Assembly: GCA_964570685.1 (NCBI GenBank)
Contig: CAZMZC010000011.1
Span: 866 to 64,865 of the forward strand
Length of the DNA: 64,000 bases
Direction of reading: 5' to 3'
From: an uncultured Bacteroidaceae bacterium
Lineage (GTDB): Bacteria > Bacteroidota > Bacteroidia > Bacteroidales > Bacteroidaceae
Part shown: positions 1-64,000 of the stretch, one piece after another
Layout: every line of letters starts with the position of its first letter
Position numbering within the stretch: the stretch's first letter is position 1
Made by a program: the position numbers and the translations under genes
The notes under the pieces: generated by a model
Seen by the model: only the letters and a program-made list of their open reading frames with translations
The model's database searches: none
What the model was told of the DNA's origin: nothing

Positions 1-475
1 GAATGGTAATGGCGGTGAGGCTGCTGCAACCAGCGAAAGCACTGCCTCCAATACTCGTCACACTCTCGGGGATGGTGATGGTGGTGAGACTGCTGCAATC
101 AGAGAAAAGCGCGTCTTCAATCCTCGTCACGCTCCTGGGAATGGTGATGGAGGTGAGGCTACTGCAACCGTGGAAAGCACCGTCCCCAATGATCGTCACA
201 CCCTCGGGGATGGTAATAGAGGTAAGATTGATACAATCACTGAAAACAGATCTTCCAATGGTCGTAACACTATACTCCACCCCCTCGTAAGTGACGGAAG
301 AGGGGATAATGACAGCACCACTATACTTGGTTCCATCAGGATTACCACTCACCTCAGCAACCTCGCCTTTCGAAATAAGGTCATACCAAATGCCGTCAAT
401 CTCGACTCGGGCACTTGCCGTAAGGCTGCATAGCAGCGCTGCGAAAACAATCAATAAATGTTTTGCGTGTTTCAT
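1..475 (-). CDS. BspA-like leucine-rich-repeat surface protein, N-terminal part (gene continues beyond the window start)
   Basis: Absent from the ORF track because no stop lies in the window. My translation of the reverse strand from the ATG at comp(473..475) gives MKHAKHLLIVFAALLCSLTASARVEIDGIWYDLISKGEVAEV..., followed by ~23-aa IPxxVTxIGxxAFxxCSSLTSI repeats. The 69-nt DNA period closely resembles ORF 25746..28145. Confidence 0.75.
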   Translation of the reverse strand, partial: MKHAKHLLIVFAALLCSLTASARVEIDGIWYDLISKGEVAEVSGNPDGTKYSGAVIIPSSVTYEGVEYSVTTIGRSVFSDCINLTSITIPEGVTIIGDGAFHGCSSLTSITIPRSVTRIEDALFSDCSSLTTITIPESVTSIGGSAFAGCSSLTAITI

Positions 476-495
476 AATGCTTATTATATAAGGTT

Positions 496-726
496 TCAGC
501 AATCATCATCGTCAGGAACCAACGAATTAATTATGGCACGTTCCGTTTCTATGACATCGATGATGTCACTTGTTGATTCACAATCTTTAATCATTTCATA
601 TTCTACGCCTCCCTCTAAAGCCTTCTCTAAGAAACTTGCATTGGAAGTAGCCTCATGGTTTTCACCCTGACAGAAACTACTATTCAGTAATTTCCGAATC
701 AAGTTTATAATAAATTCACTCATCAT
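496..726 (-). CDS. hypothetical small protein (76 aa)
   Basis: ORF track. Visibly more AT-rich than neighbouring genes, with an acidic C-terminus (...VPDDDDC). Ends 20 nt upstream of the LRR gene start on the same strand. No family recognised. Confidence 0.35.
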   Translation of the reverse strand: MMSEFIINLIRKLLNSSFCQGENHEATSNASFLEKALEGGVEYEMIKDCESTSDIIDVIETERAIINSLVPDDDDC

Positions 727-745
727 TTTCTATCATTTAAGTTAA

Positions 746-1036
746 CTATCCAAATATTTCCTTCAAATAAGTTTCAGTGTTTTCCTGCGTATTTAGGATA
801 ACGCCATGTACAACATGCGACAAGATATATTTAGGCAAATAACTATCTTCTCCATTCTTTACCATCCGAATCTTCATCTCCAGCATATTTGAGGAGAAAA
901 AGTGTTTGAGTAATTGTGGTGGAGCCATAGCAAGTTCTAAATCATCGGGATTGTCATCACATGGTTGAAAACCTTTTCCCTTCAACAAGTCGCAGATCTT
1001 CTTTTCAGAAGTGACCTCATTTGATTCGTTTCTCAT
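746..1036 (-). CDS. hypothetical small protein (96 aa)
   Basis: ORF track. AT-rich, and first gene of an apparent three-gene minus-strand unit (96 aa, 76 aa, LRR protein). No family recognised. Confidence 0.4.
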   Translation of the reverse strand: MRNESNEVTSEKKICDLLKGKGFQPCDDNPDDLELAMAPPQLLKHFFSSNMLEMKIRMVKNGEDSYLPKYILSHVVHGVILNTQENTETYLKEIFG

Positions 1037-1195
1037 AAGTCAAATTACGTTTTTGTTGCCTATAAGTCCCCCAAAGTCAGCGTTAATAATGTATTTGGCT
1101 AACGGATACAAGAAAAGCGTAGAGACTTGTCATGCTCATTGTGATTCCAGGTATCGCCAAACACCTCGCAAAAAATGAACAGAGAAACAAATACC

Positions 1196-1905
1196 CCACG
1201 CTGTTGTATATACATTGACAATGCACAGCGTGGGCTGTACGCGTACTTCATATATACGAAACAGAATGAGCGTATTCTTATACTCCATCCCTTTTGCTTG
1301 AAATTGGCGATTTCGGATCACGGGATAAAGCAAGAAACGCATTCTTGACCCGAGGATTTCTCCCCTCGGATGGTGCAAAATTAGTGCAAGACGAGAGAAA
1401 AACCAAATATATTTGAGCTTTTCTAAAGTGCCAATTAAAATTAGGTCCAGACTTCATCGTCAGATAAATTTAGTCTAGGCGAGCGGAGTACAACCTTTCG
1501 GCAATCTTAGGCAAGTTGCCGATTGACTACTCTGGCAATAAACAATGGGTTAATGCCGATTTTCGGCAAATAGGCAAGTATGCACCATGTTTTTATGTAC
1601 AACATATGTGTTGAAGGGCTTCTATGTAGAATGCGATGACCTGCGCATAACGGCAAAAAATAACAAAGGAGAGGTTGGTGCGATACGATGAATTTGCAGG
1701 TGCGGCACGGATTTTTCGGGCCTTTCACGTTTCGCGTCACTAGCTAGTGATGCGCTCATCGCTATCTAGCGTTGTATACCTCGCTAGCTAGCACCGTGCT
1801 CGTCGCTATCTAGTATGGATAATAGGCAATTTGCCGAAATCTTCCCTAAAAAACACCGAGCATAGTCAACTTCTGTGAGCAACACTAAAGTTGCCAATTG
1901 TTTGA
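1196..1905. repeat. Long imperfect-palindrome non-coding element, copy A (GGCAA-word arrays plus twin CTAG hairpins)
   Basis: Hairpin ccacgctgt/acagcgtgg (1196..1233) encloses an attgacaatg box. About 11-nt words TTCGGCAATCT, TAGGCAAGTTG and TTTCGGCAAAT lie at 1496..1580. tttcggcaaat (1561..1571) is perfectly inverted at 1829..1839. Twin hairpins lie at 1740..1769 and 1784..1813. Confidence 0.6.
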
Positions 1906-2033
1906 AATCTATTACTACTACCTTACCCTAGGGAACTTCGGGCGGGAGGAGTTATGAGAGAGTTCCTTGATTACAAAACGCAACACTCCCCCGACTTCTC
2001 GGGGGAGTTATTTTTCTTACTCAACAGTTTTGG

Positions 2034-2097
2034 TGGTTAGCGGTTAGTGGCCTCTCACCACTCACCTCTCACCCATAACCTTTAACCCATAACTCAT
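2034..2097. repeat. Heptamer word-repeat block at the 3' end of the aminopeptidase gene
   Basis: GGTTAGC GGTTAGT, then CTCTCAC CACTCAC CTCTCAC, then CATAACC TTTAACC CATAACT. The block abuts the stop codon of ORF 2097..3911. Confidence 0.85.
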
Positions 2098-3911
2098 CAA
2101 AACTCCTCCTCGGGCTCGAACAGGCGGTCTATGGTTTTCGTCTTGAGCCATGCAGCCTCCTCTTCGGTGAGGTCGGGGGCGAGATCCTCGTATACGCTGG
2201 TGTTGAAGCAGTCGATGAACATCTTCTCCTCGTCGGTGAGCAGTTCGGTGACGAGCGGTGTGGTGTCTATGTAGGTGCGGGTGAGGGTCATGAAAGCCAG
2301 CCAGTCGCCATACTCGTTCTGCTCGTCTTCATAGCACAGCAGCATGTTCTCGTGGCGTATGCCGTAGTGGCCTTCGCAGTACATGCCGGGCTCGCACGAG
2401 GTGATCATGCCGGGCAGCACGGGCTGGTCGTAGAGGTTCTGCCGCAGGTCTTGCGGACCCTCGTGTACGCAGAGCACGTGGCCTACTCCGTGGCCGGTGC
2501 CGTGGCCATAGTTGCGGCAATACTTCCATAGGGGCATGCGTGCCAGGATGTCGAGGTTGGCTCCGCGGGTGCCGCGGGGGAACGAGGCGAGCGAGAGGGC
2601 TATCATGCCTTGCAGCACGCAGGTGTAGTCGAAGGCTTCGTCATCGGTGAGGGGGCCCAGGGGTACGGTGCGTGTGATGTCGGTGGAGCCGTCGAGGTAG
2701 TGGGCGCCCGAGTCTATCAGATAGAGTCCGCGGGGCTCCAGCACGCTGCACTGCTCGGGTGTGGCGGAGTAGTGTGGCAGAGCGGCATTCCGTCCATAGG
2801 CCGAGATGGGTGCGAAGCTCTCGTCGATGTACCCGTCCATCTCGCGGCGCAGGCTGATGAGCTTGTCCGAAGCGTCTATCTCGGTGATGCGTTCGCCACG
2901 CTCCATGGCCTGTTCGAGCCAACGGAAGAAGCGGGTCTGCGCCACACCGTCCTTGTGGTAGGCCTGGTGGAATCCGGCTATCTCAGTCTCGTTCTTGATG
3001 GCTTTCTCGAGCTTGACGGGCGAGGTGGCGTTGACCACAGCCGCGCCGAAGCGCTCTACCACCTTCTCGTAGAGGGCATAGTTGAGCATGCCGCCATCGA
3101 TATATACAGGTGCGTCGCAGGGCCATGTGGCGATGCTCTGCACCACGTCGGCATAGGGGGCCAGCTCCACGCCGTCGGCTGCGAGGGCGCTGCGGAGGGT
3201 GTCGTCGAACTTGCTCTCGGTGGTGTACAGCACGGCACGCTGTGCATCGGCCCAGAGGTAGGCAATGACTACGGGCGTGTGGGCAATGTCGGCACTGCGT
3301 ATGTTGAGCATCCAGGCTATCTCGTCGAGACTGCCGAGGAGGATGGAAGCGCAGCCCTTCTCCGCAATGGCCTGGCGCAGCCAGGCGAGCTTGTCGGCAC
3401 GCGAACGGCCGGTATACTCCACACCCAGTTCATAGGCGGGTGCCTCGGGCAGTGCGGGGCGGTCGGGCCAGAGGGCGTCGATGAAGTCGGGGCGGCTCAC
3501 TACCTTGATGCCTTTCAGTGCAAACAACGCCTGCATGTGCTCTACTGTGGCGAGGGGCATGCAGAGGCCGTCAACACATACCGTGGCGCCTTCGGTGAGG
3601 TTCTCGGCCAGCCATTCGGGGTAGTCTACGGCATCGGGCACGCGCAGCTTGTGCAGTTCTATGCCGGTGCCTTCGAGCTGGGCCGTGGCCTGGATGAAAT
3701 ATCGGGTATCAGTCCACAGTCCCGCATGGTCAGCGGTGACTACCACCGTACCGTACGAGCCGGTGAATCCTGATACATACTTGCGGGCCTGCCAACGCTT
3801 GGGGAGGTACTCGCTACTGTGAGGGTCGGTGCCCGAGATGACGATGGCATCCCATCCCTCGGCCTGCATCATCTGACGCAACGCTTGGATATTCTCTTTC
3901 GGGGTCAACAT
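2097..3911 (-). CDS. Xaa-Pro aminopeptidase (M24B, aminopeptidase P family)
   Basis: 604-aa ORF with a creatinase/prolidase-like N-domain and an M24 pita-bread C-domain. Metal-site context ...NYGHGTGHGVGHVLCVHEGP... and ...SCEPGMY... Confidence 0.9.
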   Translation of the reverse strand: MLTPKENIQALRQMMQAEGWDAIVISGTDPHSSEYLPKRWQARKYVSGFTGSYGTVVVTADHAGLWTDTRYFIQATAQLEGTGIELHKLRVPDAVDYPEWLAENLTEGATVCVDGLCMPLATVEHMQALFALKGIKVVSRPDFIDALWPDRPALPEAPAYELGVEYTGRSRADKLAWLRQAIAEKGCASILLGSLDEIAWMLNIRSADIAHTPVVIAYLWADAQRAVLYTTESKFDDTLRSALAADGVELAPYADVVQSIATWPCDAPVYIDGGMLNYALYEKVVERFGAAVVNATSPVKLEKAIKNETEIAGFHQAYHKDGVAQTRFFRWLEQAMERGERITEIDASDKLISLRREMDGYIDESFAPISAYGRNAALPHYSATPEQCSVLEPRGLYLIDSGAHYLDGSTDITRTVPLGPLTDDEAFDYTCVLQGMIALSLASFPRGTRGANLDILARMPLWKYCRNYGHGTGHGVGHVLCVHEGPQDLRQNLYDQPVLPGMITSCEPGMYCEGHYGIRHENMLLCYEDEQNEYGDWLAFMTLTRTYIDTTPLVTELLTDEEKMFIDCFNTSVYEDLAPDLTEEEAAWLKTKTIDRLFEPEEEF

Positions 3912-4036
3912 ATGTTTTTTTATTTAGAGTTCTTCACGCAACAAATATAGGCTTTTTTAGCGGCATGAGCAATATTCTTGTTAAAAAATCGTCATACAAG
4001 GGCAATGATATGAAATATATGTACTACATTTGCCGA

Positions 4037-5062
4037 ATGTTAAAGTTTCGAAAAATATCTGCCGCCCTACTCATATTGCTCTGCAGCACCGGCATCGTGG
4101 CACAGGAAGGGGAGAAGCCCGACCTCATGTTCAAGGTGTACGACCAGAGTTTCTTCGACAACCGCGAGGTGCGCACTCCCTATCAGCGCTCGCAGACCCT
4201 CTTCGGCTCCATGCTCAGCATCGAAGGCGGCGTGCGGTTTGGCGCACATACCATCATGGCAGGCCTGCACGGCATCAAGGACTTCGGCTGCAGCGGACTG
4301 GCGAAGAGGGACCTCACCTTCTACTACAGCTACGAGGAGGGACACTTCGCGGGTGCCTTCGGCTCGTTCCCGCGCCGGCTGCTGCGTCGCGAGCTGCCCG
4401 ACATCTTCGTGTACGACTCCATCAGATACTATACCCCCACGCTACACGGCGCACTGCTGCAATATACCGCCAGCCACGGCTATGCCGAGGTGTACTGCAA
4501 CTGGCTCAACAAGCAGGGTGTGGGCGAGCGTGAGATATTCGAGATCGTCAGTGACGGACGCTTCGGGCACAAGGGCTACTACGTGGGGTGGAACGCACAG
4601 CTCACCCACTACTCGGTGCCCCGCCCCGCCAACGGGCTTCAGGTATACGACAAGCTGATGCTGAACCCGCACGTGGGCATGGAGAAGAGCGGCCTGGGCT
4701 GGCTGGACGGCTTCGCGCTGGAGGCTGGACTGATGCTCTCGCTCAACCGCGACCGCACCGATATGCTGTGGCACTCACCGATGGGATTCCTGGGCGATGT
4801 GAAACTGCGCAAATGGAGATTCGAGCTACGCGACCGCCTCTATGCCGGCAATCCACAGTTCACCCACTACGACACATACGGCGCACAGCTCCACCGCGGC
4901 GACCCCTACTACCGCAGCAGCCTATACAACCGCACCGACATCTGCTTCTACCTGCTCAACCGCACCTATGTGCAGTGCTATGCAGCCGCCTCGCTCCACT
5001 ACACCGAGGGAGCACTCGACAATTCGCAGCAGGTCGTCCTGCGCATATATCCGAAATGGTAA
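4037..5062 (+). CDS. hypothetical secreted protein, probable outer-membrane beta-barrel
   Basis: ORF 3965..5062. I prefer the ATG at 4037 because MLKFRKISAALLILLCSTGIVAQ is a signal peptide. Aromatic-rich alternating pattern, and it ends ...LRIYPKW. No family recognised. Confidence 0.55.
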   Translation: MLKFRKISAALLILLCSTGIVAQEGEKPDLMFKVYDQSFFDNREVRTPYQRSQTLFGSMLSIEGGVRFGAHTIMAGLHGIKDFGCSGLAKRDLTFYYSYEEGHFAGAFGSFPRRLLRRELPDIFVYDSIRYYTPTLHGALLQYTASHGYAEVYCNWLNKQGVGEREIFEIVSDGRFGHKGYYVGWNAQLTHYSVPRPANGLQVYDKLMLNPHVGMEKSGLGWLDGFALEAGLMLSLNRDRTDMLWHSPMGFLGDVKLRKWRFELRDRLYAGNPQFTHYDTYGAQLHRGDPYYRSSLYNRTDICFYLLNRTYVQCYAAASLHYTEGALDNSQQVVLRIYPKW

Positions 5063-5088
5063 AAGAAGAGAGAGCGCCCCTCGTCAAT

Positions 5089-5151
5089 CGTTAAACGTTC
5101 ATCGTTAATCTTTAATCGTTAAACGTTCATCGTTAAACGTTCATCGTTAAC
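5089..5151. repeat. Heptamer word repeat (CGTTAAA/CGTTCAT/CGTTAAT, 9 units) between convergent genes
   Basis: cgttaaacgttcatcgttaatctttaatcgttaaacgttcatcgttaaacgttcatcgttaac. It contains the stop codon (5147..5149) of the MscS-like gene. Confidence 0.9.
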
Positions 5152-6334
5152 TCCCCAGCTCCTCGCCACTGAAGTCGATACCCATAGGCGACTGGAACAC
5201 ACGGAGCCCGAAGGTGGGCATCACGGCAAACACGTGCTCGAAAATCTCGCTCTGCAGGTGTTCGTAAGGGACCCAATCGGTACCGTCAGAGAAGAAATAA
5301 AGCTCGAGCGGAAGGCCCTGCGCAGTAGGCTGCAGCTGGCGCACCATAATTATCATGTTCTGATTCACCCGATGATGCTGGCGCAGGTAACGCTCCAGAT
5401 AGTTGCGAAACACGTGGAGGTTGACCGCAAACTTATCCTCGCGCTCAATGCCTTCGAGCCACCCGCGACGCTCAAAGTCGGCCATCTGCTCCTCGGTGCA
5501 GAAAGTAATGGAGCGCATGTCAATATATACGGACCGCTTCACCCGACGACCACCGCTGTCGCGCATGCCACGCCAGTTCTGAAACGAGTCGCTCACCAAG
5601 GCGTAGGGAGGCACGGTAGTGATGGTCTTGTCCCAGTTCTGCACCTTCACGGTGGTGAGGGTCACCTCTATCACATCACCGTCGGCCCCATACTTGGGCA
5701 TCGTAATCCAGTCACCGGGGCGTAGCATATCGTTGGCCGATAGCTGTATGCCTGCCACCAAACCCATGATGCTGTCCTTGAACACCAGCATGAGCACCGC
5801 CGCCGAAGCACCGAGGGCGGTAAGTATGTAGCCGGGGTTCTTGTTGATGAGGATGCTGACCACGATGATAAGGGCCACGCAGATGACCACAATCTTGAGC
5901 ATCTGGTAGATACCCTTGATGGGATGATTCTTGAGGCGGTCCTGATGGCTGGAGAGGTCGTACAGGGCCGAGAGGGACGTGCACAGCAACTTGGCTATGA
6001 TGGCTATGAGGTAGATGAGATTGACCTTGAGCAGGAAGTCGAGCGTGGGGTGCCCGTGCGAGAAGGCCAGAGGCATGAGCACGGCGATGAGGATGGGGGG
6101 AACCAGACGGCTGACATCCTTGAGCATGGTGTCGCTGAGCAGAATATCGTCCCAAGCGGCACGGGTAGCACGGGTGAGCCGCTTCACCAAAGGAAGCAGG
6201 AGCCTACGGCACACGACATCGGCCATGAATACGACGAGGGCTATGGCGGCTATGGCAATGAGCCAGTAGAGCCACGCACGGCTATCGGCCGTGATACCCA
6301 AGGGGGAGAGCCAGCGGAGAAGGGTGGGATTCAT
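5147..6334 (-). CDS. mechanosensitive ion channel family protein (MscS-like)
   Basis: 395 aa. N-terminal TM helices followed by the MscS beta-domain context ...IQLSANDMLRPGDWITMPKYGADGDVIEVTLTTVKVQNWDKTITTVPPYALVS... Confidence 0.85.
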   Translation of the reverse strand: MNPTLLRWLSPLGITADSRAWLYWLIAIAAIALVVFMADVVCRRLLLPLVKRLTRATRAAWDDILLSDTMLKDVSRLVPPILIAVLMPLAFSHGHPTLDFLLKVNLIYLIAIIAKLLCTSLSALYDLSSHQDRLKNHPIKGIYQMLKIVVICVALIIVVSILINKNPGYILTALGASAAVLMLVFKDSIMGLVAGIQLSANDMLRPGDWITMPKYGADGDVIEVTLTTVKVQNWDKTITTVPPYALVSDSFQNWRGMRDSGGRRVKRSVYIDMRSITFCTEEQMADFERRGWLEGIEREDKFAVNLHVFRNYLERYLRQHHRVNQNMIIMVRQLQPTAQGLPLELYFFSDGTDWVPYEHLQSEIFEHVFAVMPTFGLRVFQSPMGIDFSGEELGS

Positions 6335-6360
6335 TGGAGTTGTAAGTTATGAGTGTGAGT

Positions 6361-6484
6361 TGAAAGATGAAAATGCAAGTTGAATATTGAAAGATGAAAT
6401 TGGGAAGGGCTGCCCGTTGCCTATTGCCGTTTTAGACAACGAAAGATGAAAATCACCTTGGTATGGCAACTTTCATCTTTCATC
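6361..6484. repeat. GAAAGATGAAA word repeats (3 direct, 1 inverted) downstream of dnaK
   Basis: tgaaagatgaaa at 6361, 6388 and 6440. gaaagatgaaa (6441..6451) pairs perfectly with tttcatctttc (6471..6481). In dnaK sense this forms a hairpin just after the stop codon. Confidence 0.8.
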
Positions 6485-6503
6485 TATTATTTTTCAATTT
6501 GAT

Positions 6504-8411
6504 TTACTTTACTTCCTCGAAGTCGGCATCCTGGATGTTGTCGCCCTGCTGACCACCGGTCTGTTGGCCTGCATCGGCACCGGGCTGAGGACCAGCCTGA
6601 CCGCCGGTCTGTGCATACATCTCGGCGCTGGCTGCCTGGAAGGCGGTGTTGAGCTCGTTCATAGCGGTGTCGCAACCTGCGAGGTCCTGAGCCTTGTGGG
6701 CATCCTTGAGCTTCTGCAGAGCAGCCTCGATGGGAGCCTTCTTGTCGGCAGGAATCTTGTCGCCAAGATCCTTGAGCTGGTTCTCGGTCTGGAAAATCAT
6801 AGAGTCGGCCTGGTTGAGCTTGTCTACCTTCTCGCGCTCCTTGCGGTCGGCCTCTGCGTTGGCCTCAGCCTCAGCCTTCATGCGCTCGATTTCCTCCTTG
6901 CTGAGACCCGATGAAGCCTCGATGCGGATAGCCTGCTCCTTGCCGGTAGCCTTATCCTTGGCCGATACCTTGAGGATACCGTTGGCGTCGATGTCGAAGG
7001 TCACCTCAATCTGGGGCACACCACGACGGGCGGGAGCGATACCGGTGAGGTTGAACTGACCGATTGACTTGTTCTGCGAAGCCATAGGACGCTCGCCCTG
7101 GAGTACGTGGATGGTCACCTCAGTCTGGTTGTCGGCTGCGGTAGAGAATACCTCGCTCTTCTTGCAGGGGATGGTGGTGTTGGCATCAATGAGCTTGGTC
7201 ATCACGCCGCCCATGGTCTCGATACCCATTGAAAGGGGAGTAACGTCGAGCAGTACGATGTCGCCTACGCCGCCCTCCTTGTTGAGCACAGCACCCTGAA
7301 TAGAGGCACCGAGAGCTACTACCTCGTCGGGGTTAACGCCCTTTGAGGGAGCCTTGCCGAAGTACTCCTGTACAATCTGCTGTACGGCGGGGATACGGGT
7401 AGAACCACCTACGAGGATTACCTCGTCGATATCGGCAGTGCTCAGCTTGGCATCAGCAACAGCCTTGCGGCAGGGCTCGATACAAGCCTGGATGAGGTTG
7501 TGTGCCAATGACTCGAACTTAGCACGGGTAAGGGTCTTCACCAAGTGACGGGGAATACCAGCCACGGGCATGATATAAGGAAGGTTGATCTCTGTAGAGG
7601 TTGATGAAGAAAGCTCGATCTTGGCCTTCTCGGCAGCCTCCTTGAGGCGCTGCAGAGCCATAGGATCCTGAGTAAGGTCGGCACCTTCGTCGTTCTTGAA
7701 CTCCTGTACCAGCCAGTCGATGATTACCTGGTCGAAGTCGTCACCACCGAGGTGGGTGTCACCGTTGGTAGAGAGTACCTCAAATACGCCACCGCCGAAC
7801 TCAAGGATAGAGATATCGAATGTACCGCCACCGAGGTCGAATACGGCAATCTTCATATCCTTGTTGGCCTTGTCGATACCGTAGGCCAGAGCGGCTGCTG
7901 TAGGCTCGTTCACGATACGCTTCACCTCGAGACCTGCAATCTGGCCTGCCTCCTTGGTAGCCTGACGCTGTGAGTCAGAGAAGTAGGCGGGTACGGTGAT
8001 AACGGCCTCTGTTACCTCCTGGCCGAGGTAGTCCTCAGCGGTCTTCTTCATCTTCTGCAGAATCATAGCAGAAATCTCCTGCGGAGTATACTTGTGACCA
8101 TCGATGTCAACGAGGGGGAGGTTGTTGTCGCCACGTACTACAGGATAGGGTACGCGTGATACCTCTTTCTGTACCTGGTCCCAAGTCTCACCCATGAAGC
8201 GCTTGATAGAGTAGATGGTGCGCTTGGGGTTGGTGATAGCCTGACGCTTGGCGGGGTCGCCCACCTTACGCTCGCCACCGTCGACGAATGCTACTACAGA
8301 AGGAGTAGTGCGCTTGCCCTCGCTGTTGGCGATTACTACAGGTTCGTTGCCCTCAAATACGGCAACACATGAGTTGGTTGTTCCTAAGTCAATACCAATA
8401 ATTTTTCCCAT
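6504..8411 (-). CDS. dnaK: molecular chaperone DnaK (Hsp70)
   Basis: 635 aa. [34 protein letters not shown], and a C-terminal ...DADFEEVK. Confidence 0.98.
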
Positions 8412-8669
8412 TTTCTTATACTTTTTAATTGTTAATACTCAAAACTTGTTTCTGCAGGGCTTTGTTCGCCCGGAACAGAGAATTTAATTTTTCGTTCTTG
8501 CTTTTTTACTTTTAATAGGTTTACGCCGATATATACTACAAATCGCGTGCCACGAAAAACGGAAGACAAGGTAACAAGGTGACAAGAAAAACATACGTCA
8601 TATTTTCTGCCAGTATGACATAAAAAACTTTTTTCTTCTGCCAATAGTGTACATTTCGGAAAATAGTTG

Positions 8670-8677
8670 TAACTTTG
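8670..8677 (+). promoter_or_regulatory. Bacteroidetes sigma-A -7 box (TAACTTTG) upstream of recA
   Basis: Matches TAnnTTTG, about 40 nt upstream of the recA ATG. Confidence 0.5.
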
Positions 8678-8718
8678 AACTCCGAGAAACAAAACCGTAA
8701 ACAACAACCAGAATCAAT

Positions 8719-9804
8719 ATGGCAAAGAAAGAAAAAGTAGAGATAACGGCAGGCAACCCCGCTGACAAGCTGAAAGCCCTGCAGGCCGCAATGGCCAAGA
8801 TAGAGAAGGACTTCGGCAAGGGCGCCATCATGAAGCTGGGCGATGACAGCATACAGGAAATAGAGGTCATCCCCACCGGCTCCATCAGCCTTAATGCAGC
8901 CCTTGGCGTAGGCGGATATCCGCGCGGTCGAGTGATTGAGATCTATGGTCCCGAGTCATCAGGTAAGACCACCCTCGCCATCCACGCCATTGCCGAAGCG
9001 CAGAAAGCGGGCGGCATAGCAGCCATCATCGATGCCGAGCACGCCTTCGACCGATTCTATGCACAGAAACTGGGCGTAGACGTCAACAACCTCCTCATAG
9101 CCCAGCCCGACAACGGAGAGCAGGCACTCGAAATCGCCGAGCAGCTCATTGCCTCGGCAGCCGTTGACATCGTAGTCATCGACTCTGTGGCAGCACTGAC
9201 CCCAAAAGCCGAGATTGAGGGCGACATGGGCGACAACAAAGTGGGTCTGCAAGCCCGACTCATGAGCCAGGCACTCAGAAAACTCACCGCAACCATATCG
9301 AAGACCAAGACCTGCTGCATCTTCATCAACCAGCTGCGCGAGAAGATTGGTGTCATGTTCGGTAATCCCGAAACTACCACCGGCGGTAACGCCCTCAAGT
9401 TCTATGCCTCGGTACGTATGGACATCCGCAAATCGACCCCCATCAAGGATGGCGATGAAGTACTGGGCCACTTGACAAAGGTGAAGATCGTGAAGAACAA
9501 GGTAGCGCCCCCCTTCCGTAGAGCAGAGTTTGACATCATGTTCGGTGAAGGAATCTCGAAGATTGGCGAAATCGTTGACCTGGGTGTAGATTATGACATC
9601 ATCAAGAAGTCCGGCTCGTGGTTCTCATACGAAGGCACCAAGCTGGCACAAGGCCGCGACGCCACCAAGCAACTCATTGCCGACAATCCCGAACTGGCCG
9701 AAGAGCTGGAAGCAAAGATTATGGAGGCTCTGAAGAACAAAGCGCAAGATGCGCCTGTCAAAAAAGGAGAATCAAGCGAAGAGGAAGCAGCCGACAACCA
9801 ATAA
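8719..9804 (+). CDS. recA: recombinase RecA
   Basis: 361 aa. Walker [14 protein letters not shown], followed by ...IDAEHAFD... and ...[36 protein letters not shown]... Confidence 0.97.
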
Positions 9805-9895
9805 CAAAGGTACAGACAATTATTAATATACCGACCGAGACACCGGCAGGATGCGAGAACCCTGCCGGGTCTCCCTCAAAAAAACATCAATCATT

Positions 9896-10687
9896 ATGCG
9901 TCTAATCATCCAGAAAAATCCGCAACAGATGGCAGTTTGGGCTGCCGCTCACATTGTAAAGAGAATCAACGAGTTCGGTCCTACCCCCGAGAGACCCTTC
10001 GTATTGGGTCTCCCCACCGGCGGCACGCCGCTCGGCACCTATAAAGAACTCATCCGCCTGCACAAGGAAGGCAAGGTAAGCTTCCAGAATGTAGTGACCT
10101 TCAATATGGATGAATACGTAGGCCTGCCCGAGGAGCATCCCGAGAGCTACCACTCATTCATGTGGAACAACTTCTTCAGCCACGTCGACGTGAAGAAAGA
10201 GAACGTAAACATCCTCAACGGCAATGCCGAGGACCTCGACGCCGAGTGCGCACGCTACGAGGAAAAAATCAAGTCGTACGGCGGCATCCACCTCTTCATG
10301 GGAGGCATCGGTCCCGACGGACACATCGCCTTCAACGAACCCGGCTCATCGCTCACCTCACGCACCCGTCAGAAGACACTCACTACCGATACCATCATCG
10401 CCAACTCACGCTTCTTCGACAACGACGTGAACAAGGTGCCCAAGACAGCCGTCACCGTAGGTGTAGGCACCGTGATGGACGCCAAGGAGGTGCTCATCCT
10501 GGCCAACGGACACAATAAGGCCCAGGCACTGTACCATGCAGTAGAGGGCAGCATCACCCAGATGTGGACCATCAGCGTACTCCAGCTCCACCCCCACGGC
10601 ATCATCGTATGCGACGACGCAGCCACCGTAGAGCTCAAGGTAGGTACCGTAAACTACTTCAAGGACATCGAGAAAGACAATTTGTAA
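9896..10687 (+). CDS. nagB: glucosamine-6-phosphate deaminase
   Basis: ORF 9851..10687. I prefer the ATG at 9896 ([11 protein letters not shown]...). [38 protein letters not shown]. Confidence 0.92.
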
Positions 10688-10895
10688 GCATTAGCACAAA
10701 TTGATTTCCAGCATAAGGAGAGAGGTTCACATACACCTTTCTCCTTTTCTTTTTTCCACTAAAAAACCTTTGGATATAACAATATGTTATATAACTTTGC
10801 GTTTCAATAACAGATTAAAGCATTGGCTATTTTTGGAAAAGGCAAGTCCAACCACGAATTGTTGCCCGTTGTTTATTATCTAAAAAGGAAAAAGT

Positions 10896-13100
10896 ATGGA
10901 AAGAGTAACCCTATTGCCCACCGAGGCCCTCTACGACGGCTGGATTGACCCGAAGTATATACCTGCAGGAAAAGACAAGTACCACATTCGCAACCGGCAG
11001 TCGCGCCCGCCCAAAGGAGGCTGGCGACACCTACGAAGCGATGAGATAGAGCGATTGGTCAAGAGTGGCAATTCGGCCACCTCGTGGGATACCGTTTGGG
11101 TAACCGATGAGTTCGAGCCACGCATGGTGCGAGACAACAAGTTCTACGGTACCGTGCGCATAGGGCGCGTGAGCAGCGGAGCACTGCAATACCACGATCT
11201 GCGCCTGCCCGTAGGCATCACCAACTCCTCTATCCACTCTTGCGACATCGGCGACAATTGCGCCATACACGACGTACACTACCTGTCGCACTACATCATA
11301 GGGAACCACTGCATGCTATTCAACATCCAGGAGATGGATACCACAGACCATGCAAAGTTCGGAAACGGTGTGGTGAAGGACGGCGAGCCCGAAGATGTGA
11401 GAGTAAAGATTCAAATTATGAACGAAACGGGCGTTCGCTCAGTGATGCCTTTCGACGGCATGATAACTGCCGATGCCTACCTATGGGCCAAATATATTGA
11501 CGACCGCATACTGCAAGAGCGCCTGGCCAACATCACCCAACGTACCGTAGACCATCATAGAGGCTACTATGGAGAGATTGGCGAGCGCTGTATCATCAAG
11601 AACTCAAGCATCATCAAAGATGTGAAGATTGGCACAGACTGCTACATCAAGGGAGCATCCAAGCTGAAAAACATCACCATCAACTCATCCGATAAAGAGC
11701 CTTCGCAGATAGGCGAGAACGTAATCCTTGTCAACGGTATCGTAGGTTACGGCTGCCGCATATTCTACTCGTGCACGGCGGTAAAGTTCATCTTAGGCAA
11801 CAACTCCAACCTCAAGTACGGAGCACGCCTCATCGACTCCATCATGGGCGACAACAGCACCATCTCGTGCTGCGAGGTGCTCAACAACCTCATCTTCCCT
11901 GCCCACGAGCAGCATCACAACAACTCGTTCCTCATCGCTTCGGTCATTATGGGACAGAGCAATATGGCTGCTGGAGCTACCGTCGGCAGCAACCACAACA
12001 GCCGAACCAACGATGGCGAGATTGTGGCCGGACGCGGATTCTGGCCCGGCTTGTGCTCTTCCGTGAAGCATTCCAGCAAGTTTGCCTCATTCACCCTACT
12101 GGCCAAAGGCGACTATCCGGTAGAGATGCACATTCCCCTACCCTTCTCGCTAGTAAACAACAACGTCACCCACGACCGTTTGGAAGTAATTCCAGCCTAC
12201 TGGTGGCTATATAATATGTACGCGCTCGCGCGTAACACGTGGAAATACCAGAACCGCGACCGCCGAGCAACCAAAGTACAAAACATCGAGTTCGACACCT
12301 TTGCCCCCGACACAATGGAGGAGGCTATCGCTGCACGCAAGCTACTGGAGCAGTGGGTAGGAAAAGCCGCCTGCAAAGAGAATCAGGAGCCGAAGACCGT
12401 CAGCCAATACCGAGAAATTGGCCGTCAACTCCTCAACGGCAATCGCCAGCAGGTCGACAGTCTCACCATATTGGGCGAAGGCATGGAGAAGAGTCGCCGC
12501 CCGGTACATATACTCAAAGTCTACGACGCTTACCACGCCTATGGCGATATGCTCATACACTATGCCATGAGCAACGTGATGACCCATTTCGAGAAAGACA
12601 AGGAGGCTGGCAAAGGATGGCTCACGCAACTCTCCACCACACTCTCATCGAAACGGATACGCGAGTGGATCAACCTCGGTGGACAACTTATGATGACATC
12701 GGACCTCGACCGCCTGCGCAGCGACATACGCGAAGGGCGACTCGACACCTGGAAAGCCATACATCGCCGCTACAATGAGATATGGCGCCGCTATCCGACC
12801 GACAAGCTACGCCACGCATACCTCTCGCTATGCTTCGTGTTAGGCACCGACCGTCTCACTCCCGACCTCTGGCTTCAAGCGCTGGCTCACGAAGAGCGCA
12901 TACAACGCCGCATTGCCGAGCAGGTGTACCTCTCGCGCAAGAAGGATCACGACAATCCTTTCCGCCAGCTCACCTGCCGCAATGAAGAAGAGGCGAAAGC
13001 CGTATTCGGAAGCATCGAAGAAAACAGCTTCGTTCGCCAAATACGCGAAGAATGCAACCAGCACCTCGCAACTATTGAGCGACTCAGGACCACAATATAG
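10896..13100 (+). CDS. DUF4954-like protein with left-handed beta-helix (hexapeptide-type) repeats
   Basis: 734 aa. Repeated [LIV]Gxxxx turns, for example IGDNCAIHDVHYLSHYIIGNHCMLFNI and IGERCIIKNSSIIKDVKIGTDCYIKGASKL. The family name is from memory of Bacteroides annotations and is unverified. Confidence 0.65.
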   Translation: MERVTLLPTEALYDGWIDPKYIPAGKDKYHIRNRQSRPPKGGWRHLRSDEIERLVKSGNSATSWDTVWVTDEFEPRMVRDNKFYGTVRIGRVSSGALQYHDLRLPVGITNSSIHSCDIGDNCAIHDVHYLSHYIIGNHCMLFNIQEMDTTDHAKFGNGVVKDGEPEDVRVKIQIMNETGVRSVMPFDGMITADAYLWAKYIDDRILQERLANITQRTVDHHRGYYGEIGERCIIKNSSIIKDVKIGTDCYIKGASKLKNITINSSDKEPSQIGENVILVNGIVGYGCRIFYSCTAVKFILGNNSNLKYGARLIDSIMGDNSTISCCEVLNNLIFPAHEQHHNNSFLIASVIMGQSNMAAGATVGSNHNSRTNDGEIVAGRGFWPGLCSSVKHSSKFASFTLLAKGDYPVEMHIPLPFSLVNNNVTHDRLEVIPAYWWLYNMYALARNTWKYQNRDRRATKVQNIEFDTFAPDTMEEAIAARKLLEQWVGKAACKENQEPKTVSQYREIGRQLLNGNRQQVDSLTILGEGMEKSRRPVHILKVYDAYHAYGDMLIHYAMSNVMTHFEKDKEAGKGWLTQLSTTLSSKRIREWINLGGQLMMTSDLDRLRSDIREGRLDTWKAIHRRYNEIWRRYPTDKLRHAYLSLCFVLGTDRLTPDLWLQALAHEERIQRRIAEQVYLSRKKDHDNPFRQLTCRNEEEAKAVFGSIEENSFVRQIREECNQHLATIERLRTTI

Positions 13101-13128
13101 TGTTTCTGAGCATGCGGGCAATCCTCTA

Positions 13129-15813
13129 TTAATGCTTAACGATCTTGAGCATACGAGGCACTCCGCCCTCCGGCTGCATCACCGACACCAGATAGACTCC
13201 TTGCGCAAGAGAGTCAAGTGAGAGTGTGCACGCCTTGGTACGATTCAGATACACCATCCCACCCGATGTGTCGAAGACCGTAACGACATGCTCGCCAACC
13301 ATATCGCCCAGCGAGAGCGTAGCGCTACCTATATTCCACGAGAGCGATGGAAAGGCCTGTAGAGCATACGTTCGCGAAGTGAATTTTGTATCCATCGACT
13401 CACCCATAAGAGAAGCCAAATATACCTCAAGCGCCGTATAGCCATCAGCATTAAGAACGTTATTATCGGCCAGTGCTGGGTTCAGTCCATGGCTACGCTC
13501 CCAGTCATCGGGCATGCCGTCACCATCCGTATCGGCAGGAACCTCATAGTCCGTCGGGTAAGCATAGAAGCCCTCGGCATCAGTCTCACTATCGATGATA
13601 CCTTTTCCCTTGGTAGCGCCTCCATACGTTGCCTTACCTCCTGCCACATCAGCCACGATGCGCTCTTCCACAGCATCTCGCCGAACAGTACCTACGCGAG
13701 CCAACACATCAGCATAGGCCTCAGCAGCCGTTTGGTAAGCTGTTGCCGCATAGGCATAAGTGTCATAGTCATATTCGCCATAGAGCATCGGCAGTGTCCA
13801 ACGATAGTAGTTGAGTACAGGACGTATGAGCGTGTCGACCCGGCACTGTGCCTTGGTATAGCCTTCAGGAGTGACTATGCCGCTCCAGTTGTCGGCTGTG
13901 ACACTGGCATTGCCGTGCATCACATTACCGTCAATATACCACTGCGAAGGGCCCCACGAAGTGGCACCATCACGTGCTTTCGATGGAGCAATGAAGGTCT
14001 GGCTTGTCGTGTTGGGACCCGGACGATAGTAATTATTGACGAAATTCACTTCATGAGCCGAGTTCAATCCATTATACTCACTGATGTCTGCCGTATTCTC
14101 ACCGCCATAGCAACCCAATGAGCCGCCCCAGTTGTAGTTCACGTTGTTGATATACTCCAGATACACCACATAATCCTCACCACGCGCCCCATTGAATCTG
14201 CAGCTACGCGAGTTGTTATGAGCCAACAGGTTGTGATGGTAAGTTGCGGGCGAACCTCCCCACTGGCATCCGTAGCCTCGAGCTCCCTTGGCATGCCCGG
14301 CATCATAGAGTCCCTCGTGCACAATACTGTACTGCACGGTATGGAAGTGGCTGTCGAAGGCATTCATATTCTCCTCTACCGACCAGCCGAAGTTACAGTG
14401 GTCGAAGATAAAGTTCGAGCAGTTCTCTGCTCCACAGGCATTCTCAGCAATGACATTGCCCGCTGCATCGTGTCCACCGATACGGAAACGGATATTGCGT
14501 ACGATAAAGTTTTGCGAACCACCAAAGTCAACCTTATGGTGCGATATCACGATGCCCAGCCCCGGAGCCGTCTGCCCGGCAAGTGTAAAATCATTGCGTG
14601 CGATGCTCAGTTCCGACTGCAACACGATCTCGCCCGACACGGCAAATACTACCGTCAACGGCTCACCCTTATGTTGATCTAAAGCCCAGCGCAGCGAACC
14701 CTCGCCCGAGTCGTTCAGGTTGGTCACCGTCACCACATTGCCTCCACGCCCTCCCGTAGCATATTGGCCAAACCCTTCAGCTGTAGGGAAAGCCTTGAGC
14801 CGCACGGCCTCATCGCCCGGTGTATCGGGAGTGTCAGGCGTATCGGGAGTATCGGGGACATAGGTCACCTCGCCCACATCGCTCACGGGGTTTTCCCGAG
14901 CATAAGCAGCCTGCTCGGCAGTCACGGGATCGCCATAGATGCGTATCTTATGTATCTTCACCGGCTGCCATTGCGCCTCAGTGTTGATGGGAACATCGAA
15001 GAGCGGATTTCCTGCAGCATCGGTCTGGAAAGTGGTTGTACCCGGGTCACCATCCCAGATACGCCAACGAAGACTCACATCGGACGCATTGATGACATTC
15101 TCCATAAAATATCCCTGGTCGGAGTACACGGTATAGCCATTCTTCTGGCGGTTCGACCCCATCCACACCAAGGGTTTCCATTCACCTTCGCCCACTTTGT
15201 AGTCGCATTTCATTCCGCGCCCCCACGATGAGCTCGACCAGCTCCACTGCACCCTTTCCACATAGGGTATATGGTCTATCTCTATCCATCCGTGCTTACC
15301 GCCATCACGACACAGGTGAGCATATCCGGCCACTCCCTTCGTGGGACGGCCCTTGGCATCATACTCAATCTCATCTTCCAAATAGCGGGTGTGCCCAGGT
15401 TGTTTCCAGTCGTTCTTCTGCGTTGCATTCTCGCCCACGTAGTACTGGCGTGCAAAGGCAGCCGTAGCAGCCGCATAGCCACCATAAGAGTTGCGATTGG
15501 CAAAGGTGACATGGCGGAACAGCAAGGGATAAGTCAGTCCAGACCGCTGTCCATCCTCATAGAGAGGCAGTTCGAGCACTCCGTTATGATACCCGCCCGC
15601 ATCATAGCTCGGGCAGTCGCGGCCTGTAGTAGCCGTCCACGTATCGGGCATATCGGCATCAGAAAAATTCACGTCGAGTATACAAGCATATTTCGTCGTA
15701 TCACTCCATGTCTCTACCACACAAAGTGGGTCATACTGCTGTGCCTGCAAGGCCAAGCAAGCTACAAGGCAAGCCACACTGGCCCCCATTCTCTGCCACA
15801 TCGTTTGCTTCAT
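13129..15813 (-). CDS. secreted pectate-lyase-like (PL1-type) protein with T9SS C-terminal sorting domain
   Basis: 894 aa with a signal peptide and a PDTPDTPDTPDTP linker. Lyase core ...AFPTAEGFGQYATGGRGGNVVTVTNLNDSGEGSLRWAL...IVRNIRFR..., then DTDGDGMPDDWE, and a CTD ending ...GVYLVSVMQPEGGVPRMLKIVKH. Confidence 0.8.
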   Translation of the reverse strand: MKQTMWQRMGASVACLVACLALQAQQYDPLCVVETWSDTTKYACILDVNFSDADMPDTWTATTGRDCPSYDAGGYHNGVLELPLYEDGQRSGLTYPLLFRHVTFANRNSYGGYAAATAAFARQYYVGENATQKNDWKQPGHTRYLEDEIEYDAKGRPTKGVAGYAHLCRDGGKHGWIEIDHIPYVERVQWSWSSSSWGRGMKCDYKVGEGEWKPLVWMGSNRQKNGYTVYSDQGYFMENVINASDVSLRWRIWDGDPGTTTFQTDAAGNPLFDVPINTEAQWQPVKIHKIRIYGDPVTAEQAAYARENPVSDVGEVTYVPDTPDTPDTPDTPGDEAVRLKAFPTAEGFGQYATGGRGGNVVTVTNLNDSGEGSLRWALDQHKGEPLTVVFAVSGEIVLQSELSIARNDFTLAGQTAPGLGIVISHHKVDFGGSQNFIVRNIRFRIGGHDAAGNVIAENACGAENCSNFIFDHCNFGWSVEENMNAFDSHFHTVQYSIVHEGLYDAGHAKGARGYGCQWGGSPATYHHNLLAHNNSRSCRFNGARGEDYVVYLEYINNVNYNWGGSLGCYGGENTADISEYNGLNSAHEVNFVNNYYRPGPNTTSQTFIAPSKARDGATSWGPSQWYIDGNVMHGNASVTADNWSGIVTPEGYTKAQCRVDTLIRPVLNYYRWTLPMLYGEYDYDTYAYAATAYQTAAEAYADVLARVGTVRRDAVEERIVADVAGGKATYGGATKGKGIIDSETDAEGFYAYPTDYEVPADTDGDGMPDDWERSHGLNPALADNNVLNADGYTALEVYLASLMGESMDTKFTSRTYALQAFPSLSWNIGSATLSLGDMVGEHVVTVFDTSGGMVYLNRTKACTLSLDSLAQGVYLVSVMQPEGGVPRMLKIVKH

Positions 15814-15920
15814 TTGTCAAAAATTATTTCGATTGCGCAAATATACACTTTTTTCATATACGATGCCACTCAATGGCGATTAAAAAACAGATACCATTTT
15901 GACAAATACAAAACAATCCT

Positions 15921-15928
15921 TATCTTTG
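15921..15928 (+). promoter_or_regulatory. -7 box (TATCTTTG) upstream of the nan operon
   Basis: TAnnTTTG match about 40 nt upstream of the nanA ATG at 15970. A divergent TATATTTG lies on the minus strand at 15838..15845, before the lyase gene. Confidence 0.5.
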
Positions 15929-15969
15929 CGTCAATCACGAAACAAGTAAACAATAATAAAGAATATACT

Positions 15970-16887
15970 ATGGAAAAGATTATCGGACTTATCGATGCTC
16001 CCTTCACTCCCTTCTACGCCGATGGCGAAGTCAACTACGAACCCATCCCCGCCTATGCCGAGATGCTGCAGAAGAACGGTCTCAAGGGTGTGTTCATCAA
16101 CGGTTCATCGGGCGAGGGCTATATGCTCACCGAAGAGGAGCGCATCAACCTTGCTGAGGTGTGGATGCACGCCGCTCCCAAGGATTTCAAGGTTATCGTA
16201 CATGTGGGCAGTACCTGTGTCAAGAGTGCCCGCCGCCTGGCTGCTCATGCACAGCAGATAGGCGCTTTCGGTATCGGCACCATGGCACCTCCCTTCCCCA
16301 AGATTGGCCGCATCGAGGAGTTGGTGAAGTACTGCGAAGAGATAGCATCGGCGGCTCCCGACCTCCCCTTCTACTACTACCATATCCCAGCCTTCAACGG
16401 TGCCTACTTCTCTATGGTCGACTTCCTCAAGGCGGTCGACGGACGCATCCCCAACTTTGCAGGTATCAAATACACCTTCGAGAGCATCTACGAATACAAC
16501 CAGTGCCGCCTCTACAAGAACGGCAAGTACGACATGCTCCACGGACAAGACGAGACCATACTACCCTCGCTCGCTATGGGTGGAGCACAAGGCGGCATCG
16601 GTGGCACCACCAACTATAACGGATGCAACCTCGTAGGCATCATCGACGCTTGGAACGCGGGCGATATCGAGAAGGCACGCGAACTGCAGAACTTCTCACA
16701 GGAGGTCATCAACGTCATCTGCCACTACCGCGGCAACATCGTGTGCGGCAAGCGCATCATGAAGCTCATCGGACTGGACCTCGGCCCCAACCGTACACCC
16801 TTCCAGAACATGACCGACGAAGAGGAGGCTGCCTGCCGCAAGGAGCTGGAGGCCATCAACTTCTTTGAGCGTTGCAATAAGTTCTAA
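15970..16887 (+). CDS. nanA: N-acetylneuraminate lyase (DHDPS/NAL family)
   Basis: In-frame ATG inside ORF 15271..16887; the upstream part of that ORF overlaps the lyase gene on the other strand. MEKIIGLIDAPFTPFY..., GVFINGSSGEGYMLTEEER, and the Schiff-base lysine context FAGIKYT. Followed by a transporter and an epimerase. Confidence 0.85.
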   Translation: MEKIIGLIDAPFTPFYADGEVNYEPIPAYAEMLQKNGLKGVFINGSSGEGYMLTEEERINLAEVWMHAAPKDFKVIVHVGSTCVKSARRLAAHAQQIGAFGIGTMAPPFPKIGRIEELVKYCEEIASAAPDLPFYYYHIPAFNGAYFSMVDFLKAVDGRIPNFAGIKYTFESIYEYNQCRLYKNGKYDMLHGQDETILPSLAMGGAQGGIGGTTNYNGCNLVGIIDAWNAGDIEKARELQNFSQEVINVICHYRGNIVCGKRIMKLIGLDLGPNRTPFQNMTDEEEAACRKELEAINFFERCNKF

Positions 16888-16899
16888 TCCTCTGCATCT

Positions 16900-19425
16900 A
16901 TGAAGAGACTCCTATTCCTATCATTTGTCCTCTGCTCTATGCTCAGCATGGCGCAGAACCGCGTTACCGTGACTCCCGTAGCCCCTATGAGCGAAGCTGT
17001 CTCCGGGCATTATGCCAGTTGGACAATGGGCCGGTTGGCCACCTACGGAGGATGCAACTTCCCCGATGTGCCTTGCGCCGACGGCGGTCAGAAGGTATAC
17101 TACCCCAAGGCCTACGGAGCCAGCGTACAGGTATCCGGAGGAGCCGTTTACCTTGGTGGCATGGACGCCACCGCTTCGCTCAGCGAATGCATGTTCATCA
17201 ATGCCCAGAATGGTGAGTCCACCCCTATCCCCTCGTTGCCCAAACCCTTGGACAACTTTGCCGCCACCTACCACGACGGCATGATTTGGGTAGCCGGTGG
17301 TCAGAGCAATGGCCTGCCCAACAAAGACATATATGCCCTACCCTATCCTGGCGATGCCAAGGCATGGACTGCCGTTGCCACATTGCCCGACGAATGCCGC
17401 CTGCAGCCCTGCATAGCCGTGCAGACCACCGCCGTGGGCAGCACCCTGTTTGTCTTTGGCGGATACCAGCCCAAGGCCGAGGGGCAAGCAGCCCTCGTGC
17501 ACACCGATGGCGTATACATGCCCATCGCCGCCCTCAAGAAAGGCAATGCCACACAATGGAAGCGCACAGCACCAGCGGTTGTCAACATTAACGAAAACGA
17601 AAACGTTAACGAAAACAACCATCCTAAGGCAATTCAGAATTCATATCACGCTATCGTAGGCAGCACCTGCACTCCCATAGGATACAGCCACGTACTCTTC
17701 TTTGGCGGAGTCGACCACGACATCTTCCTCAGCGCCATCAGCGGCCAGCAAGACAGTCTGTATCTGCGTCACCAGCCCGAGTGGTACCGTTTCCGCAAGG
17801 ATGTGCTCACCTACCACACCATCACCGACTCGTGGGGTCTCCTGCCTGGCGATGAGTTGCTGGCTCGTGCCGGTGCCTGCCTCACTCCCGAGGTGGGAGG
17901 CAAAGGGTGGAGCTATAGCGGAGGCGAACTGATGCCGGGTGTGCGCACCACAGATGTATCACACATCGAGGTCACCAACGACAAGAGTTTCGGCTGGCTC
18001 AACTGGGCCGTGCTCATCTTCTACCTCGTAGCCATGCTGCTCATGGGATTCTACTTCATGCGCAAGGAGAAGGGTGCCGACGACTTCTTCAAGGGCGGCG
18101 GACGCATCCCTTGGTGGGCAGCAGGTATCAGTATCTATGCCACCATGCTCTCGGCCATCACCTATATGACCATCCCTGCCAAGGCCTACACCACCAACTG
18201 GACCTACTACCCCATGCTGTGGATGATACTGCTCATCAGCTTCCCCGTCATCAAGTACTATCTCCCCTACTTCCGCAAACTCAACGTCACCAGTGCCTAT
18301 GAGATACTGGAGCAGCGCTTCAACCTCTTCACCCGCCTACTGGCCTCCACGCTCTTCTGCATATTCATGATTGTGCGTATGGCCATCGTGCTCTACCTGC
18401 CCTCGCTGGCCCTCACTGCCGTGACAGGCATCGACATCTACCTATGTATCGTGCTCATGGGCCTAGTCACCATCATCTATTGCACCATGGGCGGTGTAGA
18501 AGCCGTAATTTGGGGCGATGTAGTGCAGGGTCTCATCCTAGTCTTCGGAGCCCTCTTCGCCGTGGTATACCTCGCAGTCAACACCGAGGGCGGAGTGATG
18601 GGCTGCATCGAGATAGCGTTAGAGAACGACAAGCTGCGTCTGTTCGACTGGAGCAACTCCTGGTCGCAAGCCTGCTGGTGGGTCATCATCATCGGTGGCT
18701 TGGCCAATAACCTCATCTCCTACACCTCCGACCAGACCGTTATCCAGCGCTACCTCACCACACCCGACGAGAAGTCTGCCGGCCGTGGCATTCTCGTCAA
18801 CGGTTTGATGAGCGTGTTCGTATCCGTAGCCTTCTATATGATTGGTACCGGGCTTTACACCTTCTACAAGACCCACCCCACAGAGTTGGATGTCACCATG
18901 GGGCAGTCCGACGCCATATTCCCCTTCTTCATGATGAGCCAGATGCCTGCCGGCGTGGCTGGCGCCTTGATTGCCGCTATCTTTGCCGCTACCATGAGCA
19001 CCATATCCAGCAATATCAACAGTGTAGCTACGGCCTTCTCCATCGACTTCTGGAAACGATTCCGCCGCACTACCGACTCACAGCTCGTTGTCGTAGCTCG
19101 CTGGGCCTCCGTGGTGAGTGGTATGGTAGGCCTGCTCCTCGCCCTGTTCATGGCCACGTGGAATATCCAGTCGTTCCTCGACTTCTTCAACGAAGCCTTG
19201 GGCCTGCTCACCAGCGGCTTGGGTGGCCTGTTCTTCATCGCCGTATTCATGAAACGCGTCAAGGGCTATGCCGCCCTCATCGGTTTCGTGGTGGGCGAAG
19301 CCGTAGTATTCTGGATGAGCGAGTGCACCGATGCCAACTTCTTCCTCTTCGGAGCCACAGGCATGGTAGTGAGCATCGTAGTGGCATGGCTACTCTCGCT
19401 CGGCTCCTACTTTAAGAAAAGATAG
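16900..19425 (+). CDS. fusion protein: N-terminal Kelch/NanM-like mutarotase domain plus sodium:solute symporter (putative sialate transporter)
   Basis: 841 aa with a signal peptide. About 370 aa carry repeated Kelch-type ...GG... blades (VYLGGMD, IWVAGGQSNG, LFVFGGY, VLFFGGVD). These are followed by an SSS-type multi-TM domain (...GGGRIPWWAAGISIYATMLSAITYM...). Confidence 0.85.
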   Translation: MKRLLFLSFVLCSMLSMAQNRVTVTPVAPMSEAVSGHYASWTMGRLATYGGCNFPDVPCADGGQKVYYPKAYGASVQVSGGAVYLGGMDATASLSECMFINAQNGESTPIPSLPKPLDNFAATYHDGMIWVAGGQSNGLPNKDIYALPYPGDAKAWTAVATLPDECRLQPCIAVQTTAVGSTLFVFGGYQPKAEGQAALVHTDGVYMPIAALKKGNATQWKRTAPAVVNINENENVNENNHPKAIQNSYHAIVGSTCTPIGYSHVLFFGGVDHDIFLSAISGQQDSLYLRHQPEWYRFRKDVLTYHTITDSWGLLPGDELLARAGACLTPEVGGKGWSYSGGELMPGVRTTDVSHIEVTNDKSFGWLNWAVLIFYLVAMLLMGFYFMRKEKGADDFFKGGGRIPWWAAGISIYATMLSAITYMTIPAKAYTTNWTYYPMLWMILLISFPVIKYYLPYFRKLNVTSAYEILEQRFNLFTRLLASTLFCIFMIVRMAIVLYLPSLALTAVTGIDIYLCIVLMGLVTIIYCTMGGVEAVIWGDVVQGLILVFGALFAVVYLAVNTEGGVMGCIEIALENDKLRLFDWSNSWSQACWWVIIIGGLANNLISYTSDQTVIQRYLTTPDEKSAGRGILVNGLMSVFVSVAFYMIGTGLYTFYKTHPTELDVTMGQSDAIFPFFMMSQMPAGVAGALIAAIFAATMSTISSNINSVATAFSIDFWKRFRRTTDSQLVVVARWASVVSGMVGLLLALFMATWNIQSFLDFFNEALGLLTSGLGGLFFIAVFMKRVKGYAALIGFVVGEAVVFWMSECTDANFFLFGATGMVVSIVVAWLLSLGSYFKKR
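17584..17620 (+). repeat. In-frame AACGAA/AACGTT word repeat inside the Kelch domain
   Basis: aacattaacgaaaacgaaaacgttaacgaaaacaacc encodes NINENENVNENN. The word content matches the intergenic CGTTAA repeat family. Confidence 0.8.
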
Positions 19426-19430
19426 CTATA

Positions 19431-19494
19431 ATCCTTAGAAAACACCTAGAAATCCCTAGGATATCCTAGAGTATCCTAGAAAATCCTAGCCCCA
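19431..19494. repeat. ~10-nt ATCCTAGA word repeat (5-6 units) between the symporter and epimerase genes
   Basis: atccttagaaaacacctagaaatccctaggatatcctagagtatcctagaaaatcctagcccc. Confidence 0.85.
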
Positions 19495-19508
19495 ATAAAA
19501 AAAACACT

Positions 19509-20684
19509 ATGATCGACTTCAAACAACTATCCCAGCAATACAAGAGTGAGCTCCTCGATAGAGTGATGCCCTTCTGGATGGAAAAGAGTATAGACACCAA
19601 GTTTGGCGGCTACTTCACCTGCCTTGAGCGCGACGGCGAGGTATTCGACACCGACAAGTTCATCTGGCTCCAAGGCCGCGAGGTATGGATGCTTGCCACC
19701 TTATACAATAAGGTAGAGCAGCGGCAAGAGTGGCTCGACGCCGCTATACAGGGAGCAGAGTTTCTCAAGCGATATGGCCACGACGGCAACCTTAACTGGT
19801 ACTTCGCCCTCGACCGTGAGGGACACCCACTCGTAGAGCCCTACAACATCTTCTCCTACACGTTTGCCGTCATCGCCTTCGGCCAGCTCTCCATCGCCAC
19901 AGGCAACACAGAGTATGCCGACATAGCCAAGAAGACCTTTGACATCGTGCTCTCCAAGGCAGACAACCCCAAGGGACGCTGGTCAAAGGCATCGCCCGGA
20001 GCACGCTCACTCAAGAGCTTTTCCCTGCCCATGATCCTGTGCAACGTGGCACTCGAGATTGAACCACTCTTGGAGAAAGACTTCCTCGACAAGACCATCG
20101 AGACCTGCGTGCACGAGGTGATGGACGTATTCTACCGCCCCGAGCTGGGCCTCATCGTAGAGCACCTGGGCACCGACAACCAGCTGGTAGACTGCATGAA
20201 CGGGCGCCTGCTCAACCCCGGACACGCCATCGAGGCCATGTGGTTCATCATGGACCTCGGCAAGCGCCTTGGCGACCAGGCACTGATAGAGAAAGCCGTG
20301 AAGATAGCCCTGGCCGAGGTGGAATATGGCTGGGACAAGCAGTATGGCGGCATCTTCTACTTCATGGATCGCCTGGGCCGTCCGCTCCAGCAGCTCGAGT
20401 GGGACCAGAAGCTGTGGTGGGTACACATCGAGACCCTCATCACCATGATCAAGGGCTACGAGCTCACGGGCAATGCCGAGTGTCTGGAATGGTTTGAGCG
20501 CGTACACGACTACGTGTGGAGCCACTTCATGGACCCCGAGTATCCCGAATGGTACGGCTACCTCAACCGTCGTGGCGAAGTGCTGCTCACTCTCAAGGGC
20601 GGCAAGTGGAAGGGTTGCTTCCACGTACCCCGTGGCCTCATGCAGGTGTACCAGTCACTGGAGCGCATTGCCACTAAGGGCTAA
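19509..20684 (+). CDS. N-acylglucosamine 2-epimerase (AGE family; Bacteroides-type NanE)
   Basis: 391 aa with an alpha/alpha-barrel AGE signature region (...DTDKFIWLQGREVWML..., ...GGIFYFMD..., ...KLWWVHIETL...). Directly follows nanA and the transporter. Confidence 0.88.
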   Translation: MIDFKQLSQQYKSELLDRVMPFWMEKSIDTKFGGYFTCLERDGEVFDTDKFIWLQGREVWMLATLYNKVEQRQEWLDAAIQGAEFLKRYGHDGNLNWYFALDREGHPLVEPYNIFSYTFAVIAFGQLSIATGNTEYADIAKKTFDIVLSKADNPKGRWSKASPGARSLKSFSLPMILCNVALEIEPLLEKDFLDKTIETCVHEVMDVFYRPELGLIVEHLGTDNQLVDCMNGRLLNPGHAIEAMWFIMDLGKRLGDQALIEKAVKIALAEVEYGWDKQYGGIFYFMDRLGRPLQQLEWDQKLWWVHIETLITMIKGYELTGNAECLEWFERVHDYVWSHFMDPEYPEWYGYLNRRGEVLLTLKGGKWKGCFHVPRGLMQVYQSLERIATKG

Positions 20685-20865
20685 GATCTATTGGTTAAGG
20701 ATGACTGATAAGAGCCTCCTGCACACATATCACGACAACACCCGAGCAATAGTTTTTACCATCAAAACAACAGTTTTCGAGAAGTAGAGCTACATAATCT
20801 TCGAAAATTCAGTTTTTTTCAGTAATTTTGCACCGATTATTGTTATAGTAGAAAAAAGTGCGATT

Positions 20866-21669
20866 ATGAGTTACCTTTGGATTCTGTTGGCAATATCGTT
20901 TGCTGTTTCTGCAGTGGGATGGATTTACTTCATCTATTTCTTCAGCGTAGGCTACGGCCTTGCCATATCGGCACTAAGCGTGGCTGCAGCCGTTATCTTC
21001 CGAGATAGCCTCACACTGCCTGCCGCTATCCTGTGCGGTGTGCTGTTCGTATATGGCTTGCGCCTGTCGATGTTCCTGCTACTGCGAGAGAAGCGGTCGG
21101 CATCGTACAAGAAGATACTCTATCAGCCCGACAATACACAGAAGAAGCCCCTGTTCGTGATGATGATGATATGGATTGCCTGCGCACTGCTCTACGTAGG
21201 GCAAATAAGTCCCGTGACATTCTACCTGCTCAACCTCGGCAAGGGACTCTCCGTGAGTACCCCATGGATGTGGGCAGGAGCTATCGTGGCAGCCATTGGC
21301 GTAGTGATAGAGATGATAGCCGACGCTCAGAAGAGCGCTGCCAAGAAGGTGAATGCCCGAAGATATGTAGACACGGGACTGTACCGCATCGTGCGTTGCC
21401 CCAATTACTTCGGCGAGGTGCTGATGTGGACGGGCAGCTTCATCATCTGCTTCGGCTCGTGCTGCACGGTGGGCCAATGGGTGATAGCCACGCTCGGATA
21501 TGTAGGCATCGTATACGTGATGTTCAGTGGTGCACGCCGCCTCGAACTGCGACAGGCCGAGACCTATGGCGGTGACCCCGAGTTTCAGGCCTACATCAAG
21601 AAGACCCCCATCATCATCCCCTTCGTACCCATATACAGCGTTGCCAAGTATTCGTGGCTGAAGGGATAG
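20866..21669 (+). CDS. DUF1295 / steroid-5-alpha-reductase-like membrane protein
   Basis: 267 aa, polytopic. C-terminal motif ...GLYRIVRCPNYFGEVLMWTGSF... is typical of this methyltransferase/reductase-like membrane family. TAATTTTG box at 20823..20830. Confidence 0.7.
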   Translation: MSYLWILLAISFAVSAVGWIYFIYFFSVGYGLAISALSVAAAVIFRDSLTLPAAILCGVLFVYGLRLSMFLLLREKRSASYKKILYQPDNTQKKPLFVMMMIWIACALLYVGQISPVTFYLLNLGKGLSVSTPWMWAGAIVAAIGVVIEMIADAQKSAAKKVNARRYVDTGLYRIVRCPNYFGEVLMWTGSFIICFGSCCTVGQWVIATLGYVGIVYVMFSGARRLELRQAETYGGDPEFQAYIKKTPIIIPFVPIYSVAKYSWLKG

Positions 21670-21711
21670 GAAAGGACTTTATTAACCTACACAAAATAAC
21701 ATTACAAATCT

Positions 21712-22266
21712 ATGTGGAGAAAATTTTGCGGCTGGCTGCTCAAGCGCATGGGATGGACGGTAGACAATGACACTATCGTACCCGAAGACAAGTGTATCAT
21801 CCTCGGTGTGCCACACACCTCGGGGTGGGATTTCGTCATCTCATACCTCTTCTATAAGTCAATCGGCGGCGATGCCAAGGTGATGATCAAGAAGGAATTC
21901 TTCTTCTGGCCGCTGGGCGGACTGCTGCGCAAGCTGGGCGGATTGCCTGTTGACCGCAAGAATGCCGTGTCGATGGTGCTCAGCACTATCCATCAGATGA
22001 AGGAGGCCAAGACATGCCATCTGGCCATAGCACCCGAGGGCACCCGCAAGCCCATCAAGCGCTGGAAGACCGGTTTCCACACCATCGCCCGCGAGGTAGG
22101 CTGCCCGGTATATATGGGCTACTTCGACTGGGGCACCAAGCATGTGGGATGGGGCAAGAAGGTGGAGCTCACCGACGATGCCCGGGCCGACATGAAGCGC
22201 ATACAGGAGCTGTACGAGGAGATGCACCTCACCGGCAAGCACAAGAATAATTATATCACCCATTAA
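21712..22266 (+). CDS. 1-acyl-sn-glycerol-3-phosphate acyltransferase family protein (PlsC-like)
   Basis: 184 aa with an HX4D motif (GVPHTSGWDFV) and APEGTR. Confidence 0.8.
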   Translation: MWRKFCGWLLKRMGWTVDNDTIVPEDKCIILGVPHTSGWDFVISYLFYKSIGGDAKVMIKKEFFFWPLGGLLRKLGGLPVDRKNAVSMVLSTIHQMKEAKTCHLAIAPEGTRKPIKRWKTGFHTIAREVGCPVYMGYFDWGTKHVGWGKKVELTDDARADMKRIQELYEEMHLTGKHKNNYITH

Positions 22267-22270
22267 TATT

Positions 22271-23977
22271 ATGATCCAACTCTACAAGCGCATGCAGCGT
22301 ATGCGAGAAAATTACGTTGACACCATTGCCAAACTGTACGAATACGCTACTACGGCATACGCCAAGAACCAATACACCCAGTGGTACGACACCAAGGAGG
22401 GCGGGTACACCTACCAATCATTCAAGAGCAAGTGCGACAGCCTTTCCAAGAAGCTCACCCAATACGGCATCGGTGCCGGCGACAAGGTAGCCATCCTCTC
22501 GCAGAGCATGCCCAACTGGTCGGTAGCCTTCTTCAGCGTAGTGCCCTTCGGCCGCATCGCCATCCCCATCCTCCCGGACAGCTCGGAGAATGAGGTGACC
22601 AACATCATCAACCACTCGGAGAGCAAGGTGATATTCGTATCGCAGCGCCTCGCAGGCAAGCTCAGCCAGGAGGTGAAGGACAAGATGACTCTCATCTTCG
22701 ACCTCGACACCTTCGAGATACTCAAGTCTGACGACGAAAAGTTCACCTGCGACGGACGCACCACTAACCCCACTCCCGACGACATTGCCACCATTATATA
22801 TACATCCGGAACAACAGGTAGCGCCAAGGGCGTAGTGCTGAGCCACCGCAACCTGGCATCGAACGTCATCACCTGCTACCACTCGTGCAAGCGCACCGAG
22901 AAGGACCGCTGGCTCTCCGTATTGCCTATGGCCCACACCTTGGAGATGACGCTGAGCATGCTCTACCCCATGTATTGCGGTGCCACCGTATACTACCTGC
23001 CCAAGCCCCCCGTGGCATCGCTCCTGATGAAGGCGCTCAAGATTGTGAAGCCCACCACCATGCTTACCGTACCGATGATTATCGAGAAGGTATACAAGGG
23101 CAGCGTGCTCCCCACCATCAAGAAGAGCCGTACGCTCACCTGGATGAACGAGCACATGAACGGACTGATGTGCAAGATTATCGGTATGAAGATCAAGAAG
23201 ACCTTCGGCGGACACATGTCGTTCTACGGCATCGGCGGCGCCAAGCTCGACCCCGAGGTAGAGCGCTTCCTCCTCAAGGCCGGCTTCCCCTATGCCATCG
23301 GCTACGGACTCACCGAGACCTCGCCCCTGCTGGGCTACTCGATGAACCGCTGGCGTGCAGTAGGCTCGTTCGGCTACCCCGTATACAACGTGAAGCTGAA
23401 GCTCCACAACGTAGACCCGCAGACAGGCGAAGGCGAAGTGGTAGCCAAGGGTCCCAACGTGATGCTCGGCTATTATAAGGATTCCGTGCGCACGAAGAGC
23501 GTGTTCACCGAAGACGGATGGTTCCGCACCAGCGACATCGCCGTACAGGACGAGAAGGGCCGCTTCTACATCAAGGGCCGCAACAGCAACATGATACTCG
23601 GCCCCTCGGGCGAAAACATCTACCCCGAAGAGATTGAGAACGTCATCAACAACGTGGAGGGCGTGAGCGAATCCATCGTCGTAGAGCGTGACGGACGCCT
23701 CGTGGCGCTCGTGCAGCCCGCGGAGAACTATATCGACTGGGACAGCGAGTTTGAGGACAAGTTCTACGAGAAGCTCGACTCCTGGAAGGCCAAGCTCCTG
23801 GGCGACGTGAACAAGAGCGTCAACAAGTCATCACAGGTAAGCTCCGTAGAGGTGATGAAGGAGCCCTTCGAGAAGACCGCCACGCTGAAGATTCGCCGCT
23901 TCAAGTACAAAGACTCCGCACCTACCGTGGAGCAATACAGCAAGGACGAGAAGAAAGAGCAGGAGAAGAAGGAATAA
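22271..23977 (+). CDS. AMP-dependent synthetase / long-chain fatty-acid ligase
   Basis: 568 aa. AMP-binding motif IIYTSGTTGSAKGVVLSHRN, followed by ...GYGLTETSP... Starts 4 nt after the acyltransferase stop. Confidence 0.88.
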   Translation: MIQLYKRMQRMRENYVDTIAKLYEYATTAYAKNQYTQWYDTKEGGYTYQSFKSKCDSLSKKLTQYGIGAGDKVAILSQSMPNWSVAFFSVVPFGRIAIPILPDSSENEVTNIINHSESKVIFVSQRLAGKLSQEVKDKMTLIFDLDTFEILKSDDEKFTCDGRTTNPTPDDIATIIYTSGTTGSAKGVVLSHRNLASNVITCYHSCKRTEKDRWLSVLPMAHTLEMTLSMLYPMYCGATVYYLPKPPVASLLMKALKIVKPTTMLTVPMIIEKVYKGSVLPTIKKSRTLTWMNEHMNGLMCKIIGMKIKKTFGGHMSFYGIGGAKLDPEVERFLLKAGFPYAIGYGLTETSPLLGYSMNRWRAVGSFGYPVYNVKLKLHNVDPQTGEGEVVAKGPNVMLGYYKDSVRTKSVFTEDGWFRTSDIAVQDEKGRFYIKGRNSNMILGPSGENIYPEEIENVINNVEGVSESIVVERDGRLVALVQPAENYIDWDSEFEDKFYEKLDSWKAKLLGDVNKSVNKSSQVSSVEVMKEPFEKTATLKIRRFKYKDSAPTVEQYSKDEKKEQEKKE

Positions 23978-23989
23978 AGAGACAAGGGA

Positions 23990-24076
23990 GACCCACCCTA
24001 ACCCTCCCTGTAGGGAGGGGACTCCGACAGCGCAGACAGCAAACTATTGTCTGAACTCCTGAACTCCTGAACTCCT
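23990..24076. repeat. REP-like hairpins plus GAACTCCT x3 repeat
   Basis: cccaccctaaccctccctgtagggaggggactc (stem ccctccc/gggaggg) resembles the left end of the element at 43227. cagaca...tgtctg hairpin, then ctgaactcctgaactcctgaactcct. Confidence 0.75.
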
Positions 24077-24110
24077 AAAAAGAAACAACTCCTAATTCCT
24101 ACCAACCACT

Positions 24111-24728
24111 ATGAAAAGACTTTTCAGACTGAGCAGAATGCTCACCCTACTCGCCCTGCTCTTGGCAGGCAGCCAAGCCATGGCAACCGACAGCAACGAC
24201 AAGCGCCTCATCCGAGGCTACGACGGCGGCATGATGCTCCACGCAGGCTACCTCTGTGGCAACATCGCCCCCCTCGCCCACCAAGCCACGGGCGTAACCA
24301 AAGGTATAGGCGGCGTCATCCGTCTGCGCTTGGGCGACCACTGGCGCGTAGGCACCGAGGGCTACACCTCCTCGATGGGCCAGCTCGGCAACGGCAGCTA
24401 CGTGAAGACCTTCTGGGCAGGCCTCCTGGCCGACTACACCTGGACCTGGCGTCGCTTTGCCCCCTACCTCGGCATCACCGTCGGTGGCGGCACCACCACC
24501 GACTTCATCATGACCGAGGGCAGCAAGCAAGACTGGGCACCCGAGCCAGAGGCCTACTTCCACAAGGAGCCCTTCGTAGCCATCGACCCCTTCATCGGGT
24601 GCGACTACATCGTAAGCTCCAAGCTGCACCTCACCCTCAAGATCGACTACCTGAACGGCATCGGCGGCAAGGAACTCTACCTTCCCACAGGGCCGAGAGC
24701 CTATGTCGGGTTCATCTTCTGCCACTAA
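24111..24728 (+). CDS. small outer-membrane beta-barrel protein (OmpW/OmpA-barrel-like)
   Basis: 205 aa with a signal peptide (...LLLAGSQAMA), alternating beta-strand pattern, glycine/aromatic-rich, and ends ...AYVGFIFCH. Confidence 0.6.
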   Translation: MKRLFRLSRMLTLLALLLAGSQAMATDSNDKRLIRGYDGGMMLHAGYLCGNIAPLAHQATGVTKGIGGVIRLRLGDHWRVGTEGYTSSMGQLGNGSYVKTFWAGLLADYTWTWRRFAPYLGITVGGGTTTDFIMTEGSKQDWAPEPEAYFHKEPFVAIDPFIGCDYIVSSKLHLTLKIDYLNGIGGKELYLPTGPRAYVGFIFCH

Positions 24729-25103
24729 AGAGGGAAGCATAAAGAGAGAAAACTGATTTATTTCTCAAAAGCTCACTGACAGGCTTGATGCTATACCCCT
24801 TGGCAAAACAGCCTATACCCCTTGGCAGAAGAAATTCATCCGTAGAACTTCTGCCAAGGGTATACACATTGACAATGTGCTTGTTAGGCATAACGAAAAA
24901 CAAAGCTATTAGCCCATCGCCCCACCCTATAGCAATTTTTCATCTGACCCTTGGCAGAGCAACCTGTTGACAATTGACAATGCACCATTGGAAGGTAACG
25001 TCAACAACTCTGTGCTATACACCAAGAAATTTGATAATGCCGAAGGCTCGTTTTTTCATAAACGAACCACACGTCAGACGAATTAGGCAGTGCCATTTTA
25101 TTT

Positions 25104-25141
25104 GCCGAAGCGCATCAGCAGCGCTGCTGATGCGCTTCGGC
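25104..25141. repeat. Perfect 38-bp palindrome
   Basis: gccgaagcgcatcagcagc|gctgctgatgcgcttcggc, 19-nt arms with no spacer. Followed by the 12-mers cgatgcccatcg and cgatgcgcatcg (25172..25183, itself a perfect palindrome). Confidence 0.95.
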
Positions 25142-25275
25142 AGCGCGGTCGATGCCCATCGGCAGCGCGAACGATGCGCATCGGCAACCTAAAACAACAG
25201 ATAGGATAACGAAAGGCTAAGGCTGTGAAGCAAGAAACAGACAATGCGTTTCTGCCAAGTGAGCAAATAGAGATG

Positions 25276-25460
25276 CTCTCGCTGTGCTTCGCATTATAAA
25301 ACTTTGTTTTAAGATAGCTTGCTCGCTCGGCAGAGCACAAACAAGCTTGGCTCTGCTCTCACTCACTTCGCCATTATGAAACCGCGTTTCAAGATGGCTT
25401 GTTTGCTCGGCAATGATTAAGCGAGCTTATCATTGCTCTCGCTGCGCTGCGCCATTGCCA
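25276..25460. repeat. 80-bp-period tandem repeat (2.3 units)
   Basis: Units start with ctctc at 25276, 25356 and 25436. Units 1 and 2 align over ~58 nt (ctctcgctgtgcttcgcattataaaac... against ctctcactcacttcgccattatgaaac..., both ending ...gctcggca). Confidence 0.8.
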
Positions 25461-25642
25461 GGGGGTAAACGCAAATCATTATATGGCAATATACACTGAC
25501 AATCAACAACAAATATTGCAAAACGAGCGTTTTTTGCCAAGGGGTTCCAAGGTGGCCTTGGCAAGGAGGCTTTAGGTCTCGGCCATAAGGAAACAGTTGC
25601 GCACGCAACTTTTGCGCAAATATTGCGCATCGCGGAGACTCG

Positions 25643-25716
25643 GAATCCAATATATAAACAATCCAGCGGATCCACCTCAAGAAGAGCAAGTCCGCTGGAT
25701 TGTTTATATAGGATTC
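25643..25716. repeat. Long hairpin (26-28-nt arms, 20-nt loop) just downstream of the LRR gene stop
   Basis: gaatccaatatataaacaatccagcgga (25643..25670) pairs with tccgctggattgtttatataggattc (25691..25716). No U-tract follows on the gene strand. Confidence 0.85.
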
Positions 25717-25745
25717 AGTTAATCGTTAATTACAACTTCAGATTC

Positions 25746-28145
25746 TTAGTTGTTCACGATGACTTTGCGTCCATTTACGATATAGATACCACCCTTCAGG
25801 TTCTCTGTATCCAACACCTTACGGCCCATGAGGTCGTATATGACCGTTGACTGTTGTCCGTTGTCCGTTGACACGGCATCAATACCGTTATCTATATTCG
25901 CCACGTAGGTCACATCATGAGCAGGCATCGTCTCGTAGGTCTCGCCTACCCAGCCGAGGAAAGTATAACCCTCTTCTGTTGGCTCGTATACATATTCGGG
26001 GATAGCCTCTCCGTAGGCCACCTCGGCAGTATGTACCAGTTCTTCGCCTACGTAGTAGTATACCTTATATATATTAACGGTATATGTTCCTTCGTAGGTC
26101 ACATCATTAGCTGGAACAGCCTCAGCTACCTCGCCCCATCCATCGAAAGCATATCCCTCCTTTTCGGGAGCTTCGGGAGCAACAATTGTAGCTCCATATT
26201 CAAGGGAATCGACAGCGATTACCTCATCACCAATCTTGAAGGTTACAAGATACTTATTGACGGTGAACGTACCACTAATGGTCACGTCATTGGCAGGCAT
26301 CACCTCGGGGACATCTTTCCATCCACTAAAAGTGTACCCCTCCTTCTGTGGAACATCAAGCAAAAAGATTTCCTCTCCATACTCCACGCCAACAGTCCCA
26401 TACGTTTCACCATCTACAACAAACGTCACGACATTCTCCTCCACCTGAAACCCCTCCACAAAGAAAAAACTTTCCCATTGGTTTGCTGTTTGGTATCTTT
26501 CCACCGCCTTCATAGGAACATTTAACGTACATGTCCATTTATCTATATCATCCAATGCCATAGATCCGCACAATGGAGGTTGCTTGGCATGGCAGGTAAC
26601 ACTCTTAATATCACGACACCCATAAAAAGCATTGCTCCCAATATTTTTAAGACTTCGTCCTATCTCAAAAAATTCTAAATGTTTACAATTATAGAAAGCA
26701 TCTTCACCTACGTTCAGGACATTATCTCCTAAAAACAGACTCGTAAGATTTTTGCAACCATAGAAGACACCATATGCGACATCTCCATTACAGTCAATCT
26801 TTATTGATTGTACACAATCGTTTTTATAAAAAGTGTATGGCATCACTGTACCAACTTGTAATTGTTTACCCCGATAGGTAACTATACTATCTATTCTTAT
26901 CTGAGCACCAATATTACTATATCTGCAGTCTATCACATCGCACGTCATGTTTGTAGGATTAGGTACATAAGTTACACCATCCACCTCAAACAACGAACTA
27001 ATATAAGGATACTCCTTTGTGTTTGTCAAATCGAGATATTGACTATTGCCAACATAATTAATTAAGCCATCCGCATACCTGTATCCACTTGGAGGTACGT
27101 TTGTCAGCCAACTTACTTTTTCTTTAGGTGTTCCGTAAAAGGCATCGCTTCCGATAGTAAGTACGCCACTACCAATTATCACAGAATGTAATTGGGTGCA
27201 ATTATAGAAAGACTCCTCGCCAACACTTGTCACATCTTCACCAATAGTTACTTTTGAGAATCGACTACCGACAAATGCTTTTGAGGGGACATTACAATTT
27301 ACAAAAAGTTCACCAGAGCAATCAGTAAAAGCATTCGACCCGATACTCGTCACTCCCTCGGGAATGGTGATGGAAGCAAGGCTGCTGCAACCTTCGAAAG
27401 CATAGTATCCAACACTAGTCAAACCCTTGGGGATGATAATGGAGGAGAGGCTGTTGCAACCACGAAAAGTAGAATTTTCAATGCTTCTCACGCCCTCGGG
27501 AATGGTGATGGAAGCGAGGCTGCTGCAACCATTGAAAGCATAACTTCCAATGCTCGTCACACCCTCGGGAATGATAATGGAGGTGAGGCTACTGCAACCT
27601 TCGAAAGCAGATCTTTCAATGCTCGTCACACTCTCGGGGATGGAAATGGAAATAAGGCTACTGCAACCTTCGAAAGACTCACTTCCAACACTTACAATTC
27701 CCTCAGGAATATCAATATAAGTAAGATTACTACATCCTTTAAAAATACTTGATTCCATACTCATTAGACACTTAGGCATGGCAACAGTTGTAAGGCCAAT
27801 ACAACCTTCAAAAGCCCCCCATCCAATACTCGTTACACTTTCTGGAATGATTACAGAATTCAGACTATTGCAATAGTGAAAAGCGAACCGACCGATAGCA
27901 GCTACGCTATACGTAGTACTATCATAATCAACGGTAGAAGGAATTTCAATAGCTCCAATGTACTTGCAACTGTTATCACTTTCTTCTGCGCTGTAGTATG
28001 TAACCGCCACAACACTTTCCACAGAAGAGGTGATTTTGTAGCATATTCCATCTACCTCAAAATCAAAAGCACTCGCCAGTAAAGGGATTACCATGGCGCA
28101 GAACGACAACAATAGTCTTCTTACTTGTTTTCTGTTTGTTTTCAT
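25746..28145 (-). CDS. BspA-like leucine-rich-repeat surface protein with Listeria-Bacteroides repeats and T9SS C-terminal sorting domain
   Basis: 799 aa with a signal peptide. More than 10 repeats of ~23 aa (IPEGVTSIGSYAFNGCSSLASIT). GYTFSGW / GYAFDGW / GYTFLGW repeat modules. CTD ...STVIYDLMGRKVLDTENLKGGIYIVNGRKVIVNN. Confidence 0.88.
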   Translation of the reverse strand: MKTNRKQVRRLLLSFCAMVIPLLASAFDFEVDGICYKITSSVESVVAVTYYSAEESDNSCKYIGAIEIPSTVDYDSTTYSVAAIGRFAFHYCNSLNSVIIPESVTSIGWGAFEGCIGLTTVAMPKCLMSMESSIFKGCSNLTYIDIPEGIVSVGSESFEGCSSLISISIPESVTSIERSAFEGCSSLTSIIIPEGVTSIGSYAFNGCSSLASITIPEGVRSIENSTFRGCNSLSSIIIPKGLTSVGYYAFEGCSSLASITIPEGVTSIGSNAFTDCSGELFVNCNVPSKAFVGSRFSKVTIGEDVTSVGEESFYNCTQLHSVIIGSGVLTIGSDAFYGTPKEKVSWLTNVPPSGYRYADGLINYVGNSQYLDLTNTKEYPYISSLFEVDGVTYVPNPTNMTCDVIDCRYSNIGAQIRIDSIVTYRGKQLQVGTVMPYTFYKNDCVQSIKIDCNGDVAYGVFYGCKNLTSLFLGDNVLNVGEDAFYNCKHLEFFEIGRSLKNIGSNAFYGCRDIKSVTCHAKQPPLCGSMALDDIDKWTCTLNVPMKAVERYQTANQWESFFFVEGFQVEENVVTFVVDGETYGTVGVEYGEEIFLLDVPQKEGYTFSGWKDVPEVMPANDVTISGTFTVNKYLVTFKIGDEVIAVDSLEYGATIVAPEAPEKEGYAFDGWGEVAEAVPANDVTYEGTYTVNIYKVYYYVGEELVHTAEVAYGEAIPEYVYEPTEEGYTFLGWVGETYETMPAHDVTYVANIDNGIDAVSTDNGQQSTVIYDLMGRKVLDTENLKGGIYIVNGRKVIVNN

Positions 28146-28387
28146 CTTGATTGCTATTTAAGTTGATAATCATTCTTTTCACTTATCAGCTACGCATATC
28201 CATAAAGAAAGCGCAGACTTACTACCATATCTCTGTCAGGCTCACCACAAGCCCCTAAACACTATGGAGAAGTCTACGCCTAAGCGTAGCTTCACCGTGT
28301 TTAGGATGTTCATGCCCGTTTTCTTACGAGGTGGTGATTCGACAGAGAAATGAGCAATCAATATGTTGTGTGCTCTGAAGCACGAGA

Positions 28388-28395
28388 CAAAAGTA
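28388..28395 (-). promoter_or_regulatory. -7 box (TACTTTTG on the minus strand) about 240 nt upstream of the LRR gene ATG
   Basis: Plus strand reads caaaagta. Preceded in gene sense by the heptamer block CAAATGA CAACTGA CAAATGA (28408..28434 on the plus strand). Implies a long structured 5' leader. Confidence 0.4.
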
Positions 28396-28627
28396 ATAAT
28401 AATTCGTCAAATGACAACTGACAAATGACAAATATTTTCTTGCATCGTAAAAGAAAAGCAATGGAGCCACCCGCAATAATTCACAAGGTCTTCAAGAAAT
28501 AGGCGTAGACGTACCTTGAAGGCCTTGGGATTTTGCGTCGTACAAGAAGTCTCAACATCTACCACAAGGCACACCAGCTGCGCCCGATGAACATAGTGCT
28601 CAAGGGTGCGCAACGGAAAAGAGGAAT

Positions 28628-29293
28628 TCATTCAAGCTTGCTAGGAGTATCTGGCTGATTCGGATTGCACGGATTGCTTTGTGAACTTGGATTACTCGAA
28701 GGTCTCTGATTAGCCTGCCACTGACCACTCTGATAGTTCGGGAAGCCCCCGCGTGCTTGTGTACGTGCGCGGTACATCTGCTCCTTGATGCCGCCCTCTT
28801 TAAGGAAGCGGCGCTTCTGCGCCTCTATGAGGCGGGTGATGAGCACGTCGTACTGATGCAGCATGGTGATAGCAATGTTGGCGGCCGTCTCGGCCGAACG
28901 GGTATCTACCATATGCTGGTACTGCTCGGGCTGCATATGGGTACGGGTATACGAGCGGGTCTGACGAGTACGTGGGTCGCAGACATCCCACTTCGTGAGG
29001 CGACGGGTGAGAAGATAGTCTTCGTAATCGAGGCGAAGCTCGTGCATGCTCGATTTCGCTACGTTGGTGAGTTTGAGTTCCATCTCGCGTGAAGTGATAC
29101 CATCGACACTACCCTCGGCGATGTTCTGCTTGCCCGACCGCGCTGCCTGCACCATCTGGTCTATCGTGCGGTCGCCTTTCTGTAGATGCTTGTGGGCGAA
29201 GTCGTAGGTGAGAGCATAGATACACTCGGCCAACTGGAACACATTGAGGTCACGGTAGTTACCCTCTTGGGGAAGGAAGTCGGCGGTGTCCAT
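28628..29293 (-). CDS. four-helix-bundle protein (23S rRNA intervening-sequence protein family) with C-terminal suffix domain
   Basis: 221 aa. ...YRDLNVFQLAECIYALTYDF...QMVQAARSGKQNIAEGS... is typical of the family. Q/N/P/S-rich tail. Confidence 0.7.
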   Translation of the reverse strand: MDTADFLPQEGNYRDLNVFQLAECIYALTYDFAHKHLQKGDRTIDQMVQAARSGKQNIAEGSVDGITSREMELKLTNVAKSSMHELRLDYEDYLLTRRLTKWDVCDPRTRQTRSYTRTHMQPEQYQHMVDTRSAETAANIAITMLHQYDVLITRLIEAQKRRFLKEGGIKEQMYRARTQARGGFPNYQSGQWQANQRPSSNPSSQSNPCNPNQPDTPSKLE

Positions 29294-29751
29294 AGTGAGG
29301 TGCGTTTGGGTGGTTATTGTGGTTTTGTTTTCTTTACCAAGAGAGTTCTGAGTACTCGGAGTGCTCTGAGTACTCGGAGGTCTCTACAGCTCTCTCGGAC
29401 TGCAAATATACAAAACATATGCTACCGCCCCAAATCATCGGTAGGGAAAGTGGGGACTTTTCTTGCTAGAGCACGCGGAAAGCACGGAGAACTCTGAGAA
29501 TTTGGAGAACTCAGATTGCTCTGTGAACTCCACCAAACTTAGCCCTATTCCCAAACTACAACGACAACTTCGGGGCATCAAGACAGATTTTTCGGTGAAT
29601 AATTACCATAAATGAAAAACAATCCGTATATTTGCGATGAACACGAATATATATGGCACTCGCTGTGAAAAATATTCAAGCAAGCTTGATATTTCTCGCT
29701 CGTTTGTTGTTATATTTGAAGCATTAAACCGTAGAGCGACTTGCCAACACT

Positions 29752-32049
29752 ATGAGAAGAGCCATCACTGCACTGCTATCGCTACTGATACTGACGGGCT
29801 GGGTGTGTGCCCAGTCCGTAGGACTGGTGCTGAGCGGTGGCGGTGCCAAGGGCATCACACACATAGGCATCATACAGGCGCTGGAGGAGAACGGCATACC
29901 CATCGACTACATCGCGGGCACCTCGATAGGCGCTATCATCGGCGGGCTCTATGCCATGGGCTACACGCCGCAAGAGATGCTCGACCTCATCGGGTCAAAA
30001 GAGTTCCAGCAATGCTACTCGGGCGAAATCGACGAAGACAACCTCTACTACATCAAGCAGAACGAGCCCACACCGGCACTGTATACCATCAAGGCCAACG
30101 TGGGCGACTCTATCACCGTGGTGCAGGCCCTGCCAATCAGCCTCATCGACCCCGTGCACATGAACATCAAGATACTGGAACTCTGCGTGCAGGCCACTGC
30201 GGCGTGTAAAGAGAACTTCGACAGCCTCTTCGTGCCCTTCCGCTGCGTAGCCTCCGACGTGTACAACAAGCAGGAGCTGGTATTCAGCCAAGGCGACCTG
30301 GGCAATGCCGTGCGGGCCTCGATGACATTCCCCCTCGTGTTCCGCCCCATTAAGATAAACGGCGTGCTGGCATTCGACGGCGGCATATACAACAACTTCC
30401 CAGCCAATGTGATGAAGAGCGACTTTGCGCCCGACTATATCATCGGCAGCATAGTGTCTGCCAACAAGGAGCAGCCCGCCGCCGATGACATTGTGGCTCA
30501 GGTGGAAAGCATGATTATGCAGGCAAGCAACTACACCTTGCCCGACGAGAACGGCATACTGATGAACTTTGACCTGCAAAGCGAGGCCGGACTGCTCGAT
30601 TTCGACAAGGCACAGTACCTCTTCGAACTGGGCTATGCCACCACCATGCAGCTTATCGACTCTATCAAAGGCAAGGTGTTGCGTACGCAACCTCTCGACA
30701 GTCTGCAAAAACGCCGTGAAGCCTACAAGCAAACCCTCCCCGAGGTAATATTCCAAAACATCAGCGTAAGTGGTGTAAACGAAAGCCAACGCAGGTTTAT
30801 CGTTAACGAAATACGCCCCGCAGGACACCGTTATGTACGCCTCAAGGAATTCAGAGAGGCCTACTTCCGCCTGATGTCAGAGAATGTAATCAACGAGATA
30901 CACCCCACGGCCGTATACAACCCGAAGAGCAAGACCTTTGACCTGCACCTCGACGTATCGATGAAAGATAACATCGCTTTCTCTTTTGGTGGGGGATTGT
31001 CGACCAACAACATCAACCAGATATACTTTGGCCTGGACTACAACCACCTGCGCCGCCACTCCACGGAACTTCAGCTCGACGGGCAGTTTGGCCGCATGTA
31101 CAACAACGTACAGCTCATGGGCCGCTTCAACTTTGCCACCGACATACCCATGTCGCTCCGCGTGCTGGGGTCGCACTCTACGATGAACTATTTCAAGCAG
31201 AGCTTCCTCTTCTCCGACAATACCACCCCTGCCCTTAACAAGCAGACCGAGACTTTCGGAAAGCTCAAGCTCGCCCTCCCCTTCATGACGCAGCACAAGG
31301 CCGAATTCGGCATCGGCATCGGACAGATTACCGACAGCTACATGCAGGGCAACACCATAGACCTGAGCAACATCGCCTACAACAGCAATCGCTACCGTCT
31401 ATTGGGTGGTTCGGTGCTCTTCAAACGCAACTCGCTCAACAGCATCCAATATGCCACCAAGGGAGCCTCGCAGCAGATTCTGGCACAAATATTCACAGGC
31501 ACCAACACCTACACCCCCTATTCTGTATTGCAAGGCCAACCCTCCGAGGAGCCTATCTCGTGGATGCAGCTGCACTTCAGAGACCAGCGCTACCTGCCAT
31601 CTGGAGGCAAGTTCATACTGGGCACCCACCTTGAGGGCTACTATTCGTCGCGCAACTTGGTACAAAACTACACCGCCACCATGATGCAGGCAGGTACCTT
31701 CTCTCCCACTCCCTGCACGCTCTTCACCTATAACACCACCTTCCGCGCCAATCAATACATTGCCGCAGGCCTCAAGCCCATCTACGCCCTCAACCCCTAC
31801 CTGCAGTTCCGCTTCGAGGCCTACGCCTTTGTCCCCATCCTGCCCATCTTGCAGAACGAAGAGGGCAAGGCATATTACGGACAGGCCTTCTCCACCTTCG
31901 CCCACCTCGAAGAACTATCCATCGTAGGACGTTTCTCCACCTTCGTCATTAGCGCCTACCTCAACCACAACAGCAGTGCTCCCAGAAGCGTCAGCGCAGG
32001 CATATCACTCGGGTGGTACATGTTCAACAACCGGTTCATAGAGCAATGA
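29752..32049 (+). CDS. patatin-like phospholipase with C-terminal beta-barrel (surface-antigen-like) domain
   Basis: 765 aa. GLVLSGGGAKGITHIG (oxyanion hole) and GTSIGA (GXSXG nucleophile). The long C-terminal half has an alternating beta pattern. TATATTTG box at 29627..29634. Confidence 0.87.
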   Translation: MRRAITALLSLLILTGWVCAQSVGLVLSGGGAKGITHIGIIQALEENGIPIDYIAGTSIGAIIGGLYAMGYTPQEMLDLIGSKEFQQCYSGEIDEDNLYYIKQNEPTPALYTIKANVGDSITVVQALPISLIDPVHMNIKILELCVQATAACKENFDSLFVPFRCVASDVYNKQELVFSQGDLGNAVRASMTFPLVFRPIKINGVLAFDGGIYNNFPANVMKSDFAPDYIIGSIVSANKEQPAADDIVAQVESMIMQASNYTLPDENGILMNFDLQSEAGLLDFDKAQYLFELGYATTMQLIDSIKGKVLRTQPLDSLQKRREAYKQTLPEVIFQNISVSGVNESQRRFIVNEIRPAGHRYVRLKEFREAYFRLMSENVINEIHPTAVYNPKSKTFDLHLDVSMKDNIAFSFGGGLSTNNINQIYFGLDYNHLRRHSTELQLDGQFGRMYNNVQLMGRFNFATDIPMSLRVLGSHSTMNYFKQSFLFSDNTTPALNKQTETFGKLKLALPFMTQHKAEFGIGIGQITDSYMQGNTIDLSNIAYNSNRYRLLGGSVLFKRNSLNSIQYATKGASQQILAQIFTGTNTYTPYSVLQGQPSEEPISWMQLHFRDQRYLPSGGKFILGTHLEGYYSSRNLVQNYTATMMQAGTFSPTPCTLFTYNTTFRANQYIAAGLKPIYALNPYLQFRFEAYAFVPILPILQNEEGKAYYGQAFSTFAHLEELSIVGRFSTFVISAYLNHNSSAPRSVSAGISLGWYMFNNRFIEQ

Positions 32050-32114
32050 CGTTCCGACAGACAGATGCCATCTGAAGAAAATTGAAGATTTTTTGAAAAA
32101 AAGTCGCCACACAT

Positions 32115-32145
32115 TTTGCAGATTCAAAAAAAGGCAGTACCTTTG
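32115..32145 (+). promoter_or_regulatory. tRNA promoter: -33 TTTG (32115..32118) and -7 TACCTTTG (32138..32145)
   Basis: acattttgcagattcaaaaaaaggcagtacctttgcatcg. Same architecture as the two cassettes at 59.84 and 60.09 kb. Confidence 0.6.
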
Positions 32146-32167
32146 CATCGCAATTGAGAAAAACAAC

Positions 32168-32241
32168 GGCTCCTTAGCTCAACTGAATAGAGCATTTGAC
32201 TACGGATCAAAAGGTTATAGGTTTGAATCCTATAGGAGTCA
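32168..32241 (+). tRNA. tRNA-Arg (anticodon ACG)
   Basis: Manual cloverleaf. Acceptor GGCTCCT/AGGAGTC, D arm GCTC-AACTGAATA-GAGC, anticodon arm TTTGA-CTACGGA-TCAAA, variable loop AGGTT, T arm ATAGG-TTTGAAT-CCTAT, discriminator A. No encoded CCA. Confidence 0.88.
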
Positions 32242-32252
32242 CTCAGAAGCAG

Positions 32253-32283
32253 GACGAACAACTTCGGTTGTTCGTCTTTTTTT
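32253..32283 (+). terminator. Rho-independent terminator after the tRNA
   Basis: gacgaacaac-ttcg-gttgttcgtc (perfect 10-bp stem) followed by ttttttt. Confidence 0.85.
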
Positions 32284-32378
32284 GTGCAAATAGTATTGAA
32301 CAAACAAGCGCGTGGAAATGTTGATTAGTTGTCAAAAATAACAAGCCTCTATTCACAAACTCTTCAACCCATACACTT

Positions 32379-32738
32379 ATGAACAAAGACATCAACGAGC
32401 ACCAGTCGCTCCGCGTCATCCACGCCATCGCACGGGTTTACCGCACAACATCGCCACAGTCAAGACAAATCGTCAGAGACATACACCATGTAATTGCCGC
32501 CTACGAACTGTGCGACAAGGAAGCAGCCCTCGCCTGCAACCGCTACATCATCACCAAATATCCTATCTTATATAAAGTAGCGCCACGCTATGGGCTACAC
32601 CCGATGAGTCCGAACGAGTTCTTCGGACGCACCGAGAGCGAGTTGCAGCATACGCTCTACAATCTCTGCATCTTCCTATACGACAGCCTCAAGAAACAAT
32701 CCATAGGCATAAAAAAGCAGGAAGACATGCCACTCTGA
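32379..32738 (+). CDS. hypothetical protein (119 aa)
   Basis: ORF track only. No recognisable motif. Confidence 0.35.
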   Translation: MNKDINEHQSLRVIHAIARVYRTTSPQSRQIVRDIHHVIAAYELCDKEAALACNRYIITKYPILYKVAPRYGLHPMSPNEFFGRTESELQHTLYNLCIFLYDSLKKQSIGIKKQEDMPL

Positions 32739-32778
32739 CATATCTTCCCACAATTATACTGTTCGCAGGGACTACTAC

Positions 32779-34473
32779 TTAATCTGTTGTCAGCTTGCGA
32801 TAACGGATGCGCTTGGGTTCTTCGCGACCGAGGCGCATCTGCTTATTGGCTTCGTACTCGCTATAGGAGCCTTCGAAGAAGAACACCTGGCTGTCGCCCT
32901 CAAAAGCGAGGATATGGGTACAGATACGGTCGAGGAACCAGCGGTCGTGGCTGATTACTACGGCGCAGCCTGCAAAGTTCTCAAGACCCTCCTCAAGGGC
33001 ACGCAGGGTATTCACGTCAATATCGTTGGTAGGCTCGTCGAGCAAGAGCACGTTGCCCTCCTGCTTCAAGGCAAGGGCGAGCTGGAGGCGGTTGCGCTCA
33101 CCACCGGAGAGCATCGAGCACATCTTCTCCTGATCACTGCCGGCAAAGTTGAAACGGCTGAGGTAGGCACGGGCATTCACGTCGCGACCTCCCATACGGA
33201 AAAGTTCGTTGCCCTGGCTCACCACCTGGTATACGGTCTTGTTGGGATCGATATCCTGATGCTGCTGGTCCACGTAGGCGAGCTTCACGGTCTCACCCAC
33301 CTCGAAGGTGCCCTTGTCGGGTGTTTCGAGGCCCATGATAAGGCGGAACAATGTGGTCTTACCTGCACCATTGGGACCGATGACACCTACGATGCCGTTG
33401 GGCGGCAGCATGAAGTTGAGGTTCTCATAGAGCAGCTTATCGCCGTATGCCTTGGCCACGCCCTGTGCCCCGATAACCTTGTTGCCCAAGCGGGGACCGT
33501 TGGGGATAAAGATTTCGAGCTTCTCCTCGCGCTCCTTCTGGTCTTCGTTGAGGAGTTTGTCGTATGAGTTCAGACGGGCCTTACCCTTGGCCTGACGTGC
33601 CTTGGGAGCCATACGCACCCATTCGAGCTCGCGCTCCAAGGTCTTGCGGCGCTTCGATGCCTGCTTCTCCTCCTGCTCCAGCCGCTTCGACTTCTGCTCC
33701 AGCCAGCTGCTGTAGTTGCCCTTCCAAGGAATACCTTCACCACGGTCAAGCTCAAGAATCCATCCTGCCACATTATCAAGGAAGTAGCGGTCGTGAGTCA
33801 CGGCAATCACCGTACCCTCGTACTGCTGCAAGTGCTGCTCCAGCCAGTCGATACTCTCGGCATCGAGGTGATTGGTAGGCTCGTCGAGCAAGAGGATATC
33901 GGGCTTCTGCAAGAGCAGACGGCACAATGCCACACGGCGACGCTCACCACCGGAGAGATGGGTTACGGGCTGGTCTTCGGGCGGACAACGGAGTGCATCC
34001 ATCGCACGCTCGAGCTTCGAATCGAGGTTCCACGCATCGGTAGCATCGATGATATCCTGCAACTCGGCCTGGCGGGCAAAGAGCTGGTCCATCTTGTCGG
34101 GGTCTTCGTAATACTCGGGCAAGCCGAACTTATCGTTGATAGCCTCATACTCGGCCAGTGCATCCACGATAGGCTGCACGCCCTCCATCACCACCTCCTT
34201 GACCGTCTTCGTGGGGTCGAGCTGAGGGTCCTGCGGCAGATAGCCCACGCTATAGCCGGGCGAAAACACCACTTCGCCCTGATAGTCCTTCTCCAGTCCG
34301 GCGATAATCTTCATCAAGGTCGATTTACCCGAACCGTTGAGACCAATGATACCAATCTTTGCTCCGTAGAAGAAGGAGAGATAGATATCCTTAAGGATTT
34401 GCTTGTTTTGCTGATAGGCCTTCGATACGCCTACCATCGAGAAAATAATCTTCTTGTCGTCTACTGTTGCCAT
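32779..34473 (-). CDS. ettA: energy-dependent translational throttle protein EttA (ABC-F ATPase)
   Basis: 564 aa with two ABC cassettes (GLNGSGKST / LSGGERRRVAL and GPNGAGKTT / LSGGERNRLQL), no TM domain, and an EttA-type N-terminus ...KIIFSMVGVSKAY. Confidence 0.92.
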   Translation of the reverse strand: MATVDDKKIIFSMVGVSKAYQQNKQILKDIYLSFFYGAKIGIIGLNGSGKSTLMKIIAGLEKDYQGEVVFSPGYSVGYLPQDPQLDPTKTVKEVVMEGVQPIVDALAEYEAINDKFGLPEYYEDPDKMDQLFARQAELQDIIDATDAWNLDSKLERAMDALRCPPEDQPVTHLSGGERRRVALCRLLLQKPDILLLDEPTNHLDAESIDWLEQHLQQYEGTVIAVTHDRYFLDNVAGWILELDRGEGIPWKGNYSSWLEQKSKRLEQEEKQASKRRKTLERELEWVRMAPKARQAKGKARLNSYDKLLNEDQKEREEKLEIFIPNGPRLGNKVIGAQGVAKAYGDKLLYENLNFMLPPNGIVGVIGPNGAGKTTLFRLIMGLETPDKGTFEVGETVKLAYVDQQHQDIDPNKTVYQVVSQGNELFRMGGRDVNARAYLSRFNFAGSDQEKMCSMLSGGERNRLQLALALKQEGNVLLLDEPTNDIDVNTLRALEEGLENFAGCAVVISHDRWFLDRICTHILAFEGDSQVFFFEGSYSEYEANKQMRLGREEPKRIRYRKLTTD

Positions 34474-34590
34474 ATATTCGTTCTATATTCTGAATTGTGA
34501 CGCGAAGATACAACAAAAATTTGAGTTAACGAATAGGATATTAGTTTACTTCTATTTTTCCGAGCCACAAGCATTGCCGAAAGCCTACAA

Positions 34591-35292
34591 TCATCCTTCT
34601 TGGCCTTGTTGTTCAGTTGATGTTTTCTGTTCCGTAAGATGCCCGGTGCGGATGATATTGGTCAAGTAAACCGTAAATACAGGCAGCAGCATCATACCGG
34701 CCAAAGCCAACAATACAGAAATCACCTTACCCACCGTCGTAACAGCCTGTATGCTACATCCTGCTGTCGTGGCCGTCATACAGGAATACCACAGACAATC
34801 CCAGAAGTTATGTACCAAGGGATTGGCATTCACCTCCAGCACATAGAAAATAAGACTGCAATAATATATAAAGGAGAAGAGCACCACGATGTAGGTGATG
34901 AGCAGACCTGCCGTGAGGTCGCGCAAGAGCCAATAGGCGATAATAGTAAAAGCTATATATCCACGAATGAGCGGGATGAAACGAAAGAGGAACTCCATCT
35001 CGGGGGAAAGCTCCACACCCCACCAATCAAACAAAGTGAGATAGGGTATTATTAGAAGAAGGAATAGTACGTGCTTGCCAAAATACTGCCACGAATTCTC
35101 TGCATTATACACCTCGAGGCCAAACAGTACAATGAGCAGCACGCAAATCCAGAACTGTAGGTCGAGATAATTGATATCATCATAGAAAGGTACTCCCTTA
35201 AACGTATCAATGGATATACTGATAACGAGCAGCAGAGAGAGCATAAAAGCCGAGAGGTGAAGGGCCAGCTGTATGCTTTGTTTGTTCATCAT
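34591..35292 (-). CDS. ion-channel family membrane protein (K+-channel-like pore with a non-canonical filter)
   Basis: 233 aa, multi-TM. The pore-loop region ...WYSCMTATTAGCSIQAVTT... resembles the TTVGYG context but is degenerate. Confidence 0.55.
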   Translation of the reverse strand: MMNKQSIQLALHLSAFMLSLLLVISISIDTFKGVPFYDDINYLDLQFWICVLLIVLFGLEVYNAENSWQYFGKHVLFLLLIIPYLTLFDWWGVELSPEMEFLFRFIPLIRGYIAFTIIAYWLLRDLTAGLLITYIVVLFSFIYYCSLIFYVLEVNANPLVHNFWDCLWYSCMTATTAGCSIQAVTTVGKVISVLLALAGMMLLPVFTVYLTNIIRTGHLTEQKTSTEQQGQEG

Positions 35293-35297
35293 GCCAA

Positions 35298-35394
35298 TTT
35301 AGAGTTAAAAGTGAAGAGTGAAGAGTTAACCCATAAATGGCGACAAAAGTTCTATCGCCGGGCAAAACTCTTCACTCTTAACCCTAAACTCTAA
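35298..35394. repeat. Word-repeat-based long hairpin (GTGAAGA words)
   Basis: ttagagtt (35299..35306) pairs with aactctaa (35387..35394), and aagagtgaagagtt (35314..35327) pairs with aactcttcactctt (35366..35379). An inner hairpin ggcga...tcgcc lies in the loop. Confidence 0.85.
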
Positions 35395-35402
35395 GCACGT
35401 TC

Positions 35403-37013
35403 CTACCACGAGTAGTTGAGACCGAAGGTCAAGTACTCCTTGAACTGGAAGAAGCCCCAGTGGTCGTTGCGTGCCACGTGGTCGTCGAATCGGGTGTGGA
35501 AGAAAAGCGTAGTAGAGATATACTTGCTCACCTGGAAGTTGAAGGTATTTTCCCAATCCATCTGCACGTAGTCATACGGAGTATAGTAGTAGAAACGGGT
35601 GCGATAACTGATATTCTTGGTAATATTATAGTTAAAGTTCACCTCCAGCTTCGAACCGACATCGTTACGGATGCGGCCTTTCTCAATACCATACTTAGAT
35701 GCTAAATCCTTGACTGCCACAAAGGTCATCTTGTATGACAAGGGACCGGGGAAGATTGATATGCTACCATTCTTGAAGTTCTTCTTGAAGTCCATACCGA
35801 CGGTGAGCGAACCATTGAACGGGGTCATGAAACGAGATTTCAGCGTGTTGTCGCCATTGAAGTGCTGCATCATCTGCGTTTCGCCCTGCGCCTCTACAGT
35901 GTAGTTCCAGTTTCGGATAGCCTTAAGATTAAGTTTCGAAGTCATACGCAACATATCTTGGTTAGACTGCATGTCAGCGCCCATATTCTGATAGAAACCG
36001 ATACGTGCCTCCAACTTATTGTCCCACTGCACTTTCTTCTTGTTGTTATAATTGGCCTCGAGGCGCATGGTAGAGAGCACGTTGATATTGTTCGTACCGC
36101 CCTGATACCAGTTGGGCGAGAAGAACGACTCTGTCATCTGTGTGGAGAAGTTACCCAAGGTTTTCCAGAAATTAGGCTTCTGCACCACCATGTCAGTAAC
36201 GATCTCGGCCTTTTCACCACCAGCCTGCGGCAATGCGATATTCACCGGAACATCCAGCTTCACATTGTCCACCGTGCTCTTGATAGCCTCTGCAGAGACA
36301 CTCTGATTGGCGCGGAGAGAGTCCTCGGTCATGAGCACTCGAGTGGGCGATGCGAGATAAGTGTTAAGCAACACACGATCGAGTTCCTGCAGCAGGCGTA
36401 GGTCCCGACCACTGCTCATCGATGCTTGACGGATGCTATCGGCCTCATCTATAGCCACAAGCTCTTTCACCTGCATAGCACTGCTCACAGGAGTCTTATA
36501 CAACGTGAGCGGAGCAAAGAGACGGAAGAAGTAGGAGTTGAAATGTATAGAATCCTCACCCGTAACAGCAGCCACCGCAGAGTCATATTCACGTACCATC
36601 TTATCGAGTAAGCGGTTATACTTATTCACTACAGCCGTATCGGAAAACACCTCCTGCACCATTTGGGCATCGAGAAGTGCCCGAGCAGATATCATATCAG
36701 TCACCGCTTTCACCTTCTCCATTACCAGAGCAGTGGAGTCTACAGGCTGCAAGCGGAAGTTAAAGACCACAGAATCAGTAGTACCATTCAAGCCATCCGC
36801 CACACCGAGACTATCCGCAGCAACCTGCGAGAGGGTATCTGCTACAGCCAGTGAAACACTATCAGCTACAATCTTAGCCGAGTCTGCAACTACGATTCGA
36901 GTTGAGTCAGACACCTTAGTTACTTGTGCCTGCGAATCGGTATCTACAGTCTGAGCCATCGTCCATCCCAAGCAGCACACCAGCAAGCAGCCCAGCATTC
37001 CAAATCTTTTCAT
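35403..37013 (-). CDS. outer-membrane beta-barrel protein (DUF3078-like)
   Basis: ORF 35403..37049. I prefer the start at 37013 (MKRFGMLGCLLVCCLGWTMAQ signal peptide). The C-terminal ~300 aa have an alternating beta pattern and end ...LTFGLNYSW. The family name is from memory. Confidence 0.6.
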   Translation of the reverse strand: MKRFGMLGCLLVCCLGWTMAQTVDTDSQAQVTKVSDSTRIVVADSAKIVADSVSLAVADTLSQVAADSLGVADGLNGTTDSVVFNFRLQPVDSTALVMEKVKAVTDMISARALLDAQMVQEVFSDTAVVNKYNRLLDKMVREYDSAVAAVTGEDSIHFNSYFFRLFAPLTLYKTPVSSAMQVKELVAIDEADSIRQASMSSGRDLRLLQELDRVLLNTYLASPTRVLMTEDSLRANQSVSAEAIKSTVDNVKLDVPVNIALPQAGGEKAEIVTDMVVQKPNFWKTLGNFSTQMTESFFSPNWYQGGTNNINVLSTMRLEANYNNKKKVQWDNKLEARIGFYQNMGADMQSNQDMLRMTSKLNLKAIRNWNYTVEAQGETQMMQHFNGDNTLKSRFMTPFNGSLTVGMDFKKNFKNGSISIFPGPLSYKMTFVAVKDLASKYGIEKGRIRNDVGSKLEVNFNYNITKNISYRTRFYYYTPYDYVQMDWENTFNFQVSKYISTTLFFHTRFDDHVARNDHWGFFQFKEYLTFGLNYSW

Positions 37014-37172
37014 AAACGTCTTTTTCTTAATTTTTATAATATGCGACAAAATTGACTGCGAAGATACATATTTTTACAATAGCCAACACCATATCGGCAC
37101 GCTTTATGCCATTTTTTTTATTTTTTCAGAAACTTAATCTCTCTTTATTGTCCACATTTCCCCAAAAATAAC

Positions 37173-37180
37173 TAAATTTG
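37173..37180 (+). promoter_or_regulatory. -7 box (TAAATTTG) upstream of pyrG
   Basis: TAnnTTTG match about 45 nt upstream of the ATG at 37225. Confidence 0.5.
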
Positions 37181-37224
37181 CAGCTTGGAAATTTCAATAC
37201 AGAATATATAAAACTTTTTGTGTT

Positions 37225-38817
37225 ATGGCTGAAACAAAGTACATCTTCGTCACTGGTGGCGTAGCCTCTTCGCTTGGAAAAGGCGTTATCTCCTCATCAA
37301 TAGGAAAGTTGCTGCAAGCACGCGGCTACAATGTGACAATCCAGAAGTTCGACCCGTATATCAACATCAACCCCGGTACGCTCAACCCCAACGAGCACGG
37401 CGAATGCTATGTGACCGTTGACGGACACGAAGCCGACCTCGACCTCGGCCACTACGAGCGTTTCCTCGGCGTGAATATGACCAAGGCCAACAACATCACT
37501 ACAGGACGTATCTACAAGCGTGTTATCGACCGTGAGCGTCGCGGCGAATACCACGGCAAGACCATCCAGGTAGTACCTCATATCACCGACGAAATCAAGC
37601 GCAACGTGAAGGCGCTCGGCACCAAGTCGCAGTTCGACTTCATCATCACCGAGATTGGCGGTACCGTGGGCGACATCGAGTCACTGCCCTACATGGAGAG
37701 TGTGCGCCAGCTCAAGTTCGAGCTCGGCCGCAATGCCCTCTGCGTGCACCTCACCTACGTACCCTACCTCGCTGCAGCCGGCGAGCTGAAGACCAAGCCT
37801 ACACAGCACTCTGTACAGAAATTGCAGTCGCTCGGTATCCAACCCGACGTATTGGTACTGCGTACCGAGCACGAGCTCCCCGAAGACCTGAAGAAGAAGA
37901 CAGCGCTCTTCTGCAACGTGGATGCCGATGCCGTATTCCAATCCATCGACGCCTCCACCATCTATGAGGTACCCGTATTGTTGCAGAATCAGAGCATGGA
38001 CGACATCATCCTGCGCAAACTCGGCATCACACCTGGTCCAAAACCCGCTCTTGGTCCTTGGAAGGAATTCCTCGACCTCCGCGCCAAGGCTACCGAAGAG
38101 GTACACATCGGTCTCGTAGGCAAGTACGACCTGCAGGATGCCTACAAGTCAATCCTCGAAGCAGCCTCACAAGCCGCTACCTATAACAACCGCAAGCTGA
38201 AGATGCAGTTCTTCAACAGCGAGAACATCACCAACGAGAACGTGGCCAAGACACTCGAAGGCATGGACGGTATCATCATAGGCCCTGGAGCCGGACAGCG
38301 CGGTATCGAGGGCAAGAACATCGTAGCCCGCTATACCCGCGAGAACAACATCCCCACCTTCGGTATCGGTCTCGGCATGCAGTGCATGGTGGTAGAGTTT
38401 GCCCGCAACGTACTCGGCATCGCCGATGCCAACTCACGCGAGATGAACGAAGCTACTCCCAACAACGTTGTTGACATCATGGAGGAGCAGAAGGCTCACC
38501 TCAGCGACACCATGCGTATGGGTAACTTCGACTGCGCACTCATCGAGGGCAGCAAGCTCAAGGAAATCTACGGCGCCAACTGCATCCAGGAGCGTCACCA
38601 CCACCGCTACGAGCTCAACAACAAGTATCAGGAGCAGCTCGAAGCAGCCGGTATGAAGTGCGTGGGCATCAACCCCGACACCAAACTCGTAGAGGCCATT
38701 GAGGTAGCCGAGCATCCTTGGTACATCGGTGTGCAGTACTATCCCCAGTACAACAGCACCGTGCTCAAGCCCCACCCCCTGTTCCTTGCATTCATCAAGG
38801 CAGCCATCGGCAATTGA
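37225..38817 (+). CDS. pyrG: CTP synthase
   Basis: 530 aa. KYIFVTGGVASSLGKG, and the glutamine-amidotransferase cysteine context GIGLGMQCMVVEFARN. Confidence 0.97.
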   Translation: MAETKYIFVTGGVASSLGKGVISSSIGKLLQARGYNVTIQKFDPYININPGTLNPNEHGECYVTVDGHEADLDLGHYERFLGVNMTKANNITTGRIYKRVIDRERRGEYHGKTIQVVPHITDEIKRNVKALGTKSQFDFIITEIGGTVGDIESLPYMESVRQLKFELGRNALCVHLTYVPYLAAAGELKTKPTQHSVQKLQSLGIQPDVLVLRTEHELPEDLKKKTALFCNVDADAVFQSIDASTIYEVPVLLQNQSMDDIILRKLGITPGPKPALGPWKEFLDLRAKATEEVHIGLVGKYDLQDAYKSILEAASQAATYNNRKLKMQFFNSENITNENVAKTLEGMDGIIIGPGAGQRGIEGKNIVARYTRENNIPTFGIGLGMQCMVVEFARNVLGIADANSREMNEATPNNVVDIMEEQKAHLSDTMRMGNFDCALIEGSKLKEIYGANCIQERHHHRYELNNKYQEQLEAAGMKCVGINPDTKLVEAIEVAEHPWYIGVQYYPQYNSTVLKPHPLFLAFIKAAIGN

Positions 38818-38850
38818 TATGTGACAATTCACAATTGACAATTGACAAAT
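38811..38850 (+). repeat. Heptamer CAATTGA word repeat containing the pyrG stop codon
   Basis: caattgatatgtgacaattcacaattgacaattgacaaat. The TGA at 38815..38817 is the stop codon. Confidence 0.9.
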
Positions 38851-38930
38851 AAAAAGAAGTCAAGTAGGCGCAGACGCTGTCTGCGCTTACTATTAGTAAT
38901 AATAAGATAACAGAAAGCAACCAAGAAAGA

Positions 38931-40811
38931 ATGAACAACAACAAAAGTACAATCATCGGCTGGGTACTGATATTTGCCGTGATGGTAGGTTTCATATACC
39001 TTAACCAGCCCACAGAGGAGCAACTTGCCGAACAAGCACGCATGCGTGCCATGCAAGACTCCATCGCCACCGTAGAAGCGCAGAAGCAACTCGACGAATC
39101 TTTGGCCAAAGCACGCTACAACCAAATTCTGTTGCAGGACAGCACCTCTACCCTCTTCCTTGCCGCACAAGGCGAAGAGCAGAACTTCACATTGGAGAAC
39201 GAACTCGTGCGCCTCACCTTCTCAAGCCGTGGCGCACGCGTCACCTCAGCCATACTCAAGGAGTATAACAACCAGGAGGGATTGCCCGTAGAGCTGTTCA
39301 ACCAAGACGACGAGAGCCTCAGCTTCATGCTCGACGGCAAGAACGAGAATATCGTCACCGAGAAGCTCTATTTCCAGCCCATCGAGGTATCTGACAGCAC
39401 CCTCGTATTCCGCCTCCCCACCAACGGATCCGGCTACATCGACTTCAGCTACCGCCTGCTCCCTGAGAGCTACATGCTCAACCTCAGCGTGCAGGCCCAC
39501 GGCATGGTCAACTTCTTCCCCTCATCCATGAAAACGATGAACGTGGATTGGGAGCAGCGTGTGCGCCAGCAGGAGAAGGGCTACGACTTCGAGCAGCGCT
39601 ACGCCACCCTCACCTACAAGATAAACGGCAAGGGCACCGACCATCTGAACGAGATGAAGGCCGAGGCCGAAGAACTGGCAAATCTTGACTGGATTGCCTT
39701 CAAGGACCAGTTCTTCTCATGCATCTTCATCGCCGATCAGGAGTTCAAAACTGCCGAGGTAAGCTCATCGCCCATCAACGAAGGCAGTGGCTATCTCAAG
39801 AACATGACAGCCGAGACTACCGTATTCTTCGACCCCTCGGGCGAGAAAGCTTCAGACTTCCAGTTCTACTATGGCCCCAACCAGTTCCAGACACTCAAGG
39901 AGAACAGCAAATTGTCCACCAGCGGCAAAGACCTCAACCTCGACAAGCTCATCTACTTCGGATGGCCCATCGTGCGCTGGGTCAACCGCTTCTTCGTGGT
40001 ATACCTCTTCGACTGGCTCAACTCATGGGGCATGAACATGGGTATCGTGCTCCTCTTGCTCACACTCATCGTGAAGGCTATCGTATTCCCCTTCACCTAC
40101 AAGCAGTACCTCTCTACGGCCAAGATGCGTGCCCTCAAGCCCTACATCGACAAGATCAACGACAAGTATCCCAATCCCGAGGACGCCCTACAGAAGCAGC
40201 AAGAGACCATGCAGCTATACAGCAAGTACGGCGTGAGCCCCATGAGCGGATGCTTGCCCACCTTGATACAGATGCCCGTGTGGATGGCCCTCTTCTTCTT
40301 CGTGCCCAACGCCATCGAGCTGCGCGGACAGAAGTTCCTCTGGGCCAACGACCTCTCGGCCTACGACGACCTCCTGCATTGGAACTTCGACCTTCCCCTG
40401 CTTGGCGACCACATCTCACTCTTCTGCCTGCTCTTCAGTGCGGTGAACATCTTCAACACCCTCTACACCATGAAGCAGCAGCCCGCAGGTGGCGACCCCC
40501 AGCAGCAGAAGATGATGAAGTGGATGATGCTCTTGATGCCCATCATCTTCATCTTCGCGCTGAACAACTACTCGGCAGGTCTTAACTACTACTACTTCAT
40601 CTCTACCCTCTCGTCTATCATCATCATGTTTGTGCTCCGCCAAGCCATCGACGAGAAGAAGCTGCTCGTACAGCTCGAGGCCAACTATGCCAAGAACAAG
40701 CAGCAGCCCGCCAAGAAGAGCAGTATGATGGCTCGCCTTGAGGCTATGCAGAAGGAGCTTGAAGCACAACAGAAGCTGCAACAACAGCAACAGCAACGCT
40801 ACAAGAAATAA
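38931..40811 (+). CDS. yidC: membrane protein insertase YidC
   Basis: 626 aa with an N-terminal TM helix, a large periplasmic domain and a conserved C-terminal core (...SGCLPTLIQMPVWMALFFF...). pyrG-yidC synteny is typical of Bacteroidetes. Confidence 0.94.
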   Translation: MNNNKSTIIGWVLIFAVMVGFIYLNQPTEEQLAEQARMRAMQDSIATVEAQKQLDESLAKARYNQILLQDSTSTLFLAAQGEEQNFTLENELVRLTFSSRGARVTSAILKEYNNQEGLPVELFNQDDESLSFMLDGKNENIVTEKLYFQPIEVSDSTLVFRLPTNGSGYIDFSYRLLPESYMLNLSVQAHGMVNFFPSSMKTMNVDWEQRVRQQEKGYDFEQRYATLTYKINGKGTDHLNEMKAEAEELANLDWIAFKDQFFSCIFIADQEFKTAEVSSSPINEGSGYLKNMTAETTVFFDPSGEKASDFQFYYGPNQFQTLKENSKLSTSGKDLNLDKLIYFGWPIVRWVNRFFVVYLFDWLNSWGMNMGIVLLLLTLIVKAIVFPFTYKQYLSTAKMRALKPYIDKINDKYPNPEDALQKQQETMQLYSKYGVSPMSGCLPTLIQMPVWMALFFFVPNAIELRGQKFLWANDLSAYDDLLHWNFDLPLLGDHISLFCLLFSAVNIFNTLYTMKQQPAGGDPQQQKMMKWMMLLMPIIFIFALNNYSAGLNYYYFISTLSSIIIMFVLRQAIDEKKLLVQLEANYAKNKQQPAKKSSMMARLEAMQKELEAQQKLQQQQQQRYKK

Positions 40812-40838
40812 TTCATTAGCGTAACCCCATACACGAAA

Positions 40839-40870
40839 GGGCGCATTCCATAAAGGATGCGCCCTTCTTT
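40839..40870 (+). terminator. Putative intrinsic terminator after yidC
   Basis: gggcgcat..atgcgccc stem followed by ttcttt. Confidence 0.6.
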
Positions 40871-40879
40871 ATAAGAAGA

Positions 40880-40977
40880 TTTTGTCGAGCCTGTGATAAT
40901 TTTTTATCACACCTGTGAAAAATATTTTTCGCCAAAGTGAAAATTTATTTTCAAGCCTATGATAATTCTTGACAAAA
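40880..40977. repeat. Four CTGTGATAAT-like boxes at exact 22-bp phasing, bracketed by a 10-bp inverted repeat
   Basis: The TGA cores lie at 40894, 40916, 40938 and 40960. Boxes read gcctgtgataat, cctgtgaaaaat, aagtgaaaatt, gcctatgataatt. Bracket ttttgtcgag (40880..40889) against cttgacaaaa (40968..40977), 9 of 10. Confidence 0.8.
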
Positions 40978-41130
40978 CCTTCTCCCTTGTATCTTGAATG
41001 TACATAAAATCTAAGGGCCAAATAGATACAACGGAGCGGCCACTCCCTTTAAGGATGTGACCGCTCTATTGGACATTGCATCATGAAGAAAGTATTGTAG
41101 TCTCGCAATGTCGCTTGATTAGTGGAACTG

Positions 41131-41890
41131 TTAATTGCTTAGTCTGAACGTTACGGGGAGGGTGAAGCGCACGTTGACGGCCTCGCCTCTCTGCTTACCG
41201 GGAATCCAGTTAGGCATTTCGCTCACTACACGCAGGGCTTCAGCATCGAGCAGAGGGTCAACGGGCTTCATTACCTTGGCATCGGTGATGCTGCCATCCT
41301 TTCTCACAACAAACTGCACGATTACGCGTCCTTGTGTCCCTTGCTCTTGCGCCTCCTTGGGGTACTTGATTTCCTTGCTCAGATGCTTCATCAAGGCTTC
41401 CATACCGCCAGGGAATTCGGGTTGGTGCTCTACTACTTGGAAGATTTCGTCACCAGTTACCTCGGGATGCTTCACTTCGGCTGCCTGTTTGGAAGCATCA
41501 TTGTTCAGCTTGAATGTCACGGGAAGCGTGAAACGCACACGAACTAACTCTCCTCTCTGTTTGCCGGGTGTCCAGTTGGGCATTTCGCTCACTACGCGCA
41601 GGGCTTCAGCATCGAGCAGAGGGTCAACGGGCTTCATTACCTTGGCGTCGCTGATGCTGCCATCCTTGTTCACTACGAACTGCACGATAACACGGCCCTG
41701 TTTGCCCTGCTCTTGTGCCTCCTTTGGGTACTTGATATTCTCCTGTAGGAACTTCATCATCTCTTCCATGCCACCAGGGAACATGGGTTGCTCCTCTACG
41801 ACTTGGAAGATTTCGCCCTCTTCTGAGTTTCCTGAGGTGCCCCCTCTACCAGGCTTTGTGCTTTCATATACAGAAAACTCGCCATCTCCG
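41131..41890. repeat. Tandem internal duplication (~375 bp x2) encoding the two TonB-C domains
   Basis: Two stretches share long near-identical runs, for example ggcatttcgctcactac[a/g]cgcagggcttcagcatcgagcagagggtcaacgggcttcattaccttggc in both copies. Confidence 0.85.
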
Positions 41891-43209
41891 TCAGATTTTT
41901 TTGTTATAGATTCTACGGACACAGAGCCATCTTCGGATTTCTTGATAAGCTGAACCATCAAAGGCTCCTCTTCGCCCTTATGTTGCCACATTGCATCCAT
42001 CACCTCTTTCTTAGTCGTATTTTTCAGATAGTACTTTATTGCACCATTTGCTGCACGCTCGCCGTATGTGGATTTAGCTTCATCTTCTTTTAAGACTTTA
42101 ACAGCCTCGATATTCATTTGAGTGAGGTTGAATTGTGCAAGGTAACTCTTAGAGTCCTTATTGTACTTGTCTACCCAATTCTCTTCGCCAATCTTATACA
42201 TTTCTGTACCGTCAGGGAATACGAGAATAAGCAGCGGGTCTCCCTTACCATTTGTATCTACAATTACATCAGCATTCTCTTGGTTAGCATCTGCCTTCTT
42301 TTCCTTCGGCGAAGTGCAGGAAATTACGGCTACTGCCACGAAGGCTACGGGGAGCACGAACAGAGCTTTCATCCGTGCCCACGGACTGGTTTGTCTTTTC
42401 ATCATCATAATAATACGTTTTTTAGTGGAACAATTGTTGAAATTATTAGTCATCGTATTGAACTTCACGCCCACGGCTTCCTCAAAGAGACGAAGCTGGT
42501 ATTGGCGGGCGTCGAACCCTTGGCGCAGGGTGTCGCTGTCGGCCTCAAACTCGTGTATGGCCTCGAGCTCACGTTTGAGGAGCCAGGCTGCGGGGTTGAA
42601 CCACTGCACCGTGGCAAAGAGCTGCACGAAGAGCAGGTCCCACGAGTGGTGTAGGCGTATATGAGCACGCTCATGGGCGAGTATCATATCGAAGTTGTCG
42701 TTGAGGTCCTGCTCCGACACGATGATATAGCGCATCCATGAGAAGGGTCCGTACGCCTTGTTGTGGGTGACAAGGATGGTGCCGTCGCTCATCACGCGCT
42801 GTTTGCTTCGGCGTATGAGCAGGGCGATGGAGAGGAGCGAACCCACGAAATGGCCCAAGCAGACAAGCAGCCCCACGGTATAGATACCGCCCAATATCAG
42901 TCGCCACGGTATCTGTTGCCACGGCACGCGCTGCCACAGCGGTGTGTGAGCATCTTCCATCGCAGCCGTCTCTACAGGCTCCGCCTCAAGCACAGCGCCC
43001 AGCTCGCCAATCTCCACAGCAGCCTCCTGACCGATGATGCCAAGGTCGATATACATGAAGGGCACCACGGCCGAGAGTGCCAGGATGAACAGCAGCAAGC
43101 AGCGGTTGAACCGATGCAGCGTATCGCGACTGCACAGCAGCTTGTAGAACATATAGAATGCCGCCAAGCTGAGCGATACCTTTATTATATATAGGAGGAA
43201 AGTGTACAT
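41131..43209 (-). CDS. BlaR1/MecR1-type M56 peptidase sensor fused to two TonB C-terminal domains
   Basis: 692 aa. N-terminal TM region with HEXXH (LAHERAHIRLHH). Two ~105-aa TonB-C units (IFQVVE.QP.FPGGME...RVIVQFVV.KDGSI.DAKVMKPVDPLLDAEALRVVSEMPNW.PGKQRGE). Confidence 0.85.
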   Translation of the reverse strand: MYTFLLYIIKVSLSLAAFYMFYKLLCSRDTLHRFNRCLLLFILALSAVVPFMYIDLGIIGQEAAVEIGELGAVLEAEPVETAAMEDAHTPLWQRVPWQQIPWRLILGGIYTVGLLVCLGHFVGSLLSIALLIRRSKQRVMSDGTILVTHNKAYGPFSWMRYIIVSEQDLNDNFDMILAHERAHIRLHHSWDLLFVQLFATVQWFNPAAWLLKRELEAIHEFEADSDTLRQGFDARQYQLRLFEEAVGVKFNTMTNNFNNCSTKKRIIMMMKRQTSPWARMKALFVLPVAFVAVAVISCTSPKEKKADANQENADVIVDTNGKGDPLLILVFPDGTEMYKIGEENWVDKYNKDSKSYLAQFNLTQMNIEAVKVLKEDEAKSTYGERAANGAIKYYLKNTTKKEVMDAMWQHKGEEEPLMVQLIKKSEDGSVSVESITKKSDGDGEFSVYESTKPGRGGTSGNSEEGEIFQVVEEQPMFPGGMEEMMKFLQENIKYPKEAQEQGKQGRVIVQFVVNKDGSISDAKVMKPVDPLLDAEALRVVSEMPNWTPGKQRGELVRVRFTLPVTFKLNNDASKQAAEVKHPEVTGDEIFQVVEHQPEFPGGMEALMKHLSKEIKYPKEAQEQGTQGRVIVQFVVRKDGSITDAKVMKPVDPLLDAEALRVVSEMPNWIPGKQRGEAVNVRFTLPVTFRLSN

Positions 43210-43226
43210 AATTAAAAGAAGATGTG

Positions 43227-43430
43227 GCCCCCTCTAACTCCCCCAAGGGGGAGGACTCTATCCTTATGATGGAGTTAGATTTGGGGATTTTAATGGTTGT
43301 TACTAATATTTTACAACACTGCGTTGTCGGAGTTCTCCCCCTTGGGGGCCGACGCGGAATGAGCGTCGGTTGCGACGACTGAACCTTTAGGTTCACAAAG
43401 GAGTCTCGCTTGCGAGCTTTTAGAGGGGGC
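43227..43430. mobile_element. MITE/REP-like 204-bp element with 11-bp perfect terminal inverted repeats, inserted between blaI and blaR1
   Basis: gccccctctaa (43227..43237) against ttagagggggc (43420..43430). Subterminal hairpins ctccccc-aa-gggggag and ctcgc-tt-gcgag. Internal hairpins cgacgc..gcgtcg and gaacc..ggttc. No ORF of its own. Confidence 0.6.
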
Positions 43431-43793
43431 TCCATCTTTCAGCAACGCTATCAGCTCCTCTATCTCCTCCGTCGAGAGGTTCTCCTCCTTGACGAAGAAG
43501 TTGACGAGGCTGGCAGCCGAGCCGCGGAAGAGGTTGTCCTTGACGCTGCGCATGTAGTTGCGGGTGTACTCGCCGTGCTGCACGAGAGGATAGAAGCGGT
43601 GCTGCTTGCCTATGGGTTCGCTGGCAACAAACTTCTTCTCCTTCAGTATGCGCAGGAAGGTGAGCACCGTATTGTAGGCAGGTTGTGGCTCGGGAAACTT
43701 CTCCAGTATCTCGCTCACCGTGCCCTTCCCCATATCCCACAGGATATTCATCACTTGCAGCTCTGCACGGGTCAATTCGTTCGTTCGTTTCAT
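43311..43793 (-). CDS. BlaI/MecI/CopY-family transcriptional repressor (C-terminus supplied by the inserted element)
   Basis: ORF 43311..43826. I prefer the start at 43793 (MKRTNELTRAELQVMNILW...). The winged-helix core ends ...EEIEELIALLKDG. The last 39 codons and the stop lie inside 43227..43430. Confidence 0.8.
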   Translation of the reverse strand: MKRTNELTRAELQVMNILWDMGKGTVSEILEKFPEPQPAYNTVLTFLRILKEKKFVASEPIGKQHRFYPLVQHGEYTRNYMRSVKDNLFRGSAASLVNFFVKEENLSTEEIEELIALLKDGAPSKSSQARLLCEPKGSVVATDAHSASAPKGENSDNAVL

Positions 43794-44055
43794 TTCTCTT
43801 AAAGTTTTAGTTGATTCGTGCGACAAAGAAAAACATTTCTTTCTCCTCTTCCAACTAAAACTTTAAGAATTTACATACAAGCCCCACTTTTTAACATTTA
43901 TTTTTAGTTGCAAGCGCATAAATGCATGTTTATACCAGTAGTGCGGGCAGAAAGTAAGAGAGCCGTCCCATCGGGAACGGCTCTCTCTTATAGTTTGCAT
44001 AGCCTTTAGCTACAAGATTATGATAACCAGCCTAACGCATATAATTATCAACTAT

Positions 44056-44110
44056 CAATTGTGAATGGTCAATTGTGAATTGTCAATTGTCAATTGTCAA
44101 TTGTCAATTT
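44056..44110 (-). repeat. Heptamer CAATTGA (gene-sense) word repeat containing the M16 peptidase stop codon
   Basis: Plus strand: caattgtgaatggtcaattgtgaattgtcaattgtcaattgtcaattgtcaattt. In gene sense it reads TAA ATTGACAATTGACAATTGACAATTGACAATTCACAATTGA..., the same sense orientation as after pyrG. Confidence 0.9.
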
Positions 44111-46919
44111 ATTCAACACCCACCATCGAAACTTCAATTTCGTTGCCCTGCTTGAGGAGCTTCTGGACAAACTTCTTCAGGTCGTCGGGAGTGATGCTGT
44201 TGAGGGTCTTCTCATAGTCCTTGTAGCCATCGTAGCCGGAGAAGACGTAGTTGTACATGAGGTTGCTCCAGTAGGCGTTCTCCTTCTGGTTCTCGGTGTA
44301 CTTCTTCAGCATATATTCGCGCACCTTGTCGAGGTTCTTCTGCTCGGGACCTTCCTGGGCATACTTGTTGAGCAGATCGATAGCCATTTGGGTGAGGTGC
44401 TCGCGCTTGTCGGGGTCGGTCTGGAACACAATCTGCAACATAGCCTTCTCGCTGGGCACATTGCTGATCTGACCTCTACAGCTTACGCCATAGGTGCCAC
44501 CCTCCTTCTCGCGAATCTCCTCGGTGTACACGATGTCGAGGATCTGTGTGGTGAGGCTCATGAGGAGTTGGCTCTTGAGGTCGGCCTTGGCCTTTCCACT
44601 GTATACTACGAGTACGGTAGCGGCGGGTGTAGCCATCTGCTTCTCGAAGATGTTGGTAATCTCGCCCTTCTGGATATCGAGCTTCACGTCTTTCACCTTC
44701 TCCTTCTTGCCACCTGTGGGCAGACCGCCGATATACTTCTCGATGAGGGGCAGTGCGGTAGCCTCGTCGATGGCACCGGTGAAGATGAATACGAAGTCGC
44801 CTGCATTGGCGAAACGCTCCTTGTAGATCTCGAGGATGCGCTTGTCGTCAATCTTCTCCACATCGGCTGCCTTCATGTTGAGTGCACGAGGATGGTTATT
44901 GTAGAGCACCTTGGTGATGGTGTCGCTCAGTGCCGATGAGGGATCCAGCTCCTGATTCTCGAGCATGGCCTTCATCTTGCTCTTGTAGGATGCAAAGGCT
45001 TCGTCATCGAGGCGGGGAGCAGTGAACTGCAGATAGGTGAGCTGCATCAGAGTCTCAAAGTCCTTCGGGGTACTGTTACCGTTCATACCCTCCGTGTACA
45101 TGCTTACGAAGGGCGATACGCCAGCCTTCTTGCCGGCAAGAGCCTTCTGCAGGTCGGTGCTGTTGAAATTGCCGATACCGTTGTTGCTGATCACGTCAGA
45201 TACCTGTCCGAGGTTGATGCTCTCGCTTGCATCGTACAGTGCCTGACCGCCCTTACTGAAAACACGCATCATAATCTGGTCGGCCTTGAAGTCGGTGCTC
45301 TTGAGGTATACGGTAGCGCCGTTCGAGAGGGTCAGCTGCTTGTAGCCATACTTGGCCTCCTTGGTCTTCACCACCTTGCCGCCAGTAGGCTCCTGGGCGA
45401 TGAGGGGTTCGTCAGACACCTTGTCAACGTATGCGGTGATGTCCTCGGCTGCCACTGAGGTGAGCAGCTGGGCCACTTCTGCCTCGGTGGGATAGGTCAC
45501 GCCCTCCTTTTCGGGGAGCATAGCCATCACTACGAGGTTAGAGTCGCTCATGAGGCCTTGTATAAACTGGTTCACGAGGTCTACGGGGAGGTTGGGAGCG
45601 AACTGGTTCATCAGTGCATACTCGTTCTCGATGCCGGGGATAGGCTCGTTGTCGATGAAGTGGCGCACATACTGCTGGCAGTAGTTGCGGTTCTTCACCT
45701 TGGCACGCTCGTTGTAGGCGCTCTCCAGGTTGGTCAGGTACTCGGCACGTGCACGCACATACTCCGACTCGGTGAAGCCGTGGCGCTGGGCACGCAGCAT
45801 CTCGCGGTAGAGGGTAGCTACGGCCTCCTTCATCTGTCCCTCCTTGGGGATGATGGCACCGCTCACGGCACCCTTGGTCTTGGAGAGGAAGTAGTCCTCA
45901 TCGTTCACGAAGCCCTCTACGAAGGGAGCGTTGGGCTGCATGGCCAGCTCGTTCATACGGCTGCCCATCATCGAGGTAAACATCGCCTTGGCATAGTCGA
46001 TGATAAGGTACTGCATGTTGCCCTTCACCTCGGCGGGGATAGCCTCGTGCTTGTTGAATATATATACGATGCCATACTGCTGCTCCTTGTCCTTGGCCAT
46101 GGCGATGATAGGCTCCTTGTTGTCAGCCACGGGATAGTACACGCGCTCGGCAGGGTTCTCGGGCATGGTGAGGTCGGCAAAGATGCTCTTGATCTTGGCC
46201 TCTATCTCATCTACATTGACATCGCCCACTACGACGATACCCTGTTGGTCGGGGCGGTACCACTTCTCATAGTAGTCGCGCAGAGCCTGGTAGGGGAAGT
46301 TGTCCACCACCTCCATCGTGCCGATAGGCATGCGGTGGCCATAGCGGTTGCCGTCGGGGTACAGTGTGGGGAGCAACTGCTCGAGCATACGCTGCTGAGC
46401 CGTGTTGCGTTGGCGCCACTCCTCATGGATTACGCCACGCTCCTTGTCGATGTCAGCCCCTTCGAGCAGGAGAGCACCAGCCCAGTCGTGCAGAATCCAC
46501 AAGCATGAGTCGATGGCACCAGCCACGCTCATGGGCACATTGTCGATGTTGTACACCGTCTCGTCAATCGAGGTGTAGGCATTGAGGTCGGCACCGAACT
46601 TCACGCCGATGCCTTCGAGGTATTTGATGACCCCATTGCCGGGAAACTTCTCCGTACCGTTGAAGCACATGTGCTCCAGGAAGTGCGCCAATCCGCGTTG
46701 GTTATCCTCCTCCAGCACCGAGCCCACCTTCTGAGCGATGTAGAAGTTGGCCTGTCCTTCGGGATAGTTGTTCTGACGGATGTAGTAGGTCAGTCCGTTG
46801 TCAAGTTTGCCCACGCGAACCTGCGGGTCCACGGGCACAGGCGGCATCTGCTGGGCAAATGCCGTCACGGCACATACCACGAGTGTGACCAATGCCATGA
46901 AATGCTTTCTTAGATTCAT
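44109..46919 (-). CDS. M16-family zinc peptidase (insulinase/pitrilysin-like, two-module)
   Basis: ORF 44109..46997. I prefer the start at 46919 (MNLRKHFMALVTLVVCAVTAFAQ signal peptide). Inverted zinc motif HFLEH (GLAHFLEHMCFNGT). TAATTTTG box on the minus strand at 47044..47051. Confidence 0.9.
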   Translation of the reverse strand: MNLRKHFMALVTLVVCAVTAFAQQMPPVPVDPQVRVGKLDNGLTYYIRQNNYPEGQANFYIAQKVGSVLEEDNQRGLAHFLEHMCFNGTEKFPGNGVIKYLEGIGVKFGADLNAYTSIDETVYNIDNVPMSVAGAIDSCLWILHDWAGALLLEGADIDKERGVIHEEWRQRNTAQQRMLEQLLPTLYPDGNRYGHRMPIGTMEVVDNFPYQALRDYYEKWYRPDQQGIVVVGDVNVDEIEAKIKSIFADLTMPENPAERVYYPVADNKEPIIAMAKDKEQQYGIVYIFNKHEAIPAEVKGNMQYLIIDYAKAMFTSMMGSRMNELAMQPNAPFVEGFVNDEDYFLSKTKGAVSGAIIPKEGQMKEAVATLYREMLRAQRHGFTESEYVRARAEYLTNLESAYNERAKVKNRNYCQQYVRHFIDNEPIPGIENEYALMNQFAPNLPVDLVNQFIQGLMSDSNLVVMAMLPEKEGVTYPTEAEVAQLLTSVAAEDITAYVDKVSDEPLIAQEPTGGKVVKTKEAKYGYKQLTLSNGATVYLKSTDFKADQIMMRVFSKGGQALYDASESINLGQVSDVISNNGIGNFNSTDLQKALAGKKAGVSPFVSMYTEGMNGNSTPKDFETLMQLTYLQFTAPRLDDEAFASYKSKMKAMLENQELDPSSALSDTITKVLYNNHPRALNMKAADVEKIDDKRILEIYKERFANAGDFVFIFTGAIDEATALPLIEKYIGGLPTGGKKEKVKDVKLDIQKGEITNIFEKQMATPAATVLVVYSGKAKADLKSQLLMSLTTQILDIVYTEEIREKEGGTYGVSCRGQISNVPSEKAMLQIVFQTDPDKREHLTQMAIDLLNKYAQEGPEQKNLDKVREYMLKKYTENQKENAYWSNLMYNYVFSGYDGYKDYEKTLNSITPDDLKKFVQKLLKQGNEIEVSMVGVE

Positions 46920-47108
46920 AGTTATATTATAAAATGATAGTTGTTTATCCTCAATCTTTTTATCATTAGACGCAAGCGCCAGCAAAAAACTACACATCTA
47001 ATCTATTTTTTCTCTCCATTGCTTGGCGCAAGCATATTTTTTGCAAAATTAACACATTTGTCCGAAGTCTCGACAACTTTAACATTATTTATACATATGC
47101 CGCCCTAC

Positions 47109-47690
47109 TTTACGCAAAACATACGCAACATTTACGACGGATTTTACGCAACATTTACGGACGTAATCAACAATGTACCAGTGCAATATGGGGTAAATTA
47201 CGCAACATTTGCGCTTTGCCTATTATTTTTGTTCCATCTGCCTTCAGGTTGTTGTCAGAACTCGAGCAGAAGGGCGACGAATCCTTTAGATAGTTCCAAA
47301 CTCTGACGATGTCCTTTGCCTTTTCTAAAAAACTCCTCTGCGATATTTCACAATAGAAAGTTTCAAAAGATACGTCGCTAGCTAGTGATGCGCGGCGCGG
47401 TAGCTAGTGACGCACACCTCGCTAGTTAGCGATGCATGCCGCGGTAACTAGCGCGGCGAAAGATGTTAAGGTCGATAAACGCTGGCCGAACCTGCAATAA
47501 ATCGTGCTGGCATTTCCGAAAAAGATGTAAGTGACGTGTCTTGCCAAGGGGAGGGATTGTACAAGAAAAAACAGTAGAATATGCAATGTTGCGTAATTCA
47601 CCCTTTATCCAACTGATAATCCATAAGTTGCACGCAAAAATAGTGCGTAAAATCCGTCGTAAATCTTGCGTAAATCTTGCGTAAGATTCC
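47109..47690. repeat. Long imperfect-palindrome non-coding element, copy C (TTACGCAA 11-mer arrays plus twin CTAG hairpins)
   Basis: Outer arms 47122..47150 against 47644..47672 (28 of 29). Inner arms aattacgcaacatt 47196..47209 against 47585..47598 (14 of 14), both 74 nt from the outer arms. Arms are made of 11-nt words (TACGCAAAACA TACGCAACATT TACGACGGATT ...). Hairpins at 47378..47407 and 47420..47453. Confidence 0.7.
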
Positions 47691-47700
47691 AAGATAAGGA

Positions 47701-47769
47701 AAAAAGTCCTACCTTCGTGTAACCTTTCGGCTAGTTGTCTTGTCTAATTGGCGGTGACACCAAAGAAAA
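47701..47769 (+). promoter_or_regulatory. 69-bp direct repeat, copy 1: ECF-like promoter/leader before the OM-barrel gene
   Basis: 66 of 69 identical to 50655..50723. Contains GTAACC (47719..47724), a 17-nt spacer, then GTCTAA (47742..47747), followed by an A-rich leader up to the ATG at 47800. Confidence 0.55.
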
Positions 47770-47799
47770 ACGAACAAAACAATTCGGACAACGACAATT

Positions 47800-50643
47800 A
47801 TGAGACACCATAAAACATCCTTAGTGGCTTTACTGCTACTATTCTCTACATTTGCCCACGCCAATGATATGCTCACATTGCGCGGAAAGGTTATTGACAA
47901 TCGCACTCGCAAGGATTTGGTTGGAGCCACCGTACAGATACTTTCCGCCGACAGCACCTTCATTGCCGGTTGTATGGCACAGTGCGACTGGATAGATGGC
48001 AACGAGAAATGGCAGACGGCAGACTTTACACTGAACATCCCTAAGCAAAAGGGAACGTATATCCTACGTGCCGACTTCCTGGGTTATGAGACATCATACA
48101 TCACTCTCTCCCTAAACACGCTGGGGCGTAGGGAATACAATCGCGACCTCCCGCCCATATATATGAAGGAGAAGGCAAAGGAGCTGGGCGAAGTGACCGT
48201 CAGTGCCAGCAAGGTGACGTTCTACTACAAGGGCGACACGGTGGTATACAATGCCGATGCGTTTGTTGTCTCTGAGGGTTCGATGCTCGATGCCATCATA
48301 GCACAAATGCCAGGCGTGGAGCTACGCTCGAATGGCGACATCTACCATAATGGCCGAAAGGTGGAGAACTTACTGCTGAACGGTAAGGAGTTCTTCCGTG
48401 GCGACAATCGGGTGATGCTTGACAACCTACCATCCTACACCGTGAAGCAAATTAAGGTATATGACAAGTTGGGCGACTTGAGCGAATTTCTCGGTCAGGA
48501 GTTGATTGGCGACAAGCAGTATGTAATGGATGTGCAGCTGAAAAAGGAGTACAACGTAGGTTGGATTGCCAACGCCGAGGTGGGAGGCGGAATAGCCGAT
48601 GCCGTATACACGGGCGATAGTCCCTATCTGGTTCGTCTCTTTGCCATGCGCCATAGCGACCGTACACGCTTCACGGCATACGGCAATGTAAACAATCTGA
48701 ACGACAAGCGCAAACCAGGCAGAAACGATGGATGGTCGCCCGATGCAATGATGGGAGGAATACGTAAAGAGGCTACAGGCGGTATCGACTACTATGCTGA
48801 TGACAACGACAAGAAGTGGAAGGTAAACGGCAATATCCAGCTGTCGCACACCAACATCGACGAGCAGGAGACCACAAGCCGTACCAACTTCTTGCCCGGT
48901 GGAGATACCTATGAGCGCATTGTCAAGGCTTCGAAGAACACTGCGCTGCAACTGAGCACCAGCCATGCACTGAACTTGAAGTTCTCTCAGCTCGCATTGA
49001 ACATCAAGCCCTCGGCAAGCTATCAAAGGTATAACAATACGCGCTCAACAACATCACAGACCTTTGCCGACACGCTAATAAACAGCTATATATCCAATGG
49101 CCTTACACGTGGCTACCGACTGAATACCGCATTGTCCGCCGATGGAGTGCTGAAGTTCAAGGGCACCTCTGACTTTATGGAACTTACGGCCAGCGCACGT
49201 TACAGCAATGCGCATGATGAGGAGTTCGACCGATATACATTAAAGGTCGGCAGCGATGACAGGGCTTCACAGTATTCTGACCGCTATTTCAACAACCATC
49301 CCGACCATAACTTCTCTTACAATGCGGGAGTGCATTATATTACCCGAATAAACCAACAGTTGAATTTCACATTAGGATACGATTATGAGCATTCCGACAA
49401 TGTACGTCATTCTTCACTCTACCTGTTGGACAAGTTGTATAATGCGACAGACAGTGCCGCCTTATCTTTGGGCGAACTGCCTTCAATGCGCGAGTATGAA
49501 AGTACCCTCGACCCTCGTAATAGCTATACGAGCCATTTAGTGGGCAACAGCCATATTATCACGCCGATGCTACAATACTTCAAGAAAAACGAGCGAGGCA
49601 AGTGGAACGCTTATGCCCGATTCCCCATAACCCTGTCAGCCCGCAATCTTGCCTACAGTCGAGGCGAGATAGACACGCTCATCCATCATCGCACTACATT
49701 GTTCGGTATTAGCGGCAACTACCTTACTTGGGAGAGTCTGGACAAGAAATATAAGGTGTTTGCCTCATATAATATACATTCCTCACTGCCCGATTTGATA
49801 AATATGGTAGATATGTATGATGACACCGACCCATTGAACATCAAAGTGGGGAATAGTGATTTGAAGAATGCATATACACATACCGTACGAATCGTTGGCT
49901 CGAAACAGCTGCACGAAAAGGGAATGGTACACAGTGCGCAGTTTGACTACAAGTCTACAAGCAACGCATTTGCCGTATCCAATATGTATGACAGGGAAAC
50001 CGGTGTGCGCACCAGCAAGACCTACAATGTCAACGGGAACTGGAGCAGCGATGCAGGCTATGGATTCATGGCTATGCTCGGAAAGAACAAGCGCACCATA
50101 TTCGTCTCTACAACACAAGGAACTTTCAGGCAAAGCGTCGACCTTGTAGGTACTACCGCAATGAACCGATTGGAGCAAAGCACTGTACACACAAAGGCTA
50201 TGCAAGAAAAGCTTTCATTGGAGTACAAACGCGAGATGTACAACATAAAGCTGAAAGCCAATGGTAAGTGGAGCAACGTAAGCAGCAAACGAGACGGCTT
50301 CGCTACGCTCAATATCTTTGACGTAGATTATGGAGTCTCGTCCACTATGATGCTTCCCTATAAGATTGGTCTCACCACGGACTTTACTGTCTACACACGC
50401 CGTGGATACAACGACGAGATGTTCAACACCGACCAATTCGTATGGAACGCCCGCCTGACCAAGAGCATCATGAAAGGCAATCTGGTATTTATGCTCGACG
50501 GCTATGACCTGCTGGGTAGCCTCAGCAACATAACCTACACAATCAATGCACAGGGACGTACCGAAGTCAGACGAAACGTATTGCCACGATACGCCATGCT
50601 ACACGTACAGTATAAATTTAATAAACAACCGAAGAAAAAATAG
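47800..50643 (+). CDS. large outer-membrane beta-barrel protein with N-terminal carboxypeptidase-regulatory-like domain (TonB-dependent-receptor-like)
   Basis: 947 aa with a signal peptide (MRHHKTSLVALLLLFSTFAHA). CarbopepD_reg-like start ...LRGKVIDNRTRKDLVGATVQILS... Long beta-rich body ending ...AMLHVQYKFNKQPKKK. Confidence 0.8.
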   Translation: MRHHKTSLVALLLLFSTFAHANDMLTLRGKVIDNRTRKDLVGATVQILSADSTFIAGCMAQCDWIDGNEKWQTADFTLNIPKQKGTYILRADFLGYETSYITLSLNTLGRREYNRDLPPIYMKEKAKELGEVTVSASKVTFYYKGDTVVYNADAFVVSEGSMLDAIIAQMPGVELRSNGDIYHNGRKVENLLLNGKEFFRGDNRVMLDNLPSYTVKQIKVYDKLGDLSEFLGQELIGDKQYVMDVQLKKEYNVGWIANAEVGGGIADAVYTGDSPYLVRLFAMRHSDRTRFTAYGNVNNLNDKRKPGRNDGWSPDAMMGGIRKEATGGIDYYADDNDKKWKVNGNIQLSHTNIDEQETTSRTNFLPGGDTYERIVKASKNTALQLSTSHALNLKFSQLALNIKPSASYQRYNNTRSTTSQTFADTLINSYISNGLTRGYRLNTALSADGVLKFKGTSDFMELTASARYSNAHDEEFDRYTLKVGSDDRASQYSDRYFNNHPDHNFSYNAGVHYITRINQQLNFTLGYDYEHSDNVRHSSLYLLDKLYNATDSAALSLGELPSMREYESTLDPRNSYTSHLVGNSHIITPMLQYFKKNERGKWNAYARFPITLSARNLAYSRGEIDTLIHHRTTLFGISGNYLTWESLDKKYKVFASYNIHSSLPDLINMVDMYDDTDPLNIKVGNSDLKNAYTHTVRIVGSKQLHEKGMVHSAQFDYKSTSNAFAVSNMYDRETGVRTSKTYNVNGNWSSDAGYGFMAMLGKNKRTIFVSTTQGTFRQSVDLVGTTAMNRLEQSTVHTKAMQEKLSLEYKREMYNIKLKANGKWSNVSSKRDGFATLNIFDVDYGVSSTMMLPYKIGLTTDFTVYTRRGYNDEMFNTDQFVWNARLTKSIMKGNLVFMLDGYDLLGSLSNITYTINAQGRTEVRRNVLPRYAMLHVQYKFNKQPKKK

Positions 50644-50654
50644 CCGATGTGAAG

Positions 50655-50723
50655 AAAAAGTCCTACCTTCGTGTAACCTTTCGGCAAGTTGTCTTGTCTA
50701 ATAGACGGTGACACCAAAGAAAA
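50655..50723 (+). promoter_or_regulatory. 69-bp direct repeat, copy 2: ECF-like promoter/leader before the membrane-protein / sigma / anti-sigma genes
   Basis: GTAACC (50673..50678), a 17-nt spacer, then GTCTAA (50696..50701). Starts 12 nt after the OM-barrel stop. Confidence 0.55.
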
Positions 50724-50761
50724 CAGACAAAATGAACAAACAAACTAAAACAACGAACGAT

Positions 50762-51472
50762 ATGAAAAAGTTTTTCAAAGTGCTGCTACTCGCAGCTGTG
50801 GCATTGATGCCGGTGATGGGAATGGCGCAAAACTTCCATTCTCCAGAAGCACAGTTTGAACGCGCAAGACTGAAACAGCAGTATGAGGACTCGGTGGCTG
50901 GAGCGCGACAGGCACAATTGGATATGCACGCCGAAAAGATGGCACAGCTGGAGATTAATGCCCAAATACGAAAAAACAATGCCTTCCGGGGCGAGGATGT
51001 ACTGATTGTACTGATTATAGTTTGTATTATTGCAGCAGGCATTGTCGTTCTCGTCCTCTGCCTGCGCCACTCACGCCGCAAGGCTGAAGACCACAAGGAA
51101 CTTATCAACAAACTTATCGACAATAACCTGCTGAACTCTACCGAGCCTATTAGCAAGGATGCCATCGAGGCGTTGATGAAGCCGAAGAAGACAGAAAAGG
51201 AGCGATTTATAGGCGATGCTACATTGCTGGGACTTGGTATAGGATTATTTTTAGGGTCTAGTGCGATACACGGTGGTCCTGAAGATTTTCTGAGATTTGC
51301 AGGAATGATCCTTGCAAGCTTAGGCCTGCTCCGCCTCATCATCCGTACTATAACTACAATCATTGAGCGTAAAAATGCAAAGCGTGCGCTGGAGAGAAAG
51401 CTAATGGAAGAGGCTGTACGCAGACAGAGAACCGAGACCGTGCAAGAGGCTGAGATTGTAGAGGAGAAGTAA
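50762..51472 (+). CDS. hypothetical membrane protein (signal peptide, coiled region, TM helices)
   Basis: ORF 50708..51472. I prefer the ATG at 50762 (MKKFFKVLLLAAVALMPVMGMAQ); 50732 is also possible. TM segments VLIVLIIVCIIAAGIVVLVLCL and later. No family recognised. Confidence 0.55.
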   Translation: MKKFFKVLLLAAVALMPVMGMAQNFHSPEAQFERARLKQQYEDSVAGARQAQLDMHAEKMAQLEINAQIRKNNAFRGEDVLIVLIIVCIIAAGIVVLVLCLRHSRRKAEDHKELINKLIDNNLLNSTEPISKDAIEALMKPKKTEKERFIGDATLLGLGIGLFLGSSAIHGGPEDFLRFAGMILASLGLLRLIIRTITTIIERKNAKRALERKLMEEAVRRQRTETVQEAEIVEEK

Positions 51473-51486
51473 AATCATATTGTAAT

Positions 51487-51568
51487 CTGAGCAAAGCGAA
51501 GAATCTCTTTTTGGCACTTTTAGAGATTCTCGGACAAACCGAGCGCAAGCATTCTTCGCTTCGCTCAG
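51487..51568 (+). repeat. Nested hairpin element immediately upstream of the sigma-factor ORF
   Basis: Outer stem ctgagcaaagcgaagaat (51487..51504) against attcttcgcttcgctcag (51551..51568), 17 of 18. Inner stem agaatctct (51500..51508) against agagattct (51522..51530). The two left arms overlap by 5 nt. Confidence 0.8.
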
Positions 51569-51569
51569 G

Positions 51570-52172
51570 ATGACAAAACCGAATGGCCCTAATTTAGAAT
51601 TCAGAATTCAAAATTCAGAATTAAACACCGTGTCTACTCCCGAAGAAATACTCCTGATCTCCCGTGTGCTGCTCCTGAACGATGAGCGGGCATTCGGCCG
51701 TCTGATGAAGCGGTACCTGCGCCCCGTGCGCCACTACTTCCTCATACAGACGGGCGGCGATGAGGCGCTGAGCGACGACCTCACGCAGGAGACCTTCATC
51801 CGGGTGTGGCGCGGGCTCGACACCTACAAGCGGCTCTCGGCATTCGGCACGTGGGTATACCGCATCGCCTTCAACACCCTGCAGAACCACATCGCAGGAG
51901 CCAAGCACCACCTGCGCCTCGACGACGAACACGTGGCCCATACCCTGCAGACGCTGACCACCGAAACGGACTACAATGCCGAAGAGATTGCCGCCCTGCA
52001 CCGCGCCATAGCCCTGCTCAGCGAAGGCGAGAAGACCTGCATCACCCTCTTTTACCTGGAGGAGATGAGCATCAAGGAGATAGCGGCCGTGACCGAGATG
52101 TCGGTCCCTGCTATCAAGACGGCCCTGAGCCGCGGACGAAACCATTTACGAACCCTACTGACCGAAGAATGA
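51570..52172 (+). CDS. ECF-type RNA polymerase sigma-70 family factor
   Basis: 200 aa. Region 2 ...LTQETFIRVWRGLDTYKRLSAFGTWVYRIAFNTLQNH... and region 4 ...LFYLEEMSIKEIAAVTEMSVPAIKTALSRGRNHLR... The start is uncertain: the first 20 codons are a word repeat, and an in-frame GTG at 51630 is an alternative. Confidence 0.85.
   Translation: MTKPNGPNLEFRIQNSELNTVSTPEEILLISRVLLLNDERAFGRLMKRYLRPVRHYFLIQTGGDEALSDDLTQETFIRVWRGLDTYKRLSAFGTWVYRIAFNTLQNHIAGAKHHLRLDDEHVAHTLQTLTTETDYNAEEIAALHRAIALLSEGEKTCITLFYLEEMSIKEIAAVTEMSVPAIKTALSRGRNHLRTLLTEE
51590..51626 (+). repeat. Heptamer CAGAATT word repeat in the annotated 5' end of the sigma ORF
   Basis: taatttagaattcagaattcaaaattcagaattaaac. Shares the 14-mer cagaattcaaaatt with the block inside rlmI (58781..58819). 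Confidence 0.9.
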
Positions 52173-52249
52173 CTATTATAATATAGATGTTTACCTATAT
52201 GCAAAATGTACGATTAACTTAGAAGATTCACGCAAATGTTTTTTTATTT

Positions 52250-52382
52250 CACACAGATCTCACAAATCTCACAGATGGCGCGTCGCTTCGCCCGCGCTTG
52301 TCGGCTTTGCCGAGTGTACACATCCCGGAGGGAAGCACGAGCGATAGCAAGTGCTCTTCGTGAGATTTGTGAGATCTGTGTG
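52250..52382. repeat. Perfect 23-bp inverted repeat flanking an 87-nt GC-rich structured loop, between the sigma and putative anti-sigma genes
   Basis: cacacagatctcacaaatctcac (52250..52272) against gtgagatttgtgagatctgtgtg (52360..52382). The loop holds small hairpins (gcgcg..cgcgc, cggc..gccg, gcac..gtgc). Confidence 0.9.
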
Positions 52383-52483
52383 AGACAAAAAATTCAGCGT
52401 GAAAGAAGCCTTTCAAATCGTACGGTTCGATATAATTTGTATCACCTTACTCTATTAGGAGGAGAATAAAAAAGAAGAAAATT

Positions 52484-52870
52484 ATGAACAGCGAAGACAG
52501 ACAGATAAGAGCATTGCTGCAGAAGGCAGACACCACGAGTAGCGAGCACGAAGCCCAGTTGCACGCCCGCATCATGCGCCAACTCCCCTCACGCGGCCTG
52601 CGCCGCATATACGTGGGCCTCATCTTCGCCCTGCTGTGGGGAGGCGCTCTCGCCCTGCTCATCTGCTACTGGCAGCCTATAGCCACATCGATACTTGCCG
52701 TAGCATCCTCGCTGCTCGACCATCAGTTGCCCACCATAGAGACCTTCACCACCTTTGCCCTCTGCATAGGCGGCATCGTGCTCGTCGCCACGCAGAGCCA
52801 CGATGTGATGAACGAATACTACGAACGCGAAATACGCAGCATGCTCGATGAGTATGTGAAGATGGGGTGA
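52484..52870 (+). CDS. small membrane protein, putative anti-sigma factor partner
   Basis: 128 aa with two predicted TM helices (IYVGLIFALLWGGALALLICY and FALCIGGIVLVAT). Assigned by position downstream of the ECF sigma. No motif recognised. Confidence 0.45.
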   Translation: MNSEDRQIRALLQKADTTSSEHEAQLHARIMRQLPSRGLRRIYVGLIFALLWGGALALLICYWQPIATSILAVASSLLDHQLPTIETFTTFALCIGGIVLVATQSHDVMNEYYEREIRSMLDEYVKMG

Positions 52871-52939
52871 AGAATCTAATCCCAAAGACAAAGGGCGCAC
52901 TTGATGGTGCGCCCTTTTATGTCATGAAGTATAAATGTA

Positions 52940-53869
52940 TTACTCTGCCAAGAACTTCTCTACCTCGAGAGCTGCCTTGCAACCGCTGCCTGCGGCTACG
53001 ATGGCTTGGCGGTAGCGCGGGTCGGCCACGTCGCCAGCGGCATATACACCAGGCACGTTGGTGGCAGGCGAAGCGCCTTGGGTGATGATGTAGCCAGTCT
53101 CGTCAGTGTCGAGGTACTCACGGAAGATCTCGGAGTTGGGGTTGTGGCCGATGGCGAGGAAGAGGCCGTCGATGGCGATGTCGTAGTGCTGTTCATCGGC
53201 TTCGCCCTTGCGACGTACCACGTGGGCACCCTCGACGCCATTGTCGCCGAAGAGGCCGGTGACGTTGTGCTCGAAGAGTACCTCAATCTTGGGGTTCTGC
53301 ATCACGCGGTCCTGCATGATTTGGCTGGCACGGAGGTAGTTCTTACGCACGATGAGGTATACCTTGCTGGCGAGCCCGGCGAGGTAGCTGGCCTCCTCGC
53401 AAGCAGTGTCGCCACCGCCCACTACGGCTACCACCTTCTTGCGGTAGAAGAAGCCGTCGCAAGTGGCACAGGCGCTGACACCCATACCGGCATATTTCTT
53501 CTCATCGTCGAGTCCGAGGTACTTGGCCGATGCGCCTGTGGCGATGATGATGGTCTCGGCTTCAATCTCTGTGCCGTCGTCTACGGTGACGTGGAAGGGG
53601 CGTTGCGAGAGGTCGGCCTTGGTGATGATACCGCTGCGTAGGCTGGCACCGAAGCGCTCGGCCTGGAGGCGCAGGTCGTCCATCATCTCGGGACCGCTGA
53701 TGCCCTTGGGGTAGCCGGGAAAGTTCTCGATTTCGGTAGTGATGGTGAGCTGTCCGCCCGGTTGCAATCCTTCGTAGAGGATGGTGGGGATGTTTGCTCT
53801 ACCTGTGTAGATGGCCGCCGTGTAGCCGGCAGGGCCTGAGCCTATGATAAGGCATTTGGTCTTTTCCAT
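52940..53869 (-). CDS. trxB: thioredoxin-disulfide reductase
   Basis: 309 aa. FAD site IIGSGPAGYTAAIY, redox-active CATC (GVSACATCDGFFY), NADPH site VVGGGDTACEEA. Confidence 0.95.
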   Translation of the reverse strand: MEKTKCLIIGSGPAGYTAAIYTGRANIPTILYEGLQPGGQLTITTEIENFPGYPKGISGPEMMDDLRLQAERFGASLRSGIITKADLSQRPFHVTVDDGTEIEAETIIIATGASAKYLGLDDEKKYAGMGVSACATCDGFFYRKKVVAVVGGGDTACEEASYLAGLASKVYLIVRKNYLRASQIMQDRVMQNPKIEVLFEHNVTGLFGDNGVEGAHVVRRKGEADEQHYDIAIDGLFLAIGHNPNSEIFREYLDTDETGYIITQGASPATNVPGVYAAGDVADPRYRQAIVAAGSGCKAALEVEKFLAE

Positions 53870-53909
53870 TGTGTATATTATTTAGTGTTTAGTGTACCAT
53901 CCGGATGGT

Positions 53910-53960
53910 CGTTAATCGTTAACCGTTAATCGTTAATCGATCACCGTTAATCGATCACCG
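53910..53960. repeat. Heptamer CGTTAAT/CGATCAC word repeat containing the lolA-like stop codon
   Basis: cgttaatcgttaaccgttaatcgttaatcgatcaccgttaatcgatcaccg. The stop codon lies at comp(53955..53957). Confidence 0.9.
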
Positions 53961-54584
53961 CATATCAATCACCTCATCCGCAGGGCTGTCTTTCTCCTGA
54001 TAGGTGAAGGTGTGCTGGGGGAAGGTGAGACCGTTGCGCATGGAGCGCACCTCTATCTTGTATTTACGTTCGTCGGGGAAGACGAGCTCGAGAGCAGCAG
54101 GGGTGCCTTCGTTGTTCAGATAGATATTGAGGTCGGAGAGCTCCTGACGGTCGTTCTTGGCCTTCAGGTGCACCAGATGCAGCAACTTGCCGTTGACAGT
54201 TTTCTCACCTCCATCGGTGGCATCAAAGTTTTCCTGATAACTATCGAGCAGGAGATAGGGATTGATGCTCTGCTGCTCCTCTGGTGTAGGTTCGTTGATA
54301 TACAGCTCGCTATATTCGTTATCGAGCTGCAGTGTCCACTGCGTAGTACCATCGTACCAGATTTTCATTTCATCAGTAAGGAAGCAGAATTTCTTGCCCT
54401 CGATGAGTAATCTGCCACTGAGGCGCACACCATCTTCGTTGATGCGGAAACTGAGATCTACGCCTTTCTGTTCGAACTTGTCGGCCGCTTTCTGGAGCCA
54501 CACCTCGGCAGGTCCTTGGGCCGAGAGGGGCATCGCAAGGAGCATTGCGCAGAGGATGGGAAGTATTGATTTAATTCGTTGCAT
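53955..54584 (-). CDS. LolA-like outer-membrane lipoprotein carrier family protein
   Basis: 209 aa with a signal peptide. Called from size and the conserved Bacteroidetes position between ftsK and trxB. Weak motif-level evidence only. Confidence 0.65.
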   Translation of the reverse strand: MQRIKSILPILCAMLLAMPLSAQGPAEVWLQKAADKFEQKGVDLSFRINEDGVRLSGRLLIEGKKFCFLTDEMKIWYDGTTQWTLQLDNEYSELYINEPTPEEQQSINPYLLLDSYQENFDATDGGEKTVNGKLLHLVHLKAKNDRQELSDLNIYLNNEGTPAALELVFPDERKYKIEVRSMRNGLTFPQHTFTYQEKDSPADEVIDMR

Positions 54585-54638
54585 AGGAAAAACTACGATT
54601 TACGTTTGGCAATTGATGAACGACCCTACAATTACAAT

Positions 54639-57062
54639 TTAGCCATTCAGATTGTTTAGCTTCATCTCCAAATCCATTTCATCGGCACATAGTACCTGGC
54701 GGGGCTTGCTGCCGTCGACGGGGCCTACGATACCCGCTTTCTCCAGTTGGTCCATGATGCGGCCTGCGCGGTTGTAGCCGATGGAGAACTTGCGCTGGAT
54801 GAGCGATGTGGAACCCGACTGGTGCACTACGACTAGGCGTGCCGCATCCTCGAACATGGGGTCGAGGCGCTTGAGGTCGACATCGTCGAGATTACTGCCT
54901 TCGCCTGCATTCTCGTCCACATACTCGGGCAGGTAGAACGCCGTGGGATAGCCCTGCTGCTCGCTGATGTACTTGCCGATGCGCTCCACTTCGGGTGTGT
55001 CGACGAAAGCACACTGCACACGCACGGGGTCGCTGCCCTGAAGGAAGAGCATGTCGCCCTTACCGATGAGCTGGTTGGCTCCGGGGCGGTCGAGGATGGT
55101 GCGCGAGTCAATCATGGCCGATACGCGGAAGGCAATACGGGCAGGGAAGTTGGCCTTGATGGTACCGGTGATGATGTTCGTCGTGGGACGCTGGGTAGCG
55201 ATAATCATATGTATACCCACAGCACGGGCCAGCTGGGCGATGCGGGCAATGGGAAGCTCTACTTCCTTGCCGGCAGTCATGATAAGGTCGCCAAATTCGT
55301 CGATGATGACCACGATGTAGGGCATATACTTGTGGCCCTTCTCGGGGTTGAGTTGGCGGTTGATGAACTTGTCGTTATACTCACGCAGGTTGCGCACACC
55401 GGCTGCCTTGAGCAGGTCGTAGCGGGTGTCCATCTCCACGCAGAGCGACTTGAGGGTCTGCACCACCTTGGTAACATCGGTAATGATGGCATCCTCGCCG
55501 TCGGGGAGCTTAGCAAGGAAGTGCTTCTCGATAGATGAGTAGATGCTGAGCTCCACCTTCTTGGGGTCGACCATCACGAGCTTCAGCTCGGCGGGGTGCT
55601 TCTTGTAGAGGAGCGAGGTAATGATGGCGTTCAGACCGACAGACTTACCCTGACCAGTGGCTCCTGCCACGAGGAGGTGGGGCATCTTGCAGAGGTCAAA
55701 CATGAGTATCTCATTCGTGATGGTCTTGCCGATGGCTACAGGCAGCTCATAGGTAGACTCCTGGAACTTGCGGCTATTGATGACCGAGTACATCGACACC
55801 ACTTGGGGATTGGCATTGGGAATCTCTATACCTATGGTGCCCTTGCCGGGTATGGGGGCGATGATACGGGTACTGAAGGCGGCAAGCGTCAGGGCGATGT
55901 CGTCTTCGAGGTTCTTGATTTTCGAGATGCGCACGCCGGGGGCAGGGGTAATCTCGTAGAGCGTGATGGTTGGGCCCACGGTGGCCTTGATGGAGGATAT
56001 CTCAATGCCGAAGTTGCGCAACGCCTGGATGATGCTGTCTTTCTTGGCATTCTGCTCGTCGCGGTCGACAAGGAAAGCATCATCATTGCCCTTGCTGAGC
56101 AAGTCGATGGTGGGGTATTTGTAGCGTGAAAGGTCGAGCTTAGGATTATAGGGCTCGATAATCTTCTCGGCTACCTCCTCTTCGTTGACCTCGATGGTGA
56201 ACTCAGCCTCTTCCTCCTGCTTATCGGCGGGGATTTGTTCTATTGCTTCGGCGGTGACATCGACAATCTCCAGTTCCATATCCTCCTGGCCATCCGATTC
56301 CTGATTATCTGTGCTCCACTCTATTTCGGTAGGCTGCTCCTCGATACTGAAGGGCACCTCTGCGTTCAGGCTATCGCCCTCCTGCACAGGGCCGTCCTTC
56401 TCCTCCTCATCCTTGCCCGGAAGCAATGACTTGGGATGGAGCAATTTGCGGATAAGTTCTATCGTATTACTTGTGAGGTACATGCAGAACAAGACTGCAA
56501 TCACTGCCAACAGGATGATGATACCGGGCATACCAAACTGAGCCTTGAGCCATTCAGACACATTATGACCATGGTAGCCACCCCAGTAAATACCCGAGCC
56601 TACAAACCAGCGGTCGACGGTAATGCTCAAGAACAAGGAACCCCACACGAGGATGGTGGCGCAGCAGATTCCCCAGTGCTTGAGGTTGAACTTGTAGGTG
56701 CGCATGAGATTGAGTCCCAGTACCAGCATGAATGCAGCTATGCAATAGGCCGAAATACCGAAGCAGCCGTTGATGAGGGTCTGCGCAATGTGTGCACCAC
56801 TGCGCCCGGTAGCGTTCTCCACCTTGTCGGGAGTGGTATTGGCAAGGGCTTCTGTTACGGTCTGTGGCTCCATAGCGCTTTGGTCGGCACCACCATTGAG
56901 GATGAACGAGCTGAAGGCCAGTATCATGTATAGAGCTACCATCACCAGCAGCAGCCCCACAATGAATTGTGCCGTTTCGTTCTTTATTGCAGTGCGGATA
57001 CTCTGTATCCACTTGATCTCTTTCTTCACCTTTTCCTTCTTTGTACTCTTCTGCGTAGCCAT
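54639..57062 (-). CDS. ftsK: DNA translocase FtsK
   Basis: 807 aa. N-terminal TM helices, an acidic linker, a motor domain with Walker A (VAGATGQGKSVGLN), and a C-terminal winged-helix gamma domain (...STSLIQRKFSIGYNRAGRIMDQLE...). Confidence 0.95.
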   Translation of the reverse strand: MATQKSTKKEKVKKEIKWIQSIRTAIKNETAQFIVGLLLVMVALYMILAFSSFILNGGADQSAMEPQTVTEALANTTPDKVENATGRSGAHIAQTLINGCFGISAYCIAAFMLVLGLNLMRTYKFNLKHWGICCATILVWGSLFLSITVDRWFVGSGIYWGGYHGHNVSEWLKAQFGMPGIIILLAVIAVLFCMYLTSNTIELIRKLLHPKSLLPGKDEEEKDGPVQEGDSLNAEVPFSIEEQPTEIEWSTDNQESDGQEDMELEIVDVTAEAIEQIPADKQEEEAEFTIEVNEEEVAEKIIEPYNPKLDLSRYKYPTIDLLSKGNDDAFLVDRDEQNAKKDSIIQALRNFGIEISSIKATVGPTITLYEITPAPGVRISKIKNLEDDIALTLAAFSTRIIAPIPGKGTIGIEIPNANPQVVSMYSVINSRKFQESTYELPVAIGKTITNEILMFDLCKMPHLLVAGATGQGKSVGLNAIITSLLYKKHPAELKLVMVDPKKVELSIYSSIEKHFLAKLPDGEDAIITDVTKVVQTLKSLCVEMDTRYDLLKAAGVRNLREYNDKFINRQLNPEKGHKYMPYIVVIIDEFGDLIMTAGKEVELPIARIAQLARAVGIHMIIATQRPTTNIITGTIKANFPARIAFRVSAMIDSRTILDRPGANQLIGKGDMLFLQGSDPVRVQCAFVDTPEVERIGKYISEQQGYPTAFYLPEYVDENAGEGSNLDDVDLKRLDPMFEDAARLVVVHQSGSTSLIQRKFSIGYNRAGRIMDQLEKAGIVGPVDGSKPRQVLCADEMDLEMKLNNLNG

Positions 57063-57290
57063 ATCCTTATCGTGTATACTCTATATAATACTTGAATTTG
57101 CAAAGTTATGAATACTTTCGCTTTTTCACAAGACATCAACCCTGAATTCTTTCACCGCCATTTGCAGCAATTAACATCCTTTAGACAATAATAGAGGCTA
57201 CAACTCGCTGCAATCTATCTTTCTTGCCCCACTGCTTTTATTTTTCGCTCGTTTTTTCGTATCTTTGCAATAAATTAGAGAGAGAGTCTT

Positions 57291-57833
57291 ATGAAACATG
57301 CATCACAAGTAATATTTGAACGCAACTCGGTAGAGTTCGTCACCGTAGCGGCAGAGTATTGCGCTTTCATCGAACGCAGCGAAGGACAAAAGCGAGCAGA
57401 GTTTGTAGATACACTGCTCAAGATACTACCTTTATTATATATCAAGGCATCAATGATTCCCGAATGCGAGGTGATGGGCGAAGATGGACTGGAGGCCTTT
57501 GTCACCGAGGATGACTACGAGGTGATACGCTTGAACCTGCAGGAGCTGATGGCCGATCGCGACGACTATCTCGACGTGTTCGTAGAAGACATGAAATACA
57601 GCGACACGCCCATACGCAAGAGCATCGCCGAAGACCTCACGGACATATACCAGGTGGTAAAGGACTTCGTATGCCAGTTCCGCAGCGGACTCAACGAGAC
57701 GATGCACGATGCACTGGCACAGTGCCGAGAGCACTTTATCGGCTATTGGGGACAGACGCTGGTCAACACAATGCGTGCCCTGCACGAGGTGAAATACAAC
57801 AGCACGGAAGAAGAGGAGGAGATAGATGATTGA
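57291..57833 (+). CDS. DUF5063-like protein
   Basis: 180-aa acidic protein that overlaps the next gene by 8 nt (ATGATTGA). The family name is from memory of the conserved pairing with a 3'-5' exonuclease in Bacteroides. Confidence 0.55.
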   Translation: MKHASQVIFERNSVEFVTVAAEYCAFIERSEGQKRAEFVDTLLKILPLLYIKASMIPECEVMGEDGLEAFVTEDDYEVIRLNLQELMADRDDYLDVFVEDMKYSDTPIRKSIAEDLTDIYQVVKDFVCQFRSGLNETMHDALAQCREHFIGYWGQTLVNTMRALHEVKYNSTEEEEEIDD

Positions 57834-58440
57834 GATAGCCAGCAACATCGCCAAAGCAGACATCGCCGAGATGCCCACCGACCTCTTCAGCGGACGCATC
57901 ATCGTGATACATACCGCGGCCGATGTAGAAAAAGCCATGAGCTACCTGAAGAACTTCTCCATTCTGGGCATCGACACGGAGACCCGCCCCAGCTTTGCCA
58001 AAGGCAAGACCTACGAGGTGTCACTGATGCAGGTATCGACCGAAGATACTTGCTTCCTCTTCCGACTCAACTACATAGGTATGCCCAGCGCTCTTATCGA
58101 GTTGCTGCAAAGCAATCAGCTCAAGGTGGGACTCTCACTAAAAGATGACATCCATAGCCTGCATCGCAAACACAGCTTTGAGCCCAACGGATTCCTCGAC
58201 TTGCAAGGCTACGTAAAAGAGATGGGCATCGAAGCACAGAGCCTGCAGAAGATATACGCTCTGCTTTTCAAGAAGAAAATCTCAAAATCGCAGCGACTCA
58301 CCAACTGGGAAGCCGATGTGCTCACCGACCGGCAAAAGGGCTATGCCGCCACAGATGCTTGGGCCTGCATACGTATATATAAGTACCTTGAGGAGCTGAA
58401 ACGCGGACAGGGTTACCGTGTGGTAAGGGTAGAACTTTAA
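57826..58440 (+). CDS. 3'-5' exonuclease (DEDD / RNase D-like domain)
   Basis: 204 aa. ExoI motif LGIDTETRP. Later ...YAATDAWACIRIY (ExoIII-like Y-x3-D context). Confidence 0.8.
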   Translation: MIEIASNIAKADIAEMPTDLFSGRIIVIHTAADVEKAMSYLKNFSILGIDTETRPSFAKGKTYEVSLMQVSTEDTCFLFRLNYIGMPSALIELLQSNQLKVGLSLKDDIHSLHRKHSFEPNGFLDLQGYVKEMGIEAQSLQKIYALLFKKKISKSQRLTNWEADVLTDRQKGYAATDAWACIRIYKYLEELKRGQGYRVVRVEL

Positions 58441-58494
58441 ATTGAGAGTTAAAAATTAAGAATTGGAAATTAGCGACTTAAAGGCTAAAAACAT

Positions 58495-59709
58495 ATGTAC
58501 AAGACCGTATACCTAAAGAAGGGAAAGGAAGAGTCACTTGGACGTTTCCACCCGTGGATATTCTCCGGTGCCATCCACCACATAGCAGGTCGCCCCGAAG
58601 AGGGCGACGTAGTGCGCATCCTCAGTGCCGACGGACGTTTCCTCGCCGTGGGCCACGTGCAGATAGGCAGCATAGCCGTGCGTGTGCTCTCGTTTGAAGA
58701 CATCACCATCGACCGCGCTTTCTGGTTCGAGCGCCTCCGCGCAGCCTACGATGTGCGCAGAAGCATATTCCCTCAATGGAATAATTCAGAATCCAAAATC
58801 CAGAATTCAAAATTGACCAACGCCTTCCGCCTCGTCCACGGCGAGGGCGACGGCCTGCCCGGCTTGGTCATTGACGTATACGACCGCACGGCAGTGATGC
58901 AGGCTCACTCGGTGGGTATGCACGTGAGCCGCCACGAGATTGCTGATGCGCTGGCCGAAGTGCTCGACGGCGTCATCGACAACATCTACTACAAGTCAGA
59001 GACCACGCTGGCCTACAAGGCATCGGAGGATGGAGGAAACGGATTCCTCAAGGGAAGTCTAGCCACAGCCAGCGATATCGCTATAGAGAACGGACTGCGC
59101 TTCCATGTAGACTGGTTAGGCGGACAAAAGACGGGTTTCTTCGTGGACCAACGCGAAAACCGTGCCCTGCTCGAACGCTACTCACAGGGGCGCAAGGTAC
59201 TCAATATGTTCTGCTACACAGGCGGTTTCTCCTTCTACGCCATGCGTGGCGGTGCCGAACTGGTGCACTCGGTAGACTCCTCATCACGCGCCATCGACAT
59301 CACCCGCGCCAATGTGGAGCTCAACTTCCCCGGCGACACGCGCCACGAAGCCTTTGCCGAGGACGCCTTCAAGTACCTCGACCGTATGGGCGACCAGTAC
59401 GACCTCATCATCCTCGACCCACCAGCCTTTGCCAAGCACAAGGATGCCCTGCGCAATGCGCTCATGGGCTACCGCAAGCTCAATGCCAAGGCTTTCGAGA
59501 AGATACGCCCCGGCGGCACCCTCTTCACCTTCTCCTGCTCGCAGGTGGTGACGAAGGACAATTTCCGCACCGCAGTGTTCACCGCTGCTGCCATGTCGGG
59601 CCGTCGTGTACGCATCCTGCACCAGCTCACCCAACCTGCCGACCACCCCGTCAGCATCTACCATCCCGAAGGCGAATACCTCAAAGGACTGGTATTATAC
59701 GTAGAGTAG
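58495..59709 (+). CDS. rlmI: 23S rRNA (cytosine-C5) methyltransferase RlmI-like, class I SAM-dependent
   Basis: 404 aa. N-terminal PUA-like ...GRFHPWIFSGAI..., ...GEGDGLPGLVIDVY..., SAM fold ...VLNMFCYTGGFS..., and DLIILDPPAFAK. Confidence 0.85.
   Translation: MYKTVYLKKGKEESLGRFHPWIFSGAIHHIAGRPEEGDVVRILSADGRFLAVGHVQIGSIAVRVLSFEDITIDRAFWFERLRAAYDVRRSIFPQWNNSESKIQNSKLTNAFRLVHGEGDGLPGLVIDVYDRTAVMQAHSVGMHVSRHEIADALAEVLDGVIDNIYYKSETTLAYKASEDGGNGFLKGSLATASDIAIENGLRFHVDWLGGQKTGFFVDQRENRALLERYSQGRKVLNMFCYTGGFSFYAMRGGAELVHSVDSSSRAIDITRANVELNFPGDTRHEAFAEDAFKYLDRMGDQYDLIILDPPAFAKHKDALRNALMGYRKLNAKAFEKIRPGGTLFTFSCSQVVTKDNFRTAVFTAAAMSGRRVRILHQLTQPADHPVSIYHPEGEYLKGLVLYVE
58781..58819 (+). repeat. In-frame heptamer CAGAATC/CAAAATC word repeat inside rlmI
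   Basis: aataattcagaatccaaaatccagaattcaaaattgacc encodes NNSESKIQNSKL, between the conserved ...AYDVRRSI and ...FRLVHGEGDGLPG segments. Confidence 0.85.
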
Positions 59710-59747
59710 GCCGAAAACCTCACAAAATTATAGATTGCAATTAAAAA

Positions 59748-59778
59748 CTACGGATTGGCTTTTAATCCGTAGCTTTAT
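59748..59778 (+). terminator. Putative terminator after rlmI
   Basis: ctacggatt-ggctttt-aatccgtag (9-bp stem) followed by ctttat. Weak U-tract. Confidence 0.5.
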
Positions 59779-59839
59779 ACCTTCCAAATAGAAAAAAAGC
59801 ATAAAATAGTGTTATAAACACACTTTTTCTTCAAAAAAG

Positions 59840-59870
59840 TTTGCAGGTTTAAAAATAAGCCGTACCTTTG
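59840..59870 (+). promoter_or_regulatory. Promoter of cassette 1: -33 TTTG (59840..59843), -7 TACCTTTG (59863..59870)
   Basis: aagtttgcaggtttaaaaataagccgtacctttgcac. Same layout as the tRNA-Arg promoter. Confidence 0.6.
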
Positions 59871-59874
59871 CACT

Positions 59875-59941
59875 GTGTTTTTCATGGTATTAGATTTTTA
59901 AAGTTGGAAGATTGGTCGTCGGGATGACGACCTTCTTTTTT
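59875..59941 (+). ncRNA. Candidate small RNA, copy 1 (~65 nt, own promoter and intrinsic terminator)
   Basis: gtgtttttcatggtattagatttttaaagttggaagattggtcgtcgggatgacgaccttcttttttt. Terminator ggtcgtc-gggat-gacgacc plus a U-run. 65 nt identical to copy 2. Confidence 0.5.
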
Positions 59942-60085
59942 ATATCCCCCTACTCGGCAAACCCTTCTTTTCGTAATTATTTTTCACTTTCCATCTCAAA
60001 TACCTACGAAAATGTAAATTTTAGTCTAAAACATAAGAGCAAAGCGTTAAAAAGTGTAAGTTCGACACTTTTTTCTTCGAAAAAG

Positions 60086-60116
60086 TTTGCTGGTATAAAA
60101 AAAAACTGTACCTTTG
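60086..60116 (+). promoter_or_regulatory. Promoter of cassette 2: -33 TTTG (60086..60089), -7 TACCTTTG (60109..60116)
   Basis: aagtttgctggtataaaaaaaaactgtacctttgcat. Confidence 0.6.
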
Positions 60117-60120
60117 CATC

Positions 60121-60188
60121 GTGTTTTTCATGGTATTAGATTTTTAAAGTTGGAAGATTGGTCGTCGGGATGACGACCTTCTTTTATT
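60121..60188 (+). ncRNA. Candidate small RNA, copy 2
   Basis: Identical to 59875..59939 over 65 nt, with the same terminator hairpin (60160..60178) and U-run. The two copies start 246 bp apart. Confidence 0.5.
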
Positions 60189-60329
60189 TTAAGCCTACAC
60201 CTAACCCTCCCCACTTCTCATCATCCTCGCACGCAAGTCCTTGCAGGATCCTCACACGTAAGGCCAAAACAAAAAAAAGGCAGGACACCCATGGTGCCCT
60301 ACCCTATCATACACATAGCTGTTGCTCTG

Positions 60330-61631
60330 TCAGCGTATCAGCTTGAAGGTCTTGTCGCCTTGGCGCACCACGTAGATGCCCGCAGGCAGATTATCCGTAG
60401 AGGTACCTACCAGCACGCCATTAAGGTTGTATACCTGCAGGGCATCATGATGCCTAAGCACTGTGCCAATCGAGGTGTTCACATTCTGATAGTCGCCATA
60501 GACAATACGATGACCATAAGTATACTCTGCCGAGATGAGTTGACCGATGCTGTTGTACGTGGGAGTCCAGTCCTCACCAATCATCTCCGTGAGGTTGCCG
60601 TCGGCATCGTAAGTGTAGGTGAAGCGGTTGCCGGCACCCAGCTCGCCATCGTAGTAACGCTCGAAGGAGAGTTCGTTGCCCCGCTCGTCGCACTTGCGCT
60701 CGGCATACTCGGTAGAGATTTCCTTCTCGGTAATCTCGCCATTCTCGTCGCCATCGTTATGGATGACAAACTGCTCGCGGTAGCTGCCGTTGTCATCGAG
60801 CGACACATAGGTGTGTATCTCCTTCTTCTTGGTGCCCACGGTATAGTCTATTACCGCCTCAAAGTCGGGCTTGCCCTCCACGTAGGTCACCGTCAAGGTG
60901 CCGGCATGGGTGCTGCCCTTGTAGAGCTCGGCATACTTCATGCGGTTGGGCCCGATGAGCATCGTGTTCACATCCTGATAGAGCTGTCCGTCGGTATCTT
61001 GCCACTGTATATTCTTATAGGTATTGGCACGCCCCCAGGTAGTGACGCCTGTAGCGGCATCGTGGCCCGAGGCCGACTGTATGGAGTAGCTATCGGCCTT
61101 TCCGTCGGCACCATAGGTGATGGTGGTCTTCGTATGGGGCATGATGGCTGCCACGTGTGTGAAGTACGACTTGATGATGATGGAGGTAATATTGCCATCG
61201 GCATTGCGCTCCACTTCACGGAAGTTGCTGCCGTCGGTCATCACCCAGTCCTGCTCCACCTGGTCCCAGGTGTACTTGGCATGCTCCACGTTGAACTCAG
61301 GGGCGATGGGGTCGTAGCCGTCGGTAATCTTCTCTGAGGACTGGTACTCGCCCCAGTCTTCGGAGCCGTACTCAATGACGACGCTCGTCTGCCTGCCCTC
61401 GGCATCGTGCATGAAGGTGCGACGCTCGCTACCTCCGTCCTCGGTCTTTATCTGCAGGTACAGATTGCCGGCGGTATCGTACGTTTTCTTGAGGGTAATC
61501 ATCTTGATCCATCCATCCGTGCCGTACTCATAATACTCCTCGGAGCATGAGCGGATAATGGGGTCGGTGGCCTGTGCCATCAGCACAGCCGTACATAGCA
61601 AGGTGGTTGCAAATAGAGTAAATCTTTTCAT
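60330..61631 (-). CDS. secreted protein with YD-like repeats and T9SS C-terminal sorting domain
   Basis: ORF 60330..61661. I prefer the start at 61631 (MKRFTLFATTLLCTAVLMAQ). Repeats of the type YDTAGNLY, ERNADGNITS, YGADGKADSY, YTYDADGNLTE. CTD ...VYNLNGVLVGTSTDNLPAGIYVVRQGDKTFKLIR. Confidence 0.7.
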   Translation of the reverse strand: MKRFTLFATTLLCTAVLMAQATDPIIRSCSEEYYEYGTDGWIKMITLKKTYDTAGNLYLQIKTEDGGSERRTFMHDAEGRQTSVVIEYGSEDWGEYQSSEKITDGYDPIAPEFNVEHAKYTWDQVEQDWVMTDGSNFREVERNADGNITSIIIKSYFTHVAAIMPHTKTTITYGADGKADSYSIQSASGHDAATGVTTWGRANTYKNIQWQDTDGQLYQDVNTMLIGPNRMKYAELYKGSTHAGTLTVTYVEGKPDFEAVIDYTVGTKKKEIHTYVSLDDNGSYREQFVIHNDGDENGEITEKEISTEYAERKCDERGNELSFERYYDGELGAGNRFTYTYDADGNLTEMIGEDWTPTYNSIGQLISAEYTYGHRIVYGDYQNVNTSIGTVLRHHDALQVYNLNGVLVGTSTDNLPAGIYVVRQGDKTFKLIR

Positions 61632-61968
61632 ATCGTTCTGTCGTTTATAAATAGGGCACAAAGTAACAGCTTTTTTCTCAGATATAAAACAAGTTAACTA
61701 TCTTTTTTACGCATCGTTACAAGAGGTGATGTGCGGGATGTGCAGGGGCGTAATATTTGTCAATGCCACCGCAGCCATGACAAGTTTGTTCGCGCGGGTT
61801 TTGTTGACGAAGCTGTCGAGGCGTCTCTGAAACTCCTCGGCCGCTTTCATCGGAGCAAAGGCATAAAACTCCCCGGTGCGATGAAAGCCTATTCCCTGTT
61901 TTTTATGAGAAAGTAGAAAAAAAAGCTGTACCTTTGTTCGTTAAACAAAACGAAAGGTACACTGCCCT

Positions 61969-62319
61969 ATGAACATAGAAGACATCCGCGAATATTGCTT
62001 GCAGAAGAGCCATACCGATGAGGCCTTCCCGTTTGATGACACCACACTGGTATTCAGGGTAATGGGCAAGATATTTGCCTGCTTTGACCTGAACAACCCC
62101 CGTTTGGTAGTACTGAAGTGTGCCCCCGACTATGCACTGGAGCTGCGCGAACATTACGATGGCATCGAAGGGGCCTGGCACTGGAACAAGAAGTACTGGA
62201 ACCAGATACACCTCGACCGCGATGTGCCCGGCTCGCTCCTGCGCACCCTCATTGACCACTCCTACGAGGAGGTCTGCAAGAAGATTCCGCGGAAGATACG
62301 GGAGCAGTACGCCCAATAA
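61969..62319 (+). CDS. MmcQ/YjbR family DNA-binding protein
   Basis: 116 aa. MNIEDIREYCL...DEAFPFDDTTLVFRVMGKIFACF...WNKKYWNQI is typical of YjbR. TACCTTTG box at 61929..61936. Confidence 0.78.
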   Translation: MNIEDIREYCLQKSHTDEAFPFDDTTLVFRVMGKIFACFDLNNPRLVVLKCAPDYALELREHYDGIEGAWHWNKKYWNQIHLDRDVPGSLLRTLIDHSYEEVCKKIPRKIREQYAQ

Positions 62320-62322
62320 TCC

Positions 62323-63615
62323 CTATCCGATTTTCCCGAAGGCCTGCTCCAGGTCGGCCAAGAGGTCGGCAATATGCTCGGTACCGATGGAGAGCCGGAT
62401 GGTGGAGGGTGTGATGTGCTGCGCCTCCAGTTCCTCGGGCGAGAGCTGCGAGTGGGTGGTGGTATAGGGATGGATGACAAGGCTCTTCACATCGGCCACA
62501 TTGGCCAGCAGGGAGAATATCTGCAGGGAGTCGATAAACTGCCACGCCTCTTCCTGTCCGCCCTTGATTTCGAAGGTGAAGATGCTGGCTGCTCCATAGG
62601 GAAAGTACTTGCTGTACAGGGCGTGGTCGGGGTGCGTGGGGAGCGACGGGTGGTTCACCTTGGCCACTTTGGGGTGATGGGTGAGATAGTCCACCACCTT
62701 CAAGGCATTGGCCACGTGGCGCTCTACGCGGAGCGACAGCGTCTCCAGCCCCTGCAATAGGATGAAGGCGTTGAAGGGCGAGAGCGTGGCCCCTGTGTCG
62801 CGCAGGATGACCGCACGAATGCGGGTGACGAAGGCGGCAGCACCGGCCACATCGGCAAAGACGGCACCGTGGTAGCTTGGGTCGGGCTTGGCCAAGGTAG
62901 GGAACTTATCTGGATAAGCTTTCCAATCGAACTTGCCACCATCTACAATCACACCGCCCAGCGAGGAGCCGTGTCCGCCGATAAACTTGGTGGCAGAGTG
63001 TACCACAATATCGGCACCGTGCTCTATCGGGCGGAAGAGGAAGGGGGTAGCGAAGGTGTTGTCCACGATGAGCGGTATGCCGTGGCGGTGGGCCACGTCG
63101 GCCACAGCCTCGATGTTCGTCACGTCGGAGTTCGGATTGCCGAAGGTCTCTACAAACACCGCCTTGGTATTGGGGCGGATGGCAGCCTCCAGCGCCTCAA
63201 GGTCGCTCATGCTGACGATGCTGTTCGTCACGCCCTGCGTGGCCAGCGTGTGGGTGATGAGGTTGTATGAGCCACCGTAGAGGTTGTCGGCAGCCACCAC
63301 GTGGTCGCCCGTCTGGAGGATGTTTTGCAGGGCATAGGTGATGGCCGCTGCTCCCGAGGCCACGGCAAGTCCCGCCACCCCACCTTCAAGAGCCGCCACG
63401 CGCTCCTCGAACACACCTTGGGTGGAGTTGGTCAAGCGGCCGTAGATGTTGCCGGCATCGCGCAGCCCAAAGCGGTCGGCAGCGTGCTGCGAGTTGCGGA
63501 ACACATACGAGGTAGTCTGATAGATGGGCACGGCGCGTGCATCGGTGGCGGGGTCGGGCTGCTCTTGTCCTACGTGAAGTTGCAGGGTCTCAAAGTGAAG
63601 TTTTGTTCTGTCCAT
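62323..63615 (-). CDS. metY: O-acetylhomoserine aminocarboxypropyltransferase / sulfhydrylase (PLP-dependent)
   Basis: 430 aa. ...ETLQLHVGQE..., PLP-lysine context VVHSATKFIGGHG, and ...HPSLPTHPDHALY... TACCTTTG box on the minus strand at 63662..63669. Confidence 0.9.
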   Translation of the reverse strand: MDRTKLHFETLQLHVGQEQPDPATDARAVPIYQTTSYVFRNSQHAADRFGLRDAGNIYGRLTNSTQGVFEERVAALEGGVAGLAVASGAAAITYALQNILQTGDHVVAADNLYGGSYNLITHTLATQGVTNSIVSMSDLEALEAAIRPNTKAVFVETFGNPNSDVTNIEAVADVAHRHGIPLIVDNTFATPFLFRPIEHGADIVVHSATKFIGGHGSSLGGVIVDGGKFDWKAYPDKFPTLAKPDPSYHGAVFADVAGAAAFVTRIRAVILRDTGATLSPFNAFILLQGLETLSLRVERHVANALKVVDYLTHHPKVAKVNHPSLPTHPDHALYSKYFPYGAASIFTFEIKGGQEEAWQFIDSLQIFSLLANVADVKSLVIHPYTTTHSQLSPEELEAQHITPSTIRLSIGTEHIADLLADLEQAFGKIG

Positions 63616-63795
63616 AGTCGTATTGTTTTTGGTTAATACATTGGTTGAATAATTTCTGCTGCAAAGGTACGATGGGTAGATATTTCACACAAGATGTAAC
63701 CGATTTTTAGAAAATATCACTAAATTTGCACCGCAAAACAGAATAAACAAACCGACTGGAGGGCCTAAATCCCCCGCCAGCAGAATAATTTTCTT

Positions 63796-64000
63796 ATGGA
63801 CACATTAGACAAAGTAGACCTACAGATTCTGCGTACCCTGCAGGAGAATGCCCGCCTCACCACGAAGGAGCTGGCCTCGCGCGTAAGCCTCTCCTCCACT
63901 CCCGTCTTCGAGCGGCTCAAGCGCCTGGAGGGCAACGGATATATCAAGAAATACATCGCCGTGCTCGATGCCGAGAAACTCAACCAAGGCTTCATCGTCT
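63796..64000 (+). CDS. Lrp/AsnC-family transcriptional regulator (5' part; continues beyond the window end)
   Basis: Not in the ORF track (no stop in the window). My translation gives MDTLDKVDLQILRTLQENARLTTKELASRVSLSSTPVFERLKRLEGNGYIKKYIAVLDAEKLNQGFIV. TAAATTTG box at 63721..63728. Confidence 0.85.
   Translation, partial: MDTLDKVDLQILRTLQENARLTTKELASRVSLSSTPVFERLKRLEGNGYIKKYIAVLDAEKLNQGFIV

Follow-up and report, generated by a model that had tools for sequence, protein, structure and literature searches.

A single-copy, non-coding segment of a strain-variable island in an uncultured Bacteroidales bacterium, possibly a cluster of cis-acting DNA sites

What is the gene-free DNA, filled with short words repeated in both orientations, that separates two convergent genes on an ordinary bacterial chromosome? 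The window analysed here, a stretch of 64,000 nucleotides (64 kb) from an uncultured Bacteroidales bacterium, carries the genes of DnaK, RecA, CTP synthase, YidC and FtsK, together with two FopS sRNAs and BspA-type LRR genes. A gap of 1017 nt, at 24729-25745, harbours a segment that we name B. A preliminary description of the sequence had seen in it a composite palindrome and one of three copies, with regions A and C of the same window, of a family thought to extend over the whole genome. The surroundings of the segment are as follows:

24111..24728, forward strand: gene of a 205-aa secreted protein with a signal-peptide-like N-terminus and without Pfam family; left of the gap
25651..25710, no strand: hairpin with a perfect 20-bp stem, a bidirectional terminator, outside B
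25746..28145, reverse strand: 799-aa BspA/LRR gene, right of the gap
28388..28536, reverse strand: promoter region of the BspA gene, with a TACTTTTG box at 28395-28388 and a conserved CCAAGG/CCTTGG hairpin at about 28480-28530
28628..29293: gene of a four-helix-bundle protein (221 aa; TIGR02436 and TIGR04258)

The absence of a gene from this gap of about 1 kb is borne out. Its open reading frames (ORFs) are all of 90 aa or fewer, none with an ATG start; they match neither Pfam nor NCBIfam families, and tblastn of all the ORFs of the window and of the related loci returned self-matches only. A pseudogene or a small protein was discarded on the strength of these family and tblastn searches, and of relatives in which this place is empty or holds the non-coding element again; the 72-aa ORF predicted in two related contigs (L022 and L024) is merely translated conserved DNA, at most 41 residues of it being kept here. 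The presence of an Avd-like four-helix-bundle gene beside an LRR gene raised the idea of a diversity-generating retroelement (DGR), which was rejected as well: there is no template/variable repeat, no repeat common to B and the 3′ end of the BspA gene, and no reverse transcriptase (RT) domain in the window, while the 222-aa gene that stands beside an RT in contig L045 is unrelated to the 221-aa gene of the window.

Nor does B belong to the family in which it had been placed. BLAST of B against the rest of the window finds a single 18-nt match to A (GTATACACATTGACAATG, at 24860 and 1206); between B and C there is no BLAST match, and local alignment reaches a z of about 1.2 against shuffles; an nhmmer profile derived from five sequences of B matches neither A nor C, recognising B elements alone. 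By these three approaches the proposed three-copy family does not hold for B. No sign of a genome-wide family was seen either: B occurs once in the 64 kb and, among the related loci fetched, at the orthologous locus only. Between A and C there is homology, though diverged: 1694-1813 aligns with 47497-47378, in opposite orientation, at 67% identity over 120 nt, the match including a 22-bp array of CGCTAGCTAGYG palindromes, and colinear words extend over some 400 nt. In species representatives of the GTDB, among which the source genome is not counted, a search for the A/C array motif gave no true match and one random match in a Pirellulaceae genome. The architecture said to unite A, B and C does exist as a common style, but homology of B to A or C is absent. 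Each of the three regions carries a private word in both orientations and an array of 22-bp period with a palindromic core (a period scan finds those of B and C, alignment that of A), and a scan for local words (k=9, both orientations) groups them together with 6116-6778; many other gaps of the window carry local word arrays too. One relative has the outer-membrane-protein gene that lies downstream of C (47800..50643) at 80% identity and lacks region C; this absence says nothing about the evolution of the arrays. Present in one copy in the 64 kb, B is a non-coding component of an island that varies between strains, and not one of three repeat copies.

We can understand this island by comparing the locus with its relatives. 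Upstream, synteny is kept, from an acyltransferase gene to that of an AMP-binding enzyme and then to the 205-aa gene; all that lies beyond the latter varies, up to a patatin gene, and the island covers here about 24733-29549. Empty sites, with the order 205-aa gene, terminator hairpin, patatin promoter, are found in contigs L019, L020, L038-L043 and L060-L063, this last group standing for at least 24 contigs. Where the 205-aa gene is present as a variant, P0113 (94% identical), the site holds cargo that differs among contigs: an LRR protein, for example, or HAD, UbiA and a 433-aa protein, or HEPN, GmrSD and SLFN, or AbiH, or else ApeA. Being empty or filled with such different cargo, the site is therefore to be considered as an integrase-less hotspot. 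Hotspots of this type, which swap surface-protein and anti-phage genes among close strains, are common and poorly understood.

The comparison of related strains, which the preliminary description had suggested, finds B to be polymorphic, relatives showing an empty site, other cargo or a homologue. Homologues of about 650-680 nt are present in four sister-strain contigs, with 67-78% identity and in the same orientation (L022 11621-12297; L024 12031-12646; L025 12031-12668; L023 at least 16045-16613); this sample of B-carrying loci consists of consensus assemblies and represents two lineages, with three distinct sister sequences. In these strains B sits at the other end of the island, where it is flanked on its left, about 60 nt away, by the homologue of 28388-28536, the leftward cargo promoter, and on its right by the patatin promoter. 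It lies there between two divergent promoter boxes without any box of its own, the sister elements containing no TAnnTTTG sequence. In the window the BspA gene separates B from the block 28388-28536, and the place that B holds in the sister strains is taken by the four-helix-bundle gene. The terminator hairpin, for its part, directly follows the 205-aa gene in sister strains and empty sites; as it lies within about 22 nt of the 205-aa stop codon in six P0113-variant contigs of differing cargo (L022, L023, L027, L029-L031), the following segment is extra in the window:

24750..25649, no strand: whole segment gained here and absent at this place in sister strains, by comparison with the sister contigs

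Two independent Logan contigs (L001 and L002), which match 23990-25122 at 100% identity, bear out the left junction. Besides B, the gained segment holds 45 + 82 nt which are not common to the sister strains. The homology itself runs from 24795, exactly where the left repeat arm starts, to 25567 (alignment A3), so that the discrete element first proposed, at 24791-25565, had been given almost its true limits. Within them, the following features can be distinguished:

24795..25567, forward strand: B core, homologous to the sister-strain elements (blastn, alignment A3, nhmmer profile)
24795..24808, forward strand: word copy 1, ACCCCTTGGCAAAA, left arm of the 14-bp repeat and left limit of homology
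24813..24830, forward strand: word copy 2, CTATACCCCTTGGCAGAA, direct repeat of copy 1 at a 22-bp spacing and 5′ arm of a hairpin
24848..24866, reverse strand: word copy 3, inverted, 3′ arm of the hairpin 24814-24866, the arms of which are conserved and the loop not
24862..24880, no strand: palindromic box GTATACACATTGACAATGTG, with 17 of 18 positions equal to region A 1206-1223; conserved in sister strains
24925..24958, forward strand: conserved block CTATAGCAAT..TTTCATCTGACCCTTGGCAGA, which includes word copy 4, with TTTCATCTGACCCTTGGCA invariant in five of five sequences
24959..25017, no strand: variable slot 1, here made of TTGACAA heptamers
25030..25102, forward strand: conserved block ..GGCTCGTTTT.TCATAAACG..TTATTTGCCG, leading into the array
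25103..25187, no strand: 22-bp tandem array of 4 units, each with the frame GCAGCGCGGTCG and a palindromic core
25188..25249, forward strand: conserved block AAAACA..GATAG..CTAAGGCT.TGAA..AAGAAACAGACAATGC
25250..25260, reverse strand: word copy 5, TTCTGCCAAGT, in the window only, not conserved
25262..25450, no strand: variable slot 2, about 190 nt, window-specific, with an 80-bp direct repeat
25451..25529, forward strand: conserved block, which includes the box ATATACACTGACAATC (25489-25503)
25530..25567, no strand: right end, with word copy 6 (inverted, 25532-25545) and word copy 7 (direct, 25553-25566)

The segment repeats one private word, ACCCCTTGGCARA, in six to seven copies, direct and inverted, two of which are spaced by exactly 22 bp, that is two helical turns. 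The words had been described as specific to the element, and they cluster indeed: CCTTGGCA is found 18 times in the window, where 2.5 would be expected, six of the 18 falling inside the gap, and CCCTTGGCAGA is absent elsewhere in the related loci. Other details were recovered as they had been reported, namely the direct repeat CTATACCCCTTGGCA (two copies of 18 nt, at 24791 and 24813, hence 22 bp apart), the hairpin at 24814-24866 (-16.9 kcal/mol, z = -5.3) and boxes of the type ACAYTGACAAT (at 24866, at 25493 and, in region A, at 1212). Copies 6 and 7 form a local palindrome, TTGCCAAGG..CCTTGGCAA, which marks the right limit of homology. The bounding inverted repeat is perfect, as stated, its arms being 100% complementary and 723 nt apart; its length is 14 bp rather than 13 (24795-24808 / 25532-25545). 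The idea of an extended, composite palindrome has to be abandoned: the left half of B and the reverse complement of its right half align over this 14-bp repeat alone (z = 3.8). Variable slot 1 consists in the sister strains of GGTTGAT/GGATGAG heptamer arrays of varying length (about 108 nt in L022), and slot 2, with its direct repeat (25274-25332 / 25354-25412) and a third, partial copy (25434-25452), is replaced there by some 60 nt with AAACTCT heptamers.

Such an anatomy could be that of a non-autonomous mobile or recombination module that came into the island or changed place inside it; the module would be similar to a MITE, or else represent one end of a larger element whose transposase or recombinase sites are subterminal. 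As in MITEs and transposon ends, we have here less than 1 kb of gene-free DNA, polymorphic in its presence, with sharp homology limits at a terminal word, a perfect inverted repeat of terminal type, subterminal words in both orientations and direct copies spaced by 22 bp; relative to the cargo, the window and the sister strains have it in different places, and the interval between a stop codon and its terminator is a classic landing place for small repeats. Unlike MITEs, however, B is found once in the window and, among related loci, at the orthologous locus only, with no related autonomous element: no transposase, integrase or invertase/recombinase gene was found in the 64-kb window or in the sister islands, and B has no match in plasmids, phages, IMG/VR or the JGI metagenomes. 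Scans of IMG/VR gave chance matches or none, and a scan of the JGI metagenomes with the word hairpin gave six matches, all of them to unrelated terminator-like hairpins. The right limit of homology, moreover, lies 22 nt beyond the right repeat arm, and the gained segment exceeds the element by the extra nucleotides mentioned above. No flanking direct repeat indicates a target-site duplication at the repeat arms in the window; the sister strains show there a 3-nt TGC only, compatible with chance, and the junctions of the 900-nt gain share only an ambiguous AAAC. We consider a mobile module to be an unlikely account of B.

The 14-bp inverted repeat could also be the substrate of an inversion. 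Invertons of Bacteroidota, segments flanked by inverted repeats, lie mostly between genes and usually bear a promoter (PMC11892184), and B might be an inverton or shufflon, flipped at the 14-bp repeats by a recombinase acting in trans and varying the phase of a surface-protein or patatin gene. B resembles them in being intergenic, bounded by a perfect repeat of which 13 bp are kept in the sister strains, close to LRR/BspA surface-protein genes and, in these strains, set between divergent genes. It differs from them in its supplementary internal word copies and in having no conserved Bacteroidetes promoter box (TAnnTTTG) inside, the lone one at 24908-24901 not being conserved; the TGGCA sequence could not be read as a sigma-54 promoter either, since its spacing and the -12 element are unfit (by eye). 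The internal orientation of B with respect to the common right flank is the same in five of five consensus assemblies, no recombinase gene is located nearby, and in L022 one repeat arm has a change that the other does not compensate. We consider phase variation of this kind very unlikely.

How much of B is under constraint? Word positions, defined from the window alone, are 89% identical to those of L025, the remainder of B reaching 63% (Fisher p = 4e-8). Identity at fourfold-degenerate sites is 79% in the gene of the AMP-binding enzyme, 69% in the 205-aa gene and 50% in the patatin gene; B as a whole, at about 69% of aligned columns, does not exceed the neutral sites of the left-flank genes. 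As the words stand far above the remainder while the whole is about neutral, constraint is established for the words and a few blocks only. In alignment A3 all seven word copies but the fifth are conserved, and so are the box GTATACRCAYTGACAAYGTGC, the invariant motif of the block at 24925 and the blocks 25030-25102, 25188-25249 and 25451-25529; the hairpin loop, the heptamer slot and the slot of about 190 nt are not. By a manual count in this alignment, the window and L024/L025 seem to agree at about 75 word positions (copies 1-4 and 6).

The array is the least explained part of B. It had been noticed as a run of palindromes at 25104..25183, which we confirm as an array of 22-bp period, with 3.8 units at 25104-25186, a fold z of -5.9 and a perfect 40-nt palindrome at 25103-25142. 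The midpoint of the inverted repeat, 25170, which had been placed within 10 nt of this run, falls inside the array but is not its centre of symmetry, which is at 25122 for the perfect palindrome or 25145 for the array in full. L024 has 3 units, and the other sequences have 4. The frame GCAGCGCGGTCG does not vary. The core reads ATGCGCAT in the window and TTCGCGAA in the sister strains, both of them perfect 8-nt palindromes, a property that one random octamer has with a chance of 1/256. In a hairpin model of the array, 13 pairs are changed on both sides; no shuffle out of 500 attains this number, and slid controls give 1-4. These 13 changes probably reflect one replacement that spread through the array and not 13 separate events. 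That palindromy was kept while the core changed fits selection at the level of structure, or repeat turnover prone to palindromes, better than it fits a sequence-specific binder.

It might then be argued that B is inert, a left-over of island DNA in which repeats grew by slippage and template switching, the conserved blocks simply reflecting a short divergence time. The near-neutral mean identity to the sister strains agrees with this, as do the coincidence of the variable parts with the tandem-repeat slots, which is exact, the word arrays of many other gaps in the window and the non-regulatory position of B in this genome. Inertness does not account, however, for words conserved so far above the rest of B, including the positions counted by hand as identical, nor for two lineages having different array cores that are both perfectly palindromic. 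It is in our view a rather unlikely explanation.

Could B act instead through RNA, as one or several structured non-coding RNAs or as a structured 3′ UTR? Both predicted hairpins are strong, the self-complementarity of the array survives its two-sided changes, and transcription that runs on from the 205-aa gene towards the terminator at 25651-25710 would include B in this genome. Against this, Rfam 15 has no match in the region at gathering score, and nothing but miRNA-precursor noise on the hairpins at E up to 5; there is no conserved promoter; the 22-bp phasing has no obvious meaning for an RNA. B follows the 205-aa gene here and is set between promoters in the sister strains, and this difference of context between lineages speaks against a single conserved transcript. 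The sequence of the words is retained without co-variation, the changes that L022 has in paired words not being compensatory, and the hairpin loop is free to change; recognition of a site therefore fits better than an RNA stem. A role as RNA is accordingly quite improbable.

Conserved words, the phasing at 22 bp of both the word repeat and the array, a transcriptional context that is not conserved and a position between divergent promoters together make a cluster of cis-acting DNA sites the best supported reading of B, at a rough probability of 40%, with B displaced in this genome. Judging from the comparison of sequences, B would be a single-copy, lineage-restricted, non-coding module of the accessory island between the 205-aa and patatin genes, the working parts of which are most likely DNA sites rather than RNA or protein. 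In the sister strains it would close the cargo slot on the right as a fixed border, with the leftward cargo promoter on one side and the rightward patatin promoter on the other; cargo shuffling may have left it, in the present genome, between the 205-aa stop codon and the terminator hairpin. Candidate sites are the copies of the word ACCCCTTGGCARA, the palindromic boxes of TGACAAT type and the array phased at 22 bp. They would be bound by a sequence-specific and probably dimeric protein, which would be encoded elsewhere, and the bound protein would act on neighbouring promoters or on local DNA architecture. The slots of tandem arrays, whose copy number varies between strains, could tune this effect. 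Three features fit less easily in the picture: no gene for such a binding protein adjoins B in either context, the core of the array differs completely between lineages, which a sequence-specific binder explains poorly, and since B adjoins no promoter in the window it may, here, do nothing.

The nature of the array invites comparison with other systems built on short repeats. REPs are dispersed in tens to hundreds of copies of 20-40 bp palindromes, with stems of 8-9 bp, loops of 4-5 nt and a GTAG/CGTC tag (PMC3733652). B shares with REPs and BIMEs short GC-rich palindromes, regularly spaced, often placed between convergent genes or downstream of coding regions, and of lineage-specific sequence with palindromy kept; it differs from them in its one array, where 22-bp units follow each other without interruption, and in lacking the tag and the stem-loop format. 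Assignment to the tagged REPs was rejected for this unfit format; the arrays of A and C begin with CGTC and differ otherwise. Plasmid origins may contain, for instance, four to seven contiguous 22-bp iterons together with inverted operator copies. The four contiguous 22-bp repeats of B, its additional word copies, direct and inverted, and its two-turn phasing recall them, but B has no rep gene and no match in plasmid collections, its units are palindromic with a core that is not conserved between lineages, and similar arrays are met three times in 64 kb of ordinary chromosome. Heptanucleotide repeats of variable number (VNTRs) close to promoters are known to grade the expression of surface proteins, as in the hmw promoters of Haemophilus influenzae. 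B has, in the same way, strain-variable heptamer arrays near the promoters of surface-protein genes; unlike these VNTRs they are embedded in a much larger conserved module.

It is tempting to go one step further. By analogy, the 22-bp arrays that keep frame and palindromy while their core is replaced, and which are met in B and in the A/C modules at synteny breakpoints or island borders, might constitute an undescribed class of structure-specified cis elements of Bacteroidales, possibly cruciform or hairpin sites that would mark or promote cargo exchange at integrase-less hotspots, somewhat like the attC sites of integrons. This is a speculative proposal, which we hold to be a long shot.

Whatever its role, B is the only constant part of the slot in the island-bearing strains examined, combining a private word with palindromic arrays that change fast. 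Should it be inert, it would still provide a clean example of word-rich intergenic DNA that mimics a repeat family. Should it bind a protein, or form a structure, that controls promoters or guides the turnover of cargo, then it would offer an experimental handle on the variation of surface and defence functions in the Bacteroidales of the gut or rumen.

The variable cargo slot between the 205-aa gene (24111..24728, +) and the patatin gene holds, in the window, a 4.8-kb island of low GC (24733-29549) that comprises the non-coding element B (24795-25567), the BspA/LRR gene (25746..28145, -) along with the region that holds its promoter, and a four-helix-bundle gene (28628..29293). This island is missing from the empty sites of related strains (L019, L020, L038-43, L060-63). 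At the same hotspot, the cargo of sister strains consists of HEPN/GmrSD/SLFN, AbiH, ApeA-HEPN, an RT together with a PRTase, or different LRR genes, and there is no integrase among it. Within B, two Logan contigs (L001 and L002, window 23990-25122) both stop exactly at 25122, which is the centre of a perfect 40-nt palindrome. De Bruijn assembly is expected to break where a palindrome exceeds k, so that the ends of both contigs can be understood as breaks of this kind, and the same process may account for the very short close-relative contigs at the B locus.

Two other word-rich intergenic regions, A (1440-1860, +) and C (47090-47730, -), are diverged homologues of one another in opposite orientation: 120 nt align at 67% (1694-1813 versus 47497-47378), with colinear words further out, and both contain a 22-bp array of CGCTAGCTAGYG palindromes. 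In one relative, C is not present upstream of the outer-membrane-protein gene, which is there 80% identical to window 47800..50643.

Repeats, sRNA genes and overlapping ORFs
29341-29385 / 29487-29530, arrays built from 9-bp words in inverted orientation, GAGTACTCG / GAGAACTCT
52243-52268 and 52357-52382, inverted 25-nt arms of CACAAATCT-type words
5081-5150, heptamer array
44043-44109, heptamer array
53909-53977, heptamer array
38811-38848, heptamer array
28408-28433, heptamer array
6361-6399/6470-6496, heptamer arrays
35301-35326/35365-35394, heptamer arrays
59875-59944 and 60121-60188, tandem FopS-family sRNA genes (Rfam RF04319)
1372-1408, ~36-nt motif GGTGCAAAATTAGTGCAAGACGAGAGAAAAACCAAAT; in relatives, L005/L006 9571-9603 and L008/L009 2038-2073
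13129-15813, -, 894-aa ORF without Pfam match
15271-16887, +, 538-aa ORF with DHDPS domain

Upstream of the four-helix-bundle gene, the 9-bp word arrays enclose a TATATTTG box (29403-29410, minus strand), an arrangement similar to that of an inverton. The CACAAATCT-type arms, separated by ~90 nt of GC-rich sequence, lie just downstream of an ECF sigma-factor gene (51570..52172). Many intergenic gaps of the window also carry heptamer tandem arrays (e.g. TCGTTAA x10, AATTGTC x9.6), frequently either placed directly at a gene end or arranged as an inverted pair; next to the BspA promoter, such an array provides a series of TTTG motifs. Both FopS sRNA genes begin ~5 nt past a TACCTTTG promoter box (59863; 60109). 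The GGTGCAAAATTAGTGCAAGACGAGAGAAAAACCAAAT motif contains a TAATTTTG box on the minus strand, and relatives carry further copies of it, 86-91% identical, in intergenic regions that are unrelated. The two ORFs overlap by ~540 nt and, as the DHDPS domain begins only at residue 238, the real start of the 538-aa ORF is probably near 15980.

Returning to the hotspot, the patatin gene (window 29752-32049 versus 12815-15112 in the sister strain L025) shows a fourfold-site identity of 0.50 and 82.5% amino-acid identity, whereas genes to the left retain a fourfold-site identity of 0.69-0.79. This far greater divergence of the patatin gene from sister strains suggests that a recombination boundary lies at the hotspot.

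Follow-up and report, generated by a model that had tools for sequence, protein, structure and literature searches.

A non-coding element with long multi-word inverted ends between divergent M16 peptidase and outer-membrane beta-barrel genes of an uncultured Bacteroidaceae bacterium

In a 64,000-nt stretch of DNA from an uncultured Bacteroidaceae bacterium (the whole of which is hereafter called the window), the 880-bp gap between the divergent genes for an M16 peptidase and an outer-membrane (OM) beta-barrel protein holds a palindromic module, element C, at 47109-47690. The question raised by this locus is whether such a module belongs to its neighbours, as a control region or RNA locus, or is a discrete element. 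The initial annotation had proposed a non-autonomous mobile element with multi-site ends, a recombination or inversion substrate, or a convergently transcribed RNA locus, and had regarded the module as the third copy of one element together with two other modules of the window, A (1480-1850) and B (24760-25560).

After profile analysis, element C was found to extend over ~600 bp, from about 47101 to about 47700, and to be non-coding, with no credible open reading frame: the only frames begin with TTG or GTG, reach at most 88 aa within the element and specify implausible sequences, for which reason a small-protein reading was rejected. The element gave no match in Rfam, neither at the gathering thresholds nor at E<1. 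The block carrying the ECF-type promoter of the OM-barrel gene starts at 47701, immediately outside the element, and is duplicated at 50655-50732. The main parts of the locus are as follows.

44109-46919, minus strand: M16 peptidase gene, whose product starts with a signal peptide
47101..47247, plus strand: left arm, a long terminal inverted repeat (nhmmer E 1e-40)
47248..47546, unstranded: non-coding interior, conserved in the paralogous element E2 (see below) only in its central part
47547..47692, minus strand: right arm, repeating the left arm in inverted orientation (nhmmer E 1.8e-40)
47685..47700, unstranded: GATTCCAAGATAAGGA, possibly the outermost 16 nt of the right end (direct reading, weak)
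47800-50643, plus strand: OM beta-barrel gene (947 aa)

The arm limits were set with a profile built on seven arms (nhmmer), which detected no further arm in the window beyond the two of element C. Direct reading reproduced both anchor pairs on which the palindrome had been proposed: 47122-47150 matches the reverse complement of 47644-47672 at 28 of 29 positions and 47196-47209 that of 47585-47598 at 14 of 14, both anchors being offset by 74 nt. The arms are thus co-linear inverted repeats as claimed, but the length of ~100 bp given to them was too short, since the profile gives ~140 nt each; over these ~140 nt the mean column identity of the alignment is ~78%. Repeat finding returned two inverted pairs within the arms, 47110-47156 with 47638-47684 (47 nt, 87% complementary) and 47176-47209 with 47585-47618 (34 nt, 79%).

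Each arm is composed of 8-bp words, listed here with the inner segments.

47110-47117, plus strand: W1 TTACGCAA, left arm
47121-47128, plus strand: W2 ATACGCAA, left arm
47132-47139, plus strand: W3 TTACGACG, a fixed variant, left arm
47144-47151, plus strand: W4 TTACGCAA, left arm
47155-47162, plus strand: W5 TTACGGAC, left arm
47198-47205, plus strand: W6 TTACGCAA, left arm
47196..47209, plus strand: inner anchor AATTACGCAACATT containing W6, matching 47585-47598 at 14 of 14 positions
after the left-arm words, plus strand: inner block CCTATTATTTTTG
47684, 47673, 47662 (TTACGACG), 47650 (TTACGCAC) and 47596 (W6), minus strand: starts of the right-arm words
47585..47598, minus strand: inner anchor W6' of the right arm, matching W6 at 14 of 14 positions

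The words are spaced by 11, 11, 12, 11 and 43 bp in the left arm and by 11, 11, 12 and 54 bp in the right arm, so that both arms present the same ordered set of words, with one further word 54 bp inward. The period of 11 bp, equated in the initial annotation with one helical turn, averages 11.3 bp, and the phasing is therefore approximate. Exact copies of TTACGCAA occur six times in the 64-kb window, against 1.76 expected, and all six lie in the arms of element C; likewise, the 16-mer TTACGCAACATTTACG with up to three mismatches occurs six times (0.33 expected), again only in these arms. When ~240 kb of related Bacteroidales DNA was added to the window, TTACGCAA was still confined to element arms, and in the ~300 kb examined the words were found at no other promoter. 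When the literature was searched for TTACGCAA as a site in bacteria, only primers came up.

Between the arms lies a centre of a different design, and two promoter-like boxes lie within the arms.

47338..47494, unstranded: conserved interior core, homologous to positions 3842-3998 of contig L046 on the opposite strand
47338-47356, within the core: block CTGCGATATTTCACAATAG
47376..47463, unstranded: four tandem 22-nt units, with homologues in E2 and at window positions 1737-1825
47224..47231, plus strand: TATTTTTG, inward-facing, which fits the -7 consensus of Bacteroidetes, TAnnTTTG
47635..47642, minus strand: TATTTTTG, a -7-like box, inward-facing, not conserved in most arms

The core of C is 65% identical to that of L046 over 160 nt (E 8.5e-13), the homology being made up of the block CTGCGAwAwTTC... 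and the 22-nt units. Each unit opens with an imperfect 12-bp palindrome, CGsTA-nn-TAsCG, so that the palindromes follow one another at 22-bp spacing, and their number is constant, four units being present in C, in E2 and in module A. Neighbouring units pair to form two strong hairpins, and the folding of the centre is strong on the two strands (z = -3.5 and -3.3). As the palindromes are almost loop-free, the appearance of the centre, taken as double-stranded DNA, is closer to a series of sites for a dimeric protein than to hairpins of an RNA. With regard to the boxes, both are present and face inward as described, and they are the only two TAnnTTTG matches of element C; the minus-strand box was, however, displaced by one position in the initial annotation (47636-47643), and the pair is neither symmetric nor conserved. 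In the arm alignment the two boxes occupy non-equivalent positions, that at 47224..47231 is kept only approximately in the arms of the related elements E2 and E3 (TTATTTTG), and TAnnTTTG occurs 0.8 times per kb across the window as background. Given boxes of this kind and no Rfam match, the reading as a convergently transcribed RNA locus is left without support.

In order to find further copies, the 20-mer TTTACGACGGATTTTACGCA, which is common to both arms of C, was searched in JGI metagenomes. It matched one contig only (L044), in which a gene for a cation-efflux (CDF) protein is followed, just past its 3' end, by a homologous arm with 79% identity over 128 nt; besides this arm, the contig shows no similarity to the window. 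Three contigs (L046-L048) that encode an 89%-identical CDF protein carry a near-complete element, designated E2, consisting of a left arm, an interior of ~300 nt, four central 22-nt units and a right arm; L046 and L047 end inside the right arm, and L048 departs from it after W4. The copy represented by L044 and L049 is designated E3. Both the arms and the core of E2 can be aligned with C in reverse complement. The element family is thus present at two or more unrelated loci, and a lack of other copies, which would have spoken against the initial proposal, was not what we found. Nor can the likeness of the arms be attributed to simple-sequence composition, since the word order and the W3 variant are kept in all seven arms: W3 is TTACGACG or TTACGAAG (TTACGAC/AG) in each of the seven, and in each of them the inner word lies 54-55 nt past W4. 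Such fixed features indicate that the arms descend from one ordered ancestor and not from independent slippage. The arms are better conserved than any other part of the element, and within them conservation is concentrated in the words, the W1-W4 block being 83-100% identical in all arm pairs versus 42-84% between words; in the E2 left arm, W1 is degenerate.

Two sequencing samples yielded both members of the family. From SRR14307642 came a Logan contig identical to the window at C (L003), which stops at window position 47593 within W6', together with the E2 contig L048; from SRR16642521 came a contig with C at 97% identity (L004), together with a CDF contig that ends within an E2 arm (L050). 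From this co-occurrence we infer that one organism carries both C and E2. E2/E3 is also represented in a related species, and the orthology of E2 and E3 across genomes with 89%-identical CDF genes implies that at least this copy has long been immobile. A XerD-like gene is located at a distance of ~2-4 kb from the CDF locus, which in L044 puts it ~4 kb away from the element, and the same gene stands beside the element-free site of another contig, L045.

Close relatives differ in the presence of the element. In the contig L004, whose M16 protein is 98% identical, the whole of element C is present in the same orientation with 97% identity, and the substitutions cluster between the words, which are intact. 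The divergence of the element between these two strains is 3.1%, compared with 8.2% at the third codon positions of the M16 gene; this lower divergence than at synonymous sites argues for some constraint or for recent exchange. In contrast, a strain with a 96%-identical OM-barrel protein (L031) has no element: it keeps the ECF promoter and the leader, its similarity to the window begins at about 47711, and another gene lies upstream. At the second locus, L045 (CDF 90% identical) is likewise free of the element, with only 160 bp from the CDF gene to the next gene. The element is thus absent from the corresponding sites in close relatives. An exact empty site, with both flanks the same and the element absent, was obtained for neither locus. 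In genomes with a 90%-identical M16 protein, cas9 and a tracrRNA-like spacer adjoin the M16 gene, and an 80%-identical OM-barrel homologue (L024-L030) stands in a different gene context with no upstream similarity. These differing neighbours place element C at a synteny break, outside the control region proper to the OM-barrel operon, and the module does not belong to the leader of the OM-barrel gene. The proposal of a non-autonomous mobile element with multi-site ends, on the other hand, gains evidence from this presence and absence across relatives.

The termini and the wider searches bear on how such an element could have moved. No target-site duplication is found at C: the flanks, CTACT on the left and GATTC on the right, are not direct repeats, and the sole recurrence at the flanks is the 5-nt CCTAC, ~20 nt away and at chance level. 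The ends read (T)TTACGCAA ... TTGCGTAA(G), with no TG...CA tips. The right end of C and the flank of E3 have in common the pattern TCCTTA..N8..ATC-TTACGCAA, a weak likeness. No transposase or recombinase, cognate to the arms or otherwise, is encoded among the genes of the 64-kb window, and an autonomous parent with the same ends was found neither in the window nor in plasmid and phage collections nor in viral contigs. The window genes are of the housekeeping type, for example those for DnaK, RecA, CTP synthase, YidC and FtsK. A 26-base pattern of three words, TACGCAANNNNTACGCAANNTTTACG (20 specified bases), recovered no member of the family from 185,579 species-representative genomes, comparison of the whole element with the plasmid and phage collections by blastn gave nothing, and TTTWCGAMGGATTTTACGCA had no match in viral contigs. 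The matches of the core 16-mer CTAGCTAGTGATGCGC in viral contigs were chance matches in coding regions only, and those of GGWTRAWTTACGCAACATT were chance matches in low-GC phages.

A generic scan for TTACGCAA arrays, with the pattern TACGCAA-N4-TACGCAA-N2-TTTACG, was applied to the species-representative genomes and the viral contigs and returned only isolated 11-bp tandem arrays. These come from taxa without any connection to the present one, namely Parachlamydiales, Vicinamibacterales, Anaerolineae, Eubacteriales and Alloprevotella, and from high-GC phage contigs, and were rejected as relatives; by rough estimate, nine of eleven given bases are expected this often among ordinary period-11 arrays, so that these matches are uninformative. 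In the high-GC phage contigs the arrays precede TATAAT-type promoters.

Some candidates for the identity or the binding partner of the words were tried and set aside. BlaI/BlaR1, the ECF sigma factor and a LytTR regulator, considered as word binders because they are encoded near the loci, have no link to the words and are not common to both loci. Plasmid iterons or an R1 parC-like centromere, an idea prompted by the numbers (two groups of five 11-bp repeats; 22-bp iterons), do not agree with the lack of rep and par genes, the chromosomal housekeeping setting and arms that are inverted, not direct. The Mpi motif ARACGTWCGT resembles ACGGACGT at 47157-47164, but this site is not conserved in L004.

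Taken together, the long co-linear arms, the second locus and the presence or absence among relatives support the view that element C is a discrete element with long multi-word inverted ends. For its nature we favor, with a probability of roughly 0.45, a non-autonomous cassette whose arms would each offer multiple binding sites to a recombinase or transposase, the gene for which lies elsewhere. Element C would then be one copy of a low-copy family of ~600-bp non-coding cassettes, immobile on their own and acted upon by an enzyme supplied from another part of the genome. The five or six 8-bp words per arm, of which four or five follow each other at the tip at intervals of roughly a helical turn while one lies 54 bp further in, would load several protomers of this trans-acting enzyme, and the loaded inverted arms would be brought together; the four phased 12-bp palindromes of the centre might serve as a third, enhancer-like site. 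Strand exchange would then either move the cassette to a new site or flip the DNA enclosed by the arms. What we infer from this arrangement is the binding of a protein to the words, the class of the enzyme and present-day movement or inversion. Against the cassette reading count the lack of a target-site duplication and of TG...CA tips, the lack of a transposase or recombinase gene in the window and of a parent element in the plasmid and phage collections, the scarcity of matches in the genome and metagenome searches, the long immobility of E2/E3, the single orientation of C and of E2 in all assemblies, and the number of loci, only two being known, whereas a typical MITE has tens of copies.

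Several recognition words per end are known from phage Mu (L1-L3 and R1-R3, with the internal IAS), from the TnsB sites of Tn7 and from the terminal repeats of IS21. Element C may be likened to these in its ordered and spaced short words, its inverted ends and a possible internal enhancer site, and it differs in having no TG...CA tips, no 5-bp target duplication and no transposase gene; furthermore, its words, which are putative sites, are 8 bp long at 11-bp period, as compared with ~22-bp sites. As a lead only, the three-part layout may have a functional parallel in the synapse that Mu forms from its ends and enhancer, or in invertase systems that use an enhancer of their own inside the invertible DNA. 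We know of no description of multi-site ends combined with an internal phased array for miniature elements in Bacteroidales.

With generic MITEs, element C shares a size below 1 kb, the lack of coding capacity and terminal inverted repeats, but a target-site duplication is lacking, and the searches of the window, plasmids, phages and viral contigs found no autonomous IS or transposon with matching ends. The closest counterpart in layout is BrickBuilt/MITEPgRS of Porphyromonas gingivalis, an intergenic Bacteroidales MITE with a central array of 23- or 41-nt repeats between a leader and a tail (Klein et al. 2015, PMC4596501). Both are strictly intergenic, non-coding Bacteroidales elements of up to ~1 kb with inverted ends, both have a central spacer-less array of ~22-23-nt units with a few hundred nt on either side, and both are present or absent between strains; for BrickBuilt, bidirectional promoter activity is reported in addition (PMC4596501). 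BrickBuilt, however, has 12-bp IS5-type terminal inverted repeats (GAGACCTTTGCA) that match resident ISPg elements, a leader and tail that are not homologous to each other, 1 to 22.8 repeats and 19 copies per genome (PMC4596501). Element C has ~140-bp homologous word-array arms, always four units and two known loci, there is no sequence similarity between the two and the 22-nt unit is unrelated. The IS5-type repeat GAGACCTTTGCA with up to two mismatches has six matches in the window against 5.6 expected, and none at element C. The failure of this test, together with the differences in arms, unit number and copy number, places element C outside that named family. Element C is thus a miniature inverted-repeat or invertible element that is a member of no named family.

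The best surviving alternative to the cassette, unlikely in our judgement, is a phase-variable inverton belonging to a small regulon, in which an invertase encoded elsewhere would flip the segment between the arms and so switch transcription between the M16 and the OM-barrel/ECF sides, the crossover falling either on W6, the inner word, or on the boundary of the arm with the interior. In Bacteroides, the global invertase Mpi serves many homologous promoter loci, with the fin/IR sites of the polysaccharide loci. Like such invertons, element C is a segment of a few hundred bp bounded by inverted repeats, present at several loci and near surface or outer-membrane genes; inverted arms directly upstream of an OM beta-barrel gene in a Bacteroidales genome, and homologous cassettes at several loci, have the look of a global-invertase regulon.

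Signs of rearrangement within the family were detected. In the contigs L044 and L049, whose CDF proteins are 99% identical, the arms are identical up to ...GTTGTCCAAGTC and then differ, and the internal 29-mer TACCCTCGAAGAGGGGGAGGTGGTACGAT, exactly at which both contigs end, has opposite orientations relative to the CDF gene. As these are two contig ends, the difference could partly be an assembly ambiguity at inverted repeats. Within the arms of C, the affinities to E2/E3 are mosaic: in the middle segment (W4/W5 to W6) the left arm of C is 45-53% identical to the E2/E3 left arm and the right arm 66-68%, whereas in the inner segment (after W6) the left arm of C is 76-79% identical to the E2/E3 left arm (76-83% for C4_L) and the right arm 42-48%. 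The middle segment of the right arm and the inner segment of the left arm therefore both resemble the same E2/E3 arm, and the switch of affinity falls at W6, the 14/14 anchor, which makes W6 a candidate crossover point. The mosaic arms and the inverted 29-mer fit crossovers within the arms, and gene conversion between copies could also have produced such patterns. By these observations, which count for the favored cassette as well as for an inverton, the ideas of a mobile element and of a recombination or inversion substrate gained evidence, to which an inverton would add the end of L003 inside W6' and the TAnnTTTG box at 47224-47231, which lies just inside W6 and whose target would be changed by inversion.

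Weighing against an inverton, C has the same orientation in three of three assemblies (the window, L003 and L004) and E2 likewise in three of three. The ECF-type promoter of the OM-barrel gene lies outside the arms and is kept in the 96% relative without the element, the candidate internal promoter is not conserved in E2/E3, and no outward promoter was identified inside C. The ~140-nt arms with five or six words far exceed the known inverton repeats of Bacteroides, which are ~20-30 bp with one core motif, and one member of the C family, E2/E3, stands at a gene 3' end. No recombinase lies within the 64 kb, to be read with the fact that the recombinase of Bacteroides invertons can be encoded far away.

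An improbable alternative is that element C is a decaying relic, without present activity. It would go back either to an old MITE with long terminal inverted repeats or to an integrative element that was deleted except for its ends, now joined in a CIME-like scar, and would have been left at the synteny break; its inverted arms would now recombine only by general homologous recombination. The lack of a target-site duplication and of a parent element, the low copy number, and the position of C at a site that holds cas9 in relatives and for which a third arrangement is also known would all agree with a relic, as would arms that are only 78% alike with ragged outer ends, the degenerate W1 of the E2 left arm and the truncated E2 right arm of L048. 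A relic would not be expected to keep words and word order in seven of seven arms while the spacers are near random (42-68%), to have substitutions between two strains that avoid the words, to change more slowly than synonymous sites, or to retain four 22-nt units in C, E2 and A.

Least probable among these readings is a static cis-regulatory module, in which the word arrays would be operators for a head-to-tail transcription factor (OmpR/PhoB- and SARP-type factors bind head-to-tail once per helical turn) looping the 480 bp that separate the arms, a model that may or may not include two convergent small RNAs ending at the central hairpins: the strongly conserved words 11/11/12 bp apart, the palindromes 22 bp apart, the low divergence of an intergenic region, the two inward boxes and the strongly folding centre are in its favor, but the contexts of the two loci are unrelated, one being a divergent promoter region and the other the 3' end of the CDF gene, and the element is absent from a strain that shares the OM-barrel operon and its promoter, has boxes at non-equivalent, non-conserved positions of a motif that occurs 0.8 times per kb anyway, has no Rfam match at E<1, and shares its words with no other promoter in ~300 kb.

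As to the relationship of C with modules A and B, the claim of three copies of one element holds only in part. In A, window positions 1737-1825 consist of four 22-nt units that have their homologues in C and E2 (77-78% identity between the centre of C and 1735-1814), while the arm words differ (TTCGGCAA / TTGCCGA); B has the same layout only, with CCCTTGGCA words and an unrelated 22-nt unit. The arm profile matches neither A nor B. It is a speculative and rather improbable extension of the cassette reading that C/E2/E3, A and perhaps B form a superfamily of modular three-site recombination cassettes in Bacteroidales, each with two multi-word arms and a central array of four phased palindromes and each subfamily with its specific recombinase, which would move and flip and thereby rewire surface-protein operons.

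If the arms are recombinase platforms, element C would bring to a non-autonomous element of bacteria the combination of long multi-site ends and an internal phased array that is known from large transposons such as Mu and Tn7. For genome analysis, such elements break short-read assemblies, several of the contigs used here ending within arms, and their inverted repeats may mimic or hide phase-variable switches. Element C lies at a point of divergence, where one group of genomes carries cas9, the present genome the OM-barrel/ECF operon and another strain a third neighbour, and from this position it could mark or drive genome rearrangement and the variation of surface proteins in gut or rumen Bacteroidales.

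Two further regions of the window had been grouped with element C, the ~600-bp non-coding inverted-repeat cassette between the M16 peptidase and OM-barrel genes, by the initial annotation, and the following features were identified in them.
1480-1850, copy A, with four 22-nt units in its centre (1737-1825)
1561-1584 / 1816-1839, short inverted repeat in copy A
24760-25560, copy B, a ~1-kb intergenic region with its centre at 25103-25186
25103-25142, perfect 20+20-nt palindrome within the central array of copy B

The relation of copy A to element C is confined to the centre: all four 22-nt units (consensus CGsTAryTAGyGAkG) are homologous to the central units of element C and of E2, its homologue located 3' of a cation-efflux gene, but the words in the flanks of copy A differ from those of C (TTCGGCAA / TTGCCGA), and the arm profile of C gave no match to copy A. 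In copy B, CCCTTGGCA words are present on either strand, one pair being spaced by 22 bp, and the central array is 3.8 x 22 nt. Its layout is the same as that of element C, but no sequence similarity was found between the two.

The right arm of E2 was followed on three contigs. At the contig ends from two sister samples (L046 and L047) the arm goes on into word W3, while on L048 (sample SRR14307642; 4022-4044) it stops after W4 and is followed by the unrelated sequence GGCGCACCCGCAAAACCCTGTGT, which makes it either a variant with a shortened arm or a different junction of the repeat. In a (GGTGAGC)n array adjoining E3, the second such homologue, L044 and L049 differ by a single unit. In the sequence upstream of the OM-barrel homologue with 80% identity, L029 lacks ~385 bp that L024, L025, L028 and L030 all have between flanks shared with L029; the absent sequence looks like a piece of a small Cys-rich ORF.

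The gene ends of the window hold numerous word arrays (7-, 9- and 14-bp words), which often form long hairpins.
5081-5150, word array
35299-35394, word array
38806-38855 / 44042-44109, word arrays
52240-52392, word array forming a hairpin with 60-nt arms
53909-53953, word array

Inverted (AATTGAC)n arrays, 5.2 kb apart, bracket the YidC-BlaR1-BlaI genes. Three tandem 11-bp TTTACGCAA units were detected in each of four high-GC viral contigs.
L039 3611-3645
L040 7523-7555
L041 10882-10915
L042 7582-7615

The arrays have a terminator hairpin on one side and a TATAAT/TATACT-type -10 box on the other, an arrangement that occurs twice in one phage contig, and could be an activator site in the high-GC phages carrying them; no link between the arrays of L039-L042 and the Bacteroidales element was found. 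Elsewhere in the window, two tandem FopS-family Bacteroidetes sRNA genes (59875-59944 and 60121-60188; Rfam RF04319, above the gathering score) are preceded by a promoter block, and a similar block precedes tRNA-Arg (32168-32242).

The region around element C includes the following features.
47020-47044, plus strand, terminator-like hairpin with T-run (TGCTTGGCGCAAGCA TATTTTTTGC) in the interval from the start of M16 to element C
47044-47051, minus strand, TAATTTTG -7-type box for M16
47701-47778 and 50655-50732, 78-nt ECF-type promoter/leader block (TGTAACC...N16...GTCTAAT)
51570-52172, ECF sigma gene, after the duplicated block

No plus-strand gene is located upstream of the terminator-like hairpin. 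The two 78-nt blocks, 91% identical, precede the OM-barrel and DUF6249 genes, one each, and the block is retained in L031, a strain from which element C is absent. In the genomes represented by L005-L015 (for example L005 1-5000 and L015 1-5000), whose M16 peptidases show 89-90% identity, the gene divergent from M16 is cas9, and cas9 with a tracrRNA-like intergenic region occupies the place where the window has element C and the OM-barrel/ECF operon. Synteny is broken at the M16-adjacent position of element C, where three or more arrangements exist.
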